In this document: piece after piece, positions 1-64,000 of the stretch
Layout: the number at the start of each line of letters is the position of its first letter
Numbering within the stretch: the stretch's first letter is position 1
Assembly (NCBI GenBank): GCA_963575745.1
Contig: CAUYUJ010000165.1
Location: 1 to 64,000 of the forward strand
Direction: 5' to 3'
DNA: 64,000 nt
Source of the DNA: Prorocentrum cordatum
Lineage: Eukaryota
The notes under the pieces: model-generated
What the model was told of the DNA's origin: nothing
What the model saw: the letters and a program-made list of their open reading frames with translations, nothing else
The model's database searches: none
Made by a program: the position numbers and the translations under genes

Positions 1-267
1 ACCCCTCCTAAGCTACTTAGGGCACTTGCAACCCACTTATAAGCCAGGTTGGGCCAGATATAACCCACCTTGGCATCCACTTGTAACCCCCCTATCCACT
101 TAGGAACCCCCACGGTCATCCCAGCAAGACGCCGTCAAGGAGCCCCAAGAGACTCCCAAGAGGTCCCCAAGAGGCCCCCAAGAGGCCCTAAGAAGGGCTC
201 CAGGGCCGGCGGAATGAGCGAAGCGATTAAACAACTTCCCCCCGTCGCACCCCGAGGCAAGTTTTTA

Positions 268-680
268 GGGCGGGCCGGGCGTTTCGCCTAAGACTCCCTC
301 GCCACTTCTGACCCTGAAGCTTCAAAATTGACAAGAGCTTCACATATGGAGGGCGGGCCATTTTCAAAATGTGGCTCTCGCCTTAGCGCCGCGCACATTC
401 GTTAAACAAACATTCAAAGGTTTCACGTATTGAGGGCGGGCAGTTTGCAAAATGTGGCTCTCGCCTTAGCGCCGCGGACATTCGTTCTAAACATTTGCAA
501 GAGTTTCACGGATTGCGGGGAACCCGTTTTCAAATTGTGGCTCTCGCCTTAGCGCAGAACTCGTGCGTTTTAAAGATATTGCAAGACTTTCACGGATTGA
601 AGGCGGTTCCTTTGCAAAACGTGGCTCCCGCATTAACGCCGCGCGCAATCGTTTGAGCAGTTGCAAGAGTTTCGCGGCTT
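268..680. repeat. Dispersed element containing ~85-90-bp tandem units
   Basis: About four units of caaaatgtggctctcgccttagcgccgcgcacattcg; a homologous copy including the leader lies at ~37203-37500. Confidence 0.75.
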
Positions 681-2425
681 CCCATGATTAAATTACCGGA
701 CATTGTGTTTTGGAAAGATTCAGGGTGATCAGGGGGCAACAGTTACCTTCTCTCGCGGCGTTTGATTCCCAAGAATGGCGTTCTGGCACGATTCAAGATC
801 GCCAAAACGCAACAATTAGGTGGATCCGTGGCGTCGGAATCCCGAGAACAATGTTTTGGCGTGCTGCAGGGTCTTTAAACGGTTGTCTTCCAACGAGGCA
901 GTTCCCTCAGACACGGTACGTTGTAGGGACCTGTGAAGAGGGAGCTTGGAGGGAGGGTTTATGCCAGGATCGTTGATGACTCTTGGACTTACACTGGTCC
1001 TTCTCCTCCTCCTCCTCCTCCTCCTCCTCACTTTCCTCTTCCTCCTCATCCTCCGTTTCCTCCTCCTCCGCCTCCTCCTCCTGGGGGCCCCGCCCGACTC
1101 CTCCTGCCGAGGTTCGCACTCGAACCTCGCAGGTCGCGGGGGGGGGGGGGGGAGGGCGCTCTCGGACGTCCTGGCTCTGCTCGGGCCCGCAGGGAGCCTC
1201 CGAGGGGGGTTCCAGGGACCTGCGGGGGCCTCCGGTGGCTGCCACCCCGCGCTCCTCCTCCGCCTCCTCCAGGATCGGGGATCGAGGATCGAGGACCAAA
1301 GCGTTTTGTGCTTCGGGGGGCCCTGCTGGGGCTTGCGGAGGCCTCCGGGGAGCCCTCTCGAGTGCAGAGAGGGGGGAGGCGGGCAGGGCAGGTCAGGAGA
1401 AGCAGGACGAACAGGAGGGCAACGATGGAGGCGGGGAAGAAGGGGGAGGACGAGAAGGGGGAGAAGGAGGAGGGATCCAAGCGACAGAGGGCGAAAGGGG
1501 GGCGAGAGAGGGAGCGGGCCGAGGAGGAGAGGGAGGAGGGGAGACTCCGAGAGGAGGGGGACCGCGAGAGATGGAGGGAGGGAGGGATGGAGGAGGAGGA
1601 TCGCGCCCGAAAAAAACATCCGCTCGGATCTCGAGCCCCGTGCCGCTGGGCGCGCTGGCCGTGCTGTGGGCGCGCCGCCGCTGGGGCGATGCCCGGTGCA
1701 ACCGAGGCCGGCCACGCGCCTCGCCCGCCGGAGGCCTCGCGCGGGGCCCCGCCTGGCGGTGCACGGCCGCCGCTGGCCGGGCGGTGGCTGGCGGGCCAGC
1801 CCGCTGCCGGGCGCTCGCGGCGGGCGGCCGAAGGGCCGCACCTGCGCACGCCGGCGTCCGTGCTCGCGGCCCCCAGCCCCCCGTCCCTTGGGCGCCGCGT
1901 AATGGGGGGGTCATAAATGGGGGGGTGGCGAGGGTGGTCCGAAAAGGTGCCCAAATGGTACCTAAACGAGCCCCCTGGGGCTCTGGAGGGGCCCGAAAGG
2001 GGCACGAAAGGGGGCCTTTTCTGACCCCCCCATCTGTGACCCCCCCATTAAGCCACGCCCCCCGTCCCCTGGTGGCGGGGGAGGCCGGGCCACCCACTGT
2101 GCGGAAGGGAGGCACAGCAGGATGGGGAAACGCAGAGGGAGGGAGGGATTTTGCGTGCAAGAGGTGGGGGCTTACGTGCATGATCTGCGAGGACCGCTGC
2201 AGTAGTCCGTTCGAGTGGCGAGTCAGCCAGTCAGGAGGAGGAGAGCTGATGGGACAATAGGGGTGAGGTAGGCGGGGAGGGGGGGAGGAGGAAGAAGAGG
2301 AAGGAGGAGGAGGGGGAGGAGGAAAGGGGAACGGGGGCCAGAGCGGGAGGTGAAGGAGAAGGACGAAGCTTATGACTACAAAAAATCCAAGGGTCTCGTC
2401 GCATTGAGAGAAGCCAGACGCCTAC

Positions 2426-2484
2426 CTTGGGTAGGCGGCCTTCGGCAAGCATGGTCTGGTGGAGCGCCCAGCCGAGAATCCCTC
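2426..2484 (-). CDS. Putative exon H (GILGWALHQTMLAEGRLPK)
   Basis: AG|G acceptor, AAG|GTAGG donor, phase-compatible with exon G. Confidence 0.33.
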
Positions 2485-3369
2485 CTCGCCACCCCTCTCC
2501 GCGCTCTCCCCAGCAGTGAACGACAGAGGAGAGGAGGCGAGGGGTGCCCCCACGACACTTCCCCCAAACCCCACCGCACCGAACACAGCCCACCCGCACA
2601 CATGCTTCCACGCCTCACTCTTTCCCTGGGCTTGGGACTCGACTCGACTCGCGCCCTGTTCAGCCAAAGAAGGCTGGCCCCAGTCCAGGGGAGGAGCGGC
2701 ATGCCACAGCGGTGCGGTGCCCCGCGCCGAGCGGCGGGTGAGACATGTAGCTCGCTCTCAGTGCTGGAGGATCTTGAGCGGTGGGAGGGGCTTGGGAGGG
2801 AGGAACAAAAAGAAGCGGTGTGACGAGCGTGGCTTGAGCCCAAGTTGTCACCACACAACACAGGTCGTCGACACGCATGCTGCCGATCCTGACGTCTCGT
2901 AGCCATCGGAGGTCCCTGAAAGGGGGGATTGTGGCAGTTTCGGCGTGCGGGGGACTGTAGCAATGTCGGCCCGCGGCCCAAACGTGACACGACAGCCACA
3001 CAAGTCGTCGACACGCATGCTGCCACCCCTGACGCCACAAGGCCACCGGAGATTCCTGAAGGGGGGATTGTGGCAATTTCGGCCCATTTGGGGTTGTAGC
3101 ATGTAGCAATTTCGGTCCGCGACCAAAACGTGACACGACTGCGACCACATTCCCCCTGGAACATTGTGCAACATAACATACTGGCTATGCCCAGAGATCG
3201 GAAGTGAAACAATAAACGGAGACCAAAGAAAAGGAGGAGGAGTAGGAACGGGAGGACGAGAATAGCGGAGAGGCTCAGGAGGGACCACGTGGAGGAAGCA
3301 GAAAGGGAGGAGGAGGAGGAGGAGGGAGAGGAGAGGGAGGAGGGGAGGAGCGGTAGCAAGTAGGGAGAC

Positions 3370-3417
3370 CAGGCAATGAAGATGGCGAATGAAAGAACAG
3401 GCGGGTGAACGACCATC
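3370..3417 (-). CDS. Putative exon G (WSFTRLFFHSPSSLP)
   Basis: CAG|G acceptor, G|GT donor, phase 1 to 1, compatible with exons F and H. Confidence 0.3.
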
Positions 3418-3577
3418 CTGGCCACCGAGGAGCCCTCCCCCCATCGCACGTACCTACAGGATCAGAGGGGGGGGAGGGGCTGGAGTGATGGAGGAGGAGG
3501 CGGAGGAGGAGGGAAAGGGGAAAGAGACGGACGGAGGGAGGAGGACGGCGGAGGAGGGACACGGAAGGGGAGGGCAC

Positions 3578-3693
3578 CCCAGCAGCTGCATCCAAGCTGC
3601 TTTGTGTAGCGCAGGGCCCACACGCAGACAGCACAAGCAACGAAGCATATCACAAGCGAGGCGACGGAGGCCAGGACCGCCATGGGCGGGGCC
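3578..3693 (-). CDS. Putative exon F, hydrophobic segment (APPMAVLASVASLVICFVACAVCVWALRYTKQLGCSCW)
   Basis: TAG|G acceptor, G|GT donor, in frame with exon E; transmembrane-like stretch. Confidence 0.4.
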
Positions 3694-3799
3694 CTACGAG
3701 AAGCCAGCGCCATGACCGTACCCCCATGGCCGTTCTGCAACTCGCGTGCACCACAGAGGGGGGGCACGGACATCGAACGTGTCGGCCAGCACCGAGCCT

Positions 3800-4074
3800 C
3801 TGTGGGCCGGGTCTTCCACCACCACCACCGTAAGTTGGAGGAGGGAAGGAGGCGGAGGACGAGGAGGAGAAGAACGAAGAGAAGGAGGAGGAGAAGAGGG
3901 AGGAGGAGGAGGAGGAGGAGAGGAGAGGAGAGGCAGGAGGAGGAGGAGAATGAGGAGGATGAGAGAATGGCGGGAGGAGAAGGAGGAGGAGGAGGAGGAG
4001 GAGGAGGAGGACCCCCTCACCCTCGAACTGATGGTGGTGGTGGTGGTGGTGGTGGTAGAAAACAAGCCCATCAG
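3800..4074. mobile_element. MITE with ~40-bp TIRs enclosing GGA microsatellite (copy 1)
   Basis: Left ctg(a)tgggcc..ttccaccaccaccgtaagttggaggg; right ccctcgaactgatggtggtgg..aaaacaagcccatcag. Confidence 0.7.
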
Positions 4075-4080
4075 GCCCGC

Positions 4081-4149
4081 CTTAGGCACAGGCGTTGGCG
4101 GAGGTGGCCCCATGAGAGGCTGAGCCTGGAAATGATGTGCGCCAAGGCC
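4081..4149 (-). CDS. Host gene exon E (ALAHIISRLSLSWGHLRQRLCLR)
   Basis: CAG|G acceptor, AG|GC donor, phase 2 to 2. Confidence 0.5.
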
Positions 4150-7100
4150 CTGACCAGAACTGCGCGCGCGTGCGGAGGCCGGCCAGCCGAGCCCTGGAGC
4201 GGGCGGGCGGCGGCCAGATCCGCAGCCCGCCCGCGAGGCCGCAGTGCCGCGCGCGGCCCCGAGCGGGGCGAGCTCGGCAGGCAGACGCAGGGGAGGAGGA
4301 GGAGGAGGAGGAGGAGGAGGAGCATGAGGAAGGAATAGGAGGCGGAGGAAGGAGTAGGAGGGGAGGGAGGAGGAGGAGGAGTAGGAGGAGCAGGAGGAGG
4401 ATAGGGAGGAGGAGGAGGAGAGGAGGATAGGAGGAGGAGGAGGAGCAGGAGGAGGAGGAGGAGGAGCAGAGGAGAATAGTGGAGAGGAGGAGGAGGAGGA
4501 GGACGAGGAGGAGGAGGAGGAAGAGGAGGAGGAGGGGGGCGCGAGGAGGCACGGGCCCCCCTCGCGGGCGGCGGTGGACCGAGCGGGCCGTGGGCAAAGA
4601 GGCCCGCGGCCCAGCGCGAGGACGAGCGACTGCAGACGTCAGCCTGCCCGACGCGCGATGAGGATGCAGGGGCCTCTTGGGACTTTGCGAGCGGGGCGCG
4701 GTCGGCGAGAGCGGCCATGGACGGGCCGACGGGGAAGGATGCCAAGGGTGACCTTGGAAGGTCGCTCCTCCTCTTTGTGCGGGTTGCCTGCATGAGCAGA
4801 GAGCCAGAGCGACGCGAAGAGCGGCTGCCCCCTAGAAGGAAGCGACAACAAGCGAGAATCGGAGAATCGGTGGGGACGCCAGGCGGCGCGCGGGCCACCT
4901 CCTCCTCCCTCCTCCTCCTCCTCCTTCCTCCTCCTCCTCCTCCTCCTCCTCCTCCTCCGCACTCCTCCCTCCTCCTCCTCCCCCTCCCTCCTCCCCCTCC
5001 CTCCTCCTTCTCCTCCTCCTCCCCTCCTCTTCCTCCGCCTTCTCCTCCTCCTCCTTCTGGAGAGGTTGCTGAAGCGGGAGTCCGATCCGCACCCTCTCGG
5101 GTGCCTCCGCGGGTGCTCCAGGGGATGCGTAGGTTCGCACCCCCCCCCCCCCCCGAGGTCCACGCCCCGCCGGCCTCCGGAAGCCTCCGAGGGCCCGCCC
5201 AGCGAGCCATCCATGAGCGCTCGAGAACGTCCATGCGCGATGCGCGTCCTCGTTTCTGTTCCTCCGCCCCCTCGTCGGGTCGCTGGTCCGCCTGTGGAGC
5301 CTAGAGGGCACCTAGGAGACCCTCGCGTGCAAACGTCGGTCACCGAGGCCCCTCCGTGACAGGATCCCAGAGATCGTGCCGGATTGCGTCTGACAATGGC
5401 GGCGAGGACACCATCCCGAGGGAGGTTGAGGAGGAGGCGGAGGAGCAGGAGCAGACGAGGAGAGGATGTGGGAAGGGGGCAGAGAAGGAAGGCGAGGAAG
5501 CGGCAAGGGGGGAGAGGAGGAAAGAACGAAGCTGTGGAGGAGGAGGAGGAGGAGGAGGAGGAGGAGGAAGAGCGGGAGAAGGAGTGTGGAGAAGGAGGAA
5601 GAGGAGAGAAAGAGAGGAGTAGGAGGAGGAGGAGGAGGAGGAGAAGGAATTAAGAGGAGGAGGAGGAGAAGGAGAGAGGAGTGTGGAGGGGGAGGAAGCG
5701 AGAGGGAAATGGAGTGGTATGGAAAAATATCGTCGCCATGTGAACCGAGGAGGATGAGCGGGGGAAGAGAAGAATGGTAGTGATATTGTTAGGGACGAGG
5801 AATAATGATGAAGGAGAGGTGGAGGTGTGAGGAGGAGGAGGAGGAGGAGGAGGAGGAGGAGGAGGAGGGGCGGATGGGGGGTGGATGGGAGGAGGAAGCG
5901 GAGGGGGCAGGAGGAGGAAGAGAACGACGGACGACTACCGCTGAGAAACAAGAGAGGACAAGCATGGGCCCGGCAAGCCTCAGCCAGCCCTCCTTCTCCT
6001 CCTCGAGCACCTGAGGCGGCCAAGAGAGCCTCCCCCCATGCACGCTTGCCGCCCAAGGGACCGTGATGGCGGGACATGGTGGGATTGGTTGGCGGCGCGT
6101 CGCGCGGGGGGGGGGCTTCTGAGAAGGCGGCGGGCCTCCGAAGAAGGCAGTGGGGCTTCTCAGAAGCCCGCCCAGCATCCAAGAAGCTTCCTTGGAAGCC
6201 TCCGGGGCCGTCTGAGGCGGCCCCTGCCCCCCCCAACCAACAAAAGCCCTCCGCCGTCTCACAGGGCCGCCCTCCGGGGAGGAGGTGTGGAGGCGGAGGA
6301 GAGGAGGAGAGGAGGAGGAGGAGGAGAGGAGGTGGGAGGAGGACGGAGGAGGAGGGGGAGGAGGAGGAGGAGGAGGAGGAGGGGGAGGAGGAGGAGGAGG
6401 TGGAGGTGGAGGAATGGGAGGTGGAGGAGGAGGAGGGGTGGAGGAGGAGGAGGAGGAGGGCCCATCAGGGGCGCCAGCCCCTGAGAGGGCCCCGCCGAAC
6501 TGGAAGCGCAAGAGACCCCGGGCCTCCGACGTCGGAGTCAATCGATGCTTGCGGTGGTCCGCCACGTCAGGCCACGAGGGGCCGCTGTCGGGCCCGAGGG
6601 CCGCCAGCACACCACCCAGGGTGCAGGGGCCGGCCCGCGTGCGAAGGGGGTCGAGAGCTCCAGGGCCCGCTCTTTGGTGAGGCACCTCTCCTCCTCCTCC
6701 TCCTCTCTCAATCCCTCATCCCCTCCTCCTCCTCCTTACTCATCCTCCTACACTCATCTCATCCTCCTCCTGCCTCCTCCCCCTCCTGCTCCTCCTCCTC
6801 CTTCCTTGTTCAAGGCACTGGAGGTGTGGGCCTCTGGAGTTTCCTCAGGGAGTCCCGGGGAGAGGCCTGCGGCCGCCCCCGTGAGGGCCCGAGGCGGCAC
6901 CACACCCTGCGAAATGCTTAGGAAATCATGGGCTAAGAAATGCATAGTCTCAGAACTTGAATATAAAAAAAACCCAACATCTCCATTAAAATCTTAAGAT
7001 TTACATTGGAACGTTAAGAATAATCGAGGCTCTGGCCGAAAACTCAAGTTTTCTTAGGCATCGCCTACGGTGTAAACGTCCAACACACCGATCCTGCAGG

Positions 7101-7750
7101 AAGAGGACAATCCGCACTGCAAGGGCCCCTTTGCCCCTTGGGGAGCGGACCTCAGCTAACCGGCCCCAAGACACGAGGGAGGAGGAGGAGGAGGAGGAGG
7201 AGGAGGATGGAGGTGGGAGGGAGGTGGAGGAGGAGGAGGAGGAGGAGGAGGGGGCAGGAGCAGGAGGAGAGGAGGAGGGGGAGGAGGAGGAGGGGAGGTG
7301 GTGAGGAGGTGGAGGGGAGGTGGATGGAGAGGAGTAGGAGGAGGAGGAGGGAGGACGAGGAAGGTGGGGGAGGGAGGAGGTACTGAGTGGACTGCGGCCG
7401 CCCCCCGGGGGCAGATGGGGCTAGAAAAGTCCAACGCACGATTCCTGCAGAATGAGGACGATCGCACCTTCTTAGGGCCTACCTATGACCCTTGGGGTGC
7501 GGTCACCTTGCTTACTGGCCCCCAAGACAACTCCTCCATCCTCCTCCTCCCTCTCCCTCTCTTCCTCCTCCTACATCCTCCCCTCCTCATCCTCATACCG
7601 ACCCTTCCTCCTCCTCATACTCTCCCTCCCTCCCTTCCTCCTCCTCATTCCTCCTCCTCATGCCTCCTTCCTCCTTTCCCCTGCAGGGGTATCAAGCCGT
7701 GCCGCCCAAATCTGCTATCCCTAAGACAAACATGGGAACTTACGTTCGGC

Positions 7751-7937
7751 TACTCCAGAATTCGTAAGAAAGGGAGGGGGGTCTCATTTCGGGGGGGGGG
7801 TCTCCTCCAGGCTATCTTGGAGGGCCTGGGGGGGGTCTGGGGACGATGTTCTGGAGGGTTCTCCCACGGGGGAGGTCTGAAATGGCTTGTCTTGGAGGGT
7901 CCAGACCCCCTCCCTTTTATTACGAAATCTGGAGTAT
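7751..7937. mobile_element. MITE with ~33-bp TIRs
   Basis: tactccagaattcgtaagaaagggagggggg..t / agaccccctcccttttattacgaaatctggagta; sits between ~73-bp direct repeats at 7680-7753 and 7947-8020. Confidence 0.7.
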
Positions 7938-9844
7938 GGAGTCTTTCCTGCAGGGGTATCAAGCCGTGCCGCCCAAATCTGCTGTCCCTAAGACAAACAT
8001 GGGAACTTACGTTCGGCTACGTCTCCATTGGGCTATTCGGGATGAAAAGGGGTTCTTGCATTCCCGGTGAGAAAGGGGGGCGGGGCACGAGATGACGCCA
8101 CTTGGGCACCCCTTTGTCAGAAACAGTCGTCAGACGGCCGCCCCCAACGTAACGAGCACTGCTGCAGTGCTGTGACCCCTCAAACCTCTCTCGACTCTTT
8201 CCCCGCGACGCACTCCTTCAACGTTGTATAGTGTTCTGTGGACGGCCCGGGCTTGAGCAGGACCGATCGCATCACGAAGTCGGGGGTCTTGGGGCAACGG
8301 GCCACACCCAATAGAGATGCCATTTCTGGGAGAACGAAATCACAGCAAGTTGTGTGAATCCCCTACAATTTTGGATTTGCCCCGCATCCTTTTGTAGGAT
8401 TGTACCGTGGGGGGGATCATCAGATGCTTGGTCGAGGCTCTTGAAAATTGCGTCTGATATGCGACTTACAGGTGTACGTAAACTATGTGAGAAGCTTCTG
8501 CACAAACGGCTGACTACATAATGCCTGCAAGCTTCTGAAAGGCTCGTAAGAGGCGTACTACAAAGTTTTGTCGACACCTCCACAATGACTGCGAAAGGAA
8601 TGTCTGCATCGTGTAACAAATTTACTGCAAGCTTCTGGAAGATTGCTGGTAAGCTTTTTGCTGGCAAAGTGCAAACGTCTTCGAAGCTAAGCACTGCCCT
8701 ATGAAATGTCTGGTGTGCTCATGGCCCGAAGCCGGCGGATTGTTCTCGCAAGTGCACCTGGGGCCCCCAGTGAGTTGCAGCCGCGCTCCTCAGCTCTTCC
8801 TGCGGACGTCACCAGCTTCGCCGACGAGAACGTGGCAGGTTCGCACAAGGTTTGTTTCGCGCATGCGCTCGACCACGGTCGGAGGACGCCCGGGCACAAT
8901 GTACCGTTCACCGCCCTGGGTCGGAGGACGCCCAGACACGTGTTCTCCGCCCAGGCAGGTGCGGATGAAGACCATGCGGAGGAATTCTGCCATGCCCTTC
9001 CCAGGGCTCCAGGGCCCTCAAACACATGTTCCAAGCTGCGTAAACTGCTCGGAGGCGTTCCAAACGCTCTTGGAACTCATGGGAGAGGCTCCTGGCAGGG
9101 TTGCGAGAGGTTGTCGGAAAGCTTTTGAGAAACTCCTGGATGTGTTTTGTGAGAGGCTTACCGATGCTTGTGTAAAACTACGGAGAGGCTTCTCGGGACT
9201 GCGACATGCCTCTAGAAGGATTTGCACATGTCTGCGAGTAGCGTATACAAGAAATGTTGAGAGGCAGCCGGTATGTGTATCAGAAGCGCTAGTACAGCTT
9301 TGGACACAGCGTTGCGGAGCTTACTTACGATAAGTCTATTGGATAGGCTTCTGGAGAATGCTTGACACGTTCCAGATGAGTCGTTTGACACTTGAGACAA
9401 GTCGTGGGGCTCGGACGCTGTTCTGTCGCTCACCAGAATACCGTAACGCTCGCAAGCATATGGCGCGAGATGTTGATTGTATAGCGTGCGCTATTCATAT
9501 GTATATCATTATTGGCCCGGTCTGTACTATCTATTGCGCCAACTACAGTGTTCCGGTCAAGTGTGCCTTTCCCTGTTTGAGTCTGGATCTTCTTGTACGA
9601 CTAAAGTGGGCTGCTCTCTCTTCCCTGGCCTCGTTTCGCGAAACTGATTTGCAAGCCATTCAGCTGTCGGAGGTACCTTCGGAGAATAGCGAGCGCGACT
9701 TCATCAACAGCATCGCACCAATCTGGAGTCTTCTGGCACGCCGCTGGGGAAGCATCATGTCGACGGGAACACACCTAGTTCGCCAGAGAAGAATTCGCCG
9801 GCCCAACGGGCCAGAGGCGTGCTAAGATCTCCGGTAACTGGTTA

Positions 9845-11440
9845 ACAATTCTCTAGTTCGCGCGCGCGGGGCGGCCCCTGGGGGTCCCCGGACGAAAAGT
9901 ACCCCGGGCGAGTCCCGGCTGATCCCCGGGCGACTCCACCAGAGCGCTCCATCAGCGCACCAACAGGGCTCCGAGACGTCCCCGAGAGCCCCAAGAAAGG
10001 CCAAGAGGCCCCCAAGAGGCCCCCAAGATGGTACACGAGGGGTCCGACATGCCACAAGATCGCTCCACGACGCCCAAAATAGCCCCCAGACGCCCCAAGA
10101 GGCCTCCAAGAGCACTCCCAAGAGGGCCCCATGGGAGGCAAAATTCATTGCTTTTCCTTAGGCTTTTGAAAGATTTTGGAGCTTCCACCTTCTCGGCTTC
10201 CCGACGCCCCAAGACGGCCCAAGAGGCCCCCAAGCTCGCCCCAAGAGGGCCCAAGAGGCCCCCAAGAGGGCCCCAAGATGGCCCAAGAGGGCTCGAAGAC
10301 GGCCCAAGAAGCCTCCAAGACGGTCCAAAAGGGCCCCAAGAACGCCCCTAAAGGGGCCCCAGAGAGGGAACACGAAACAACATTTCGAGCCCTCGGCCCT
10401 AAGAAGCCCCCACGAGGCCCTAAGAGGCCCCTAAGAGGCCCCAAGAGGCCCCAGGAGGCCCTCAGGAGGCCCCCAAGAGTCCCCCAAGCGGCCCCAGGAG
10501 GCCCCCCAAATGCCCCCCCGAGCACGCAAGCAAGTGCAAGCGATGCTACAATGTGCTCTCCTTTCGGTAGACTCCCAACGGGGCCCCTACAGACTTGCAA
10601 CAAGCGTCAAGAACCTGCTCAAAAAAAAAGCACTGTCCAGGAGCGTTCACAAGTGCCGCGAAGAAGCCCTCCTTACGCCGGAAAGCCCGGAAAGCCGGGT
10701 GGGGTGAGCTGTTCTTCTCACCACCGCGCCCTCTCACACAATGGCTTCCGCACGCCGCCCAGAGCGCGACGTTCGGCTCATGCCCCCAGAACGCTCCAGA
10801 GCGCGCCAAAACGGCACCGGAACGCCCCCGAAACAATCCAAGCGGCCTCAAGTCGCCGAACAATCGTTCCAAATCGCCCAAGATGACCTCAAAATTGCCG
10901 TCGAGGCCGCCAAGAAGCCCCAAGAGAGCCTCAAGAGGCCCTCCAAGACGGCCATTACAATCAAAATTCGTCCCATTCCCAGAGGAACATGTACACTTCC
11001 CGCATGAACGGCGTTTCGAGTTTCACAGCGCCTCAGACTACGCAAATAGCCCCCAACATCGCCCCGAGACAGCCCAACAATCCGCTAAAATCGGCCCAAG
11101 ACGGCCCAAGATAACCCCAAGACGGCACAAGAGAGCACCAAGACCGCCCAAGAGGCGCCCAAAGGGGGATTCTGCCCCTAGGAGCACCTCAGAAGCCACC
11201 AACATCCCGCCAATAAGTCCCCCAAGACGCCCCAAGAACCACCCAAGAAGCCCAACAAGAAGCCCCAACGACCCCCAAACGGCCCTTACGGGGCCTCAAG
11301 AGGCTTCAACACTGCCTCCAAGAGGTTCCCGAGACGCCTGGCAAAAGAACCCCCAAAGCGCCGCATTGACACCAGGCCCTCGGGCAAACGGCAGACATGA
11401 GACTGCATGGGCTGGCGGAATGAGCGAAGCGATTAAATAA
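9845..11440. repeat. CCCCAAGA-rich repeat element ending in GGCGGAATGAGCGAAGCGATTAAA
   Basis: Short ggccccaaga units; the same terminus occurs at 203-231; a related tract lies at ~59745-60000. Confidence 0.6.
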
Positions 11441-11723
11441 TTACAGAAGCCACAGATTTGCTCTCCCCCCCCACTCCGCACTGTCTCTTGGGCATGGCAG
11501 TCCGACGCGGCCGCCCTCGATCGAAGACTGATCAGGATAGTCTGCGCAACCGGATCGATTGGCCGAAATCCCTTGCCGCCGCAGCAGCCTCGAACACGGG
11601 CCACAGCATAAAAGTGACGGGTGGAGATCTCCTGGTGCACACTCCCCCCCCCCCGGGGATCTCTGGAGGTCTCCAGGAGTCCTCCAGAGGCCTCCGAAGG
11701 CCATACAAGAGCCCCCCCTCGAG

Positions 11724-11893
11724 TCTATCCTTAAGTTGGGCCTGTCCCTCTACAGGGGGAAATATCCATAAATAGTGAGACAATAGTCGGGGAACCATGT
11801 TTTTAGTGTTTTTTGGAGCATTATTGGTATACTTTTTGACTATTTTGTTTTTTTCGTCCAAAGCCAGCCCGTAGGCGGACAGGCCCGCCTTAA
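11724..11893. mobile_element. MITE with AT-rich core (TIR tctatccttaagtYgggcctgtcc)
   Basis: Inverted termini; a related copy lies at 40193-40358. Confidence 0.65.
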
Positions 11894-12106
11894 GTCTACC
11901 CATCGGTCGGAAGAGTCAGGTAGAAATACGAAGTAGGAGGGCGTTGAAAGGAGATTGGGCCTCCGCCCGCCCCCCTTGGGACGACGCACGACGTGAAACC
12001 GCCCGACCCTTGAGGCAGGAAGGCGCCGAAAGCAGATTGGAACCCGGGAACCCAGGCCGATGGCTATCCCCGCAAGCGCAGCGCTCAGCGCAGGGGCTCA
12101 CCGCCT

Positions 12107-12284
12107 GAGAATTTTCTGAGGGTGCAGGGCTCAGGGTGAAATCCATATGGGCCCTTGCACCCCGAAGATCAATCCACCTCATGATCCACCGCCTGCAGAC
12201 TCAAGCATCGAAAATCCGTCGCAACGGCGGCGAAACGGCATTTCAGACTTCACCCTGTGCCCTCCACCCAAAAAGAAAATGCTC
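12107..12284. mobile_element. MITE with ~37-bp TIRs within a locally duplicated segment
   Basis: gagaattttctgagggtgcagggctcagggtgaaatc / gacttcaccctgtgccctccacccaaaagaaaatgctc; 12008-12105 is repeated at 12341-12438. Confidence 0.6.
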
Positions 12285-12668
12285 CGACCGCTCGCGCGGC
12301 GGGCACCCCGAAGCGGGCCCGGGCCTGGGCCACTCTCGATCCTTGAGGCAGGAAGGCGCTGAAAGCACATTGGAACCCGGGAACCCAAGCCGATGGTTAT
12401 CCCCCGCAGGCGCAGCGCTCAGCGCAGGGGCTCACCGCTCGCGCGGCGGGCACCCCGAAGCGGGCCCGGGGCCACTCTCGAAATGCGTTCCGCACTGTGC
12501 GGCGAGGGGGCCGGCGGCGTGCGGCAACAAGGGGGGCGCGAGGAGAGCAGCCCTGCGCCCTCGGGCATGGCAGGGCGCTCCTCGCAGGGCCCCCGTGGCT
12601 GGCGCCCCGGCGCTGGAAGCAGATGCAACCACCGATGGCCATCCTTCTCTGGTGATGCCCCGAGCCTC

Positions 12669-12837
12669 AAACAGGGCTAGGATCGGGATAAATCGCTCCA
12701 GAGCGTTCCGGAGCGCTCTCAGAGCGTTCCGGAACGCTCTGGAGCGGCCGCGGCGCCCAATACATCCTCCAAACCCGCCGATTCTCAGAGATTTCGAGTT
12801 ATCCCGATCCGATTTTGTCTCGATCTTCGCGTCGTTT
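12669..12837. repeat. Dispersed repeat with internal palindromes
   Basis: Near-identical copy at 22118-22287 (aaacagggctaggatcgggataa...ttatcccgatccgattttgtc). Confidence 0.8.
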
Positions 12838-13339
12838 GAGAGCCTCCCGACTTGGCCCTCGGGCCCCCCCCCCCGCTGCTCTCCGGCGGCCGCCCGCGAC
12901 GCCCCGGGCTCCCCCTGGGGCGCCCCTCGCGATACGAGGCGCGGCCGCCGGAGGGCCCCCGGGAGGCGGGGAGGCAGGAGGAGGAGGAGGTGGGGGAGGA
13001 GGCAGGAGGAGGAGGAGGAGGAGGAGGAGGAGGAGGAGGAGGAGGAGGAGGAGGAGGAGGAGGAGGAGGAGGCGGAGGAGGAGGAGGAGGAGGAGGAGGA
13101 AGGAGGAGGAGGAGGAGGAGGAGGAGGACGGGGAGGAGGAGGAGAGGAGGAGGAGGAGGAGGAGGAGGGGGAGGGGGAGGCAGGAGGAGGAGGAGGTGAA
13201 GGAGAAGGACTTCGACGAGCTCCACTGCCATCGACGAGAGCGCACGGAAGCCTCGGCCTTCGACCCTGCCTCGCTCCCTCCCGCCCCGCCCCCTGGGGCG
13301 CGGAGGGGGGGGGGCATTCGTGGCCCCGCTCGGGGCGCC

Positions 13340-13492
13340 CGCTGCATCTCGCCGGGGTCCCACGCATGCAGCAGGCCCTGCGTGGCCGCGTCGTGCGCTG
13401 GGAGGCTGCCGACGAAGCTGCGCACGTGCTTCCACAGCACGGCCTGCATCCTGGCCTCCAGCTGCCGCCACTCCTCGTCCTCCCACTTCTTC
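13340..13492 (-). CDS. Host gene exon D (KKWEDEEWRQLEARMQAVLWKHVRSFVGSLPAHDAATQGLLHAWDPGEMQ)
   Basis: CAG|G acceptor in phase 2 continues exon C (ELARLRKKWEDEEW); GC3-rich codons. The donor position is ambiguous (13339-13353). Confidence 0.72.
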
Positions 13493-13887
13493 CTGCGGTG
13501 GGGGAATCGAGGACCACCTCGGCGTTACGACTTTTTTTTTTCCGCTGGGCGTTTTTGCCCAGTTTCGGGCCCCGGGACCCTCACGGATCCATCCAGCTCG
13601 AACAACTGCAATCGAAAAATGAGGTCTGGGGCTCCGCCTGTGACTCCTCGCGATGTTGCTTGCCAATTGTCCCAGCGTCGAATCTCACGGTTCGGTCCTT
13701 GTTGGACGTCTGGAGGCCTCTGGAGCTTCCGGGAAACTCTGGAGACCTCCCGAAGGAGCATCCAGGACGGGGACGGAGAAAGGGTGGGGGAGAGGACAGG
13801 ATCGGGGGCGAGAAGGATGGGGAGGCAGAGAGAAAGGAGTAGCGGAGGGCGAGGAGGAGGAGGGAGGAGGGCAAGGAGGGAGGGGAG

Positions 13888-14440
13888 TAATAATAATAAT
13901 AAGAATAACAATAATAATACTAATAATAATAATAACAATAAGAATACTACTACTTCTACAAATAATAATAATACTAATAATAATACGAATACTAATAATA
14001 CTAATAAATATAAAAATAAATAATAGTACTATTAATAATACTAATAATAATAATAATACTAATAATAACGATGCTAATACTAGTAATGATGATGAGAGTT
14101 GCAATAAACACAATAATCTTAATACTACTAATAATAATACCACGGATGATACTAACAACAAACATACTGTCATAATGATGATATTACTAGCAATCATGCC
14201 AATCCTACCACTCAACATAATACGAATAATAGCATGGGTAATGCTAATGCTGATAATAATGTTAATACTACGACTACCACGACGACTACTACTACTAATA
14301 ATAATACGAGTACGGATAATAAGAACAATGTTAACAATAATGATACGAATTGTAATACTAATATGTGTAAGAAGAGGAATAATCCGAGGAATATTACCAA
14401 AACCAACAACAATGGTAGTAAGACTAGCCGCATTATACTA
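13888..14440. repeat. Degenerate (AAT)n microsatellite
   Basis: Seen directly. Confidence 0.9.
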
Positions 14441-15987
14441 ACACAAGGAAGAATCCACATAACGATGAGAAGGAGCAGCAGGGCGAGGATGAGGAGGGAG
14501 AAGGGGGAGGAGGGACACAAAGAAGAGGAGGAGGAGGAGGAGGAGCAGGAGCCCGAGGAGGATGAGGGAGGACGACGATCGACGACAGAAGACCGACCAA
14601 CGCCGACGGACGACCGACGACGACGACGACCACCAGGACGGGGCAGGAGGCCCGCGAGGCTCCTGCACGCCTCCAGCTCCCTCGCCGCGCCTGCCACGAC
14701 CTCGCGGAGCGAGGGCCAGCGACCCACGCCAGACGACGGACGGCCCGTGACGACCACGACCGCCCACGACGACTGCGACGGCGTCCGGCAGCGGACGACC
14801 ACGACCACGGACGAGGCGCGGCACACCACGGACGAGGAGGAGGAGGAGGAGGAGGAGGAGGAGGAGGAGGAGGAGGAGGAGGTGGAGGAGTAGGAGGAGG
14901 AGGAGGGGGGAGGAGAGGCAGGGGAGGAGGAGGAGGAGGAGGAGGAGGAGGAGGAGGAGGAGGAGGAGGAGGACGACCGCGACAGCGGACGAGAGGCGAC
15001 GGGCGCCCGACGGCGGCGCGGCCACGGGCGGCGACCCCGAGGGCCGGACGACGGCGGACGCCTGCGGCGGCGGACGCACGGGCGGACGACCGCGCGCGGC
15101 GACCACGGCGCACCGCGACCACGGGCCGCGCGCGAGGACGGGCGGCGGGGGCAGCGCTCCCCGCGGCCTCGCTGACGTGGCCCACCCGCTCGCGCCCGAG
15201 CTCCGCCAGCACCTCACTGGGCGGCGGGCGGGGGCACCCGCCCTGCCTCGCCCAGCCCCTCGCCCCCCCCCCCCCCCCGGAAGGAGGGAAGGTTGAGGAG
15301 GAGGAGAAGGAGGGAGGGAGGGAGGGAGAGGGAGAGGGAGTAGGGAGGAGGAGGAGGAGGAGGAGGAGGTGAGGAGGAGGAGGAGGAGGAGGAGGAGGAG
15401 GAGGAGGGGGAGGAGGAGGAGGAGGAGGCGGGAGGAGGAAGGAGGAGGAGGGAAGGAGGATGAGGGAGGCAGAGCAGCAGCCCGGCCAGCCGCCCTTCCA
15501 GTGCCCTGACGCACGGGCGCCGCGGGGAAAAAACGCGAGGGGCGCTCCTGCCCCGCCTCGGGGCTCCCCCCGCTCCCTCCGGCGCGGCCCCAGAAGGCTC
15601 CAGGCCCAGCCCACAGCGGACGTCCGCGCCCAACCGCGCACGCGAAGGCGGCCCCCCCAGTCCGCGAGACCAGTCTTGCGACACTGTTTTGATCCGCGGG
15701 TCGAGAGCGCACCTCTGCCGGTCGAAGCTGAGCGGGCCGCGCGCGAAGCTTGAATTCACAAAGGGGGGGACGGACGGTGCGCGGCCTCACGGCAAGGCCA
15801 GGAGGAGGCAAAGCCTCGGGATCAGGCGGTGCCGAAAACGACGTGCTGCCAGTCTGCGAGACCCGTCTTGTGACACGCCCGTTCGCAAAACGCATACTTT
15901 CGAAACCGGCGTGGGGTCGTGTACGTGTACGCCCTGCTCTCGCTTCTGCAGAAGCGCGCGCCGCTACAGCAGGAGCTCGACCACAAG

Positions 15988-16107
15988 AAACCTTCCACAA
16001 GAAACTCAACCCTGAGACCCCAGGACGTCCATTGAATGTCACGCTTCCCATAGCAAAACCATGGAAGCCGAGGACAAACTGGTGGCAAGCAAGGTGCTTC
16101 TTGGCAG
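15988..16107. repeat. Dispersed repeat family (aaaccttccacaagaaa..ccctgagaccccaggacgtcc)
   Basis: Other copies at ~20661-20803 and ~55528-55640. Confidence 0.75.
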
Positions 16108-16946
16108 GTTCGTACCGTGCCAACTTCGGCGCTGGTTTCTGACGCCGCCGGGGTCGTTCAACCTGGAAGGATCGGTTTCCGAAGCGCCAGACCGTTCAAC
16201 ATCGACCGATCCTGGGCCGCCGCCGGCGTTCAACCTGGAACGCCGGCGGCGGGGTCGCCGCCGGTCGACACGACGCAAACCTGCAGTACGTGTACGTCCT
16301 GCTCGCGCTTCGGAAGGTTAACGTTTCCTCATTCGGCGTTTGGGCGCTGGGTGGAAGGGGGGGAGGGGGGGGTGGCTCCGTACCTCTGCTCACGGCGACT
16401 GTCTGCAGATGGGGGAGGGATCCCGCCTGCTCGAGACCGGCGCCAGAAACAGCCAAGAGCTGCTCCATGCGGGGGGGGGGAGGGGGGGGGGCGAGAGCCC
16501 GCGCCGATCGGCAAAACAATGAATAAGGAAACGATCACAAGCAGCGCGCGCCGCCGCCTCCTCACGATAAGACAAGCGCCGAGGAGGCGGACCAGGCTTC
16601 AGCCAACACAATGGGTTCCAGCGGGTGGCGCTTAGGGTCTTTTCAGCCCATACCCATTAACCACTTCCGCCACCAGCTGGACCCCGAGACGGCACCAGAC
16701 GCAGCGAAAATGCCACGAATTTCGGTGCCACCACCTGCGTCCACAATTCAAGACGCAACGAAAATGTCACGAATTTCGGTGCCCATGCGGACCCCGAGAC
16801 TCGCCTGCGAACTCTCTGGTGGAGCTCGCCCGCGCGGGCCGCGAAGGCGGCTCGGACCCGGGCCCCCTCCGTGGCGGAAGCCCACCGGTGGGGAACCTCC
16901 GTGGCCCGTGCTCCGAGCTGCGCGCCAGGCCGTGGCGACGACGATC

Positions 16947-16977
<31 letters not shown>

Positions 16978-17092
16978 TCACGACGACGACGACGACGATC
17001 ACGACGACGACGACGACGATCACGACGACGACGACGACCACGATCACGACGTCGACGACGACGACAACGACGTCGACGACGACGACAACGAC

Positions 17093-17124
<32 letters not shown>

Positions 17125-20100
17125 TGACGAGGCGTGCCCTGCATCTCCCCAAAGGCGTGGGATAATGCGTGTGATCGCAACCAGCTGTTCAGGGTCTCTG
17201 CTTCCAACGGCGCGGCTGCCCTGGGTCACGATGCTGTATTTGTTTGTTCTGTGCCAGCGCAGCGTTCGTCCTCGCACGCCTCTTCTCCAATGCCTGCGAT
17301 GAGGCTAGTAGTCGGCTTCGCTGGCTATGGCAGGTGCCATTGTGTCGGTCTGTGTGGGCCGCATGGCCACGCGCTGCTAGATCCTCGCTGTTAGCCCTGC
17401 CTGCTCCTTGTGAAGCGGCTCGCAGGCTCATCCCCGGCGCCCGGCGTGGCCCTCGCCCTCCTCGCCGCTCTCTCGTCTCGCCCCATCCCTCGCCCGTGCG
17501 CTCGCCCGTGCGCCCTCCGTGCACGGGCGAAGACGCCACAAGCGCCCGAGGCCGACTTGGCAGCCGCCCCCCCCCGCGGGTCTTGCAGGCATTCGCGAGG
17601 AGCGAGACCGTGAACCCCGCTCCCCCGCTCGCGCCCCCCTGCAGGCATTTGCGGCACCCCCGCTCGCGGCCCCTTGCACGAGTAGCGCGAGGCCGTGAGG
17701 TGGGCTGGGCCCCCTCTTCTCCCCGTCGTTTCCCTCCCCCCCACCTGCACGCAGATGCTGATGCGTGATCGTGGTCACTGCAACCCCTGGTTCCGATCAC
17801 GCTGCGCAGCACCAAGAGGAGGGCGCGGATTCCAGGATCTGGGCAGAGGAGGGGCTCCCGTGGATTCCAGGATCTGGGCAGAGGAGGAGCTCCCGTGGCG
17901 TTCCACTGCTCGTCTGCACCGCCTGACGGGTCCGCAGGCAGCGGGCCTTCCAGACGCTGAGCCTATGGATGCCGACACGGTCGAAGGTACGGAGGTTAGT
18001 GCAGTCGGGCATGCAGGTGCCCGAGACACTGCAGAAGGCGCTGACGCTACGGAAGCGAGACAGCCGCCGCAGGAGGTAGACACAGCTGCTGCTACGAGGT
18101 GCCTAGAGGACGCGTCAACGCCAGAGCACGCAGGCGCGAAGAAGGCGAATGATGGGCCACCACCTGCTCCGCAGCGTTCCACCTCGGGACGTCAGCGCGC
18201 GAGCCCGACAGAACTCCCTCGGAGTCCCTGTGCTTCCCGGCAGCTTCTGCGGAGGCGGCCTGCGCCTCCGTCGGCAGTCACGGAGGGGCCCGTGGGCCAC
18301 GCGGCACCACGAGAGGAGTGATGAGCCCCGGGGAGCGGGATGCGCAGGCGTCCAATCCTCGACAACCACAGCCCCAAAGGAAACCGCAAAACTCCTCAAC
18401 GCGCTTGCCCTCCGCGACGCTCACTGAAAGCGGCCCGAAGCACCGATCGTCCCGAGGGACGCCAGCATTGTTGGCCCATGGACACAAGGTGCTGGAGGTG
18501 CTTCATACCGATCAGAGATTAGCGACAGATCGACGCTGAGCACTGCTGGGGGCACAGGTCGAGCCGGCGGCAGAACGATCTGCAACCATTCCTCTGGTCG
18601 GTCTCATCGTCGTTGAGACACCCATGGTCGATCCCACCGCAATGCTAGAACTGGCATCCCTGCAAGCGTGCACCTGGGATCTCTCTCTCTCTCTCTCTCT
18701 CCCGCTCTCTCTGGCCGTCGTTGCTTCTGCGAGCGCCGCACCACCCCCGTCCTCATTGGCAACCTGCCGAGCAGACGGGGCCAAAGCTACAGCGACGAGC
18801 AGGCCGATGGTGGCACTCAGGGCCCTGATGAGTGCGGCTGCAGGCGCACACACCCCATGTCACCAACATTCTGTGGAAATGGCAAGAACGAGTACCGCTG
18901 CACCCGGGCCGAGCACCAACGGAGGAGAAGCCGCTGTCGGCGCCAGAATCCTACCGCGGACCCCGGAGAATCCCACAGGCGGAGAAGACGACGGAGAGGA
19001 CGCAGCGGGCCCGGTAGCCCGGCTCGCGATCCTCGAGGAAGCCGCAGGTGGAGACGAGTATGGGGGAGCAGTTGTCGCGGCCCTCGGCGGAGACAGGGCT
19101 GTGGGAGTCACCATCGCCGCTGCCCGAGAGGACGCCGTCCGCGAAGGAGCCGCAACGCCCTCCTCGAGTCCGTCCCCAGAGAGGTCGGAGCCAGAGGAGG
19201 GACGGAGACCCGCCCAACCACCGAGCCACCCCCTCGATCCTGCGAGCAGTCTGGCGCACCCTGGCCTGTCGTGGTGCGCGTGGCGATGTGGAAGGCAACG
19301 CCGAGGCGCTCCGCGGCCCTGCAGGCGCTGTGCGCGGTGCGCCCGCCACGACGAGCTCGCCGCGCTGCGACAGAGAGCCACTCGGCGTGCTGGGGGGCCG
19401 AGGAGGAGGAGGAGGAGGAGGAGGAGGAGGAGGAGGAGGAGGAGGAGGAGGAGGAAAGGAGGAGGAGGAGGAGGAGGAGGAGGAGGAGGAGGAGGAGGAG
19501 GAGGAGGCGCAGCGCCCAGCAGCCGCAGGCATCTGCCCCGAAGATCCGCAGGGAGGGCGGACGCCCTCACGGACGGCGGGGAGGCACGATGTGGAAGTCC
19601 CGACGGGGGTGCCGAGCCAGCCGCAGGGGAGAACCACGCCGTGTTGATCCAACAGGTGGCGGCGGAGAAGGTAGAGGGGGGAGAGAAGGAGGAGGAGGAG
19701 GAGGAGGAGGAGGAGGAGGAGGAGGAGGAGGAGGAGGAGGAGGAGGAGGAGGAGGAGGAGGAGGAGGAGGAGGAGGAGGAGGAGGAGGAGGAGGGTTCCT
19801 TTGCCGCGATGCTGGGGGCTTCCCTGTCAGGAGGGCTGGACAGAGATCTCCCCCTGATGCTGGGGCAAAGCATCCATGCATAGATAGGAGGATGAGGAGG
19901 AGGAGGAGGAGGAGGAGGAGGAGGAGGAGAAGTAGGAGGAGGAGACGGAGGAGGCGGAGGAGGCGGAGGAGGAGGAGGACGACGACGACGACAAGGACGA
20001 GGACGACGGCAAACGACGACGCACGATGACGACGACTTCCCTCCCCTGGGGCGCGGCGCCCCCACGAGAACTCCGCAGGGCACCCCCGAGAGGCCCCGAG

Positions 20101-20224
20101 AGGGCGGAGACGCTGGTCGCCAGCGCCGGCCGTCGGGCGCTCTCGGCTCCCGCGTGGTCCCGGGAGCGGGCGCGGATGGCCGGCGCGAGCAGCGCAAAGC
20201 TCACGCGGCACGCGCTCCGTGCGC

Positions 20225-20464
20225 TTGCTGGGCCTGTTTTCCACCACCACCGTAAGTTGGAGGGGAGAAGAAGGTGAAGAATGAGGAGGAGTAGGAGGAG
20301 AAAGAAGAAGAGGAGGAGGAGGAAGAAGAGGAGGGGGAGGAGGAGGAGGAGGAGGAGGAGGAGGAGGAGGAGGAGGAGGAGGAGGAGGAGGAGGAGGAGG
20401 AGGAGGAGCAGGACCCCCTCCCCCTCCTGCTCCTGGTGGTGGCGGTGGAAAACAAGCCCACCAG
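20225..20464. mobile_element. GGA-filled MITE (copy 2)
   Basis: Same TIRs with a GGA core. Confidence 0.7.
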
Positions 20465-21509
20465 CGCCCGCTCCCCCATCCCCCTCCTCTGGGAAGAGAC
20501 GAGCTCTGCATGGTATGAGCACGATTTTGCGGACGTCCGCGCGGATTATTTTTCGGAATGGCGCCGGGCCCCCCCCCTCACTCTGGCGGCGGGGTGCCAG
20601 CGCGGATCCCAGAAATCCGCCAGGAGCCCCGAAAAGTTGCAGCAGGAGGTCGAGCACAACAAACCTTCCACAAGAAACCTGACCCTGAGACCCCAGGACG
20701 TCCATTGGTTTATGGTGAGGGAACGTCGTGCTTCCCACGGCAAAGCCATCGAAACCCAAGAAACCCAGGGCACCGTGGAGGCAAGCAGGATGTTTCTTGG
20801 CATGGGCTTCTTCTGTGAGCAACGACCGACGACACGACCCCGCGGGGCGCCTCCCGCGCGCACCTCTGCTCTGCGCGGCGAGACCCAACCGTGGTGACGA
20901 GGGCACTCAACGAATGGGGCAGAGGCACTGGTCGTGTGCGAAGAACATATGCGTATCCGCGGCATCACGGGCCGGTCCCCGGGGCCGCGACCTCGCGAAG
21001 AAGGGGCGTTGGTTCGCGGATCCGATGCACCGCGCGGAACGTCTCCGTGCGACCGCGTACCTGCGAGGTCGCGCCCCAGACTCAACACTGCGAGGGCGCG
21101 TGTGCGGATAGATTGGCCACACGTGCACCGAGGAAGGTGGAAGGGAGAGGAGGAGGAGGAGGAGGAGGAGGAGGAGGAGGAGGAGGAGGAGGAGGAGGAG
21201 GAGAACATGGCCAGACGTTCCTGCAGCTATACGCAAGGAGCATCCCTAATTAGGCAGGTGACCCGCAGGGGGGGCCGAATCCGAGCGCACAGGCAGCTGC
21301 TTGGGGGACCCCCGTCGGCCCGCCACAAGGGCCACTCTGGCGAGGGGCCCTCCTCCATCCTCCTCCTCCTCCTCCTCCTCACCTCCTCCTCCTCCTCCTC
21401 CTCCTGAGCTCCTCCTCCCTCCTCTCTCTCCTCCTCCTCCTCCTCCTCCTCCTCCTCCTCCTCCTCCTCCTGTCGGCCCGCAACAAAGGACACTTGGCAC
21501 CAATAACGG

Positions 21510-21672
21510 GCGAAGAACGGTATATAATAAACTTTGTCGCCGTCGGGTACACCTGCCCCAGGGCGGCTGGAAAGCTTATACCCTTACGGTGGCACCGTAG
21601 GGGTATAAACTTTCCAGCCGCCCAGGGGCAGGTGTCCCCGACGGCGGAAAGTTTATTTTATACCGTTCTTCG
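21510..21672. repeat. Long foldback palindrome (~80-bp arms, 3-nt loop)
   Basis: gcgaagaacggtata...cccttacggt GGC accgtaggg...tataccgttcttcgc. Confidence 0.85.
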
Positions 21673-21753
21673 CTCGCTGAGAGATCCGACGAGGCGCGAA
21701 TTTGAGCCACCGCGAAGGATCACGACACGAAATCCAGAACCCATCTTCCTGCG

Positions 21754-21984
21754 TTGGGCGCCCGAGTTGTTCGGGGTAACTCGGGTCTGGGGTAAGTCGG
21801 GTTTGGATTCCCGAAAAAAGAACCCGAATTAGCCCTGACCCGAGTTACCCCTGATGATGTGGGGCTCTGGACGCCCGAATTATCCGGGGTAACTCGGATC
21901 CGGGGCAACCCGGGTTCGGACTCCCGAAAAACGAACCCGAATTAGCCCTGACCCGAGCTAACCCTGATGATTCGGGGCTCTGAG
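21754..21984. mobile_element. Dimeric hairpin retroposon-like element, copy 1 (125-bp TSD)
   Basis: TTGGGCGCCCGAG...GGGGCTCTGAG with two ~112-bp palindromic units; flanks 21629-21753 and 21985-22109 are direct repeats. Confidence 0.8.
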
Positions 21985-22960
21985 CAGGTGTCCCCGACGG
22001 CGGAAAGTTTATTTAATACCGTTCTTCGCTCACTGAGAGATCCGACGAGGCGAGAATTTGAGCCACCGCGAAGGATCACGACTCGAAATCCAGAACCCAT
22101 CTTCCTGCGCCATCTTAAAACAGGGCTAGGATCGGGATAAATCGCTCCAGAGCGTTCCGGAGCCCTCTCAGAGCGTTCCGGAACGCTCTGGAGCGGCCGC
22201 GGCGCCCAATACATCCTCCAAACCCGCCGATTCTCAGATATTTCGAGTTATCCCGATCCGATTTTGTCCCGATCTTCGCGTCGTTTTACATCTTTCGACA
22301 CGGATCGACCTCTGAGGGCCCCCGGGGGCCCGCAACAGGGCGACGGCGCCCGGCCCGAGGAGCAGCGAGACGCCCGGAGCTCGGGGCCGCGCGTGGCGTG
22401 GCGCGCTCCTCCTCTCGGAGCCGCGGCCCCCGCCGGACCCCGCGCGCCTCCCGCGCGCTCTCCTCGAACTCGGCGTGCTGGTCCTCGTACCTGCCGGCGG
22501 CCGGGGCAAGCGTTAGGTCGGGCATGCCCTCCGGGCGGAGTTGGGGCGGAACGTTGCATAAAAAGCCTAGCAATAGGCAAACCATATCCAGAACAGTTGT
22601 TTGACCATCTTTGAATGGGGTGGGGGCATTTTTTTACTCTTCGAGCGGGCGCAAGCACCCGCGTGGTCATGCCACGAATTCACGGGCGCTGCCGCTCGCC
22701 CGCGCAAACGGCGCGGGACTGCGGCGGGTGGGGGCATTGGATAAGGAAACCTTCGATCAGGAATCCAGGGTCTGGCAGCTGGTGGAACTCGAATCGGCGC
22801 TTGGCCATGGATATCATTTCGCCCTCATCAGATAAGGAATCCTCCAGGGTTTGCAGCCTCCTGGGCGCATTCCTTAACGAACGCCCCCACCACATTCCTC
22901 CTGCAGAGGGACAGGCCCAACTTCTAGGTGGACGGCTTCCCCTGGGGCCGTAGGTGACCC

Positions 22961-23972
22961 GAGGAGAGGAGGGCGAGGAGGGCGAAGAGGAGGAGGAGGA
23001 GTAGGAGGAGGAGGAGGAGGAGGAGGAGGGGAGGGCAGGAGGAGGAGAGGGAGGGAGGAGGAGGTGGAGGAGAGGAGGAGGAGGAGAGGAGGAGGAGGAG
23101 GGGAGGAGAAGGAGGAGAGGGAGGAGGAGGAGGAGGAGAGGAGGAGGAGGAGGAGGAGGAGGGGAGGAGGAGGAGGAGGAGGAGGAGGAGGAGGAGGAGG
23201 AGGGCGGGGGGAAGGAGGAGGGGAGGAGGAGGAGGAGGAGGAGGAGGAGGAGGAGGAGGATGAGGAGGAGTGAGGAGGAGGAGAGGAGGAGAGATGAGGA
23301 GGAGAGGAGGAAGGAGGAGGAGGAGAGAAGGAGGAGGAGGAGGACGGAGGAGGAGGAGGAGGCGGAGGAGGAGGCGGGGGAGGAGGAGGGGGGAGGAGGA
23401 GGAGGAGGAGGAGCGAGGAGGAGGAGAAGGAGGAGGAGGAGGAGGAGGTAGAGAGGAGGAGAGGAGGATGAGAAAGGAGGATGAGAGGAGGAGGAGGAGG
23501 AGGCAGGAGGGGAGGAGGAGGAGGAGGAGGAGGAGGAGGGGAGGAGGAGGAGGAGGATGGCTGGCGAGGAGGAGGAGAGGAGGAGGAGGAGGAGAAGAGG
23601 TGGAGAGGAGAGAGGAGGATGAGAGGAGAGAGATGAGGAGGAGGAGGAGGAGGAGGAGGAGGAGGAGGAGGAGGAGGAGGAGGAGGAGAGGAGGAGGAGG
23701 AGGAGGTGGAGGCGGAGGCGGAGGCGGAGGAAGAGGAGGAGGAGGAGGAGGAGGAGGAGGAGGAGGAGGAGGAGGAGGAGGAGGAGGAGGAGGAGGAGGA
23801 GGAGGAGAGAGGAGGAGAGAGAGGAGGAGGGAGGAGGAGGAGGAGGAGGAGGAGGAGGAGGAGAAGGAGGAGGAGGAGAGGAGGAGGAGGAGGAGGAGGA
23901 GGAGGGGGAGGAGGAGGAGGAGGAGGAGGAGGAGGAGGAGGGGAAGGAGGAAGAGGAGGAGGAGGAGGAGGA
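22961..23972. repeat. ~1-kb imperfect (GGA)n microsatellite at the LINE 3' flank
   Basis: Seen directly; many more GGA/CCT tracts occur throughout the window. Confidence 0.95.
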
Positions 23973-24033
23973 GGCACCCGACCGAGAAAGGTTCGACCTA
24001 ATTCACAGCTGCATGCACTCATGGAGGGGGGGA

Positions 24034-27000
24034 CTAGCCGAGATCGGGATCCTCATCCTCGAACTCCGGTCCCGCCCACTTCCTCACCACCACTTGCCTC
24101 GCTTTCGCCGCAGCGGCTGAAAGGCCGTAGAGCGCCAAGCCGCGGTTCCAGTCCGCAGCCAACGGCCCTACAAGCGCCGTCTGCTCGGCGGAGGGGCCCG
24201 TCTGCTTCACGGGCCCCTGCAAGCCCTGGGACCAGGCAGAGAAAAAGGGCCGCCAATGCTCCCTGACCTCCAGGCTCGGGGCACCGACGTACGCCAACGT
24301 GAACCCTTTCGGGTTACGATGGCCGGGAAAAACTCCAGCACGAAACCTGTTCAGGTAGCACCCCCGACTCGTCGACGACGCGACGGGACGACACACAGAC
24401 CGAATATTCCCTCGCTTCGTGCTGGAATGGGCCATGGCCCCACATCTGACGCACATCAGCATCGAGTCATGAAAAGTCTCACGATCAGACTCGTGAACGT
24501 CGGCCTGCTCAAGCAGGTGCTCCAATTGCCTCCAAGCTCCGGGCGATGGCTCTCCGGTGGGTCCACCACCAAGGCCCTCGGAGGAAGAGGAGGGGGCAGC
24601 ACACGCAGCAGCAGCGGAGGCTCCCCCCCGAGCGGAGGCAGGCAGAGGAGGTAAACCTGGGACCGCGTCCAGGATGACATGTCCAAGCCACTCCAGGCCG
24701 ACGTGGTCTTGCAATGCCAGGTCCCGGCATTCAAACTGTTGCGTTGCACAAAAAATGCCTAATCTCTTGACTAGCTCACAACAGCCTAGCACTAGAAGAC
24801 GATCCTCAGCAGAAACGCGGAACCGTTCGGCCCCTTCTTTAGCCAGGCGGTCCGCCTCAGAATTGCCAAAGCGCTGGAGGTCCGTGATCCTACCTTCCCC
24901 CACGTCGGTCATCGACGTATGGGCAGGGATTTTGACCACGGCCATCCCCTCAAGGCGGTCCCCGATTTCGGCCCACCAGTGGGCCCTGGCCGACGTGACC
25001 CCCGCAGCCCCCCGGAGATTACGGAGGCAGCCGACTGTGGCAGCACAGTCGATAAACAGGGAAACGTTCTGGCCAATGACCGCACGGCGCGAAAGCATCA
25101 ACACAGCGAAATCCTCGCCGTCGCGGGCCAGCTGCCCTGGCGCCTCGGCGAGAGGGACCACTCCGAACAGGGCGGCGATCGTCCTCCCATCCTTATCGAG
25201 GACAACGACAGCCCACCCAGCCGTTTTTAAGCCGGGCATGCTTCCCTCGAAACCGGAACCGTCCGTAAAAACATTGGCCCCATCCGGGATCTTCACCCAG
25301 GCCGTGGGGTCGGGGAGCATGCACCTGCTAAAAAGTTCGCGGGCTTCTCCACTGAGATGGCCAACATTGCGAGCAGCCTCGGCGACGATGGGATCCAGGT
25401 TCTCGCGGCGCCAGCTGGCGAAGGCACAACACTGGAACCTTCGATGATACAAGGTCCCCAGGCCCTCCCCGCACAGCTGACACTTATTGTCCGCTTCAGG
25501 GCAATGGCCGGCAATTCTGCGTTGGGACCAATAAGCGTTGGCCAAAGTGGCCGACAAGGCGGCCTTGTGCCCCTTGGTCCAGCACGCCGAGTTTTTCCGA
25601 GACAACAGTTGATGAAGCGGGGCCCAATTGACCCCTCCGCTCCACTCACAAAAATCATGTTGCTTAAGTTGTTCCTCGCGCTCGACGGTGCGCCGCACAG
25701 CACTGCGCGCAAGCAGGGTGGGAAATTTGGGGGAGAAGCGCTCCACCGACCAGGACCTGCCGAGATCATCAATCAAAGACAGCGTCTCCAAATCAAACGC
25801 CCAACGGATCCTGGCCAGGAGGAGGAAGAGGGCAGCCACGGGTTGTCGGACCTGGCCCCAGGGAGCCTTCTTCTGCCGGACCGCCTGGGCATCGTGCACA
25901 CAGGAAGCCAGCACAGCCTGGGATATGGAACGATTCCATAAAACCCCAACAAATTCTTTCACAGCCGAACAGACCACCACCACAAGAGGATCCCGAATCC
26001 AGAGCCCCGGGGACGAGAGGAACCGGAAGCCCAACGAGGTCCCCGGAAGGAGAGGGCCCCAGGAGCGCGCCGCTTGGACCCTCAGCTTGTGGAGGCTGGT
26101 CGGGGGGATCCCTAAAATATGGGATCCCCAAGTGGCCTTAGCGAGTGGCCCTACGCGGAAAACTCTGCTATGATTTTCACTCTGGCCGAGCTGGCGCAGG
26201 GCGACGCCTGTCGAGGCGGCGGCGGTTAGGCGACTGGCCTGCGTGGCTACTCTGCGGACGCTGCCGTCGTTCGAATCACCGCCAAGGTCTCGGCGCGAGC
26301 GGACAAGCTTGTCCTCTCCTATCTTCCAACGCGGGTCCCGCATCAACTGCGGCAAGAGGCTGTGGTCGGACAGCATGAACCGGGTCTTGCCCCAATTGAT
26401 CGGCAGCTTGCGCGCTCCAAGCTCCGAGGTAACAATGTCGAAGCTCTGGATCGTGCTGTTGATGGTCGTGGCGGGCCCGCCGATGGTGCGCGTCGTCAGG
26501 TCATCCACCACGTTGAGGGCACGACAAGGGCGAGTCTCCGACGCAATGCGCCTCAGCAACGTCAGCATCAACAATTTCGCCACTCCAGTCGCCGCGCTGC
26601 AGCCGGCCATAATCGTTCCATTGGGGTGGCTGAGGCGACTGGTGCCTCCAGTCCACCGCGCCCTGCGCGGAGCCCTGTACAAGCAGCACAGGGCCTTCAG
26701 GAGAGCGCCGTCGAAGGAGAAGTGTTCGGCCGCTTGGCGCAACTCCTGGTGGCTGACGTTCTCATAAAACTTCCGGGTGTCATAAAACACGGTCATAGCC
26801 GTAAGTCCGTGACGACGGGCGTGACAAGTCAACATATTATGAAGATGCGCTGCTTTGTCACAGCTGGTTGCAGCGTCCTTCCCCCAGAAAAAGCTGGAAT
26901 CCACCGAGGCTTCCCAATCCTTAACATAGGCACGCCTGACTCTGCTCCAAACCCTGGCCCAGAAACATAGCAGGCCGATGGGCCGCGTTCCACCCTCCGC

Positions 27001-29304
27001 CTTGGGCAAGAACACGTTGATCGTGATCCACATGTGCTCGCAGGATGGGGCCTTCTCCCGCTCGGTGAGGATCTGGGCGAGTCGAGACACGAAGGCGCCG
27101 TCGAGGAAGGAGACCAAGCGCATGTGGAAGTTGTCCCAGCCCAGGCCAGTAGCAGGGCCGAATGACCTGCATGCGTCCATCACCTGCTGCTCGGTGACGG
27201 GGCCAAGCGTCCAGTCATACTGCCAGTCTTTCGGATGGACCTCTTCAGCTCGATCGGTGGAGACCCACAAGGCCCCCCATTCCTCGAGGACTGCGTCAAT
27301 CGCCGCCGATCCAACCAGCCCGTGCGCAGCAGTGCCACGCCTGGGGCAGGCCTCCCCCAGTCTCTTTGGCCGACAAATGGCATGGGCAAGCTTGCCTGAT
27401 CCAGCGACGACCGACTGGCCGCACTCCCGCCAGGCCTGGCTCCGTGCCTTGGCATCGCGGCGGCGTCGCTCCTCGACCTCATCAGAGAGCACCGTGCGGA
27501 ACCACGATGCCAATGGCCCACCCTTCTGGGCTGCAACAATCCACTTGTCGACTTGCGGTTCCTTGAGCAACTGGGAATCGGAGAGCGGCACCGGTAGCTC
27601 CATGCAGCGCATCTGCTGGATGATCCTGTCGCGATGGATGGCGCGACCCGCCTTGGAACCAGACGGAGCAGCTGACGAAACACAGAGGCCGTCCCGCAGC
27701 CTCAGCATCGACAGCCAGGTCCTGGTGTCCGTCTCGTCATGGCGCTCCAGGGCGCCTCTGCTGAGGTCCGCGAGCTTCTTCTTCTTCTTCATGGCGACGC
27801 CCTTGCAACGGCCAGGGTACAACCTCCTGTCCTGCTCCGGGATCTCGAAGAGGTCCACGAGGTACAGCTCGGCTGCCGTGAACCATCTGGCCGCCTCCTC
27901 CTCGACGTTCCGGATGGGCCTATCCAGCATCCACTCGGCACGAACCGCGGGGCGGGGCGGACAGATCTCCTCGGCCTTGGCTCGCGCCTTTGCCTTGGCT
28001 TCCTGATCCGCCAGAGGGAAGGCCTTCGGGGGGGGCTCCACCCAGACGAAGGGCTCCTCGTGGATTCCGTCCAAAGTGAGCGTCACGTAACAGTGAGGCG
28101 AAATCGGCGCGTCGACCCTCGCCTCCACCGACATGGGAAACGCATCTAAGCTCTGGGAGCCGATGAAATAATCGTAGTCATGGCCATTGCACGTCGGCAC
28201 TCCGGGCGCGTACGCCGTGGCCGAGGCCAGATCGAGCCAACCCGTGGCCATGACCTCCTCGGGCTCCATGTTCCAACCCCCTCCCAGCAGGAAAGGGAAC
28301 CGCTGGGCACCGAGGAAAGTGCCGAGGAACTCGAGGATATCCAGGTTCTCGCCCTTGGGCCCCAGCGAGTCGACGCAGTGCACGGAGCCGACGATCAGCC
28401 ACGAACAGGGCCCCAGCGTCAACAGCCTGAGCAGAACTCGATGCCTGAACCTTTCCGGCACCGGGTCCAGCAGGGCGGCTCCCACGCCGAGTGCCGTGGA
28501 GAGGCCAACCCCTGACGAGAGAGCTCTGGCCGCTTCGCCCGTCCTCACCGAAGACCCCAGCGCCAGGCGCCTAGAGCAACTTCTCGTCCACTGATGGGCC
28601 CCTTGCTCGCTAGTGGCCGCCAGTGCCGTCTCCTGGATGCAGAGGGCCTGCGGCATACCAACGTGCTTCTCTATCCACGGCATGGTGGCTCTCGCACGCA
28701 TCCACGCGTTGGCATTCAGAGTCCCCACAGAGAACGAGGAAAGGCCATCCGGAGCCACAACAGGAAAGCCCTCCTCGAGGGACACCCTGACCGGCGCATC
28801 GAGACCAACGTGCATCGACGATTTGCTCCCGCACCGGGCGGGCCCCGCCCCAGCACTCGGCGAGGCCGCGCCAGTTGCGGGAACCTCCTCGGCTGCTGCG
28901 GGAGCCATCACTGCGCGAACCTGAGCGGCAGCCCGACGATCGCCCAGTGCGCCAGCCGTAGCTGCATGTGGCGACCTCTGCCGCTCCTCCAGCGATTCCC
29001 CCCCACGGGGCCCTCCCTGGGGCTGCGAGGGCGGAGCAGGGGAGCTCCCGCCCGAGTCTCCCAGGTGACGCGCCCGTGGAGGGGTCTCCACTTTCTCGGG
29101 AGCGGTGAGTGCACCTGTCGACGCGGAAGTCGGCCCACACGCACTCGAACTCACTGCACCTGTGCCATTGCCTGCCTCGCGCGCCCTGCGCTCCAGGTCA
29201 GACGAGAAACACCTCGACGGCCGCAGGCCGGGCACTGCAAAGCCCAGCTCTGGCCAATCGAGGTCGATCAGGTTGTCGCTCCAATAGGCGTCGAGGTTGG
29301 CCAT
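24034..29304 (-). CDS. LINE ORF2 polyprotein (~1756 aa): APE endonuclease, reverse transcriptase, CCHC Zn knuckle, RNase H, C-terminal Cys motif
   Basis: APE motifs GTLNANAW, LCIQET, LLGGGWN (GDWN variant), DYDYFI, SPH. RT motifs GPATGLGWD, FLPKAEGGTRPIGLL, FYDTRKFYENV, GTIMAGCS, NVVDDL. Zn knuckle CQLC..HRRFQC. RNase H VFTDGS..GED..FIDC..KIPAH..GNSEADRLAKEGA. The start is taken as the first ATG after ORF1; the frame stays open upstream to 30903. Confidence 0.93.
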   Translation of the reverse strand: MANLDAYWSDNLIDLDWPELGFAVPGLRPSRCFSSDLERRAREAGNGTGAVSSSACGPTSASTGALTAPEKVETPPRARHLGDSGGSSPAPPSQPQGGPRGGESLEERQRSPHAATAGALGDRRAAAQVRAVMAPAAAEEVPATGAASPSAGAGPARCGSKSSMHVGLDAPVRVSLEEGFPVVAPDGLSSFSVGTLNANAWMRARATMPWIEKHVGMPQALCIQETALAATSEQGAHQWTRSCSRRLALGSSVRTGEAARALSSGVGLSTALGVGAALLDPVPERFRHRVLLRLLTLGPCSWLIVGSVHCVDSLGPKGENLDILEFLGTFLGAQRFPFLLGGGWNMEPEEVMATGWLDLASATAYAPGVPTCNGHDYDYFIGSQSLDAFPMSVEARVDAPISPHCYVTLTLDGIHEEPFVWVEPPPKAFPLADQEAKAKARAKAEEICPPRPAVRAEWMLDRPIRNVEEEAARWFTAAELYLVDLFEIPEQDRRLYPGRCKGVAMKKKKKLADLSRGALERHDETDTRTWLSMLRLRDGLCVSSAAPSGSKAGRAIHRDRIIQQMRCMELPVPLSDSQLLKEPQVDKWIVAAQKGGPLASWFRTVLSDEVEERRRRDAKARSQAWRECGQSVVAGSGKLAHAICRPKRLGEACPRRGTAAHGLVGSAAIDAVLEEWGALWVSTDRAEEVHPKDWQYDWTLGPVTEQQVMDACRSFGPATGLGWDNFHMRLVSFLDGAFVSRLAQILTEREKAPSCEHMWITINVFLPKAEGGTRPIGLLCFWARVWSRVRRAYVKDWEASVDSSFFWGKDAATSCDKAAHLHNMLTCHARRHGLTAMTVFYDTRKFYENVSHQELRQAAEHFSFDGALLKALCCLYRAPRRARWTGGTSRLSHPNGTIMAGCSAATGVAKLLMLTLLRRIASETRPCRALNVVDDLTTRTIGGPATTINSTIQSFDIVTSELGARKLPINWGKTRFMLSDHSLLPQLMRDPRWKIGEDKLVRSRRDLGGDSNDGSVRRVATQASRLTAAASTGVALRQLGQSENHSRVFRVGPLAKATWGSHILGIPPTSLHKLRVQAARSWGPLLPGTSLGFRFLSSPGLWIRDPLVVVVCSAVKEFVGVLWNRSISQAVLASCVHDAQAVRQKKAPWGQVRQPVAALFLLLARIRWAFDLETLSLIDDLGRSWSVERFSPKFPTLLARSAVRRTVEREEQLKQHDFCEWSGGVNWAPLHQLLSRKNSACWTKGHKAALSATLANAYWSQRRIAGHCPEADNKCQLCGEGLGTLYHRRFQCCAFASWRRENLDPIVAEAARNVGHLSGEARELFSRCMLPDPTAWVKIPDGANVFTDGSGFEGSMPGLKTAGWAVVVLDKDGRTIAALFGVVPLAEAPGQLARDGEDFAVLMLSRRAVIGQNVSLFIDCAATVGCLRNLRGAAGVTSARAHWWAEIGDRLEGMAVVKIPAHTSMTDVGEGRITDLQRFGNSEADRLAKEGAERFRVSAEDRLLVLGCCELVKRLGIFCATQQFECRDLALQDHVGLEWLGHVILDAVPGLPPLPASARGGASAAAACAAPSSSSEGLGGGPTGEPSPGAWRQLEHLLEQADVHESDRETFHDSMLMCVRCGAMAHSSTKRGNIRSVCRPVASSTSRGCYLNRFRAGVFPGHRNPKGFTLAYVGAPSLEVREHWRPFFSAWSQGLQGPVKQTGPSAEQTALVGPLAADWNRGLALYGLSAAAAKARQVVVRKWAGPEFEDEDPDLG

Positions 29305-29335
29305 GCCCACCCCGCTGGCGACCGACGCGGGCAGG

Positions 29336-30418
29336 TTACCCACGCCGCGCTCGTTTGACGCCCAGGCCGAGAGCGGCCGCGGCTGCCATGTACCTCCGCT
29401 TGGCTGCTGCCTGGTCGGCGGGCGCAGCGCTGCGGAGGTGCTCCGTGGCCTCCTGGAACTCCTTCTGCTTGGCCTCGATACCCTCGCCAAGGAGGAGCAT
29501 GTCGATGTCGTCTTCGTCGCCGTCGGCGGCTGGGACGCGCACGCCTCCCTCGCCAACGGCAGCGCCGCCTCCCGGGCCCCCAGGAACCGGCCCAGCAGCA
29601 GCAGCAGCAGGACGAGGAGGAGGCTGCTGCGCCGCAGCGGCTGCCGATGCCCCGCTCTGCAGCTTCTGGAGGACCGCCAGTGCCTCCCTGCCGGCCTCCG
29701 ACTCGATGACCGACGTGTCCAGGGCGGCCGACACAGCCCTGATCGGGTCCCCGAGTTCGTTGGCCTGGGCTTTGCAGAGGAAGTCCTCCGCGGCGGTGAG
29801 CTCCGCCCGAGCCCCAGCCAAGCTGGCAGCGACCTCATCGATCTGGACTTCGAGCTCGAGCTTCTGAAGCCGCAGAGCCTCCGCGCGGCTCTCCAACTTC
29901 GTGACCTTCGTCCGCAAGTGCTCCGCCTTCCATCGCGCCGAACGCGCTGTAGGCGGCTTGATGTCCGTAGCCTTCTTCTCGGCGGCCTCCACCGCGGTGA
30001 TGGCTGCCGCATCGACGCCCTGGTCGCGCAGGAACAGCAAGACTTCCTTGTAGGATGGTGCCCCTGTACCCGCGGCCCTCGGGGGCGGTGATTTGTCGGC
30101 CCAGGGCGGCTTGCTGCCCCCAGCCGAATCGGCCGAGCCTTTCCCGGAGAGCGCCGCCACCTGCGCCTGGAGCTCCTTGAGGGTCTTGGCGATCGACTGA
30201 TCGCCAGGGGGTCCCCTCGCCCCGCGCGGGCTGCGGGGCGCGGAGCCTTGGCCCACCGCAGCGGCAGCCTTCTTCGCGGCCTGCACCACCTTGGACGAGG
30301 CGTGGGCTCCGCATCCTCTGCACTTGAGCCGCGAAGCCCAATTGTCCCAGCAGCCGCACTTGCTGCACCCCCACAGGGGTGTTTTTGCGCCTGGCAAGAC
30401 ATCGGGCGGAGGCCCCAT
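29336..30418 (-). CDS. LINE ORF1 (~360 aa): RanBP2-type zinc finger plus coiled coil
   Basis: N-terminal WGCSKCGCWDNWASRLKCRGCG fits W-x-C-x2-C-x(3-4)-N-x6-C-x2-C. Heptad region KAEHLRTKVTKLESRAEALRLQKLELEVQIDEV. Lies directly upstream of ORF2. Confidence 0.88.
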   Translation of the reverse strand: MGPPPDVLPGAKTPLWGCSKCGCWDNWASRLKCRGCGAHASSKVVQAAKKAAAAVGQGSAPRSPRGARGPPGDQSIAKTLKELQAQVAALSGKGSADSAGGSKPPWADKSPPPRAAGTGAPSYKEVLLFLRDQGVDAAAITAVEAAEKKATDIKPPTARSARWKAEHLRTKVTKLESRAEALRLQKLELEVQIDEVAASLAGARAELTAAEDFLCKAQANELGDPIRAVSAALDTSVIESEAGREALAVLQKLQSGASAAAAAQQPPPRPAAAAAGPVPGGPGGGAAVGEGGVRVPAADGDEDDIDMLLLGEGIEAKQKEFQEATEHLRSAAPADQAAAKRRYMAAAAALGLGVKRARRG

Positions 30419-30523
30419 TCGCCGCTGGCTGCAGCGGCTGGGGCGAGCGTGAAAGAAACCCAAAGTGGCTCGCAAGCACGAGCCGCTCCGAAGTACGCGC
30501 TTGCAAGCTCAGCGCCACCAAGG

Positions 30524-30538
30524 CCTGAGCCAGAACGG
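30524..30538 (-). other. Relict spliced leader (SL nt 8-22)
   Basis: CCGTTCTGGCTCAGG matches CCATTTTGGCTCAAG at 12/15 and abuts the intact SL directly, the expected geometry for recycled leaders. Confidence 0.8.
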
Positions 30539-30560
30539 CTTGAGCCAAAATGGCTACGGA
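30539..30560 (-). other. Exact dinoflagellate spliced leader (DinoSL) at the LINE 5' end
   Basis: Reverse complement of cttgagccaaaatggctacgga is TCCGTAGCCATTTTGGCTCAAG, a 22/22 match to DCCGTAGCCATTTTGGCTCAAG. Confidence 0.97.
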
Positions 30561-32043
30561 AGGAGGAGGGGGAGGAGGAGGAAGAGGAGGAGGAGGAGGA
30601 GGAGGAGGAGAGGAGGCGCGAGAAGGAGGAGGAGGAGGAGGGCGAGGAGGAGGAGGAGGCGCGAGGAGGAGGAGGAGGAGGAGGATGAGGAGGGAGGAGG
30701 AGGAGGAGGAGGGGGAGGAGAGGAGGAGGAGGAGGAGGAGGGAGGAGGCCGAAGGAGGGAAGAGAAAGGAAGGCGAGGCCGCTCAGGGGGACGGCTCCCG
30801 CCGGGAGGGCGTGGCGCGGCCAGCCCCGCTGGCGGGGTCCGCGGCGGCTGCGGGACACCCCTTCCGGCCCAGTGTGCTGCACCGTGTGCGGTGAGCGTGC
30901 CACCGTCTCGAGGAGGGCGCCGGGCCTCGGCGGGCACCGCCGAGGTCAGGGAGCCGCGGGAGGAGGTCGGAGGCGTTCGCGAGGCTGGTGCAGCCGAGCA
31001 GTGCGTGGTCAAGCGGGTGCCCCAACGACAGTCTGGGCGGGAGGCGCGGCACTTGTTCGTGGGTCTCTTCGGCGGGGCCCCAGGCGAGCAGGCCCCAGCG
31101 AGGCCCCGAGGGTCCCGTGCATGGTGGGCATGAGCCAATTTGTTGGCCTCAGTGAGGAGCATGCCCGAGCCCTTGGCGGATCTGCTTCTTTGGAGGTCGA
31201 GGCCGACTCGGAAGGTGAGTTCTTCTACGTAGGGGGGGCCCTGTTGCGGGCCCTCGGGCTGGAGATAGAGCCCGCCTCGGGGCTGGCACCTTGCCCTTCG
31301 ACGGGCCCCCCTCTGGACTCTCTCTCTCTCTCTCTCTCGTTCTCCCTTCCTCTTCCCCTTCTGGGCGTCCAATCCTCTTCCTCCTCCTCCTCCTCCTCCT
31401 CCTCCTCCTGGTCCTCCTCCTCCTCCTCCTCCTCCACCGCCTCCTCGCGCCTCCTCCTCTCCCCTCCTCCCCCTCCTCCTCCCCTCTCTCCTCCTTCCCC
31501 TCGTTCCTCCTCGTCCCTCCATAACCTTCCCCGAGCTCCCCCCCCTCCTCCTCGCCCCTACTCTCACCTCCTCCTCCTCCTCATCCTCATCCTCCTCCTC
31601 CTCCTCCTCCTCCTCCTCCTCCTCCTCCTCCTCCGACTCCCCTCCTCCTTCCTCCTGTTTTGCTCCTCCTCCTCCTCCTTCCTCATCCTCCTCCTCCCCT
31701 CCTCCTTCCTGCTCCTCCTCCTGCTCCTCCTGCTCCTCCTCCCTCTCCTCCTCCTTCTCCTCCTCCTCCTCCGCCTCCTCCTCCTCCTCCTCCTCCTCCT
31801 CCTCCATCTCTTCCCCCGCCTCCCCCGCCCGGGTCTCCTCCCATTCCATCACAGTGTTCCCCCTGCCCTGCCCCCCCTCACTCCTCCCTCCTCCTGCGAC
31901 GAGCAGGTCCAGCAACCACGACGTCCAGCGTGAATGCGCCTTCTCCTTCCCCCCCCCCCTCGCAAAAGAACGAGAGGAGGCAAGGGGCGACCCAGGGGGA
32001 GGGGCGGAGGGATGGGGAGGAGGAAAGCCGGCGGCGGCCAGGC

Positions 32044-32124
32044 CTCAGCCGCGCGAGCTCCCGCTCGTTCTCGATGGCGGCGAGCTCCTGCTTGATCGCC
32101 CTCTCGCACTCCTCCAGCAGCTGC
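32044..32124 (-). CDS. Host gene exon C (QLLEECERAIKQELAAIENERELARL), coiled coil
   Basis: AG|G acceptor, AG|GC donor, 81 nt, GC3-rich codons, a non-repetitive island among microsatellites. Confidence 0.75.
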
Positions 32125-32214
32125 CTTCGCACGCGGCGGCCGCCCCCCTCCTCCTCCTCCTCCTCCTCCTCCTTCTCCTCCTGCTCCTTCTCCGCAGCAG
32201 CAGCAGCAGCACAA

Positions 32215-32551
32215 CCACCACCACCACCATCACCACCACAACCACCACCACCATCACCACCACAACCCCCGCAATCGCCTCCACCGCCACCAACGTCATC
32301 GTCATGAGCATCCTCATCATCAGCATCATCACCATCATCATAATCAGCATCATTAGCAGCATCAACATCAGCATCATCATCAACATAAACAGCGACATGA
32401 TCATCATCATCAGCATCAGCATCACCATCATCAGCAACATCAGCAACATCGGCATCACCATCATCAACACCATCAGCATCCTCCTCATCAGCAACATCGG
32501 CATCATCAGCATCAGCAACATCATCAGCAGCATCAGCATCAGCATCAGCAG

Positions 32552-32583
<32 letters not shown>

Positions 32584-33425
32584 GCAGCATCATCATCGCA
32601 TCACCATCACCATCATCACCTGCATCACCATCGTCACCATCGTCGTCAACATCATAATCACCATCCGCAACATCATTAGTGACATCATCAACAGTATCGT
32701 CATAATCATCCTGATTACTATGACCGTCCCATCACCATCTTCGTCATCATCGTCATCACAAACATCAGCATCATCACCATCGTCATAATCATTAACAGCA
32801 ACAGCGCCAGCCGCATCCGCATCATCATCATCATCATTATCATCATCATCGTCACCAGCAGTTTGATGCTACTGCTGATGATCATAATCAGCATCATCAC
32901 CCACATCACCATTGTCCCCATCATCGTCAGCATCATCATCAACATCCGCAGCATCATTAGCACCATCATCAGCAGCATCAGCATCATCCTCATCAGCATC
33001 ATCATCATCTTGATCACCATAACCCTTTCATCACCATCACCCTCAGCATCATCGTCGTCACCATCAGCTTTATCTATCATCATCACCAGCATCATAAGCA
33101 TCATCGGCATCATCATCTTCATCATCTTTAACTTGATCGTCACCAACACCATCATCACCAGTATCACCATCAACAGCATCATCATAAGCATCATCTTCAA
33201 CATTATCAGAATCGTAATCACCACGATCATCATCATAACCAGCATCATCAACATTGGTATCATCACTAGCATCAACATCACCATCAACACCACAGGCAGC
33301 AGCATCATCATCACCATCATCACCATCAGCGTCACCAACACCATCATCAGCTGCAGTATAATCATGACAATCAACATCATCAGCATTGTCGTCATCATCA
33401 TCAGCATCATCATCATCAGTACCAT
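32215..33425. repeat. Degenerate (CAT/CAC)n microsatellite
   Basis: Seen directly; another (CAT)n tract lies at 60148-60475. Confidence 0.9.
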
Positions 33426-34580
33426 ATGCTGTGTCTTCTTGATGTGTGTCCTCATCCTACTCTTGATCCCTCCTCCACCCCTCCTCCCTCATCCCGCTGC
33501 TCCATCCTCCGCCTAATCCTCCTCATCCTCATCCTCCTCGCCCTATTGTTGTTCCTCTTCCTGCTGTCCTCCCCTCCTCCTCTTCCTCCTCTTCCTCCTC
33601 TTCCTCATCCTTTTCATCCGTCCACTCCTCATCCTCCTCCTCCTCCTCCTCACTCCTCCTCCTCCTCCTCCTCCTTCTCCTCCTCCTCCACTCGCCCTCG
33701 CCCCTCCACCCCTCTTCCATCCTAGTCCTCCTCCTCCTCTTCCTCCTCCTCCGTCCACTCATCCTCCTCCTCACTCCTCCTCCTCATTCTCCTCCTCCTC
33801 CTCCTCCTCCACTCGCCCTCGCCCCTCCAGCCCTCTTCGCTCCTCCGCCACTCCTCATCCCTCCCTATCCCGCCGCTCTCTCGTCCTCCTTCCCCCTCTA
33901 GACTTACACCATCTGAATGCTGCTCTCCTCTCTCCCTTGATGACGTCCAGATGATTTATGGTCCCCTCCGCGTACTGTTTTTTACACGCCCGATTCCCGG
34001 GAAACGGCGTTTTTGCTTGGGTTGTTTCAAGATGTTGCTTCCACTGAAGCGCTGGCCTCATTTCTGCGCCTCTGGTTGTTCCAAATCGTGCTCCCGCTGC
34101 AGCGCGGGCGTGTTCGGTCCTTTCAAATAGGCCCCAAAATCTAGAAGATGCCCCCCTGGAAAAAACCATCGGCAGTGATTACACATTCGGTGTCGATTCG
34201 TTGATCTTTTGGGCCGCAGAAGCCCCCCCCCACTTCGGGGCGTCACCACGCAATGCTATGTCATGCTACGAGTTGATCTTCAACACCATGCTATGCCATG
34301 TAATGCCATGCCACGCTGCGACATCCGACTGTGCGAAGAGAAAGGATATCTGCGCCATGCTAAGGCATGGGAGGGAGGGGTAGGACGTCAGACATGACGC
34401 GAGCATACCTAGCTGGTCCTCCTCCCCCTCCCTCCTCCCCCCCGCCCGCCGTAGCCATGCTGGCCTTGGCCGCCGCGTCAACTCGGGGTGCGCCTCCACG
34501 GGCAGCCCTGGGAGGCGAGACCTCCGAGCTCGCGCGGCCAGAGGCGTCGCCAATGGCAAGCGACCACGGCCAGCGCCGCT

Positions 34581-34772
34581 CGGGTCGGGCGAAAGGGGGG
34601 GGATAGCAAAGGGTGGGCTTGAAAATCAGCTCACGTAGCTGCTTTTCCCGGCGCCTCCCGGCGCCGAAGGCGGCTGTGTATCGAGGCATGGGCCCCTCGG
34701 TGAGGCCGAAACCGGCTGCAAGCAGCAAATGTCGTAACCCCCCCTTTCCCAATCCCCCCCTTTCGCCCGGCC
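34581..34772. mobile_element. MITE (TIR ggtcgggcgaaagggggg), copy 1
   Basis: Inverted termini; a near-colinear second copy lies at 48622-48820. Confidence 0.7.
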
Positions 34773-35120
34773 AGCGCCGCGCGTGCCGCCTCCGCCCGGC
34801 GCCTGGCCGCTGCGGGCGGCCGCGTGCGACCGTGAGGCTCCTCGGGCCAGCGGCGTCGCGGCTGCGTGCTAAGGCCGCCCCTCCGTGCCCCCGTGCGCGA
34901 CGGCCGAGCTTGCGCGGCCAGAGGCGTCGCCAGTGGCAAGCGACCGCGGAGAGCGCCGCGCGTGCCACCTCCGCCCGGCGCCTGGCCGCTGCGGGCGGCC
35001 GCGGGCGACCGTGGGGCTCCTCGGGCCAGCGGCGCCGCGGCTGCGTGCCGAGGCCGCCCCCTCCGTGCCCTACGTGCGCGACGGCTCGGGGCCCTGCGCC
35101 CGAGGCCGGCCGCCGTCCTC

Positions 35121-36612
35121 GGGTCGGCGAGGCTGCCGCGCCTGGCTCGAGCTCCTCCTCCTCCTCCTCCTCCTCCTCCTCCTCCTCCTCCTCCTCCTTC
35201 CTCCTCCTGCCTCCTCCTCCTCCTCCTCCTCCCCCTCCTCCTCCTCCTCCTCCTCCTCCTCCTCCTCCTCCTCCTCCTCCTCCTCCTCCTCCTCCTTGCG
35301 GCGGCCATGCCTGCCGAGACGATTCTCCACGGCCCAGACGCCCACGCCCGTGTGCTTCCTCGCGAGTGTCCCTGTCGATCTCGCGGGCGCCTGCTCCTGA
35401 GGACGCGCCGCAGCGGCGTGGGCCGCCTCGGGCACAGGCTCCGCCAGCACTCCCGGCGAGGCGTGTGCAGCCGCCGCCGACTGCCTCCCCGCGAACTTCG
35501 ACGTGCGGCGCTGCCACCGATGGCGAGCGCGCTGCCGCGCGCCAGCGTGCGCCGACGTGTCGAGGCGCGGGCTGAGGTGACCGCTGCGGCCCTGCCCGCG
35601 CCTGCGGACTGCCACTGCTCTGACGACCAGCCAGTCTGGTGGTGTGCTGCTGCTCCACCTTGCACGCCTCTGTCGGCGCCTGCGCCGCGGCCCTCGGGCC
35701 GGCAGCAGCCGCCGCGTGCGCTGCCGCTGCCAGCCGACGACCTTCGCTCCTCCTCCTCTCCTCCTCCTCCTCCTCTCCTCAGGAGAGGAGGAGGAGGAGG
35801 AGGAGGAGGAGGAGGAGGAGGAGGAGGAGGAGGAGGAGGAGGAGGAGGAGGAGGAGGAGGAGGAGGAGTGGACGGAGGAGGAGGAGGAGGAGGTCGGCGA
35901 GGCTGCCGCGCCTGGCTCGAGCCTGCGGCGGCCAGGCCTGCCGAGACGACTCGCCACGGCCCAGGACGCGCCCACGCCCGTGTGCTTCCTCGTGGGTGTC
36001 CCTGTCGATCTCGCGGGCGCTTGCTCCTGATTTGGGCGCCCGAGTTATCCGGGGTAACTCGGGTCCGGGGTAACTCGGGTTTGGATGTTCGAAAAAGGAA
36101 CCCGAGTTAGCCCGGACCCGAATTACCCCTGATGACTCGGGGCTCTGGACGCCCGAATTATCCGGGGTAACTCGGGTCCGGGGTAAGTCGGGTTCGGATT
36201 CCCGAAAAACGAACCCGAGTTAGCCCTGACCCGAGTTACCCCTGATGATTCGGGGCTCTGAGTGATGACGCGCCGCAGCGGCGTGGGCCGCCTCGGGCAC
36301 AGGAGGCTCCGCCAGCACTCCCGGCGAGGCGCGTGCCGCCGCCGCCGACGACCTCCCCGCGAACTTCGGCGTGCGGTGCTGCCACCGATGACGAGCGCGC
36401 TGCCGCGCGCCAGCGTGCGCCGATGTGTCGAGGCGCGGGCTGAGGTGACCGCTGCGGCCCTGCCCGCGCCTGCGGACTGCCACTGCTCTGACGACCAGCC
36501 AGTCTGGTGGTGTGCTGCTGCTCCGCCTGGCACGCCTCTGTCGGCGCCTGCGCCGCGGCCCTCGGGCCGGCAGCAGCCGCCGCGTGCGCTGCCGCTGCCA
36601 GCCGACGACCTT
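35121..36612. repeat. Local tandem duplication (35121-35745 vs 35892-36612)
   Basis: Colinear near-identical segments; copy 1 gained a CCT tract and copy 2 gained the hairpin element. Confidence 0.8.
36032..36262. mobile_element. Dimeric hairpin element, copy 2 (TGAT TSD)
   Basis: Same termini as copy 1; the empty site is visible in the paralogous segment at ~35391-35410 (ctgctcctgaggacgcg). Confidence 0.8.
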
Positions 36613-39600
36613 CGCGTGCACCTGCAGCCCGCTCTGGCTGCTTCTGGTGTGGCTGGGGATCGTGCTCTCCATCGGGCCTTCTGGCGCCGCGCCCGTGGAG
36701 GCGCCCAGGCTGGAGACCTGCTGCCGATGCAGCGCGCGCCGCCGCCACTGCCACCACAGAACGTCCGCCGACACGCACGACGGGAGAGCGTCGCCGCTGC
36801 TGCCTGGCCCCATGCAGCTAGGATCCTCGCGCGAAGCGCATGCCCTGCGCCGCGACGCCGCGACTGGCGTGCGTTCGCCTTCGTATGCAAGGTGTGCCTT
36901 TCTGGCTGCCTCGGCGCCAGAGGCCGAAGACTCTCGCTGTCCCACAAGGTTATGCGTTTCGTAGTGCCGCTCGTTCCTGACAGTTCCCTGCACCTCACCT
37001 CACCTTACCTCACCTCACCTCCTCACATCACAAGATCGCCTCACCTCCTCCATCGTCTCGTCCTGCCTCCTCCCACACCGCATCGGATGGAGTGGAGAAG
37101 GGTGGAGGAGATGGGCTTTCTCCCTCCCTCGCCCTCCATCTTCCTCCGTGCCTTCTCCTCATAAAAATATATCCTCCCTCTCGAACCCCGAGGCTGGTAG
37201 AAAGGGCGGCCTGGGCGTCTAGCCTGAGATGCCCTGACCATTATATGACCCTGAAGCTAACAAAACTGACAACAATTTCACAGATGGAGGGCGGACCGCT
37301 CCCAAAAAGTGGCGCTGGCCTCAGCGCCGCGCACACTCGCTTTAACTGGTTGCAAGAGCCTCAAGGATGGATTGCGGGCAGTGTTCAAAATGAGGCCCCC
37401 GCCTAAACAACGCGCACATTCGCGTGAAACATGAAATTTTCACGGGTTGAGGGTGGGCCGTTTTCAAAATGTCGCTCCCATGTCGGCGCCGCGCACATCG
37501 CACTGGTCTTCATCCCTCCTCCTCATCCGCCCTCCTTCTTCTCCTTGAAACTCCTCCTCCTCCTCCTCCTCTTCCTCCTCCCCCTGCTCCTCTTTCTCAT
37601 CCTCCTCTTCTTCCCTCCTCTTCCCTCCTCCATTGCTCATTCCTTGTCCTGCCCCCATCCGCTACCACACGTTCCTCCTCCGGCCACCCTCCGCTGCCAC
37701 ACATGCCTCATTCTCATTTCCTCCTCATTCTCCCTGCTCGACATCCCCAGCAGCCCCTGGACCCCGTGGACCACCATGAGGCCGACTAGAGCCCTTCAGA
37801 ACCTCCCCAACAACTCGCCTCTTCAGCCTCCTTGTCGTCTTGCACGTCCTATGTTTGCTGCTCCTGATTCCTCGTTGCCATTATCTTCTTCCTCACCCTT
37901 ACTCTCCTTCAGATACTGGTGCTCCTGTTCATACTCACGTCCTTGATTTTCATGCCTCTCCTGCCCGCGACTCCCCCTCTTCCTCCTCCACCCTCCTCCC
38001 CCTCGTCATCCTCCTCCACCCCTTCCATGTCCACCTCAGCAGAAGGAGGAGAAGGAGGAGGAGGAGAAGAAAGAGAAGGACAAGCAGGAGAAGAGAGGAA
38101 GAACAAGAAAAAGAAGATAACAATATACAACGCGCGTCTGCACGCTAATCATCCGCTAAGTTCAACACATAGTCTAGACGTGCAAACGAGCATGCACCCA
38201 AATCTCGCCATCCGGGTTAAGACCCAAACCTTTACATGGGGGTGAGCCGCGTTTGGGCATCTCCAACCTCTCGCGCTGGTGGGTGGTTGGATGAGCAAGC
38301 TACTCCGTTGGCCTCGGCATCGCAGAGCTCGGAAAGGGAGCCTCGGAATCCTCGGCGACCGGCGGCCACACGTGCCACGGACGACGGAGCAGCACTCCAC
38401 CCAGCAAGCGTGAGTGTCGTGCACCTGCCTGCCGACGAGGAGGAGGGGCCGGCCCGGACAGGAGAGCGCGCCGAGTCCGAGAGCAGACGTCTGAGCGCAA
38501 CTCACGATCATCCGCAGAGTGACCTCCTCCTCCTCCTCCTCCTCCTCCTCCTCCTCCTCCTCCTCCCTCCTCCTCCTCCTCCTCCTCCTCCTCCTCCTCC
38601 TCCTCCGACGCCGGCTCACGTCCCAGGAGAATAGAAACGCTGGCCCCCTTCTAGGCCAGCACCAGGTCGAGTGCCCGCGCTCAGGAGTGAGGCAGGCAGA
38701 ACGTGACGTGCACTGGGCCCAGACCCAGGTCGCCTGGGCACCTTCGGCTGCGAATTCAATCTCAAAATATACGATCACGTTGATCCTGCGGGAGAGGGTG
38801 CGTTCCAGCAGCTCTAGCCTGCAATCTTCCATCAGCTGAGACTGAATGCCTCCCTACCGTCAACACGCTAGGAGGGTGCCCGATACGACAATCCCATGGG
38901 CCCTCGAAAGGGAGTCAGGGATGATGCAAGAAGCCTCCTCTGAGCCTGCCAGATGCGAGGGGGAGCAACATCCTGAGGGCTTCCCGACAGTCGACAGGCA
39001 AGGACGCCCTGCATGGAGGGAAGACAGCCTCGGGCTGCTCCCGCGGGCTACCCACACGGGCTGGCACGAGAGGAGAAGAAGGGCATGCGAGGAGGCCGGC
39101 GAACCGCCGTCAGAACGCACCCTCGGCCTGACCTGCCAGACCCGATCCTCGTCGGAGGCGCCCCTGCATGGCACGAGAGGAGAGGAAGGGCTTGCGAGGA
39201 GGCCGGCGAACCGCCGTCAGAACGCAACCCTCGGCCTGACCTGCCGGACCTGATCCTCGTCGGAAGCGCCCCTGCTCGGGACGCGCGGGCTCCGGGGGGG
39301 AGGGGGGGGCTGGCACGAGAGGAGAAGAAGGGCATGCGAGGAGGAGGAGGAGGAGGAGGAGGAGGAGGAGGAGGAGGAGGAGGAGGAGGAGGGAGGAGGA
39401 GGAGGAGGAGGGGGAGGAGGAGGAGGAGAGGAGGAGGAGGAGGAGGGGGAGGAGGAGGAGGAGGGAGGGGGAGGGGAGGGGGGCCCACGGTCGACGGCAA
39501 CGACGACGGCGGCCCAACGACGGCCTCCCCCCGCGGCTCCCCAGGCACCCGAAGCGCACGGCCTCGGCCTCACCAAGCGGTACGTAGGGGAACAGAGGCG

Positions 39601-39779
39601 CATCACAGCCATCGCCTGCAGGATTGGTATGCTTGTGTGGGATACGCGTCTCGGTCCTGTCAGGCGTGAATCGGTATGCTTGTGTGGGAGACGCATCGTG
39701 AGAGCTCCACTGACTGGGGCCTCCTGCGACTGACCGACCCGACAGCACACCTGGCGGAGGAGGATCAGAGCAGCAGCAG

Positions 39780-40190
39780 GGGCCTGGACCTTCTGTTCCG
39801 AGAGCGCGTGCATAATTAGCTGAACCTCTCTTGGCCGCTTTGCCGGCGAATTCATTACCAAGTGCTTCCAGAGACCACTCCACCTGATACGCTTTGACAC
39901 GAGTGAGAGACAGAGTGGTGGGGTCAAGGACTCCGCGGTCATCGATGGCTCTGCAAATCGCCCTCCACAAGCCGAGGTTCTGACGGGAGGGCTCCAGCAA
40001 CCAATCTCGACCGCGCAGCGTGATGGCCTCCATGGCGTGGAGGTGGTCCAGCTTGAGTCGAAGCAGAGCACGACCTACCCTACGAGTCTGGAGGACAGCA
40101 AATTGCTCAGCTCTGGGAGCACTTCGTTGGTGCCCAGGGCGGGGCCCAAGAGCTTGGCCCACAGGGGCGGGTCCACATAGAGAGGAAAGA
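39780..40190 (-). pseudogene. Truncated LINE RNase H fragment
   Basis: LGPRPGHQRSAPRAEQFAVL...NLGLWRAI...TRVKAYQ...LGNEFAGKAAKRG is a degenerate RNase H (RAE, xLW, VKAH, GNExADxxAKxG) lacking the N-terminal TDGS; bounded upstream by a MITE. Confidence 0.7.
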
Positions 40191-40192
40191 TC

Positions 40193-40358
40193 AAGTCGGG
40201 CCTGTCCCCCCCTACACGGGGATTTTGGAGGAAAAAATAAAATACCCCAAATGTACTCAAAAGATGCTCGAAAATACTCCAACAGTAGATCCAAGACTAT
40301 GTTTTGCCTATTTTTGAGTATCCCTCCTGTAGCGGGACAGGCCCGACTTAAGGATAGA
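40193..40358. mobile_element. MITE, same family as 11724-11893
   Basis: aagtcgggcctgtccc..ctaca / tgtag..gggacaggcccgacttaaggataga. Confidence 0.65.
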
Positions 40359-40712
40359 GAGGAAAGAGGGGAGAAGAGGAAGGACAGAGGAGAAAAGCGA
40401 AGGAGAACGAGGCGGCTGGATGAACATAGAGAGTGGAGGGAGAAGAAACGGTGAGGGCGAGATGGAAGTGGCGAGGTGAAGGAGGACGAGGAGGAAGAGG
40501 AAGGGAGAGGAGGAAGAGAAGGAGAAATGCAGGAGGAGAACGAGGAGGAGGGAGGCTGGAGGACGCGATGGGGAGAGGGACCGCCTCTGCGCGGCGACCG
40601 CCTGGCTGTCCTTCTCCCCCGCGCGGTCGAAGGCGTCCTCCCCGGCTGGCCACGACGACGCGGGCGGCTGCGCAAAAAGACGACGGCGATGGCCACGGCC
40701 ACGGCCACGGCC

Positions 40713-40749
<37 letters not shown>

Positions 40750-43700
40750 AAACGACGGCGGCGATGACAGGCGGCAGGAGCTGCGGAGGGCGTCCTGCTG
40801 GCCCTGGGACCACTCGCGCAGCCGCTCCTGGTTGTGTCCCAGGACGCGGTCCTGGAGGTCCGCGGTGCGTCGCTGCGTCACCGTCGCGGTCGTCGCTGCT
40901 GTCGCCGTCGTTGCCGTCTTCGTCGTCGTCGTCGAGGCCCGAGGAGGTGGACGAGGAGGACGACGGTCGTTGGAAATTTGCTGCGCTCTGGAGGGCTGCG
41001 GGGGAGTTCTGGGGACCTCCGAATCCTTCGGAGGTCGTCGCCGTCTTCGTCACCTCATCACGTCGTCGGGGGGCCAGGCGATGAGGGGAAGGAGGGTGGA
41101 AGAGGGGCAGGGGAAGGGGAGCGGAGGATAGAAGAGCGAGCAAGAGGAGGGATGGGAGGAGGGGAAGCGAGGACGAGAGGGGAACAGGAGGAAGAGGAGA
41201 GGGCTGCAGCAGACGGGCCAGAGGTCCCTCCGATTCACCGAAAAACCGAGCGCGGCTCAGTTTCGAGCAGCGCCCGCTGCTCTCGTTCGAGTCGGCACGA
41301 CGATCCTGTCCAAAGCTCTCTGAGAAGCGGCGCCGGGCGAGGAAGGAGAAGAGGACAGCAAAGGATTGCAAAAAAAAAGATTGCAAACAAAAACCTAGGA
41401 TTGCAAAAAAAAAAAAAACGATTGCAAACAAAAACCTTTTTTTTTGCAATCCTTCGTTCGAGGGAGGGGGGAAGGTGTTGTGAGGCTCCGGGAGGCTCCA
41501 GCATCTGCTCTTCATCGTTGCTGGCTGCCAGGGGAAGATCCGGCTTGTGGCGCGCATGGCAGCTCTTGCTCCTCCTCCCTCTTTCCTGCTCCTTCTCCGC
41601 CTTACTCCGCCTCTGTCCTGGGTCCTCCTCCTCCTCCTCCTCCTTCTCCTCCTCCTCGATCCTCGCTCCTCGTTGCCCGAAGCTGCACATCAAGTCCACG
41701 AGATCACCCAGTCATCACGGATGCGACGCTCCCCTGGGACATCGTCTGCTACAGGCTGGCAGCGGCCCTGGACGGCCTGGGACTGCTCCGGCTGCAACGT
41801 GACCCCGCAAGGCTGAGCCAACCTTTAGTGAAAACGGCCCAGGACCGAAACCGACGGACGTGGACCCGTAAAAATGACGGCCGCGCCGCCCTTTCGCGAA
41901 GCGAAAACGACCCATTCGCTAATCGACGTGTCCGGGTAGGAGGTCGATCCACCTCCGAACACCATACGACAACACGAGACGTCTCAAAGAGGCTTCGGCC
42001 AGGACCGGCAATGGTGGTTCACGGCTGCCAGTTTCTCACTGCAGACCGTCCGGAAGAAAGAAAGGCGATTCAGGTGGAAGGCAAAGGAAGCAGGGAGGCG
42101 GTTCAAGCGCACGAAGTGGGAACGAAACAAGTGGCATTGGAAGTATGAGCTCGGTACAAGCCAGAAGTAGGACTTCGGTCGGCACCTGAACAAAACATCA
42201 AAAGTAAGCTGGTTCGATCACGGAGGGCCCAGGAACGCCCACTCTTAACGAGCGGTCTCTGCGTGAGTGCAGGTGGGACCTGGAAGCGAGCGGGTAACCT
42301 CCCGGGGACAGAAAACCGGTCACGGACAAGCGTGCGCTTGCCAATCCAGAAGGGAAATCTCCGCGCGACTGGCAGTGGACCCCCAGAAGCCCCCAGAAGT
42401 CCATGCAACCCCTGGAGCCAGCTAAGAACTTCCACGGCACTCCTATGCCCTCTGATGACGCCTTTGTCTTCGCAAGCCCACACCGCGCAATCTTTGCTTA
42501 CGAGGGACTGTCCCGAGTTGGCCTTCCCCTACCAAAACGTTCTCCGCCCTTCAAACGTGACGCCCCCGCGGCCGCATGGGCCGCAGTTGGAGGAGGAGGA
42601 GGAGGAGGAGGAGGAGGAGGAGGAGCAGGAGGAGGAGGAGGAGGGGGAGGAGGAGGAGTAGGAGGAGGAGGAGGAGGAGGAGGCATCTGCGCTCTCGCCC
42701 CAGCGCGGGACACGGCTGCGGATCCGGTGCCGTGCCTGCCGTTGCAGCCCCCACCCTTGCCCCTCCTGAGCCTCCGCCTCCCCATGGTCCCCCCGCACAC
42801 CCGCTGCTCCAGCTCCTGCCCCAGCTTCTCTGGTTGCTGCGCCCCCGCCTCCTCCGTCCTCATCCTTCTTCCCAATCCTGCTCCTCCTCCTCCTCCTCCG
42901 CCTCCTCCTCCCCCCCTCCTCCCCCGCCTCCTCCTCCTCCTCCTCCTCATTCTCCTCCCTCTACTCCTTATCCTCCTCCGCATCCTTCTTTCCTACACTC
43001 CTCCTCCTGTTCTTCCTCCTCCTCCTCCTCCTGATCCTCCTCCTATGTACACAATCTCTCACTGGATCGCACCAGAGAAAATGGGTTGTCTTGGGGATCC
43101 AAGTCTGCTAGGTCACTCGTCGGCGGATAAAGAAGACACCAGCGCAATGAGAAGGCATAGGTGACAGAGGGAGGATTCCAGATACGACGCGAGCGCACCT
43201 AGCTTGATATGAATACTACTCGTCTCCGCCCCCTCATGCTGTAATGTATTTTCCCCCGCCTGAATTGCGAACTGGTTTTACACACCGGATTATCCAGAGC
43301 TGGTCTGCGACATGTTTTCCCAGTCAAAACGCGATCGGCCGTTTTAAACCTGAAGCTCTCGATGCAGCGTTGACCGTACTTCAAGGTTGGCGCGCTGCTT
43401 CTGTCTTTCTCACATGCGATCGCGCCACAGCGCGGGACCTACTCCTGGAATCGATTCGTTCCTCGTTGTTGCAGTCCCACTCCTGTTCCCTCCTCCGCCT
43501 TCCGCTGGTCATACAACTCCTCCTGCTCCTCCTGCTCCTGCTACTCCTGCTGCTCCTCCTTCCTCATGGTCCTGCTCTTCCTCCTGCTCATCTTCCTGCT
43601 CGCCCGCCAGCGCTTCCTCGTCCAGTGTCCAGAACCTATGTTTCCCAATTCTGCGTCACTCGATGGGGCTGCTTCAAGGATCAAGGCCATCTGAGACACC

Positions 43701-43768
43701 CTAGCCGGCGGATAGACACAAATTCTGGACAATGGGAGGGGATGGGTGGGATGTCAGACATGGCGCGC

Positions 43769-43845
43769 GCACCTAGCTTGACATGAATGCGGGCCCCCTG
43801 ATGCTGTCTTGATTTCCCCCGCCTGCCTCGCATATTGATTCATAC
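43769..43845. repeat. RTE target-site duplication, left copy (77 bp)
   Basis: gcacctagcttgacatg...gattcatac matches 47481-47557 with one mismatch. Confidence 0.92.
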
Positions 43846-46800
43846 GGAACGGAACGGAACGGAAGCCGGCGCAAGGCTCCGCGAGGGAGCTGCCGGGAGG
43901 ACCGAGGCCTGCTCACATCTTAATGTAATCGTCCTTCAGTTGGTCCCACATTTCTAACATCGCAACCTGTGTCCAATCGTCGTGGCCAAGAGTGGTCAGC
44001 ACATGTTGTTTGATATCGTCAGCCCATCGGGTCTTAGGGCGCCCTGGGCGTCGCCAGGCTGGTGTGCGTAGGTCCAGCTGTGGAGCCCAGTTCTGGATTT
44101 GAGCCGGCCATTCTGGTGCTTCCATAAAAACTTCCCGCGCCCATTCCCATTTTTTCCGCCTGTAGATCGTGGCCCCATAATCCACATCAGATCCGTGCAT
44201 CCGTCGTACTGCCTCGTGGGTGGCACGTTTAATCCATTCCGGCCAAGGCTCCAGTAAAGGGTCAGCCTCGATGACGTCGGTGTCCAGGTCGGGGGGCGGA
44301 GCGGCGTCGGTGTTTGAGTCAGGCAATAGCCGTCGTCTCGGCACACGCACGATCATGCGGAGCATCCGGCGCTGGATCTTGTTCAATGTATGTTGCATAT
44401 CACGTGTAAGTGTCCAGCTTTCGTTCCCGTATAGCACAGTCGGTGTAATCGTGCCACTGAACAGCCGGAGCCGGTCACGTAAAGAATATGGTTTGTCTGT
44501 TAGTTCCCCCTTCAGCATGTGGAATTTCTCCCATGCAGCGGCGATCCTGTTGTCGAGTTCGGCTTTGTGCTGTCCTGCAACTTGTATCCTTTTTTCCCAA
44601 ATATTTAGTGAAGCGGTAGGGAGGTATTACTTCGATTACCATGCCGTTCGCATGTACATGTGCTGGAGGTCGCCCCCTGCGAGTGAATCCGTGGCCGTTG
44701 TGTAATATCTTCGTCTTGCTGGGATGCAAGTGTAAGCCGATGTGTGACGCTTGTGTGCTGAGGTCGGATAGCATGCTCGTGATGTGATCAGAAGACGATG
44801 ATACAAGAAGTATGTCATCAGCGAAACGTAGATTGGTGAGTTTGGAGCGTGCTTGATGACCAAATGAAATGCCAATGTTTTGTTTGTCCCATAGGAATGT
44901 CAGCGAACGCATCAGATGTTCTGTGACGCTGTTGAAGAGAAGAGAGCTGAGAGGGTCTCCCTGTTTCACGCCTCGCTGTATATAGAAATGCTTGCTCACA
45001 TGGTCAGTGCGTATTGCTCCTGTCTGTTTGGAATACAGCTTGTGTAAGAGATCTATGTATGGTCGTTGGACCCCCTGGACTGCAAGGGCCGCCCAAATGC
45101 TCTCATGCGTGACGCTACCAAACGCCTTTTTGAAATCAATTGTCGCCACCCACAAAGGTAATTGCCACTCGTCAGCAGTTCCTTGCAGTATAGATAACGT
45201 GAAAAGGTGGTCGGCGGTGCTCCGACCCGGGCGAAAGTCAGCTTGGTCGGCGCTCTGGTTTGCGTCGAGGACATCGTGCAGCCTGTTATACAGGAGTCGG
45301 GAAAACAACTTGTATAATAGCGGAATTGTGGCAATCGGTCTGCAATTTTCCGGCAGCCGTGGATCCCCACTTTTGAACAGAACTTTGATGTCAGTGTGTG
45401 ACCACGCTGCTGGTATAGTAGCGCCCGGCTGTAATATGGCGTTAAAGAGTGCCAGTACACTGGATCGTAGAGCTTGTCCTCCTGCCTTGAGCATCTCGGC
45501 GCTGATGCCGTTGGTGTCGGGTGCCTTCTTGTTTTTGAGCTGTCGGAGTGCTTCGCGTAGTTCACTGTCGGCGACTGGTGGGATGCACTCGGCCCCGGGG
45601 GCCTCTCGGTCGGAGTGGGCGTGTCTATCCTTCGCGTCGTCCCGATAGAGCTGGCTGTAAAATTCTGCGAATACGTCGGCAATGGATTGTCTGTTGTGTA
45701 TCGGGTTCCCACCGCTGTCGTTCACGCTGACAATACGGTCCTTCTCTTTCAGCTGCTTGTACGCGCCGATGCGCTTCAAGTTATGATATTGAGAAGGTAT
45801 GGTGTCGATGTTTGCTCTCTGGGTTGCTCTTCTGATCGCCCGCAGTTCCCGTCGGATCCGGTTGGATACCAGTGACCGTGATTTGGTATCGCTTGCTGGT
45901 GTATCCCGTCGTCGGTTCAAGAGCTGCGTAGCAACGGCGTTGTATGATGCCTTCGCTTGCGTGTCCGCGGGTGGTTGGTGAGCCGCCAAAGTATCCAGAG
46001 GAGACTCTTCGATCGCTTTACACGTGAGTTGGATATGTTCTGTGGCGTGTAATACGTCGAACTTGTCAGCCAGTGTCTGCTCGTAGCTGGAAATATCAGT
46101 CGGTGGCCAAGCGAGTGGCGGTGCTCTCCGTTTCCGGCCAGGCCGTTTCGACTGAGTTCTCGCGGTGTGTATTCCCGGTAGGTCGCTGCATATCGCCACG
46201 GCACGGTGGTCGGATCCCATGTCGATTGCACGAGTCGTCCCACAATCCCGGATAGTGCGCCAAAGCCGTCGGTTACATAATATGTGGTCGATTTGTCTTG
46301 GGATCTTGTTTGTTCCCATAAACGTATGCCGCTGATGAGGTTGCTTTTTTGAAGAAAGTATTGGCCAACACAAGTTTGTTGGTCGCTGCCCAATTCTTTA
46401 GCCACTGTCCCCTGGGGTTCATCCCTGGAGCTCCCCACAATCCGATTGATCGCCTGTCGTCGTCGTCGGTCCGTTCCCCTACCACGGCGTTGCAGTCAGT
46501 GCACAGTACGAAATACATCCGCTGTATGTTTGCCTCGTCGCAGATACAGCCCAACACATCGTATGTATCCTGTACGTGTTTGTCTCCGTATCCAGTGTGG
46601 GGGAAGTACGCCGTAGCCACACGTATTTTGAAATAGTTTCGAGCTATGCCGACATAGGCAATGCGCTCGTTGATAGGTTTGAAACATGATATTTGTGACA
46701 CCCACCGTTTGTGCACCATGACTGCAACTCCCCGATGTGGCTTAGTATATCCAGCTCCTAGAAGAGCGTGTCCGCCAGGGATTGTCCAGAATTCTTCTTT

Positions 46801-47480
46801 GATATCCCTCTTTGTTTCGTTAATGGTAATGACGTCCCAGTGAAGATTCTGCAAGTCGCCCAGAAGTTCCACCACTCTGTCGTCGGTGGCCAGTCCTCTG
46901 GTATTCAAGTGGATCGCTATAAGCTTGTCTGGCAGTGGTTGATCGGCAGCGGCCTGCTGAGGGACAGTGACTGCATCTGGCCCGTGTGAAATTCCCAATG
47001 GCTCTCCCGAGGATTCTCGATGGAGCGTCGTGGGGGTGAAACTGGTGAAACTGACAATTGTGAAACAGCATTGAGCTTGGAGATGAACACTGGGTCGGAG
47101 CTGGAATCGGGCGTCGGAGTCGGTGCGACGCCGGGGTCGGAGGCCGGAGTCGAGGTCGGATGCCAGTGTCCCTGGTCGGAGCCGGAGCCGGAGGCCTGAG
47201 CGGCTGTCCACGCGACCTGCTCGTCGTCGCTGGCGTCGGTCTCTGTCCTGGGGCGACAAGTCTCCTGAGGGTCAGATGGGGCAAATCTCAAAGACAGGGG
47301 TGCGTCTCCAGGGGTGTTCGACAGTTTCCCCCTGCCGCCTCCTGCAGCACGGGCTGCTGGATGTGCCACTGTTGCATCTCCTGCTGAGCTCCTGTTCTCT
47401 CCATTTACGTCTGAAGCGAAATTCAAGGATCCGGCGTTGGAGGAAATGTGGTGGTCCTGATGTCGGGAATGGGAAACTGG
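43846..47480 (-). mobile_element. RTE-type non-LTR retrotransposon with (GTTCC)n tail and 77-bp TSD
   Basis: Single APE-RT reading path with an RTE-like C-terminus (LYGNESW, RRPGRPKTRWAD). 3' tail ggaac x3 at 43846-43860. Flanking direct repeats at 43769-43845 and 47481-47557. Confidence 0.93.
43913..47000 (-). pseudogene. RTE APE-RT ORF with two +1 frameshifts
   Basis: APE: HLNTRGL, VITINET, GVAVMV, TAYFPH, TDCNA, IDHIL, SDH. RT: RPIATIPLLYKLF, IDFKKAFGSV, GVKQGDPLS, RFADDI, KYLG. Frames shift at T6 runs 46345-46350 and 44590-44595. The start codon is uncertain. Confidence 0.88.
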
Positions 47481-47557
47481 GCACCTAGCTTGACATGAAT
47501 GCGGGCCCCCTGATGCTGTCTTGATTTCCCCCGCCTGCCTCGCAGATTGATTCATAC
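47481..47557. repeat. RTE target-site duplication, right copy (77 bp)
   Basis: Matches 43769-43845 at 76/77. Confidence 0.92.
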
Positions 47558-48621
47558 ACGCTCGAGTATTCCAAGTTGCCGTTCCATCTAATCTAGCGCT
47601 CGATCATGGCAAGAACGCTGTCGGTCCTTCAAAAAGGATGCTTCCGTGCAGCGTTGGGCCAAAACAAGGATCGGCGCGTTGCGTCCGTCGGTCATGATCG
47701 CGCTCTGGTTCCAGCGCAGGCCACCGTTCTGGAACCGTTCCTCGTCGTTGCGGTCCCCCCCGCCTTTGCCTCCTCCGCCGCCCCCGGGTCCACCCACTCC
47801 ACTTGCTCCTCCTGCTCGCGCTGCTGCCCCTTCTCCCTCATCATCTTGCTCTTCCTCCTGCCTCTTCTCCTGCTCACCCACCACCTCCTCGTCCCATGTG
47901 AGAAGTCCACCTCACCGATTGCGCGCCACACGATAGGGTCGCTGGTGTGATCAAGGCAATCCAGGGCATCTCAGCTCGCGACTAGAACATCATTCAGCGA
48001 AACGGGAAGGGATGGGTGGGAGAGGTGGGATGTCAGATACGGCGCAGGCGAGCCTGACTTGCCTCCTTCGCCCTTTCCCCATGTATCCTTCCGCTCTGTC
48101 TCCGCCTCCTCTTCCTCCTCGTCCTCCTCCTCCTCATCCGCCACCCTCCTTCCACCTCCTACTCCTCCTCTTCCGACTCCTCCTCCTCCATCCTTCTTCC
48201 ACCTCCTCCGCCTCCGCCTCCATATCCTCGTCTTTGCGGAAAACCAGAAAGATACCGATGCGAATACTCCCTGGACCTCTCCCGAGGCTCGTTCTGATCA
48301 GAATTTCGATGCGAATCCAGCCCTGGCGACGAGGGCCTCCCAGGTGGCCCCAGAAATGCGAAACCGAGGGAAGAGCAGCGGCATCGGCACCTTGCCCTGA
48401 TCTGCGGGGGCGGCCAAGAGGGGGGCGTCAAGAGGGGGGGCGCAAATCATGGCCAGCGTCATGTGCGCCGCCCAGGAGGGGAGGCGGGGACGTACTGGAA
48501 TAAGAAAAGAGGCCATAAAATCTTGGGAGATATCATAGCCCACGCCATGATACCCCCCCCCCGCCCTAGTCATCACCCCCCTCTCTGCCGCCCCCGAAAT
48601 GTTCCCTACCCGTCCCCCACT

Positions 48622-48820
48622 CGGGTCGGGCGAAAAGGGGGGACAGCAAAGGGGGGGTTTGAGAACCAGCTCACGTAGCTGATTTTCCCGGCGCCTCCCG
48701 GCGCCGGGAGGCGGCTATGTATCGAGGAATGGGCCCCTCGGTGGGGCCGAGACCAGCTGCATGCAGCAGATTTCGTAACCCCCCCCTTTCCCAATCCCCC
48801 CCCTTTCGTTCGGCCCGACC
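48622..48820. mobile_element. MITE (TIR ggtcgggcgaaagggggg), copy 2
   Basis: Homologous to 34581-34772. Confidence 0.7.
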
Positions 48821-50701
48821 CACCCGGGCCACGGCCCCCTCTGCCCCACCCGCCCCCCATCCCTCCCCCTCTCTCCAGCGACAGAGGCGGCGACGACACC
48901 TGGCCCCCAGGAGCGGCCGGCCGGCCGTGGCTCCTCGACCTCGAGGACGGCCCGCTGCAGCGCCCGGCTCACCCGCTCGTCCTCGCGAGCGCGCGGTGCC
49001 CTCCTCCTCTTCCTCCTCCCGCCTCATCCTTATCCCGCCTCCTTCCGTCTCGTCGTCGCCGTCGTCCTCGTCGTCGTCATCGTCGTCGTCCTCCTCCTCC
49101 TTCGGCCTCCTCCCGCTTCCTCCGCTTCCTCTGTTCCTCTCCTCCTCATCCTCCTCATCCTCCTGCTTCTCCTCCTTCTCCTCCCCAAGAGGAATGCAAG
49201 CATGAGCCACTCTCTTCCTCCTCCCCTCCTCCCCCTCCCCCCCTCTCCCTCACCCTCCTCCTTTCATCCTCCTTCTCCTTCTTCTCCTTCCGCCTGCACC
49301 ATCCAATTTACCTGCGTGAGCTGGTTCTACGTTTTCCCATGAGATTCACTGTCCCGCCTAGAGGCGCAGCTCGATGATGCAAGCATGCAGCCCCGAACGA
49401 AGCTTGTCTCATGCCGCACGAACATGAACATAAGTAAAACATGAGCCGCAAAGCAAGGTTCGAGGGTTTCGTTCACCCCAAGGCGCACCGCATGATGCCT
49501 TCGAAAGGTAGCCAATCAACACTCTGAGATCCCCCCTGAGACTCTGGATTCGTGGGATGGGGCTCACTGGTACTCCCAGACCGCACGGCTTTCCTAGGTC
49601 CTGGCTCCCGCCTCCCCACCCCGTGGCCATCCCTCCCGCAATCCCTTCCTCGTCCAGCATCCCTCTTTGTCCCTCCTCCTGCGTATGCCCTCCCCCCTCC
49701 TCGGCCAGCGAGCCCTCCCCAGCCATTGCTCGTCCGTCCGCCCTCTTCGCCCCCACTCTTGCCCCTGCCCGCCTCCCTCCTCGGCTGGAGAGCCAGGCCA
49801 ACCGCTGACCCTGCCTGGGTGCCGCGCGGGGCAAGACGCCGCGCCGCCGAGTTCTGTGTCGGAGACACCCTCCTCCTCCTCCTCCTCCTCTACCTCCTCC
49901 TCCTTCTCCTCTACCTCCTCCTCCTTATCCTCTACCTCCTCCTCCTCCTCCTCCTCCTCCTCCTCCTCCTCCTCCTCCTCCTCCTCCTCCTCCTCCTCCA
50001 ACCCCGCGACGACCTCCCGGTGCACCCGTCTCTCTGCCCACGCGTCCTACAGGATGCACGGCCTACCCTCGGGGATCTTCTGACCCGGGTCCATCCAGGC
50101 CCGGGTCGGTCGGGCCTTGCAAATCCTGCAAGATCCTGCTCCCAAACCCGGGTCAATGCGAAGGATACTACAGGACCCTGCAAGATCCTGCACCCAAACC
50201 CGGATCAATGCGACCCTGGCCTTGCAGGATCCTGCAAGACCGGGCGCTCTGGCTGACCCCCGTTTGCACTGACCCCCGTCTCAAGGCTCCCGAGACGCGA
50301 CTTGGCATGGCCTCCGCCTCAAGCTCTCCCCTCATCGCCCCGGGCGTGCTCCGCCTCCGCCCTCCACGTGCCTGGCGCGGGGCAGGCGAAGCAGGCACCG
50401 GCGAGGGCGTCGGGGAGTGGTCACGTCGTCCCATGGGGTGCGGGCCCCAAGAATATACACCACCACCACGTCGACCCCTCCTCCCTGCTCCGCCCTCATC
50501 TTCCTCTCCTCTTCCCTGGGAGAGGGAGGGGATGAGGGAGGTGGTGGTGGTGGACATCTCTTTGGGCCCAAAACCCTCCTCCACCTCCACCTCCTCCCTC
50601 GCTCCCTCCCCTCCCCGCGTCACGAAAACACGGTGCGATGTCGACAGAAGGGCGAGAAGCACTCCTCCACCTCCTCCTCCCTGGCCCCCTCCCCTCCACA
50701 C

Positions 50702-50774
50702 CTCACGAGAACAGTGCAACACTGCACAACAGCAAAAGCCGACCGGAGCGCTGGACCAGATCGTCCTGCTGCAC
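50702..50774 (-). CDS. Host gene exon B (GAAGRSGPALRSAFAVVQCCTVLVR)
   Basis: CAG|G acceptor, AG|GT donor, phase 1 to 2; joins exon C to read ...TVLVRQLLEEC. Confidence 0.6.
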
Positions 50775-51908
50775 CTGTCGGGCCCGATCGATCCGCGAGG
50801 CCCCCGGGGCCCCCGGAGCGGGGCAAGGTCGCCCGGTGCGACAAAGTTGCGACGCCAGGCTCTCAGGACCCCTCCTCCTGCCCTCCTCCCCCTCCTCCTG
50901 CTCCTCCTCCTCCTCCTCCTCCTCCTCATTCTCCTCCTCCTCCTTCCTCCTCCTCCTCCTCCTCCTCCTCCCTCCTCCTCCTCATCTCTCCTCCTCCTCC
51001 TCCTCCTCCTCCTCCTCCTCCCTCCTCCTCCCTCCTCCTCCTCCTCTCCTCCTCCTCCTGCTCCTCCTCCTCCTCCTCCTCCTCCTCCTCGTCCTCCTCC
51101 CCTCCTCCCTGCTCTTCCTCCTCCTCCCTCCCTTCCTCCCTCCCTGTGGCAAAAGGGGTGATGCAGATGGTGGGGGGGCAGAAAAAGGCCGTAGATGGGG
51201 CCCTCTGGGGCACCTGCTGCCTCCAACAAGGGCCCTACAGGGCCCCTTCAGGGCCCCGTCCTTCACCCCCCAGTTGGGTCAACCCCCCACTGCCACCCGC
51301 CCGAATCTCTTCCCCCCCGAATCCCCCCCTCCCATTAACACGCGCCCTGGCTCCCCCCTGCACCCAGGAGGGCAGAGCATGGGACTCGGGAACGCCCACG
51401 AGAGCACTGGATTTACGCTGCGCAGCACCGCCCTGGCCGATTGCAGGCCCGAGCAAAAGCAGCATCGCCGCGGCACTCCTCCTCCTCCTCCTCCTCCTCC
51501 TCCTCCTCCTCCTCCTCCTCCTCCTCCTCCTCCTCCCCTCCTCCTCCTCCTCCTCCTCCTCCTCCTCCCTCCTCCTCCTCCTCCTCCTCCTCCTCCTCCT
51601 CCTCCTGCTCCTCCTCCTCCTCCTCCTCCTCTCCTCCTCCTCCTCCTCCTCCTCCTCCTCCTCCCCCTTACGCTTCTTTGTTGTTCGACTCCCCCGGTCC
51701 TCCTCGCTGGGGACCGCACGGCCTGCGGTGCCGAGAGCCAGCCCCACCGCCGCCATCTGCTCGCGGGGCCAGCGGCGGCGCTCCGCGCGGGCCTCGAGCC
51801 GCGATCGGCCTCCGGACGTCCTGGCTCCGGGGCGCCGAAGCACTCGCGTGCTCGCGTGCGCTCCTCGTCGTCGCCGTCTTCGTCGTCGTCGCAGTCGTCG
51901 TGGTCGTA

Positions 51909-51961
<53 letters not shown>

Positions 51962-51982
51962 CGTCGTCGTCGTCGTCGTCGA

Positions 51983-52075
<93 letters not shown>

Positions 52076-53089
52076 TCTCCTCCTCCTCCTCGTCCTCCTC
52101 CCTCTCCTCCTCCTCCTCCTCCGCCTCCTCCCTCCTCCTCCTCCTCCTCCTCCTCCTCCTCCTCCTCCTCCTCCTCCTCCCTCCTCCTGCTCCTCCTCCT
52201 CCTCCTCCTCCTCCTCCTGCTCCGATCCTCCTCCTCATTCTCCTCCTCTCCTCCTCCTCCTCCTCCTGCTCCTCCTCCTCCTCCTCCTCTCTCCTCCTCC
52301 TCTCCTCCTGCCTCCTCCTCCCTCCTCCTCCTCCTCCTCCTCCTCCTCCCCTCCTCCTCTCCTCCGCCTCCTCCTCCTCCTGCTCCTCCTCCTCCTCCTC
52401 CTCCTCCTCCTCCTCCTCCTCCTTCCACGACGACATCAACGACGACGGCGATCGGCTGCTGCGGCGGCAGGCCGCGATCCGCTGCGGCCGTCGGCTGACG
52501 GCTGGCGGCTGATTGCGGCTGGCGGGGGTCGGCTGCGGCCGGCGGCCCAGGACACCCAGGCGCCACGAAAGAAGACATGCGGAGGGCGTCGGTCGGGCGT
52601 TGGCAGAACTGGGTTTAGTGGAACCTGGTTTAGTGATCTGTACTGGGGGCGCCCCCCCGTCCCATTTCCACTAACCCAAACTGCCGTCACCCGAAAAAAC
52701 ACCAGCTATGGCAAACCTGGTTTAGTGATTCTGGCCGGGGCCCTACCACTAACCGGGCCCCCTTACCTGGGGTCCTGGCCATACCCGAGTCGGGATGAGA
52801 GGAGGGAGGGGAGTGAGGAACGGGAGGAAGAGGAGGACGAGGAGAAAGAGGACAAGGAGGGAGCGAGGAACACGGGGCGCTGTCTCCTCACAACGAGGAC
52901 CCAGCACCACAGGATGGTAGATAGACGTCGATACCCCCAAAACAGGCGCCTGCGCAGAGGGGCCCTGTGGGCCAGACCCACAGCTCATCCTACGGCGCAA
53001 CCTGTGGCCGTCCAACGCCTGCGCCGGCACGCGGTACCATGCGGGCGGGGCCCACGGTGACTCACGCACGCTCCCCCGCCCCAAGTCTT

Positions 53090-54770
53090 TCCCAACCATC
53101 CTGTGGTGATGGGTCCTCGTTTTGAAGAGACAGCGCCCCGCGTTCCTCCTACCGCTGCCCCTTTCCCTCCTCCTCTCACTCGTTTTGAAGAGACAGCGCC
53201 CCGCGATCCTCCTCCTCCTCCTCCTCCTCATCCTCCTCCTCCTCCTTCTTCCTCCTCTCCTCCTTCTCGTCCTCCTCCCCCTCCTTGCCACCGCCCTCCG
53301 CACGCCCATTCCGGCACACCCCTCACACGGTTCGTGGCCCTATAGGAAGCTCCACCGAAGGCCCCAGTGGCCGCGTCCGCATGCGCCCTCCCCGCCCACC
53401 GCATGCGCATTTCGGCACACCCCTCACACGGTTCGTGGCCCCATCATAGGGAGCCCCACTGAAGGCCCCAGTGGCCGCGTCCGCATGCGCCCTCCCCGCC
53501 CACCGCATGCCCGTTTCGGCACACCCGTCACACGTTTCGTGGCCCCATATGGAGATCCACCGAAGGCCCCAGTGGCTGCGTGCGGATGCGTCCTCCCCGC
53601 CCTCCGCATGCCCATTTCGGCACACCCCTCACACGGTTCGTGGCCCCATCATAGGGAGCCCCACTGAAGGCCCCAGTGGCCGCGTCCGCATGCGCCCTCC
53701 CCGCCCACCGCATGCCCGTTTCGGCACACCCGTCACACGTTTCGTGGCCCCACATGGAGCTCCACCGAAGGCCCCAATGGCCGCGTCCGCATGCGTCCTC
53801 CCCACCCACTGCATGCCCATTTCGACACACCCCTGACACGATTTGTGGCTCCATAGAGAACTCCACCGAAGGCCCCAATGGCCGCGTCCGCATGCGCCCT
53901 CTCCGCCGCCCACCGCATGCCGATGTCGGCACACCCCTCACACGCTCCACCGAAGGCCCCAGTGGCCGCGTCCGCATGCGCCCTCCCCGCCCACCGCATG
54001 AGCATTTCGGCACACCCCTCACACGCTTCGTGGCCCCATAGGAAGCTCCACCGAAGGCCCCAGTGGCTGCGTCCGCATGCGTCCTCCCCGCCCACCGCAT
54101 GCCCGTTTCGGCACACCCCTCACACGAGCTGTGTCTCCACAGGGAGCCCCACTGAAGGCCCCAGTGGCCGCGTCCGCATGCGCCCTCCCCGCCCACCGCA
54201 TGCCCGTTTCGGCACACCCGTCACACGTTTCGTGGCCCCATATGGAGCTCCACCGAAGGCCCCAGTGGCCGCGTCCGCATGCGTCCTCCCCACCCACTGC
54301 ATGCCCATTTCGGCACACCCCTGACACGATTTGTGGCTTCATAGGGAGCTCCACCGAAGGCCCCAGTGGCCGCGTCCGCATGCGCCCTCCCTGCCGCCCA
54401 CCGCACGCCGATTTCGGCACACCCTCATAGGGAGCCCATCATAGGGAGCTCCAGCGAACGCCCCAGTGGCCGCGTCCGCATGCGCCCTTCTCGCCCAGCA
54501 TGCCCATTCCGGCACACCCCTCACACGCTTCGTGGCCCCATAGGGAGCTCCACCGAAGGCCACAATGACAAGGTCCACATGCGGCTCCCCGCCCGCCGCA
54601 CGTCTATGTCCGCACACCCTTCGCACGGTTCGTGGCCCGATAGGGAGCCCCAGTGAAGGCCCCAGAGACCGCGTGCGCAAACACCCTCCCCGCCGACCGC
54701 ACGTCCATTTCCTCTTCCCGCTGCGGGCCGCCCGTTGCATCCACGGCTCGTGGTCCCATAGGGAGGCCCG
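53090..54770. repeat. Satellite-bearing element: ~102-bp tandem units (about 14 copies)
   Basis: Unit cggcacacccctcacacggttcgtggccccatagggagctccaccgaaggccccagtggccgcgtccgcatgcg..., preceded by the leader cccaaccatcctgtggtgatgggtcctcgttttgaa. Confidence 0.9.
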
Positions 54771-55164
54771 TCGAAAGCTGGACCCAGCACGCGGTATGCA
54801 CAACTGCTTCTGGTCGGGTCCTCCGTCAGGATACTTTCCTGGCTCGGTAACATGGAACTCGGCAGAACTACATCTCGGCTAAACTAGGCTTGTAGATGAC
54901 ATCTAGTATAAAAAGAGTGGCGTGTGCGTCTACCTTGCCCGCTGTCCGCGCGGTCTTGGTGTCCGTCTTCGGTCCGGGCGGTATCCACAACTGCTTCTGG
55001 TCGGGCCCTCCGTCGGGACCATAATTCCCGAGCCCTCCGGGCCCGTCGCGACGCAGCCTGCTGCCGCTGCCTCTCCGGCGCTGCCGCCGGAGCTGGCAGC
55101 GCGTTGCGCGGCACTGCCTGGCGACGCGGCGGGCGGGCGGTGGTCGAGGGGTGAAGGGGGGGGG

Positions 55165-55326
55165 ATGATGGGCCTGTTTCCCACCACCACCACCATAAGT
55201 TGGAGGGGGGAAGGAGGAGGAGGACGAGGAGGAGGAGGAAGAGGAGGAGGACGAGGAGGAGGAGGAGGTGGAGGACCCCCTCCCCCTCCAACTTATGGTC
55301 TTGGTGGTGGATCACAAGCCCGTCAG
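55165..55326. mobile_element. GGA-filled MITE (copy 3)
   Basis: Same TIRs (ccataagttggaggggg / ccccctccaacttatgg) with a GGA core. Confidence 0.72.
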
Positions 55327-57574
55327 GGGGGCGACCCCCTCCCGGGGGATGTCTCCCGCATCCTCGACGGGCTCTCGGCCCCGGGGCCCGCAACAGGGGG
55401 GCAGAGTCCAAGCGGCTATGAACAGGAGCGACATTTGCGAGCAGGAGGCCCGGGATAATACAAATTTGAACAGGGCCGCAGGTAGTTGGAACGCGCGCGG
55501 GTACAGTAGAGGCCAGCCCACAAAAAAAAACCTTCCACAAGAAATTCGACCCTGAGACCCCAGGACGTCCCAGCAGCGCCATCGAAACCAAAGACGCCCA
55601 TGGCACCCTGGAGGCAAACAGGGTGTTTCTTCGCATGGGTCTCCACTGTAGTTGGTAGGTGCGCGGGTGATGCGTAACGCTATTCCTCCTGCCTTTTTTT
55701 CCGAGCGGTGCCCTAGGCGGCTGTCGGGGGCGGTGCTCTCTGCCACGCCACGCTGCTCCTCTTGCTTCGTCCTTTTGCCCCCCCCCCCCCCCGAGGGCCC
55801 CCCAAAAAACAGTCGTCCCTCCTTCGCCCACCCACTGGTCTCTTCTCCCCATCCCATCTCCCTCCTCTCCTCTCGCCCGTCCTCCACACCCCTCCTCACC
55901 CATCATTCTCCTCTCTCTTTCTCCCCCTCCTGCTCCCCCCCTGCTCACTCCTCCCTCCTCCCTCCCACCCTCATCCCGTCTTTCCCGTTCTCCCTCCCCC
56001 TCATTCCACTTTCCCTCCTACCCACACGCGCGCTGCGTCCTTCGTCGTCCCCATTCTCTCATTCTGTCCGTCCCTCCCTCCTTCTTCTAAACCCCACCTC
56101 CGCCCGCACCGGGCTCACTTTCCATCTGCCCTCCTTTCGAATGCCTCCTCCCTCACGCAATCCCCTTTCCTCTTACACGCAATGCATGCGGTGCCCTTCT
56201 CTCCCCTGACCATGTCCGGAAGATGCGCCGTCCTCTCCGCGCACGGCTTCTCACATCGAGGATTGGGACGATATGACTTCCCCCATGTCTTTGACAATGT
56301 TGTTGCTTTCAATGTTTAAGCAGGGCGTTCCTGCCACAGCACGAGCCTCGTGTTATGATCGGCGCTGTGCTCCCGTCGTTCAAAATGGCGTTCTTGCCCC
56401 AGCGACGGCCACAATTATTTCGTCATCGTTGTCGCTGCTCCTTCCTCCTCCTCCTCCGCCTTCTCTTGGCCCTGCTGATTCTCCCGCTCCTTCCACTCCA
56501 GTTCCCGCTGCTGCTGTTGTTTGTCCCCATCCGCCCCCCCCCCGCTCGTCCTCCTCTTGCTATTCCTGTTCCTCCTCCTGCTCACCCGCCAACTTCCCCT
56601 CCTCTGTGCGGGGTGACGTTTTCTCTCAGATTCAGCATGACACGTTACAGTCTGTTCGGAGTTCCAGGTCGGCAACGGCGCACGTTTCGGATAGAATCGA
56701 ACGGGTGCGATGGGAAGTGTTCGGACGGAGGGGTCGGATGTCAGATAGGAGCGGGCCGAATTTGATTTCCCCCTTTTTCCGCCCGTCTCCCCCCCCCCCC
56801 CACATCCCCCCCCATCATTTGTCGCGGCCCCCCCCTCCCCCCCCCGCCTCCTCTTCCTCGCCCCCGCTCACGCCTCCCTCCCGTCCTCTCCCTCCTCCAC
56901 CTCCTCCCCCTTACCTCCCCCTTTTCCGCCCTCCTCCTGGCGCCTCCTCCACCTCCTTCTTCATCCCGCGCTTTCTCCCTTTCCTCCTCCACCTCCCCCT
57001 GCCCATCCCTGATGCCCCGCTCACCCTGCTGCTCCTCCTCCTACCCCTCCTCCTGCCGAGGCCTCCCCCTTTTATTATTGCGGCGAGGGCACTTATCTCC
57101 GCCGGTCTGCGAGAAGCAGACGTACCTGCACACGCGACGACAACAAACGAACAGAGGAACATCAACAGAGGACGATCGAAAGAGAGAAAGGGCGCATGCC
57201 CGCGTGGCTGGCCTCGGCACCGCCAGGCTCGAGCCGCCCCTCAGAGCTCCCTGGCGCCGACCTCGAGGCGGGGCCTGCGCGCGGTCGACCCCCCCCCCCG
57301 CCAGCCAGTCACCCCGACGCCTCCGCCGCGAGGCGTGCGCGCTGCGGCCTCCACGCCGCGCAGGGCGCTCCGCGGCGCGGCCCCGGGCGCGCCGCCGCCC
57401 CGCGAGCACGGCAGGCCCCCGCCCGGGAGCACGCGCGGGCACGAGGACCGCGGCGCGCCCCCGCGACGTCCGCCCCCGCGGCGCCCGCGGCGGCGGGCGG
57501 GCAGATGGCGCCCAGCAGCCGCCCATCTCCGAACGCGAGCCTGCCGCGCGGCCCGCCCGCCTGGGCCCAGCAGG

Positions 57575-57807
57575 TTGGGCGCCCGAGTTATCCGGGGTAA
57601 GTCGGGTCCGGGGTAACTCGGGTTTGGATCCCCGAACAACGAACCCGAGTTAGCCCTGACCCGAGATACCCCTGATGATTCGGGGCTCTGGACGCCCGAG
57701 TTATCCGGGGTATAAGTCGGGTCCGGGGCAAGTCGGGCTTGGAATCCCGGAAAACGAACCCGAGTTAGCCCTGACCCGAGGTACCCCTGATGATTCGGGG
57801 CTCTCAG
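57575..57807. mobile_element. Dimeric hairpin element, copy 3 (CAGG or CAGCAGG TSD)
   Basis: Same termini and internal dimer as copies 1 and 2. Confidence 0.8.
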
Positions 57808-60095
57808 CAGGGCTCCTCGGCGCCGTCGCCACTCGCGCGCGCTCGCGGCCACCCCTCCGCGAGCGGGCCGAGGACGGGCGGGCCCAGTGCCGCTGGCAGG
57901 CGCGCGCGCGCGGCGGGCCCACGCGGCGGCCCCCGCGCGGAGCGGGCAGGGGGCGGGGGGCCCGGGCGGCACGCCGCCGGATCCTGAGCGGCTGGGGCCA
58001 CATGGCTTGAGGTGAATGGCCACGGGCGCTGAGGGCACTTGTTTTTTTGGTTTTTAAAACTCTTCGAGCACCCGCAAATAGGCGCGTGGTCATGCTAGAA
58101 TTCAAGGAAGGAAGGAGGGCGGGAGGGCAAGGCACGTCTAGCGGCCGCACGATGCCCACGGCCTCCTTCACGAGTCGCTCGGGCGTGTTCCCGAGCCGCA
58201 AGCGCCGCTCTCACAACTTCGCGCTGTGGGTCCAGCGCTGCGGCGGGGCTGGCGCGATGAGGGCACTGGATAAGGAACACTTGGATAAGGAATTCAGGGC
58301 TCACTCAGTAGGGGATCGACCGCGCCACTCAGCAGGGGATCGACCGCGCCCGATCCTGAGCGGCCGGAGCCACAGGGCTTGAGGTAAACGGCCACGGAGG
58401 ATGGGGGCACCGGATAGGGAACCGTTGGGTGAGGAATCCGGGGTCTGGAAGCAGGTGGTGCTCCCATCGTGGCTCGCCCATGGACGTCACCGCCGAGTTG
58501 ATCAGACAAGGAAGCCCCCGGCGTCTGAGGCCTCCTAAACGCAATCCCTGCCCACACATATTCACCACCATCGTCATCACAAGCACCAGGAGCAGCATCA
58601 GCATAAGCATCGGTATCAGTATCATGGTAATGCTGCCCGTCAACATCCAACTTACCATCCTCATCCCCATACTCGGCATGGTCATCCGCATCCGAATCCT
58701 CGTCCTCAGCTGCGCACCATTACCATCATCGTCGTCATCATGAGCCCGGACCCCTCGCCACCACCACCGCCACCTCCCCCCTCCTTCCGTTCCCACATTG
58801 ACCATCCATCGTAACTCATTAGCCATCCTTGGCATGTCTCCTCGTCCTCCTTGACTGGTCCTTCTTCTCCTTGTCCTCCCCGAGTTTACCCACCCTCTCG
58901 TCCCTCCCGCATCTCCCACCCCCTCCCGATCCTCCGCCTCGGCCCTCCCCTGCACAGCCCCCTCCTCCCTCATCTTCGGCCTCCTCAACCTCGGCAGCCT
59001 CTGCCGCCCTCTTCGCCGCTGCATCCACTGTGTTCCCGCCTTCCTCCTCGTCAAACCTCCATCCTCTCTGCGCGTTCCCCTCCTCGCCATCCGCCGCCCC
59101 CCATTTTCCGATCCCACTCCCTCATCTATCAAGCCGCCCGCGCCGCCCTTCCTTCCTCACCCCGTATTCCTCGTCCCCCAGCCGAAGACTCCCAAAGCAA
59201 GACAGTGTTGAAAAGAACACGTATGCGCATAGGTGTGCCTTCCACTTTTCCACGCGGCCCAGTTGCAACGCCTGCTACAACGCGGGGGTCGTGGGGATGG
59301 GAACCGATGAGCATGATTGGGCTTAGACACGAGTGGACCTGAGTATGAATGGAAATGAGTATGAAGGGAGTTGAGAATACTTGAATGTGCGTATGAGTCG
59401 ATTTGGTTGTGGATGAGCCTCAGCGCGGACGGGTATCGACACGAGTGGTCCTCAGTATGAGTGGGTCCGCGCGTGAGTGAGACTGAGATTGAATCTCACC
59501 AGCCCTCTGGGCGTAGGTGGTCCAGGGCGGCTCCTCTTCCAACCCCCTGCTTCCCCTTCGGGGAGGGGTTTACCCCTCCCCCTACCCCCTCCCCTGGACC
59601 TGGACGGGGCCAATCGCGGGTAGTTAGAGCGCCCAAATCGGCCTCGGCGGCTAAGCCAACATCACTGGTCTTACTAAGGTTTTGGCTCCTTGTTGGCCTC
59701 TTGGGAGGGCAGCGCTAAAAGGTGTTCCCCTCTTCTTTGATCGATGTCCACCCAGATGGCCCCAAACAGCGCCCAGGAGGCCCCAAAAAGCGCCCAAGAT
59801 GGCCCCAAGATGGCCCCAAGATGGCCCCAGGAGGCCCCCCAAGAGGCCCCCAGGAGGCCCCCAAGAGGACCCAAAGCGGCCCCAAGAGGCCCCCCCGAGG
59901 CACCCAAGACGCCCAAGAGCCCCCTAGGACCGCCGAGAGACACCGAAGACGTCCCAAGAGGCCACCAAGAAGCGCCTAAGAGATACCCCAAGAAACCTCT
60001 GGCCCTTTTGCTTGCCCTCCTGCCCTCCTCCTCTTGCTCCTCCTTCCTCCTCCTACTTCTTCTCTTCCTCCTTCTCCTCCTCCTCCTCCTCGTTC

Positions 60096-60127
<32 letters not shown>

Positions 60128-60178
60128 ATTCTCCTCCTCCTCCTCCTCATCATCATCATCATCATCATCATCATAATC

Positions 60179-60266
<88 letters not shown>

Positions 60267-60367
60267 GCATCATCATCATCATCATCATCAGCGCAGCATC
60301 AGATCAGCATCAGCATCAGCATCAGCATCATCATCATCATCATCATCAGCATCATCAGCATCAGCAT

Positions 60368-60469
<102 letters not shown>

Positions 60470-61621
60470 ATCATCCCAGCCATCCTCCTTCTCCCTACTT
60501 CCTCATCCATCCATCCATCCAGCCTCCTCCTTCTCCTCCTCCCTCCTTCGCATGGTTCGGCCGTACCCCGCTTTGCTCCCGTACTTCCCTGATCACCTCA
60601 ACTCGCCTGGACATCGTTTCTGGATGGGCTGGTGGAGATACTTTTATTTCTGGTCGCGGCCGCAAGCGAAAGCGCAGGCGGCAAAAGAAGTCGTCTGGGC
60701 CTACGGGCGAGCCTAATTCGCTGCAAGGTGCTACTCAGGCCGGCCGGGCCAGCTCACCAGGCGGCAGCAACTGGTGGAGGTACGCGAAGCGTCCAGAATT
60801 TGGGTGGGTATGAGTGCAAGTGGCCTACGTATGAGCGCGTGTGAGCGAGTGAGGTTGGAGGCGCGACATCAACAAGAAGAAGGCAAAGCTCGCGACACCG
60901 GTAAACAAAAGCCCCCCCCCACACCCCAATCCCCAGAACCTCGCGCCGCTTCCCCTGAAGCCACCACCTGCCATCCGCGCGGCCCTGTCCTACGTCTTCC
61001 TCTGCAGGAGCAGAGCAGGAGGGAGGAGGGAGGAGGGGGGAGGAGGAGGGGGGAGGGAGGAGGGAGGGGGAGGGAGGGGAGGAGAGGAGGGGAGGGAGGA
61101 GGGAGGAGGAGGAGGAGGAGGAGGAGGAGGAGGAGGAGGAGGAGGAGGAGGAGGGGGAGGGAGGAGGAGGTCCACCGAAATGCAATGATCTCTCCCGGAT
61201 CCTGCTCCGAGCAGAACGTCGGGGCGGAGATCCCACCGCGGCAACGAGGGCCTCCCGGGAGGCCCAGAAAGGCGAAAACGAGAAAAGGGTGGCATTCCCT
61301 CCCCCTTCCTCCTCCTCCTCCTCCACCTCCTCCTTCCTCCTCCTCCTCCTTCCTCCTCCTCCTCCTCCTCCTCCTCCTCCTCCTCCCTCCTCCTCCTCCT
61401 CCTCCTCCTCCTCCTCCTCCTCTTCCTCCTCCTCCTCCTCTCCTTCTCCTCCCCCCTCCTCCTCCTCCTCCTCCTCCTCCTCCCCCCCTTCCGCCTCCTC
61501 CTCCTCCTCCCCCTTTCCTCCGCCTCCTCCTCCTCCTCCTCCTCCTCCTCTCCCTCCCCCTCCTCCCCCCGCGGACAACCCGATCCCGAGCGGCCCCCGC
61601 CGCGCCCGGGGCCCCGCCCGC

Positions 61622-61688
61622 CCGCGGTCACTGCACGGAGCAGCTGCCGGCGGCGCAGCCCGAGCTGCAGCCTCTGCAGGGCTTGAAC
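61622..61688 (-). CDS. Host gene exon A (VQALQRLQLGLRRRQLLRAVTA), unknown helical protein
   Basis: AG|G acceptor, G|GC donor, phase 0 to 1; joins exon B in frame. Confidence 0.55.
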
Positions 61689-61942
61689 CTCGGCGGACGC
61701 GCCGGGGCGTGGCCGCCGGCCGCTTCCGCCGACGGCGCCGACGCCGCCGTCGGCCTCGCCGCCGTCGTCGGCGTCGCTGTCGGCGTGGACGCCGCTGTCG
61801 TCGGCGTCACTGCCGTCGTCGTCGCCGTCGCCCCGAAGTCCGGGCGCGGGGCGAGGATTGGTTGGAGCCGGCGCGCGCGGGCGGCGGAGGGGCAGGAGTG
61901 ACAGAGGTCGCGCGCGTCCCGTCCCTACCTCTCTCTTTTGTT

Positions 61943-62735
61943 CCCAACCATCCTATGGTATTGGGTCCTCGTTTTTTGAAACGACAGCGCCCCTGGTTCC
62001 TTCCTCCCTTCCCTTTCCCCCTCCGCACCACTCCTCCCCGCCCTTGCCTCTTCCCTCCGCATGTATCTGTTTCGACACACCCCTCACACGCTTCGTGGCC
62101 CCATCGGGAGTTTCACCGAAAACCCACATGCCAGCGTTCGCACGCGCCCACCGCACCCATTTTGGTACACCCCTCACACGTGTCGTGGCCCCACGGGGGG
62201 CTCCACCGACAGCCCCATCGGCTGCGTTCGCATGCGCCCACCGCGCAAATTTCGCCACACCCTCACACGCTTCGCGGCCCCAATAGGGAGCTCCCCCATA
62301 CGGAGCTCCACCGAAGGTCCACATGCTAGCGGTCGCATGCGCCCACCGCGCCCATTTGGCACACCCTCCCACGCTCCGCGGCCCCATGGGGAGCTCCACC
62401 GACGGCCATATTGGCTGCGTTCGCATGCGCCCACCGCGCCGATTTTGGCACATCCCGCGCACGCTGCGTGGCTCCATAGGGACCCCCACCGACGGAGCTC
62501 CACCTATTTGGCAACCCCGCAAACGCTTCGAAACCCAATAAGGCACTCCACCAGCGGCCCCAGTGGCTGCGTTCGCCTGCGCCCACCGCGCCCATTGTGG
62601 CACGCCCCATCGAACGTCTCGCGGCCCCATGAGCAGATCCACCGATGGCCCCAATGGCTGCGTTCGCACGCGGCCACAGCACCCATTTTGGCACACCCAT
62701 CACACGCTTCGTCGCCCCACAGGGAGTTCCTCCGA
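61943..62735. repeat. Diverged copy of the same satellite element (~90-bp units)
   Basis: Same leader (cccaaccatcctatggtattgggtcctcgttttttgaa) and a related unit. Confidence 0.8.
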
Positions 62736-62807
62736 ATGCGGCGCACACAGCGACGGCACTCACAACTCCATCTGGTCGGGTCCTTCGCCCATATATTTGT
62801 TTGTGTT

Positions 62808-62879
<72 letters not shown>

Positions 62880-62959
62880 AATATATATATATATATATAT
62901 ATATATATCTGTATATATACACAGGTCTCTCTCTCTCTCTCGATCTCCCGTTTTGTGTT

Positions 62960-62997
<38 letters not shown>

Positions 62998-63075
62998 TGT
63001 ATGTATATATGTATATATGTATATATATATATATAGGTATGTATATAGAGAGAGATGCATGTGGATCTCTCTCTC

Positions 63076-63106
<31 letters not shown>

Positions 63107-63533
63107 TTGTAAACAAATGTCTATAGAATTAGTCTCGGCCCGATAGCCCCCAAGGCCCAGGGCGCAGCCAGGGCGCGACGCCCCCGAGATCTCATAGACA
63201 GCACCGCGAGGGACGGACCTGCGGCCGTCGACCGGGAGCGATCCGACCCACACCCTTTCCGGGAAGACGCAAGAGCTCGGGCACGGGGGACTCCGGTGAA
63301 CCTGACGGGGCCATCATGTTACTCACTGCATGGAGCTCCCCATAGGTGCATCTCATGTTTTATGCCATGCCATAGCGAGCGTCAGTTCATGAGCGCTTGA
63401 CTACTTTAGCGCGTCCACGTGGGCGACAGGGCCGACGAAGACGAGCCAATCCTAATGCGAATGAATGAGTATGAGTCAGAGTGAGCTTTGAGTATGATTG
63501 AACACGAGCCTCCCATTCACTCCCACTCCTCAG

Positions 63534-64000
63534 CAAACTGGCCGCGAACGGGCCCGTGAAAACACCCCGGCCAGTGTCCTACCCCCTGGCGGCTCCCCTT
63601 AGGGGTGCTGAAACCAGCGCGCCGCCTGAGACATCCTCACAAACTGGTCTAAACGCAAACAATTCTGCCCACCAGAACAGCCAAACCGCCTGAGATATCC
63701 CCACAAACTGGCCGCGAACAGGCCCGTGAAAACACCCCTGGCGGCTCCCCTTCGGGGTGCTGAAACCAGCGCCCCGCCTGAGACATCCTCACAAACTGGT
63801 CTAAACGCAAACAATTCTGCCCACCAGAACAGCCAAACCGCTTGAGATATCCCCACAAACTGGCCGCGAACGGGCCCTGAAACACCCTTTGGCGGCTGCC
63901 CCTTAGGGGTGCTTGAAACCAGCGCCTCGCCTGAGACATCCTCACAAACTGGTCAAAAGCAAACACTTCTGCCCACCAGAAACAAGCAGCCAAACCGCCT
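63534..64000. repeat. ~152-bp tandem repeat running off the window
   Basis: caaactggccgcgaac recurs at 63535, 63704 and 63856. Confidence 0.85.

What the first reader, a model, noticed from the sequence alone, without database searches (positions are those of the whole stretch)
23973..30560. Spliced-leader-capped LINE: a retrotransposon that may renew its 5' end by SL trans-splicing
Seen: the element starts exactly with the full DinoSL (30560-30539), then a 15-nt relict SL (12/15), ~105 nt of UTR, ORF1 and ORF2. Upstream there is only GGA repeat, and no SL-RNA intron follows the leader or sits at the 3' end. Established: dinoflagellate mRNAs carry this SL, and retrocopied genes accumulate relict leaders beginning at nt 8 because the SL's internal AG (TCCGTAG|CC) is reused as the trans-splice acceptor. 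Inference: the element RNA was trans-spliced, capped and fully reverse-transcribed in at least two cycles. Each new copy would then carry its own acceptor and could be cut out of host read-through transcripts without an internal promoter. Its RT is also a candidate engine for dinoflagellate mRNA recycling. This differs from CRE/SLACS/NeSL elements, which insert into SL genes and use a restriction-like endonuclease rather than APE.
Basis: partly seen in the sequence, partly recalled or inferred. Interest (0 to 1): 0.92.

Follow-up and report, generated by a model that had tools for sequence, protein, structure and literature searches.

The report
Spliced-leader-capped LINE retrotransposon in a dinoflagellate
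A full-length jumping gene (LINE) in a dinoflagellate genome begins exactly with the 22-base leader that this group splices onto its messenger RNAs, so its RNA was processed like a host message before being copied back into DNA; two unrelated LINEs from other samples show the same thing.

Summary
On the minus strand an exact 22-nt DinoSL (30560-30539) lies between a (TCC)n microsatellite and a 15-nt relict leader (12/15). A 105-nt UTR, ORF1 (360 aa) and ORF2 (1756 aa; APE-RT-RNase H by homology) follow. Then come a 59-nt 3' UTR without poly(A) and more (TCC)n.

There is no SL-RNA intron and no SL-gene remnant. The element is not an SL-gene-targeting LINE.

I found two independent LINEs with the same 5' cap in other DNA collections. 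L132 is a distant relative, also embedded in a microsatellite. L135 belongs to another LINE family. The cap is therefore probably not a one-off.

Best reading: LINE RNA is SL-trans-spliced like host mRNA, and target-primed reverse transcription copies it to its 5' end. This happened at least twice in this lineage.

Still inference: that the elements depend on trans-splicing instead of a promoter, and that their RT makes the SL-tagged retrogenes. A new lead for the second point is that 3 non-LINE SL-retrocopies also abut microsatellites.

This copy carries Gly and His at two conserved APE positions (Asp and Tyr in relatives), so it is probably not autonomous.

No transcript data or other 5' junctions of this family could be obtained. 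I found no explicit prior description in seven literature searches.

The parts
30561..30748 (.). 5' flank: (TCC)n on the element strand, (GGA)n on the + strand; this is target DNA
   Evidence: TRF: period 3, 62 copies; sequence read
30539..30560 (-). [quoted passage not shown]
   Evidence: 1 match; 0 of 100 shuffles
30524..30538 (-). Relict leader corresponding to SL nt 8-22, 12/15
30419..30523 (-). 5' UTR, 105 nt; multi-copy in run X1 (8 contigs cover 30489)
29336..30418 (-). ORF1, 360 aa: N-terminal RanBP2-like zinc finger (WGCSKCGCWDNWASRLKCRGC), a long helix at residues 155-221, and a C-terminal helical pair
   Evidence: finger aligns to the L132 ORF1 finger, E 0.001; the L132 finger is Pfam PF00641, 1.4e-7; AF2 single sequence, mean pLDDT 61.5; helix at pLDDT 82-92. 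No Pfam hit in this ORF1 itself
24034..29304 (-). ORF2, 1756 aa, uninterrupted: APE, RT, CCHC-like motif, RNase H, C-terminal Cys-rich tail
28045..28749 (-). APE (Exo_endo_phos-like) domain, approximate limits
   Evidence: Collinear relatives carry PF03372 (10 of 17 scanned). The APE profile hits human APE1 (E 7e-4) and exonuclease III
28276..28278 (-). Codon GGT = Gly343 at the GDWN catalytic Asp position; other copies read GAC (Asp)
   Evidence: codon; table 3 (28276 A>G and 28277 C>T in 118.6 of 127.2 depth in X1 and all depth in X2, X3, X5)
28378..28380 (-). Codon CAC = His309 where relatives have Tyr (SVY motif)
   Evidence: 9 of 9 relatives have Tyr; P0034 and P0023 have Tyr
26368..27006 (-). 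Reverse transcriptase core (Pfam RVT_1); NVVDD motif intact
   Evidence: 7.4e-11
24835..25287 (-). RNase H-like region (VFTDGSG ... GNSEADRLAK), approximate limits
   Evidence: Aligned relatives P0037, P0111 and P0016 carry PF00075. Profile A3 hits RNase H 2lsn weakly (E 0.03). No direct Pfam hit
23975..24033 (-). 3' UTR, about 59 nt, with no poly(A)
22961..23974 (.). 3' flank: 1014 bp of the same (TCC)n/(GGA)n microsatellite
   Evidence: period 3, 341 copies

Best explanation
This is a full-length non-LTR retrotransposon. ORF1 has a RanBP2-type zinc finger and a long helix. ORF2 is APE-RT-RNase H. The element is inserted in a (TCC)n microsatellite.

Its RNA was processed like an ordinary dinoflagellate mRNA. 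The 22-nt spliced leader was trans-spliced onto its 5' end, and target-primed reverse transcription copied the RNA to, or within 1 nt of, that end. The leader therefore became the first 22 nt of the DNA copy.

The 15-nt relict shows an earlier round. A parent copy that already carried a leader was transcribed from upstream and trans-spliced at the leader's internal AG (TCCGTAG|CC).

Shown: the anatomy, the absence of an SL-RNA gene, and recurrence in two unrelated LINEs.

Inferred:
- Trans-splicing is the routine way these LINEs form and cap their 5' ends from read-through transcripts.
- Splicing at the leader's terminal AG (nt 21-22) could replace the leader without leaving a scar. Relict counts would then underestimate the number of cycles.

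This copy has probably lost endonuclease activity (Asp to Gly, Tyr to His).
For: Window element:
- Exact SL at the boundary between target microsatellite and element, followed by a nt-8 relict.
- It is followed by CC. It lacks the GTAC donor, ~35-nt intron and T-run that follow the SL in the 5 SL-RNA-gene contexts among the fetched loci. Rfam finds nothing.
- The same microsatellite lies on both sides, so the leader is the first base of the insert.
- The family is multi-copy with a spread of ages. In run X1, 225 contigs lay on it: 22 at 99% or more, 51 at 95-99%, 64 at 90-95%, 88 under 90%. Eight X1 contigs cover UTR position 30489.

L132/L151 (a 9.1-kb contig in a bacterial MAG), in order:
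- (AGAGAGAC)n/(AG)n
- the 21-nt SL core
- a 93-nt UTR
- ORF1 with a Pfam RanBP zinc finger (1.4e-7)
- ORF2 with Exo_endo_phos (3.2e-9) and RVT_1 (2.4e-11)
- a short 3' UTR with A6
- (AG)n
It is 28-29% identical to the window ORF2.

L135, in order:
- unique flank
- the 22-nt SL
- a ~97-nt UTR
- ORF1
- ORF2 starting with Exo_endo_phos (7.1e-8)
Longer relatives at 52% and 42% identity carry RVT_1.

The relict mechanism is the published one for retrogenes (passages of PMC12014239 and PMC6050394).
Against: - No RNA evidence of any kind was obtained.
- No other 5' junction of this particular family could be seen.
- L132 and L135 were found by searching for the SL, so they show that SL-capped LINEs exist, not how common they are. 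They are 2 of 19 distinct SL contexts in genome contigs. In the 80 viral-contig loci, 0 carry this family's RT.
- L139 and L140 are related LINEs with poly(A)-like tails. Their contigs start inside the element or too close to its start to judge, and none of the 12 metagenome loci holds an SL with up to 4 mismatches.
- The relict has 3 of 15 mismatches and the leader 0 of 22. By my own Fisher calculation p is about 0.06, so the two rounds may be far apart in time, or the relict may be an inherited part of the UTR.
- Gonzalez-Pech et al. (10.1101/783902; passages) reported no overlap between functions enriched among DinoSL-tagged genes and among RT genes, and old LINEs, in two Symbiodinium species.
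Confidence: 0.8

Rival explanations
1. By-product reading. The family normally propagates from an internal promoter without a leader. SL-capped copies such as this one are occasional dead-end retrocopies of a LINE mRNA that happened to be trans-spliced, equivalent to a processed pseudogene of the LINE.
For: This copy carries substitutions at two conserved APE positions. Only three SL-capped LINEs are in hand, two of them found through the SL. Related L139 and L140 have A-rich tails and no detectable SL in what is visible.
Against: The relict means an SL-capped parent was itself transcribed, spliced and retrotransposed again. Leaders are intact in three LINEs from two different families. Both ORFs are uninterrupted and collinear with relatives over 1200 aa.
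Confidence: 0.22
2. Inherited-leader (mimicry) reading. The leader was captured once and is now a fixed 5' part of the element. It is transcribed from an internal promoter starting at SL nt 1, giving SL-like mRNAs without trans-splicing.
For: Many AT-rich giant-virus-bin contigs carry genome-encoded DinoSL directly after recurring AT-rich motifs, which suggests encoded leaders exist. All three LINE leaders are perfect.
Against: The nt-8 relict is the specific scar of trans-splicing into a genomic leader. L132 lacks SL nt 1 and L135 has A where the window has T, as expected from independent acquisitions of the variable first base. Elements only 28% identical at protein level would not keep 21-22 nt perfect by descent unless selection were strong.
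Confidence: 0.08
3. SL-gene-targeting LINE (like SLACS/CZAR/CRE/NeSL), or a chance insertion next to an SL-RNA gene.
For: Only the adjacency of a LINE and an SL exon.
Against: The full exon sits 5' of the element with no intron. No remaining SL-gene half lies at the 3' end, and both flanks are the same microsatellite. The endonuclease is APE-like, not restriction-like.
Confidence: 0.01
4. Assembly artefact: a cDNA-derived or chimeric read placed an SL-bearing transcript between microsatellites.
For: No independent contig bridging 30556-30600 was reported. The laying tool skipped this repeat.
Against: Independent run X1 holds 63% of the sampled words, and its near-identical contigs tile much of ORF2 (listed pieces span 23974-28766). 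L132 shows the same microsatellite-SL-LINE-microsatellite layout inside one contig of an unrelated DNA assembly.
Confidence: 0.03

Closest known systems
DinoSL-tagged retrogenes ('recycled' processed cDNAs) of dinoflagellates. Slamovits & Keeling 2008 and Song et al. 2017, as described in passages of PMC6050394, PMC12014239 and PMC5585692.
   Same: A genomic full or relict leader lies directly 5' of the UTR. The relict starts at SL nt 8 through reuse of the internal AG. Multiple rounds are seen.
   Different: Here the retrocopied RNA encodes its own APE-RT machinery, so it is an autonomous-type LINE and not a host gene. Song et al. noted only that the GO term 'RNA-dependent DNA replication' is enriched among tagged genes. 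No element anatomy was given in what I read.
SL-gene-specific non-LTR elements SLACS, CZAR, CRE1/2 (trypanosomatids) and NeSL-1 (nematodes).
   Same: A LINE physically linked to a spliced-leader exon.
   Different: Those insert inside SL-RNA genes and use a restriction-like endonuclease. The SL piece is target DNA, and the rest of the gene lies 3' of the element. Here the exon-length leader is part of the insert, both flanks are microsatellite, and the endonuclease is APE-like.
LINEs that free their 5' end from co-transcripts with an HDV-like ribozyme. For L1Tc I saw the abstract of PMC3383444 in the listing. R2 and RTE are recalled.
   Same: Works alike, if the inference holds: a promoter-poor element is excised from a longer host transcript by RNA processing that defines its exact 5' end.
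   Different: Here the processing would be host trans-splicing, which also donates a cap and a 22-nt leader that is then inherited in DNA. No ribozyme was sought or found.
SymbioLINE-Dnmt and other Symbiodinium LINEs (de Mendoza et al. 2018, PMC5890265; passages).
   Same: Dinoflagellate LINEs with ORF2 carrying Exo_endo_phos, RVT_1 and RNase_H, conserved UTRs and no poly(A) tail.
   Different: ORF1 here has a RanBP2-like zinc finger, not a DNMT (no Pfam DNA-methylase hit). The passages that the term search returned did not mention a leader: 'spliced leader' and 'DinoSL' occur 0 times in that paper.
Microsatellite-specific APE-type LINEs of the R1 clade in insects. Recalled from memory.
   Same: The insert is flanked on both sides by one microsatellite motif and has no poly(A). 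This holds for the window element and for L132.
   Different: Target specificity is not demonstrated here. GGA/TCC arrays make up about 13% of the non-element window, and L135 has a unique 5' flank. Clade membership was not tested.

Membership tests
APE-type non-LTR retrotransposon (LINE) | Reverse transcriptase domain with the catalytic xxDD motif | tested here: met
   Pfam RVT_1 at 7.4e-11. NVVDD aligns with the relatives' motif. Profile hits to R2 (5e-5) and L1 ORF2p (1e-3).
APE-type non-LTR retrotransposon (LINE) | N-terminal apurinic/apyrimidinic-type endonuclease domain | tested here: met
   There is no direct Pfam hit. However, 10 of 17 relatives scanned carry PF03372, the aligned ones at the N-terminal position, and the domain profile hits APE1 (7e-4) and exonuclease III.
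APE-type non-LTR retrotransposon (LINE) | Intact APE catalytic residues, meaning an autonomous copy | tested here: not met
   Gly343 replaces the GDWN Asp. This aligns to GDLN of APE1. The position is Asp in 9 of 9 relatives, in P0034 and P0023, and in the bulk of other copies' depth. His309 replaces a Tyr conserved in 9 of 9 relatives.
APE-type non-LTR retrotransposon (LINE) | Multi-copy, dispersed family | tested here: met
   225 contigs of run X1 at 80-100% identity lay on the element. The protein library holds 2688 related proteins. No second copy lies in this window.
APE-type non-LTR retrotransposon (LINE) | Target-site duplication and 3' tail | tested here: inconclusive
   Both flanks are the same microsatellite, so a TSD cannot be read. 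There is no poly(A).
Named LINE clade (L1, I, R1, Tad1, and so on) | Placement of the RT in a phylogeny with clade reference sequences | not testable with these tools
   No reference set of LINE clades is available here. phmmer against the PDB found nothing.
DinoSL-tagged retrocopy | Genomic DinoSL directly 5' of the transcribed unit, with no SL-RNA intron | tested here: met
DinoSL-tagged retrocopy | Relict leader starting at SL nt 8 | tested here: met
   12/15 at 30538-30524
DinoSL-tagged retrocopy | The organism is a dinoflagellate that uses this leader | tested here: inconclusive
   Inferred only from the leader itself and from other SL-relict contigs in the same runs (loose ends at 30522). 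No genome or taxonomy is held.
SL-gene-targeting LINEs (SLACS/CRE/NeSL) | Insertion inside an SL-RNA gene, with the remaining gene half 3' of the element | tested here: not met
SL-gene-targeting LINEs (SLACS/CRE/NeSL) | Restriction-enzyme-like endonuclease C-terminal to the RT | tested here: not met
   The endonuclease is APE-like and N-terminal. The C-terminal domain is RNase H-like.
SymbioLINE-Dnmt | ORF1 encoding a cytosine DNA methyltransferase | tested here: not met
   No Pfam family in ORF1 at E up to 10 other than a chance-level DUF4140 match.

The most novel reading that the evidence does not exclude
Several dinoflagellate LINE families have no promoter of their own. They ride read-through transcription of the unidirectional gene arrays and use host SL trans-splicing to cut out and cap their RNA. 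Splicing into the previous leader either leaves a 15-nt scar (internal AG) or none (terminal AG).

Their TPRT machinery copies RNAs to the cap-proximal base and tends to integrate at microsatellites. The same machinery would make the SL-tagged host retrogenes. This would explain why 3 of 10 evaluable non-LINE SL-retrocopies seen here also abut a microsatellite.
Probability: 0.3. Interest if true: 0.85.

Novelty: new variant of a known kind. Interest (0 to 1): 0.68.

Why it matters
About a fifth to a quarter of dinoflagellate genes are SL-tagged retrocopies, yet the reverse transcriptase responsible is stated to be unknown. An LTR Ty1/copia element has been the favoured guess (passages of PMC6050394 and PMC5585692).

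LINEs that carry the leader as their first bases show three things:
- LINE RNAs enter the trans-splicing pathway.
- A LINE-type machinery copies leader-bearing RNA to its very 5' end.
- Such copies are themselves re-used.

This yields a concrete test with existing genomes and Iso-Seq data: tabulate 5' junctions and flank types of LINEs and retrogenes. If it holds, it would add host trans-splicing to the known ways in which promoter-less retrotransposons define their 5' ends.

Tried and rejected
- Whole genome of the window: none is held, so copies could not be collected directly.
- ORF1 homologues by word search: none among proteins of 198-630 aa.
- ORF1 in metagenome contigs: 594 pattern matches, none confirmed.
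- ORF2 by word search: only 3 distant proteins. Their cluster look-up gave no names.
- phmmer of ORF2 against the PDB: nothing.
A2 was built and not used.
- A3 in viral contigs: 6 pattern matches, none confirmed.
- A4 in metagenome contigs: 12 loci, none with an SL at up to 4 of 21 mismatches or a relict at up to 2 of 15. The two good ones, L139 and L140, are cut at or near their 5' ends by the contig, so they do not test the claim.
- Sequencing runs: no RNA holder listed.
- Laying Logan contigs could not show 5' junctions. The tool skipped the repeat at 30556-30600, and contigs are short.
- Rfam: no family in the window, and only a chance-level match near the leader.
- Earlier findings of this scan: three look-ups, nothing returned.
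- Supplementary files of Song et al. 2017 could not be read. They may list RT genes among the DinoSL-tagged genes.
- The second RT element in the window (43.9-47.3 kb) has no recognisable leader.
- L132's post-leader sequence is not a relict (4 of 15 by eye).
- ESM Atlas gave only unnamed APE/RT/RNase H clusters without taxa.
- I considered template switching onto an SL RNA or another mRNA. I rejected it because the added piece is exactly exon-length plus a nt-8 relict, with no intron.
Full report
OBSERVATION

Read on the minus strand, the sequence runs in this order:
- a (TCC)n array
- TCCGTAGCCATTTTGGCTCAAG (30560-30539)
- CCGTTCTGGCTCAGG (30538-30524)
- a 105-nt UTR
- the ORF1 start codon ATG at 30418

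The 21-nt DinoSL core occurs once in the window with up to 3 mismatches, and in 0 of 100 shuffles. The 15-mer after it matches SL nt 8-22 at 12 of 15 positions. At a fixed place this has probability 1.2e-5. Matches to the 15-mer with up to 3 mismatches average 0.8 per shuffled window over 30 shuffles.

ORF1 (30418-29336) encodes 360 aa. ORF2 starts 31 nt after the ORF1 stop, in another frame (ATG 29304, stop 24034), and encodes 1756 aa without interruption. After a 59-nt 3' UTR with no A-run, a 1014-bp array of the same trinucleotide follows (22961-23974). The 5' array is 188 bp (30561-30748).

WHAT THE ELEMENT IS

Pfam recognises only RVT_1 in ORF2 (7.4e-11) and nothing in ORF1. A full HMMER search of 1.84 billion representatives with ORF2 residues 169-1368 found 2688 relatives at E 1e-3 or better, and 104 at 1e-30 or better. 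The full-length ones are 24-34% identical.

I scanned 17 of these relatives with Pfam:
- 10 carry Exo_endo_phos
- 11 carry RVT_1
- 3 carry RNase_H

In the alignments these domains are collinear with the window protein: APE at the N-terminus, RT in the middle, RNase H towards the C-terminus.

A family profile against PDB sequences hits:
- an R2 protein (5e-5)
- exonuclease III-type nucleases (9e-5 and 7.5e-4)
- human L1 ORF2p (1.2e-3)
- weakly, an RNase H (0.03)

An APE-only profile hits human APE1 at 7e-4. The nearest ESM Atlas clusters carry the same three Pfam families.

ORF1 has an N-terminal RanBP2-like zinc finger. It aligns (E 0.001) with the finger of L132's ORF1, and that finger is a Pfam Zn_ribbon_RanBP hit (1.4e-7). 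A single-sequence AlphaFold model is poor overall (mean pLDDT 61.5), but it gives a confident 67-residue helix at residues 155-221 and a C-terminal helical pair.

The element is therefore an APE-type LINE with an RNase H. I could not assign a named clade, because no reference set of LINE clades is available here.

THIS COPY IS PROBABLY NOT AUTONOMOUS

At the conserved GDW/FN motif the window protein reads GGGWN. All 9 relatives aligned at that column have Asp. So do the closest fragments, P0034 (70% identical) and P0023, and so does L132. In the profile alignment this Asp pairs with the Asp of GDLN in APE1.

The codon is GGT at 28278-28276. In the laid contigs, positions 28276 and 28277 read the bases that make GAC (Asp) in:
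- 118.6 of 127.2 depth in run X1 (4 contigs)
- all depth in X2, X3 and X5 (table 3)

The Gly is therefore private to this locus or to a small lineage. The Tyr of the SVY motif is conserved in 9 of 9 relatives and in P0034 and P0023. Here it is His (CAC, 28380-28378). The RT (NVVDD) and RNase H motifs look intact.

IS THE LEADER PART OF AN SL-RNA GENE? NO

Among loci fetched with the SL, five contexts have the SL followed by GTAC, about 35 nt and a T-run. These are real SL-RNA genes (L125, L126, L131 twice, L137). In the window the SL is followed by CC and the relict. Rfam finds nothing. The 3' end holds no leader or intron remnant. Because the same microsatellite lies on both sides, the leader is the first base of the inserted DNA.

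IS IT A ONE-OFF? NO

No genome is held for the window, so I scanned public collections for the exact 21-mer.

The results were:
- Viral contigs gave 119 stretches, of which 80 loci were fetched.
- Genome contigs gave 20 stretches in 19 loci.
- Family proteins (tblastn) and a family RT profile found one related LINE among all 138 loci, L132.

L132, with its continuation L151, is a 9.1-kb contig binned into a bacterial MAG. It reads, in order:
- (AGAGAGAC)n/(AG)n at 1-116
- the SL core at 117-137
- a 93-nt UTR
- ORF1 with the RanBP finger
- about 3.6 kb of unassigned sequence
- ORF2 with Exo_endo_phos (3.2e-9) and RVT_1 (2.4e-11)
- a stop codon, a short UTR and AAAAAA
- (AG)n, 35 copies

It is 28-29% identical to the window ORF2. 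It has no relict.

A Pfam scan of 39 of the 43 ORFs of at least 120 aa found downstream of the SLs in the other genome-contig loci found L135. It reads: unique flank, 22-nt SL (first base A), a UTR of about 97 nt, a 286-aa ORF1, and an ORF2 opening with Exo_endo_phos (7.1e-8) that is cut by the contig end. Longer relatives at 52% and 42% identity carry RVT_1.

Three LINEs, from three sources and at least two families, therefore begin with the leader.

Caveat: two of the three were found through the leader. They show that the phenomenon recurs, not how frequent it is. That is 2 of 19 distinct SL contexts in genome contigs, and none with this family's RT among the viral loci.

THE FAMILY IN THE SOURCE ORGANISM

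Run X1 holds 63% of the sampled words. When laid, 225 of its contigs match at 80-100% identity: 22 at 99% or more, 51 at 95-99%, 64 at 90-95%, and 88 under 90%. Eight contigs cover UTR position 30489, all with T where the window has C. Variants are reported up to 30518, 6 nt from the relict.

The family is multi-copy, of mixed age, and has several copies that retain the 5' UTR. The junctions themselves could not be seen.

MECHANISM

The simplest account is the published retrogene mechanism applied to a LINE. The element RNA is SL-trans-spliced. TPRT copies it to the 5' end, or to within one base, as in L132. A copy that is later transcribed from upstream is spliced again at the AG inside its own leader, which leaves the 15-nt relict (passages of PMC12014239 and PMC6050394).

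Two points are my own inference:
- The leader also ends in AG, so splicing there would swap leaders without a scar. L132 and L135, which have no relict, may still have cycled more than once.
- In the window the upstream (TCC)n supplies a long pyrimidine tract directly before that AG. L132's upstream flank is purine-rich, so this is not a general feature.

The relict has 3 of 15 mismatches against 0 of 22 in the leader. By my own Fisher calculation p is about 0.06. This hints that the parent was old when it gave rise to this copy.

MICROSATELLITES

The window element and L132 each sit inside one microsatellite motif. GGA/TCC-type arrays cover about 7.6 kb, or 13%, of the non-element window (my sum of the period-3 rows). 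The window case alone is therefore weak evidence.

Three non-LINE SL-retrocopies also have a microsatellite immediately 5' of the leader: L120 (GT)n, L123 (TCA)n and L134 (GACA)n. With L132 that makes 4 of the 12 non-SL-gene contexts that have at least 20 nt of upstream sequence. L135 does not have one.

Short contigs tend to break at repeats, which may inflate this count. It is a lead that LINEs and retrogenes share an integration signature. It is not a result.

LITERATURE

Seven full-text searches found no description of a LINE that begins with a spliced leader, in dinoflagellates or elsewhere. From passages only:
- Song et al. 2017 (PMC5585692) report that 'RNA-dependent DNA replication' is enriched among DinoSL-tagged genes and say the mediating RT is unknown.
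- Song et al. 2018 (PMC6050394) favour Ty1/copia.
- Gonzalez-Pech et al. [quoted passage not shown]
- de Mendoza et al. 2018 (PMC5890265) describe Symbiodinium LINEs with APE-RT-RNase H and no poly(A), with no mention of a leader.
- Veglia et al. 2023 (PMC10235124) propose LINE-mediated integration of viral genes that carry relict leaders.

Subscription journals are not in the library. The comparison with SLACS/CRE/NeSL and with microsatellite-specific R1-clade elements rests on recall.

VERDICT

It also extends to other LINEs. Dependence on trans-splicing, and a role as the retrogene engine, remain open and testable. I rate it a new variant of known kinds (LINE, SL-tagged retrocopy), with interest 0.68.

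Noticed in passing
L001-L080 (IMG/VR contigs, mostly giant-virus MAG bins such as GVMAG-M-3300023179-82 and -3300023174-52): The exact DinoSL 21-mer occurs 119 times in viral contigs. Of 155 distinct contexts across all SL-fetched loci (L001-L138), 137 have A before CCGTAG. Many sit right after recurring AT-rich motifs (for example ATATAAATTTTA|SL and TTTACTAAACCA|SL). Only 10 are followed by GT and 1 by a relict. This looks like genome-encoded leaders in front of many genes on AT-rich, virus-binned contigs, which could be leader mimicry by giant viruses of dinoflagellates or mis-binned host DNA.
   Followed up: partly
L120:2-59, L123:1-52, L134:1-55: Non-LINE SL-retrocopies with a microsatellite, (GT)n, (TCA)n or (GACA)n, directly 5' of the leader. 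They resemble the window element and L132.
   Followed up: partly
window 43913-47271 (minus strand): A second, different retroelement. RVT_1 at 6.4e-32 lies in ORF 44478-46397. The element is split over at least three frames, lies in lower-GC DNA, and has no recognisable leader upstream.
   Followed up: partly
window 21755-21982, 36033-36260, 57576-57804: Three copies of a ~228-bp unit made of two 113-115-nt repeats (TGGACGCCCGAATTATCCGGGGTAAC...). It may be a small mobile or foldback element.
   Followed up: no
window 53291-54711 and 62070-62504: Tandem arrays of ~101-nt and ~193-nt units that contain a leader-like stretch (for example CCGCACCCATTTTGGCACACC, 15 of 21 to the SL). They do not match SL-RNA gene structure and have no Rfam hit.
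   Followed up: no
whole window: The window holds dozens of GGA/TCC trinucleotide arrays, about 7.6 kb in total. It is 63% GC, and long open frames occur on all six frames, so ORF length alone is no evidence of a gene here.
   Followed up: partly
L139:6874-6960 and L140:6080-6210: Two related LINEs from one metagenome project share a conserved 3' UTR that ends in a run of 9-10 A, after which the flanks differ. The window element has no such tail.
   Followed up: partly
L132:1343-5200: About 3.6 kb lies between ORF1 and the APE domain. It includes a 686-aa ORF without a Pfam family and an internally repeated peptide segment. It could be an extra ORF or an expansion.
   Followed up: no
L127:7970-8045: An isolated leader flanked on both sides by the same 19-nt sequence (ttttgcttgcaggcgtgag). 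It looks like a duplication around an inserted leader.
   Followed up: no
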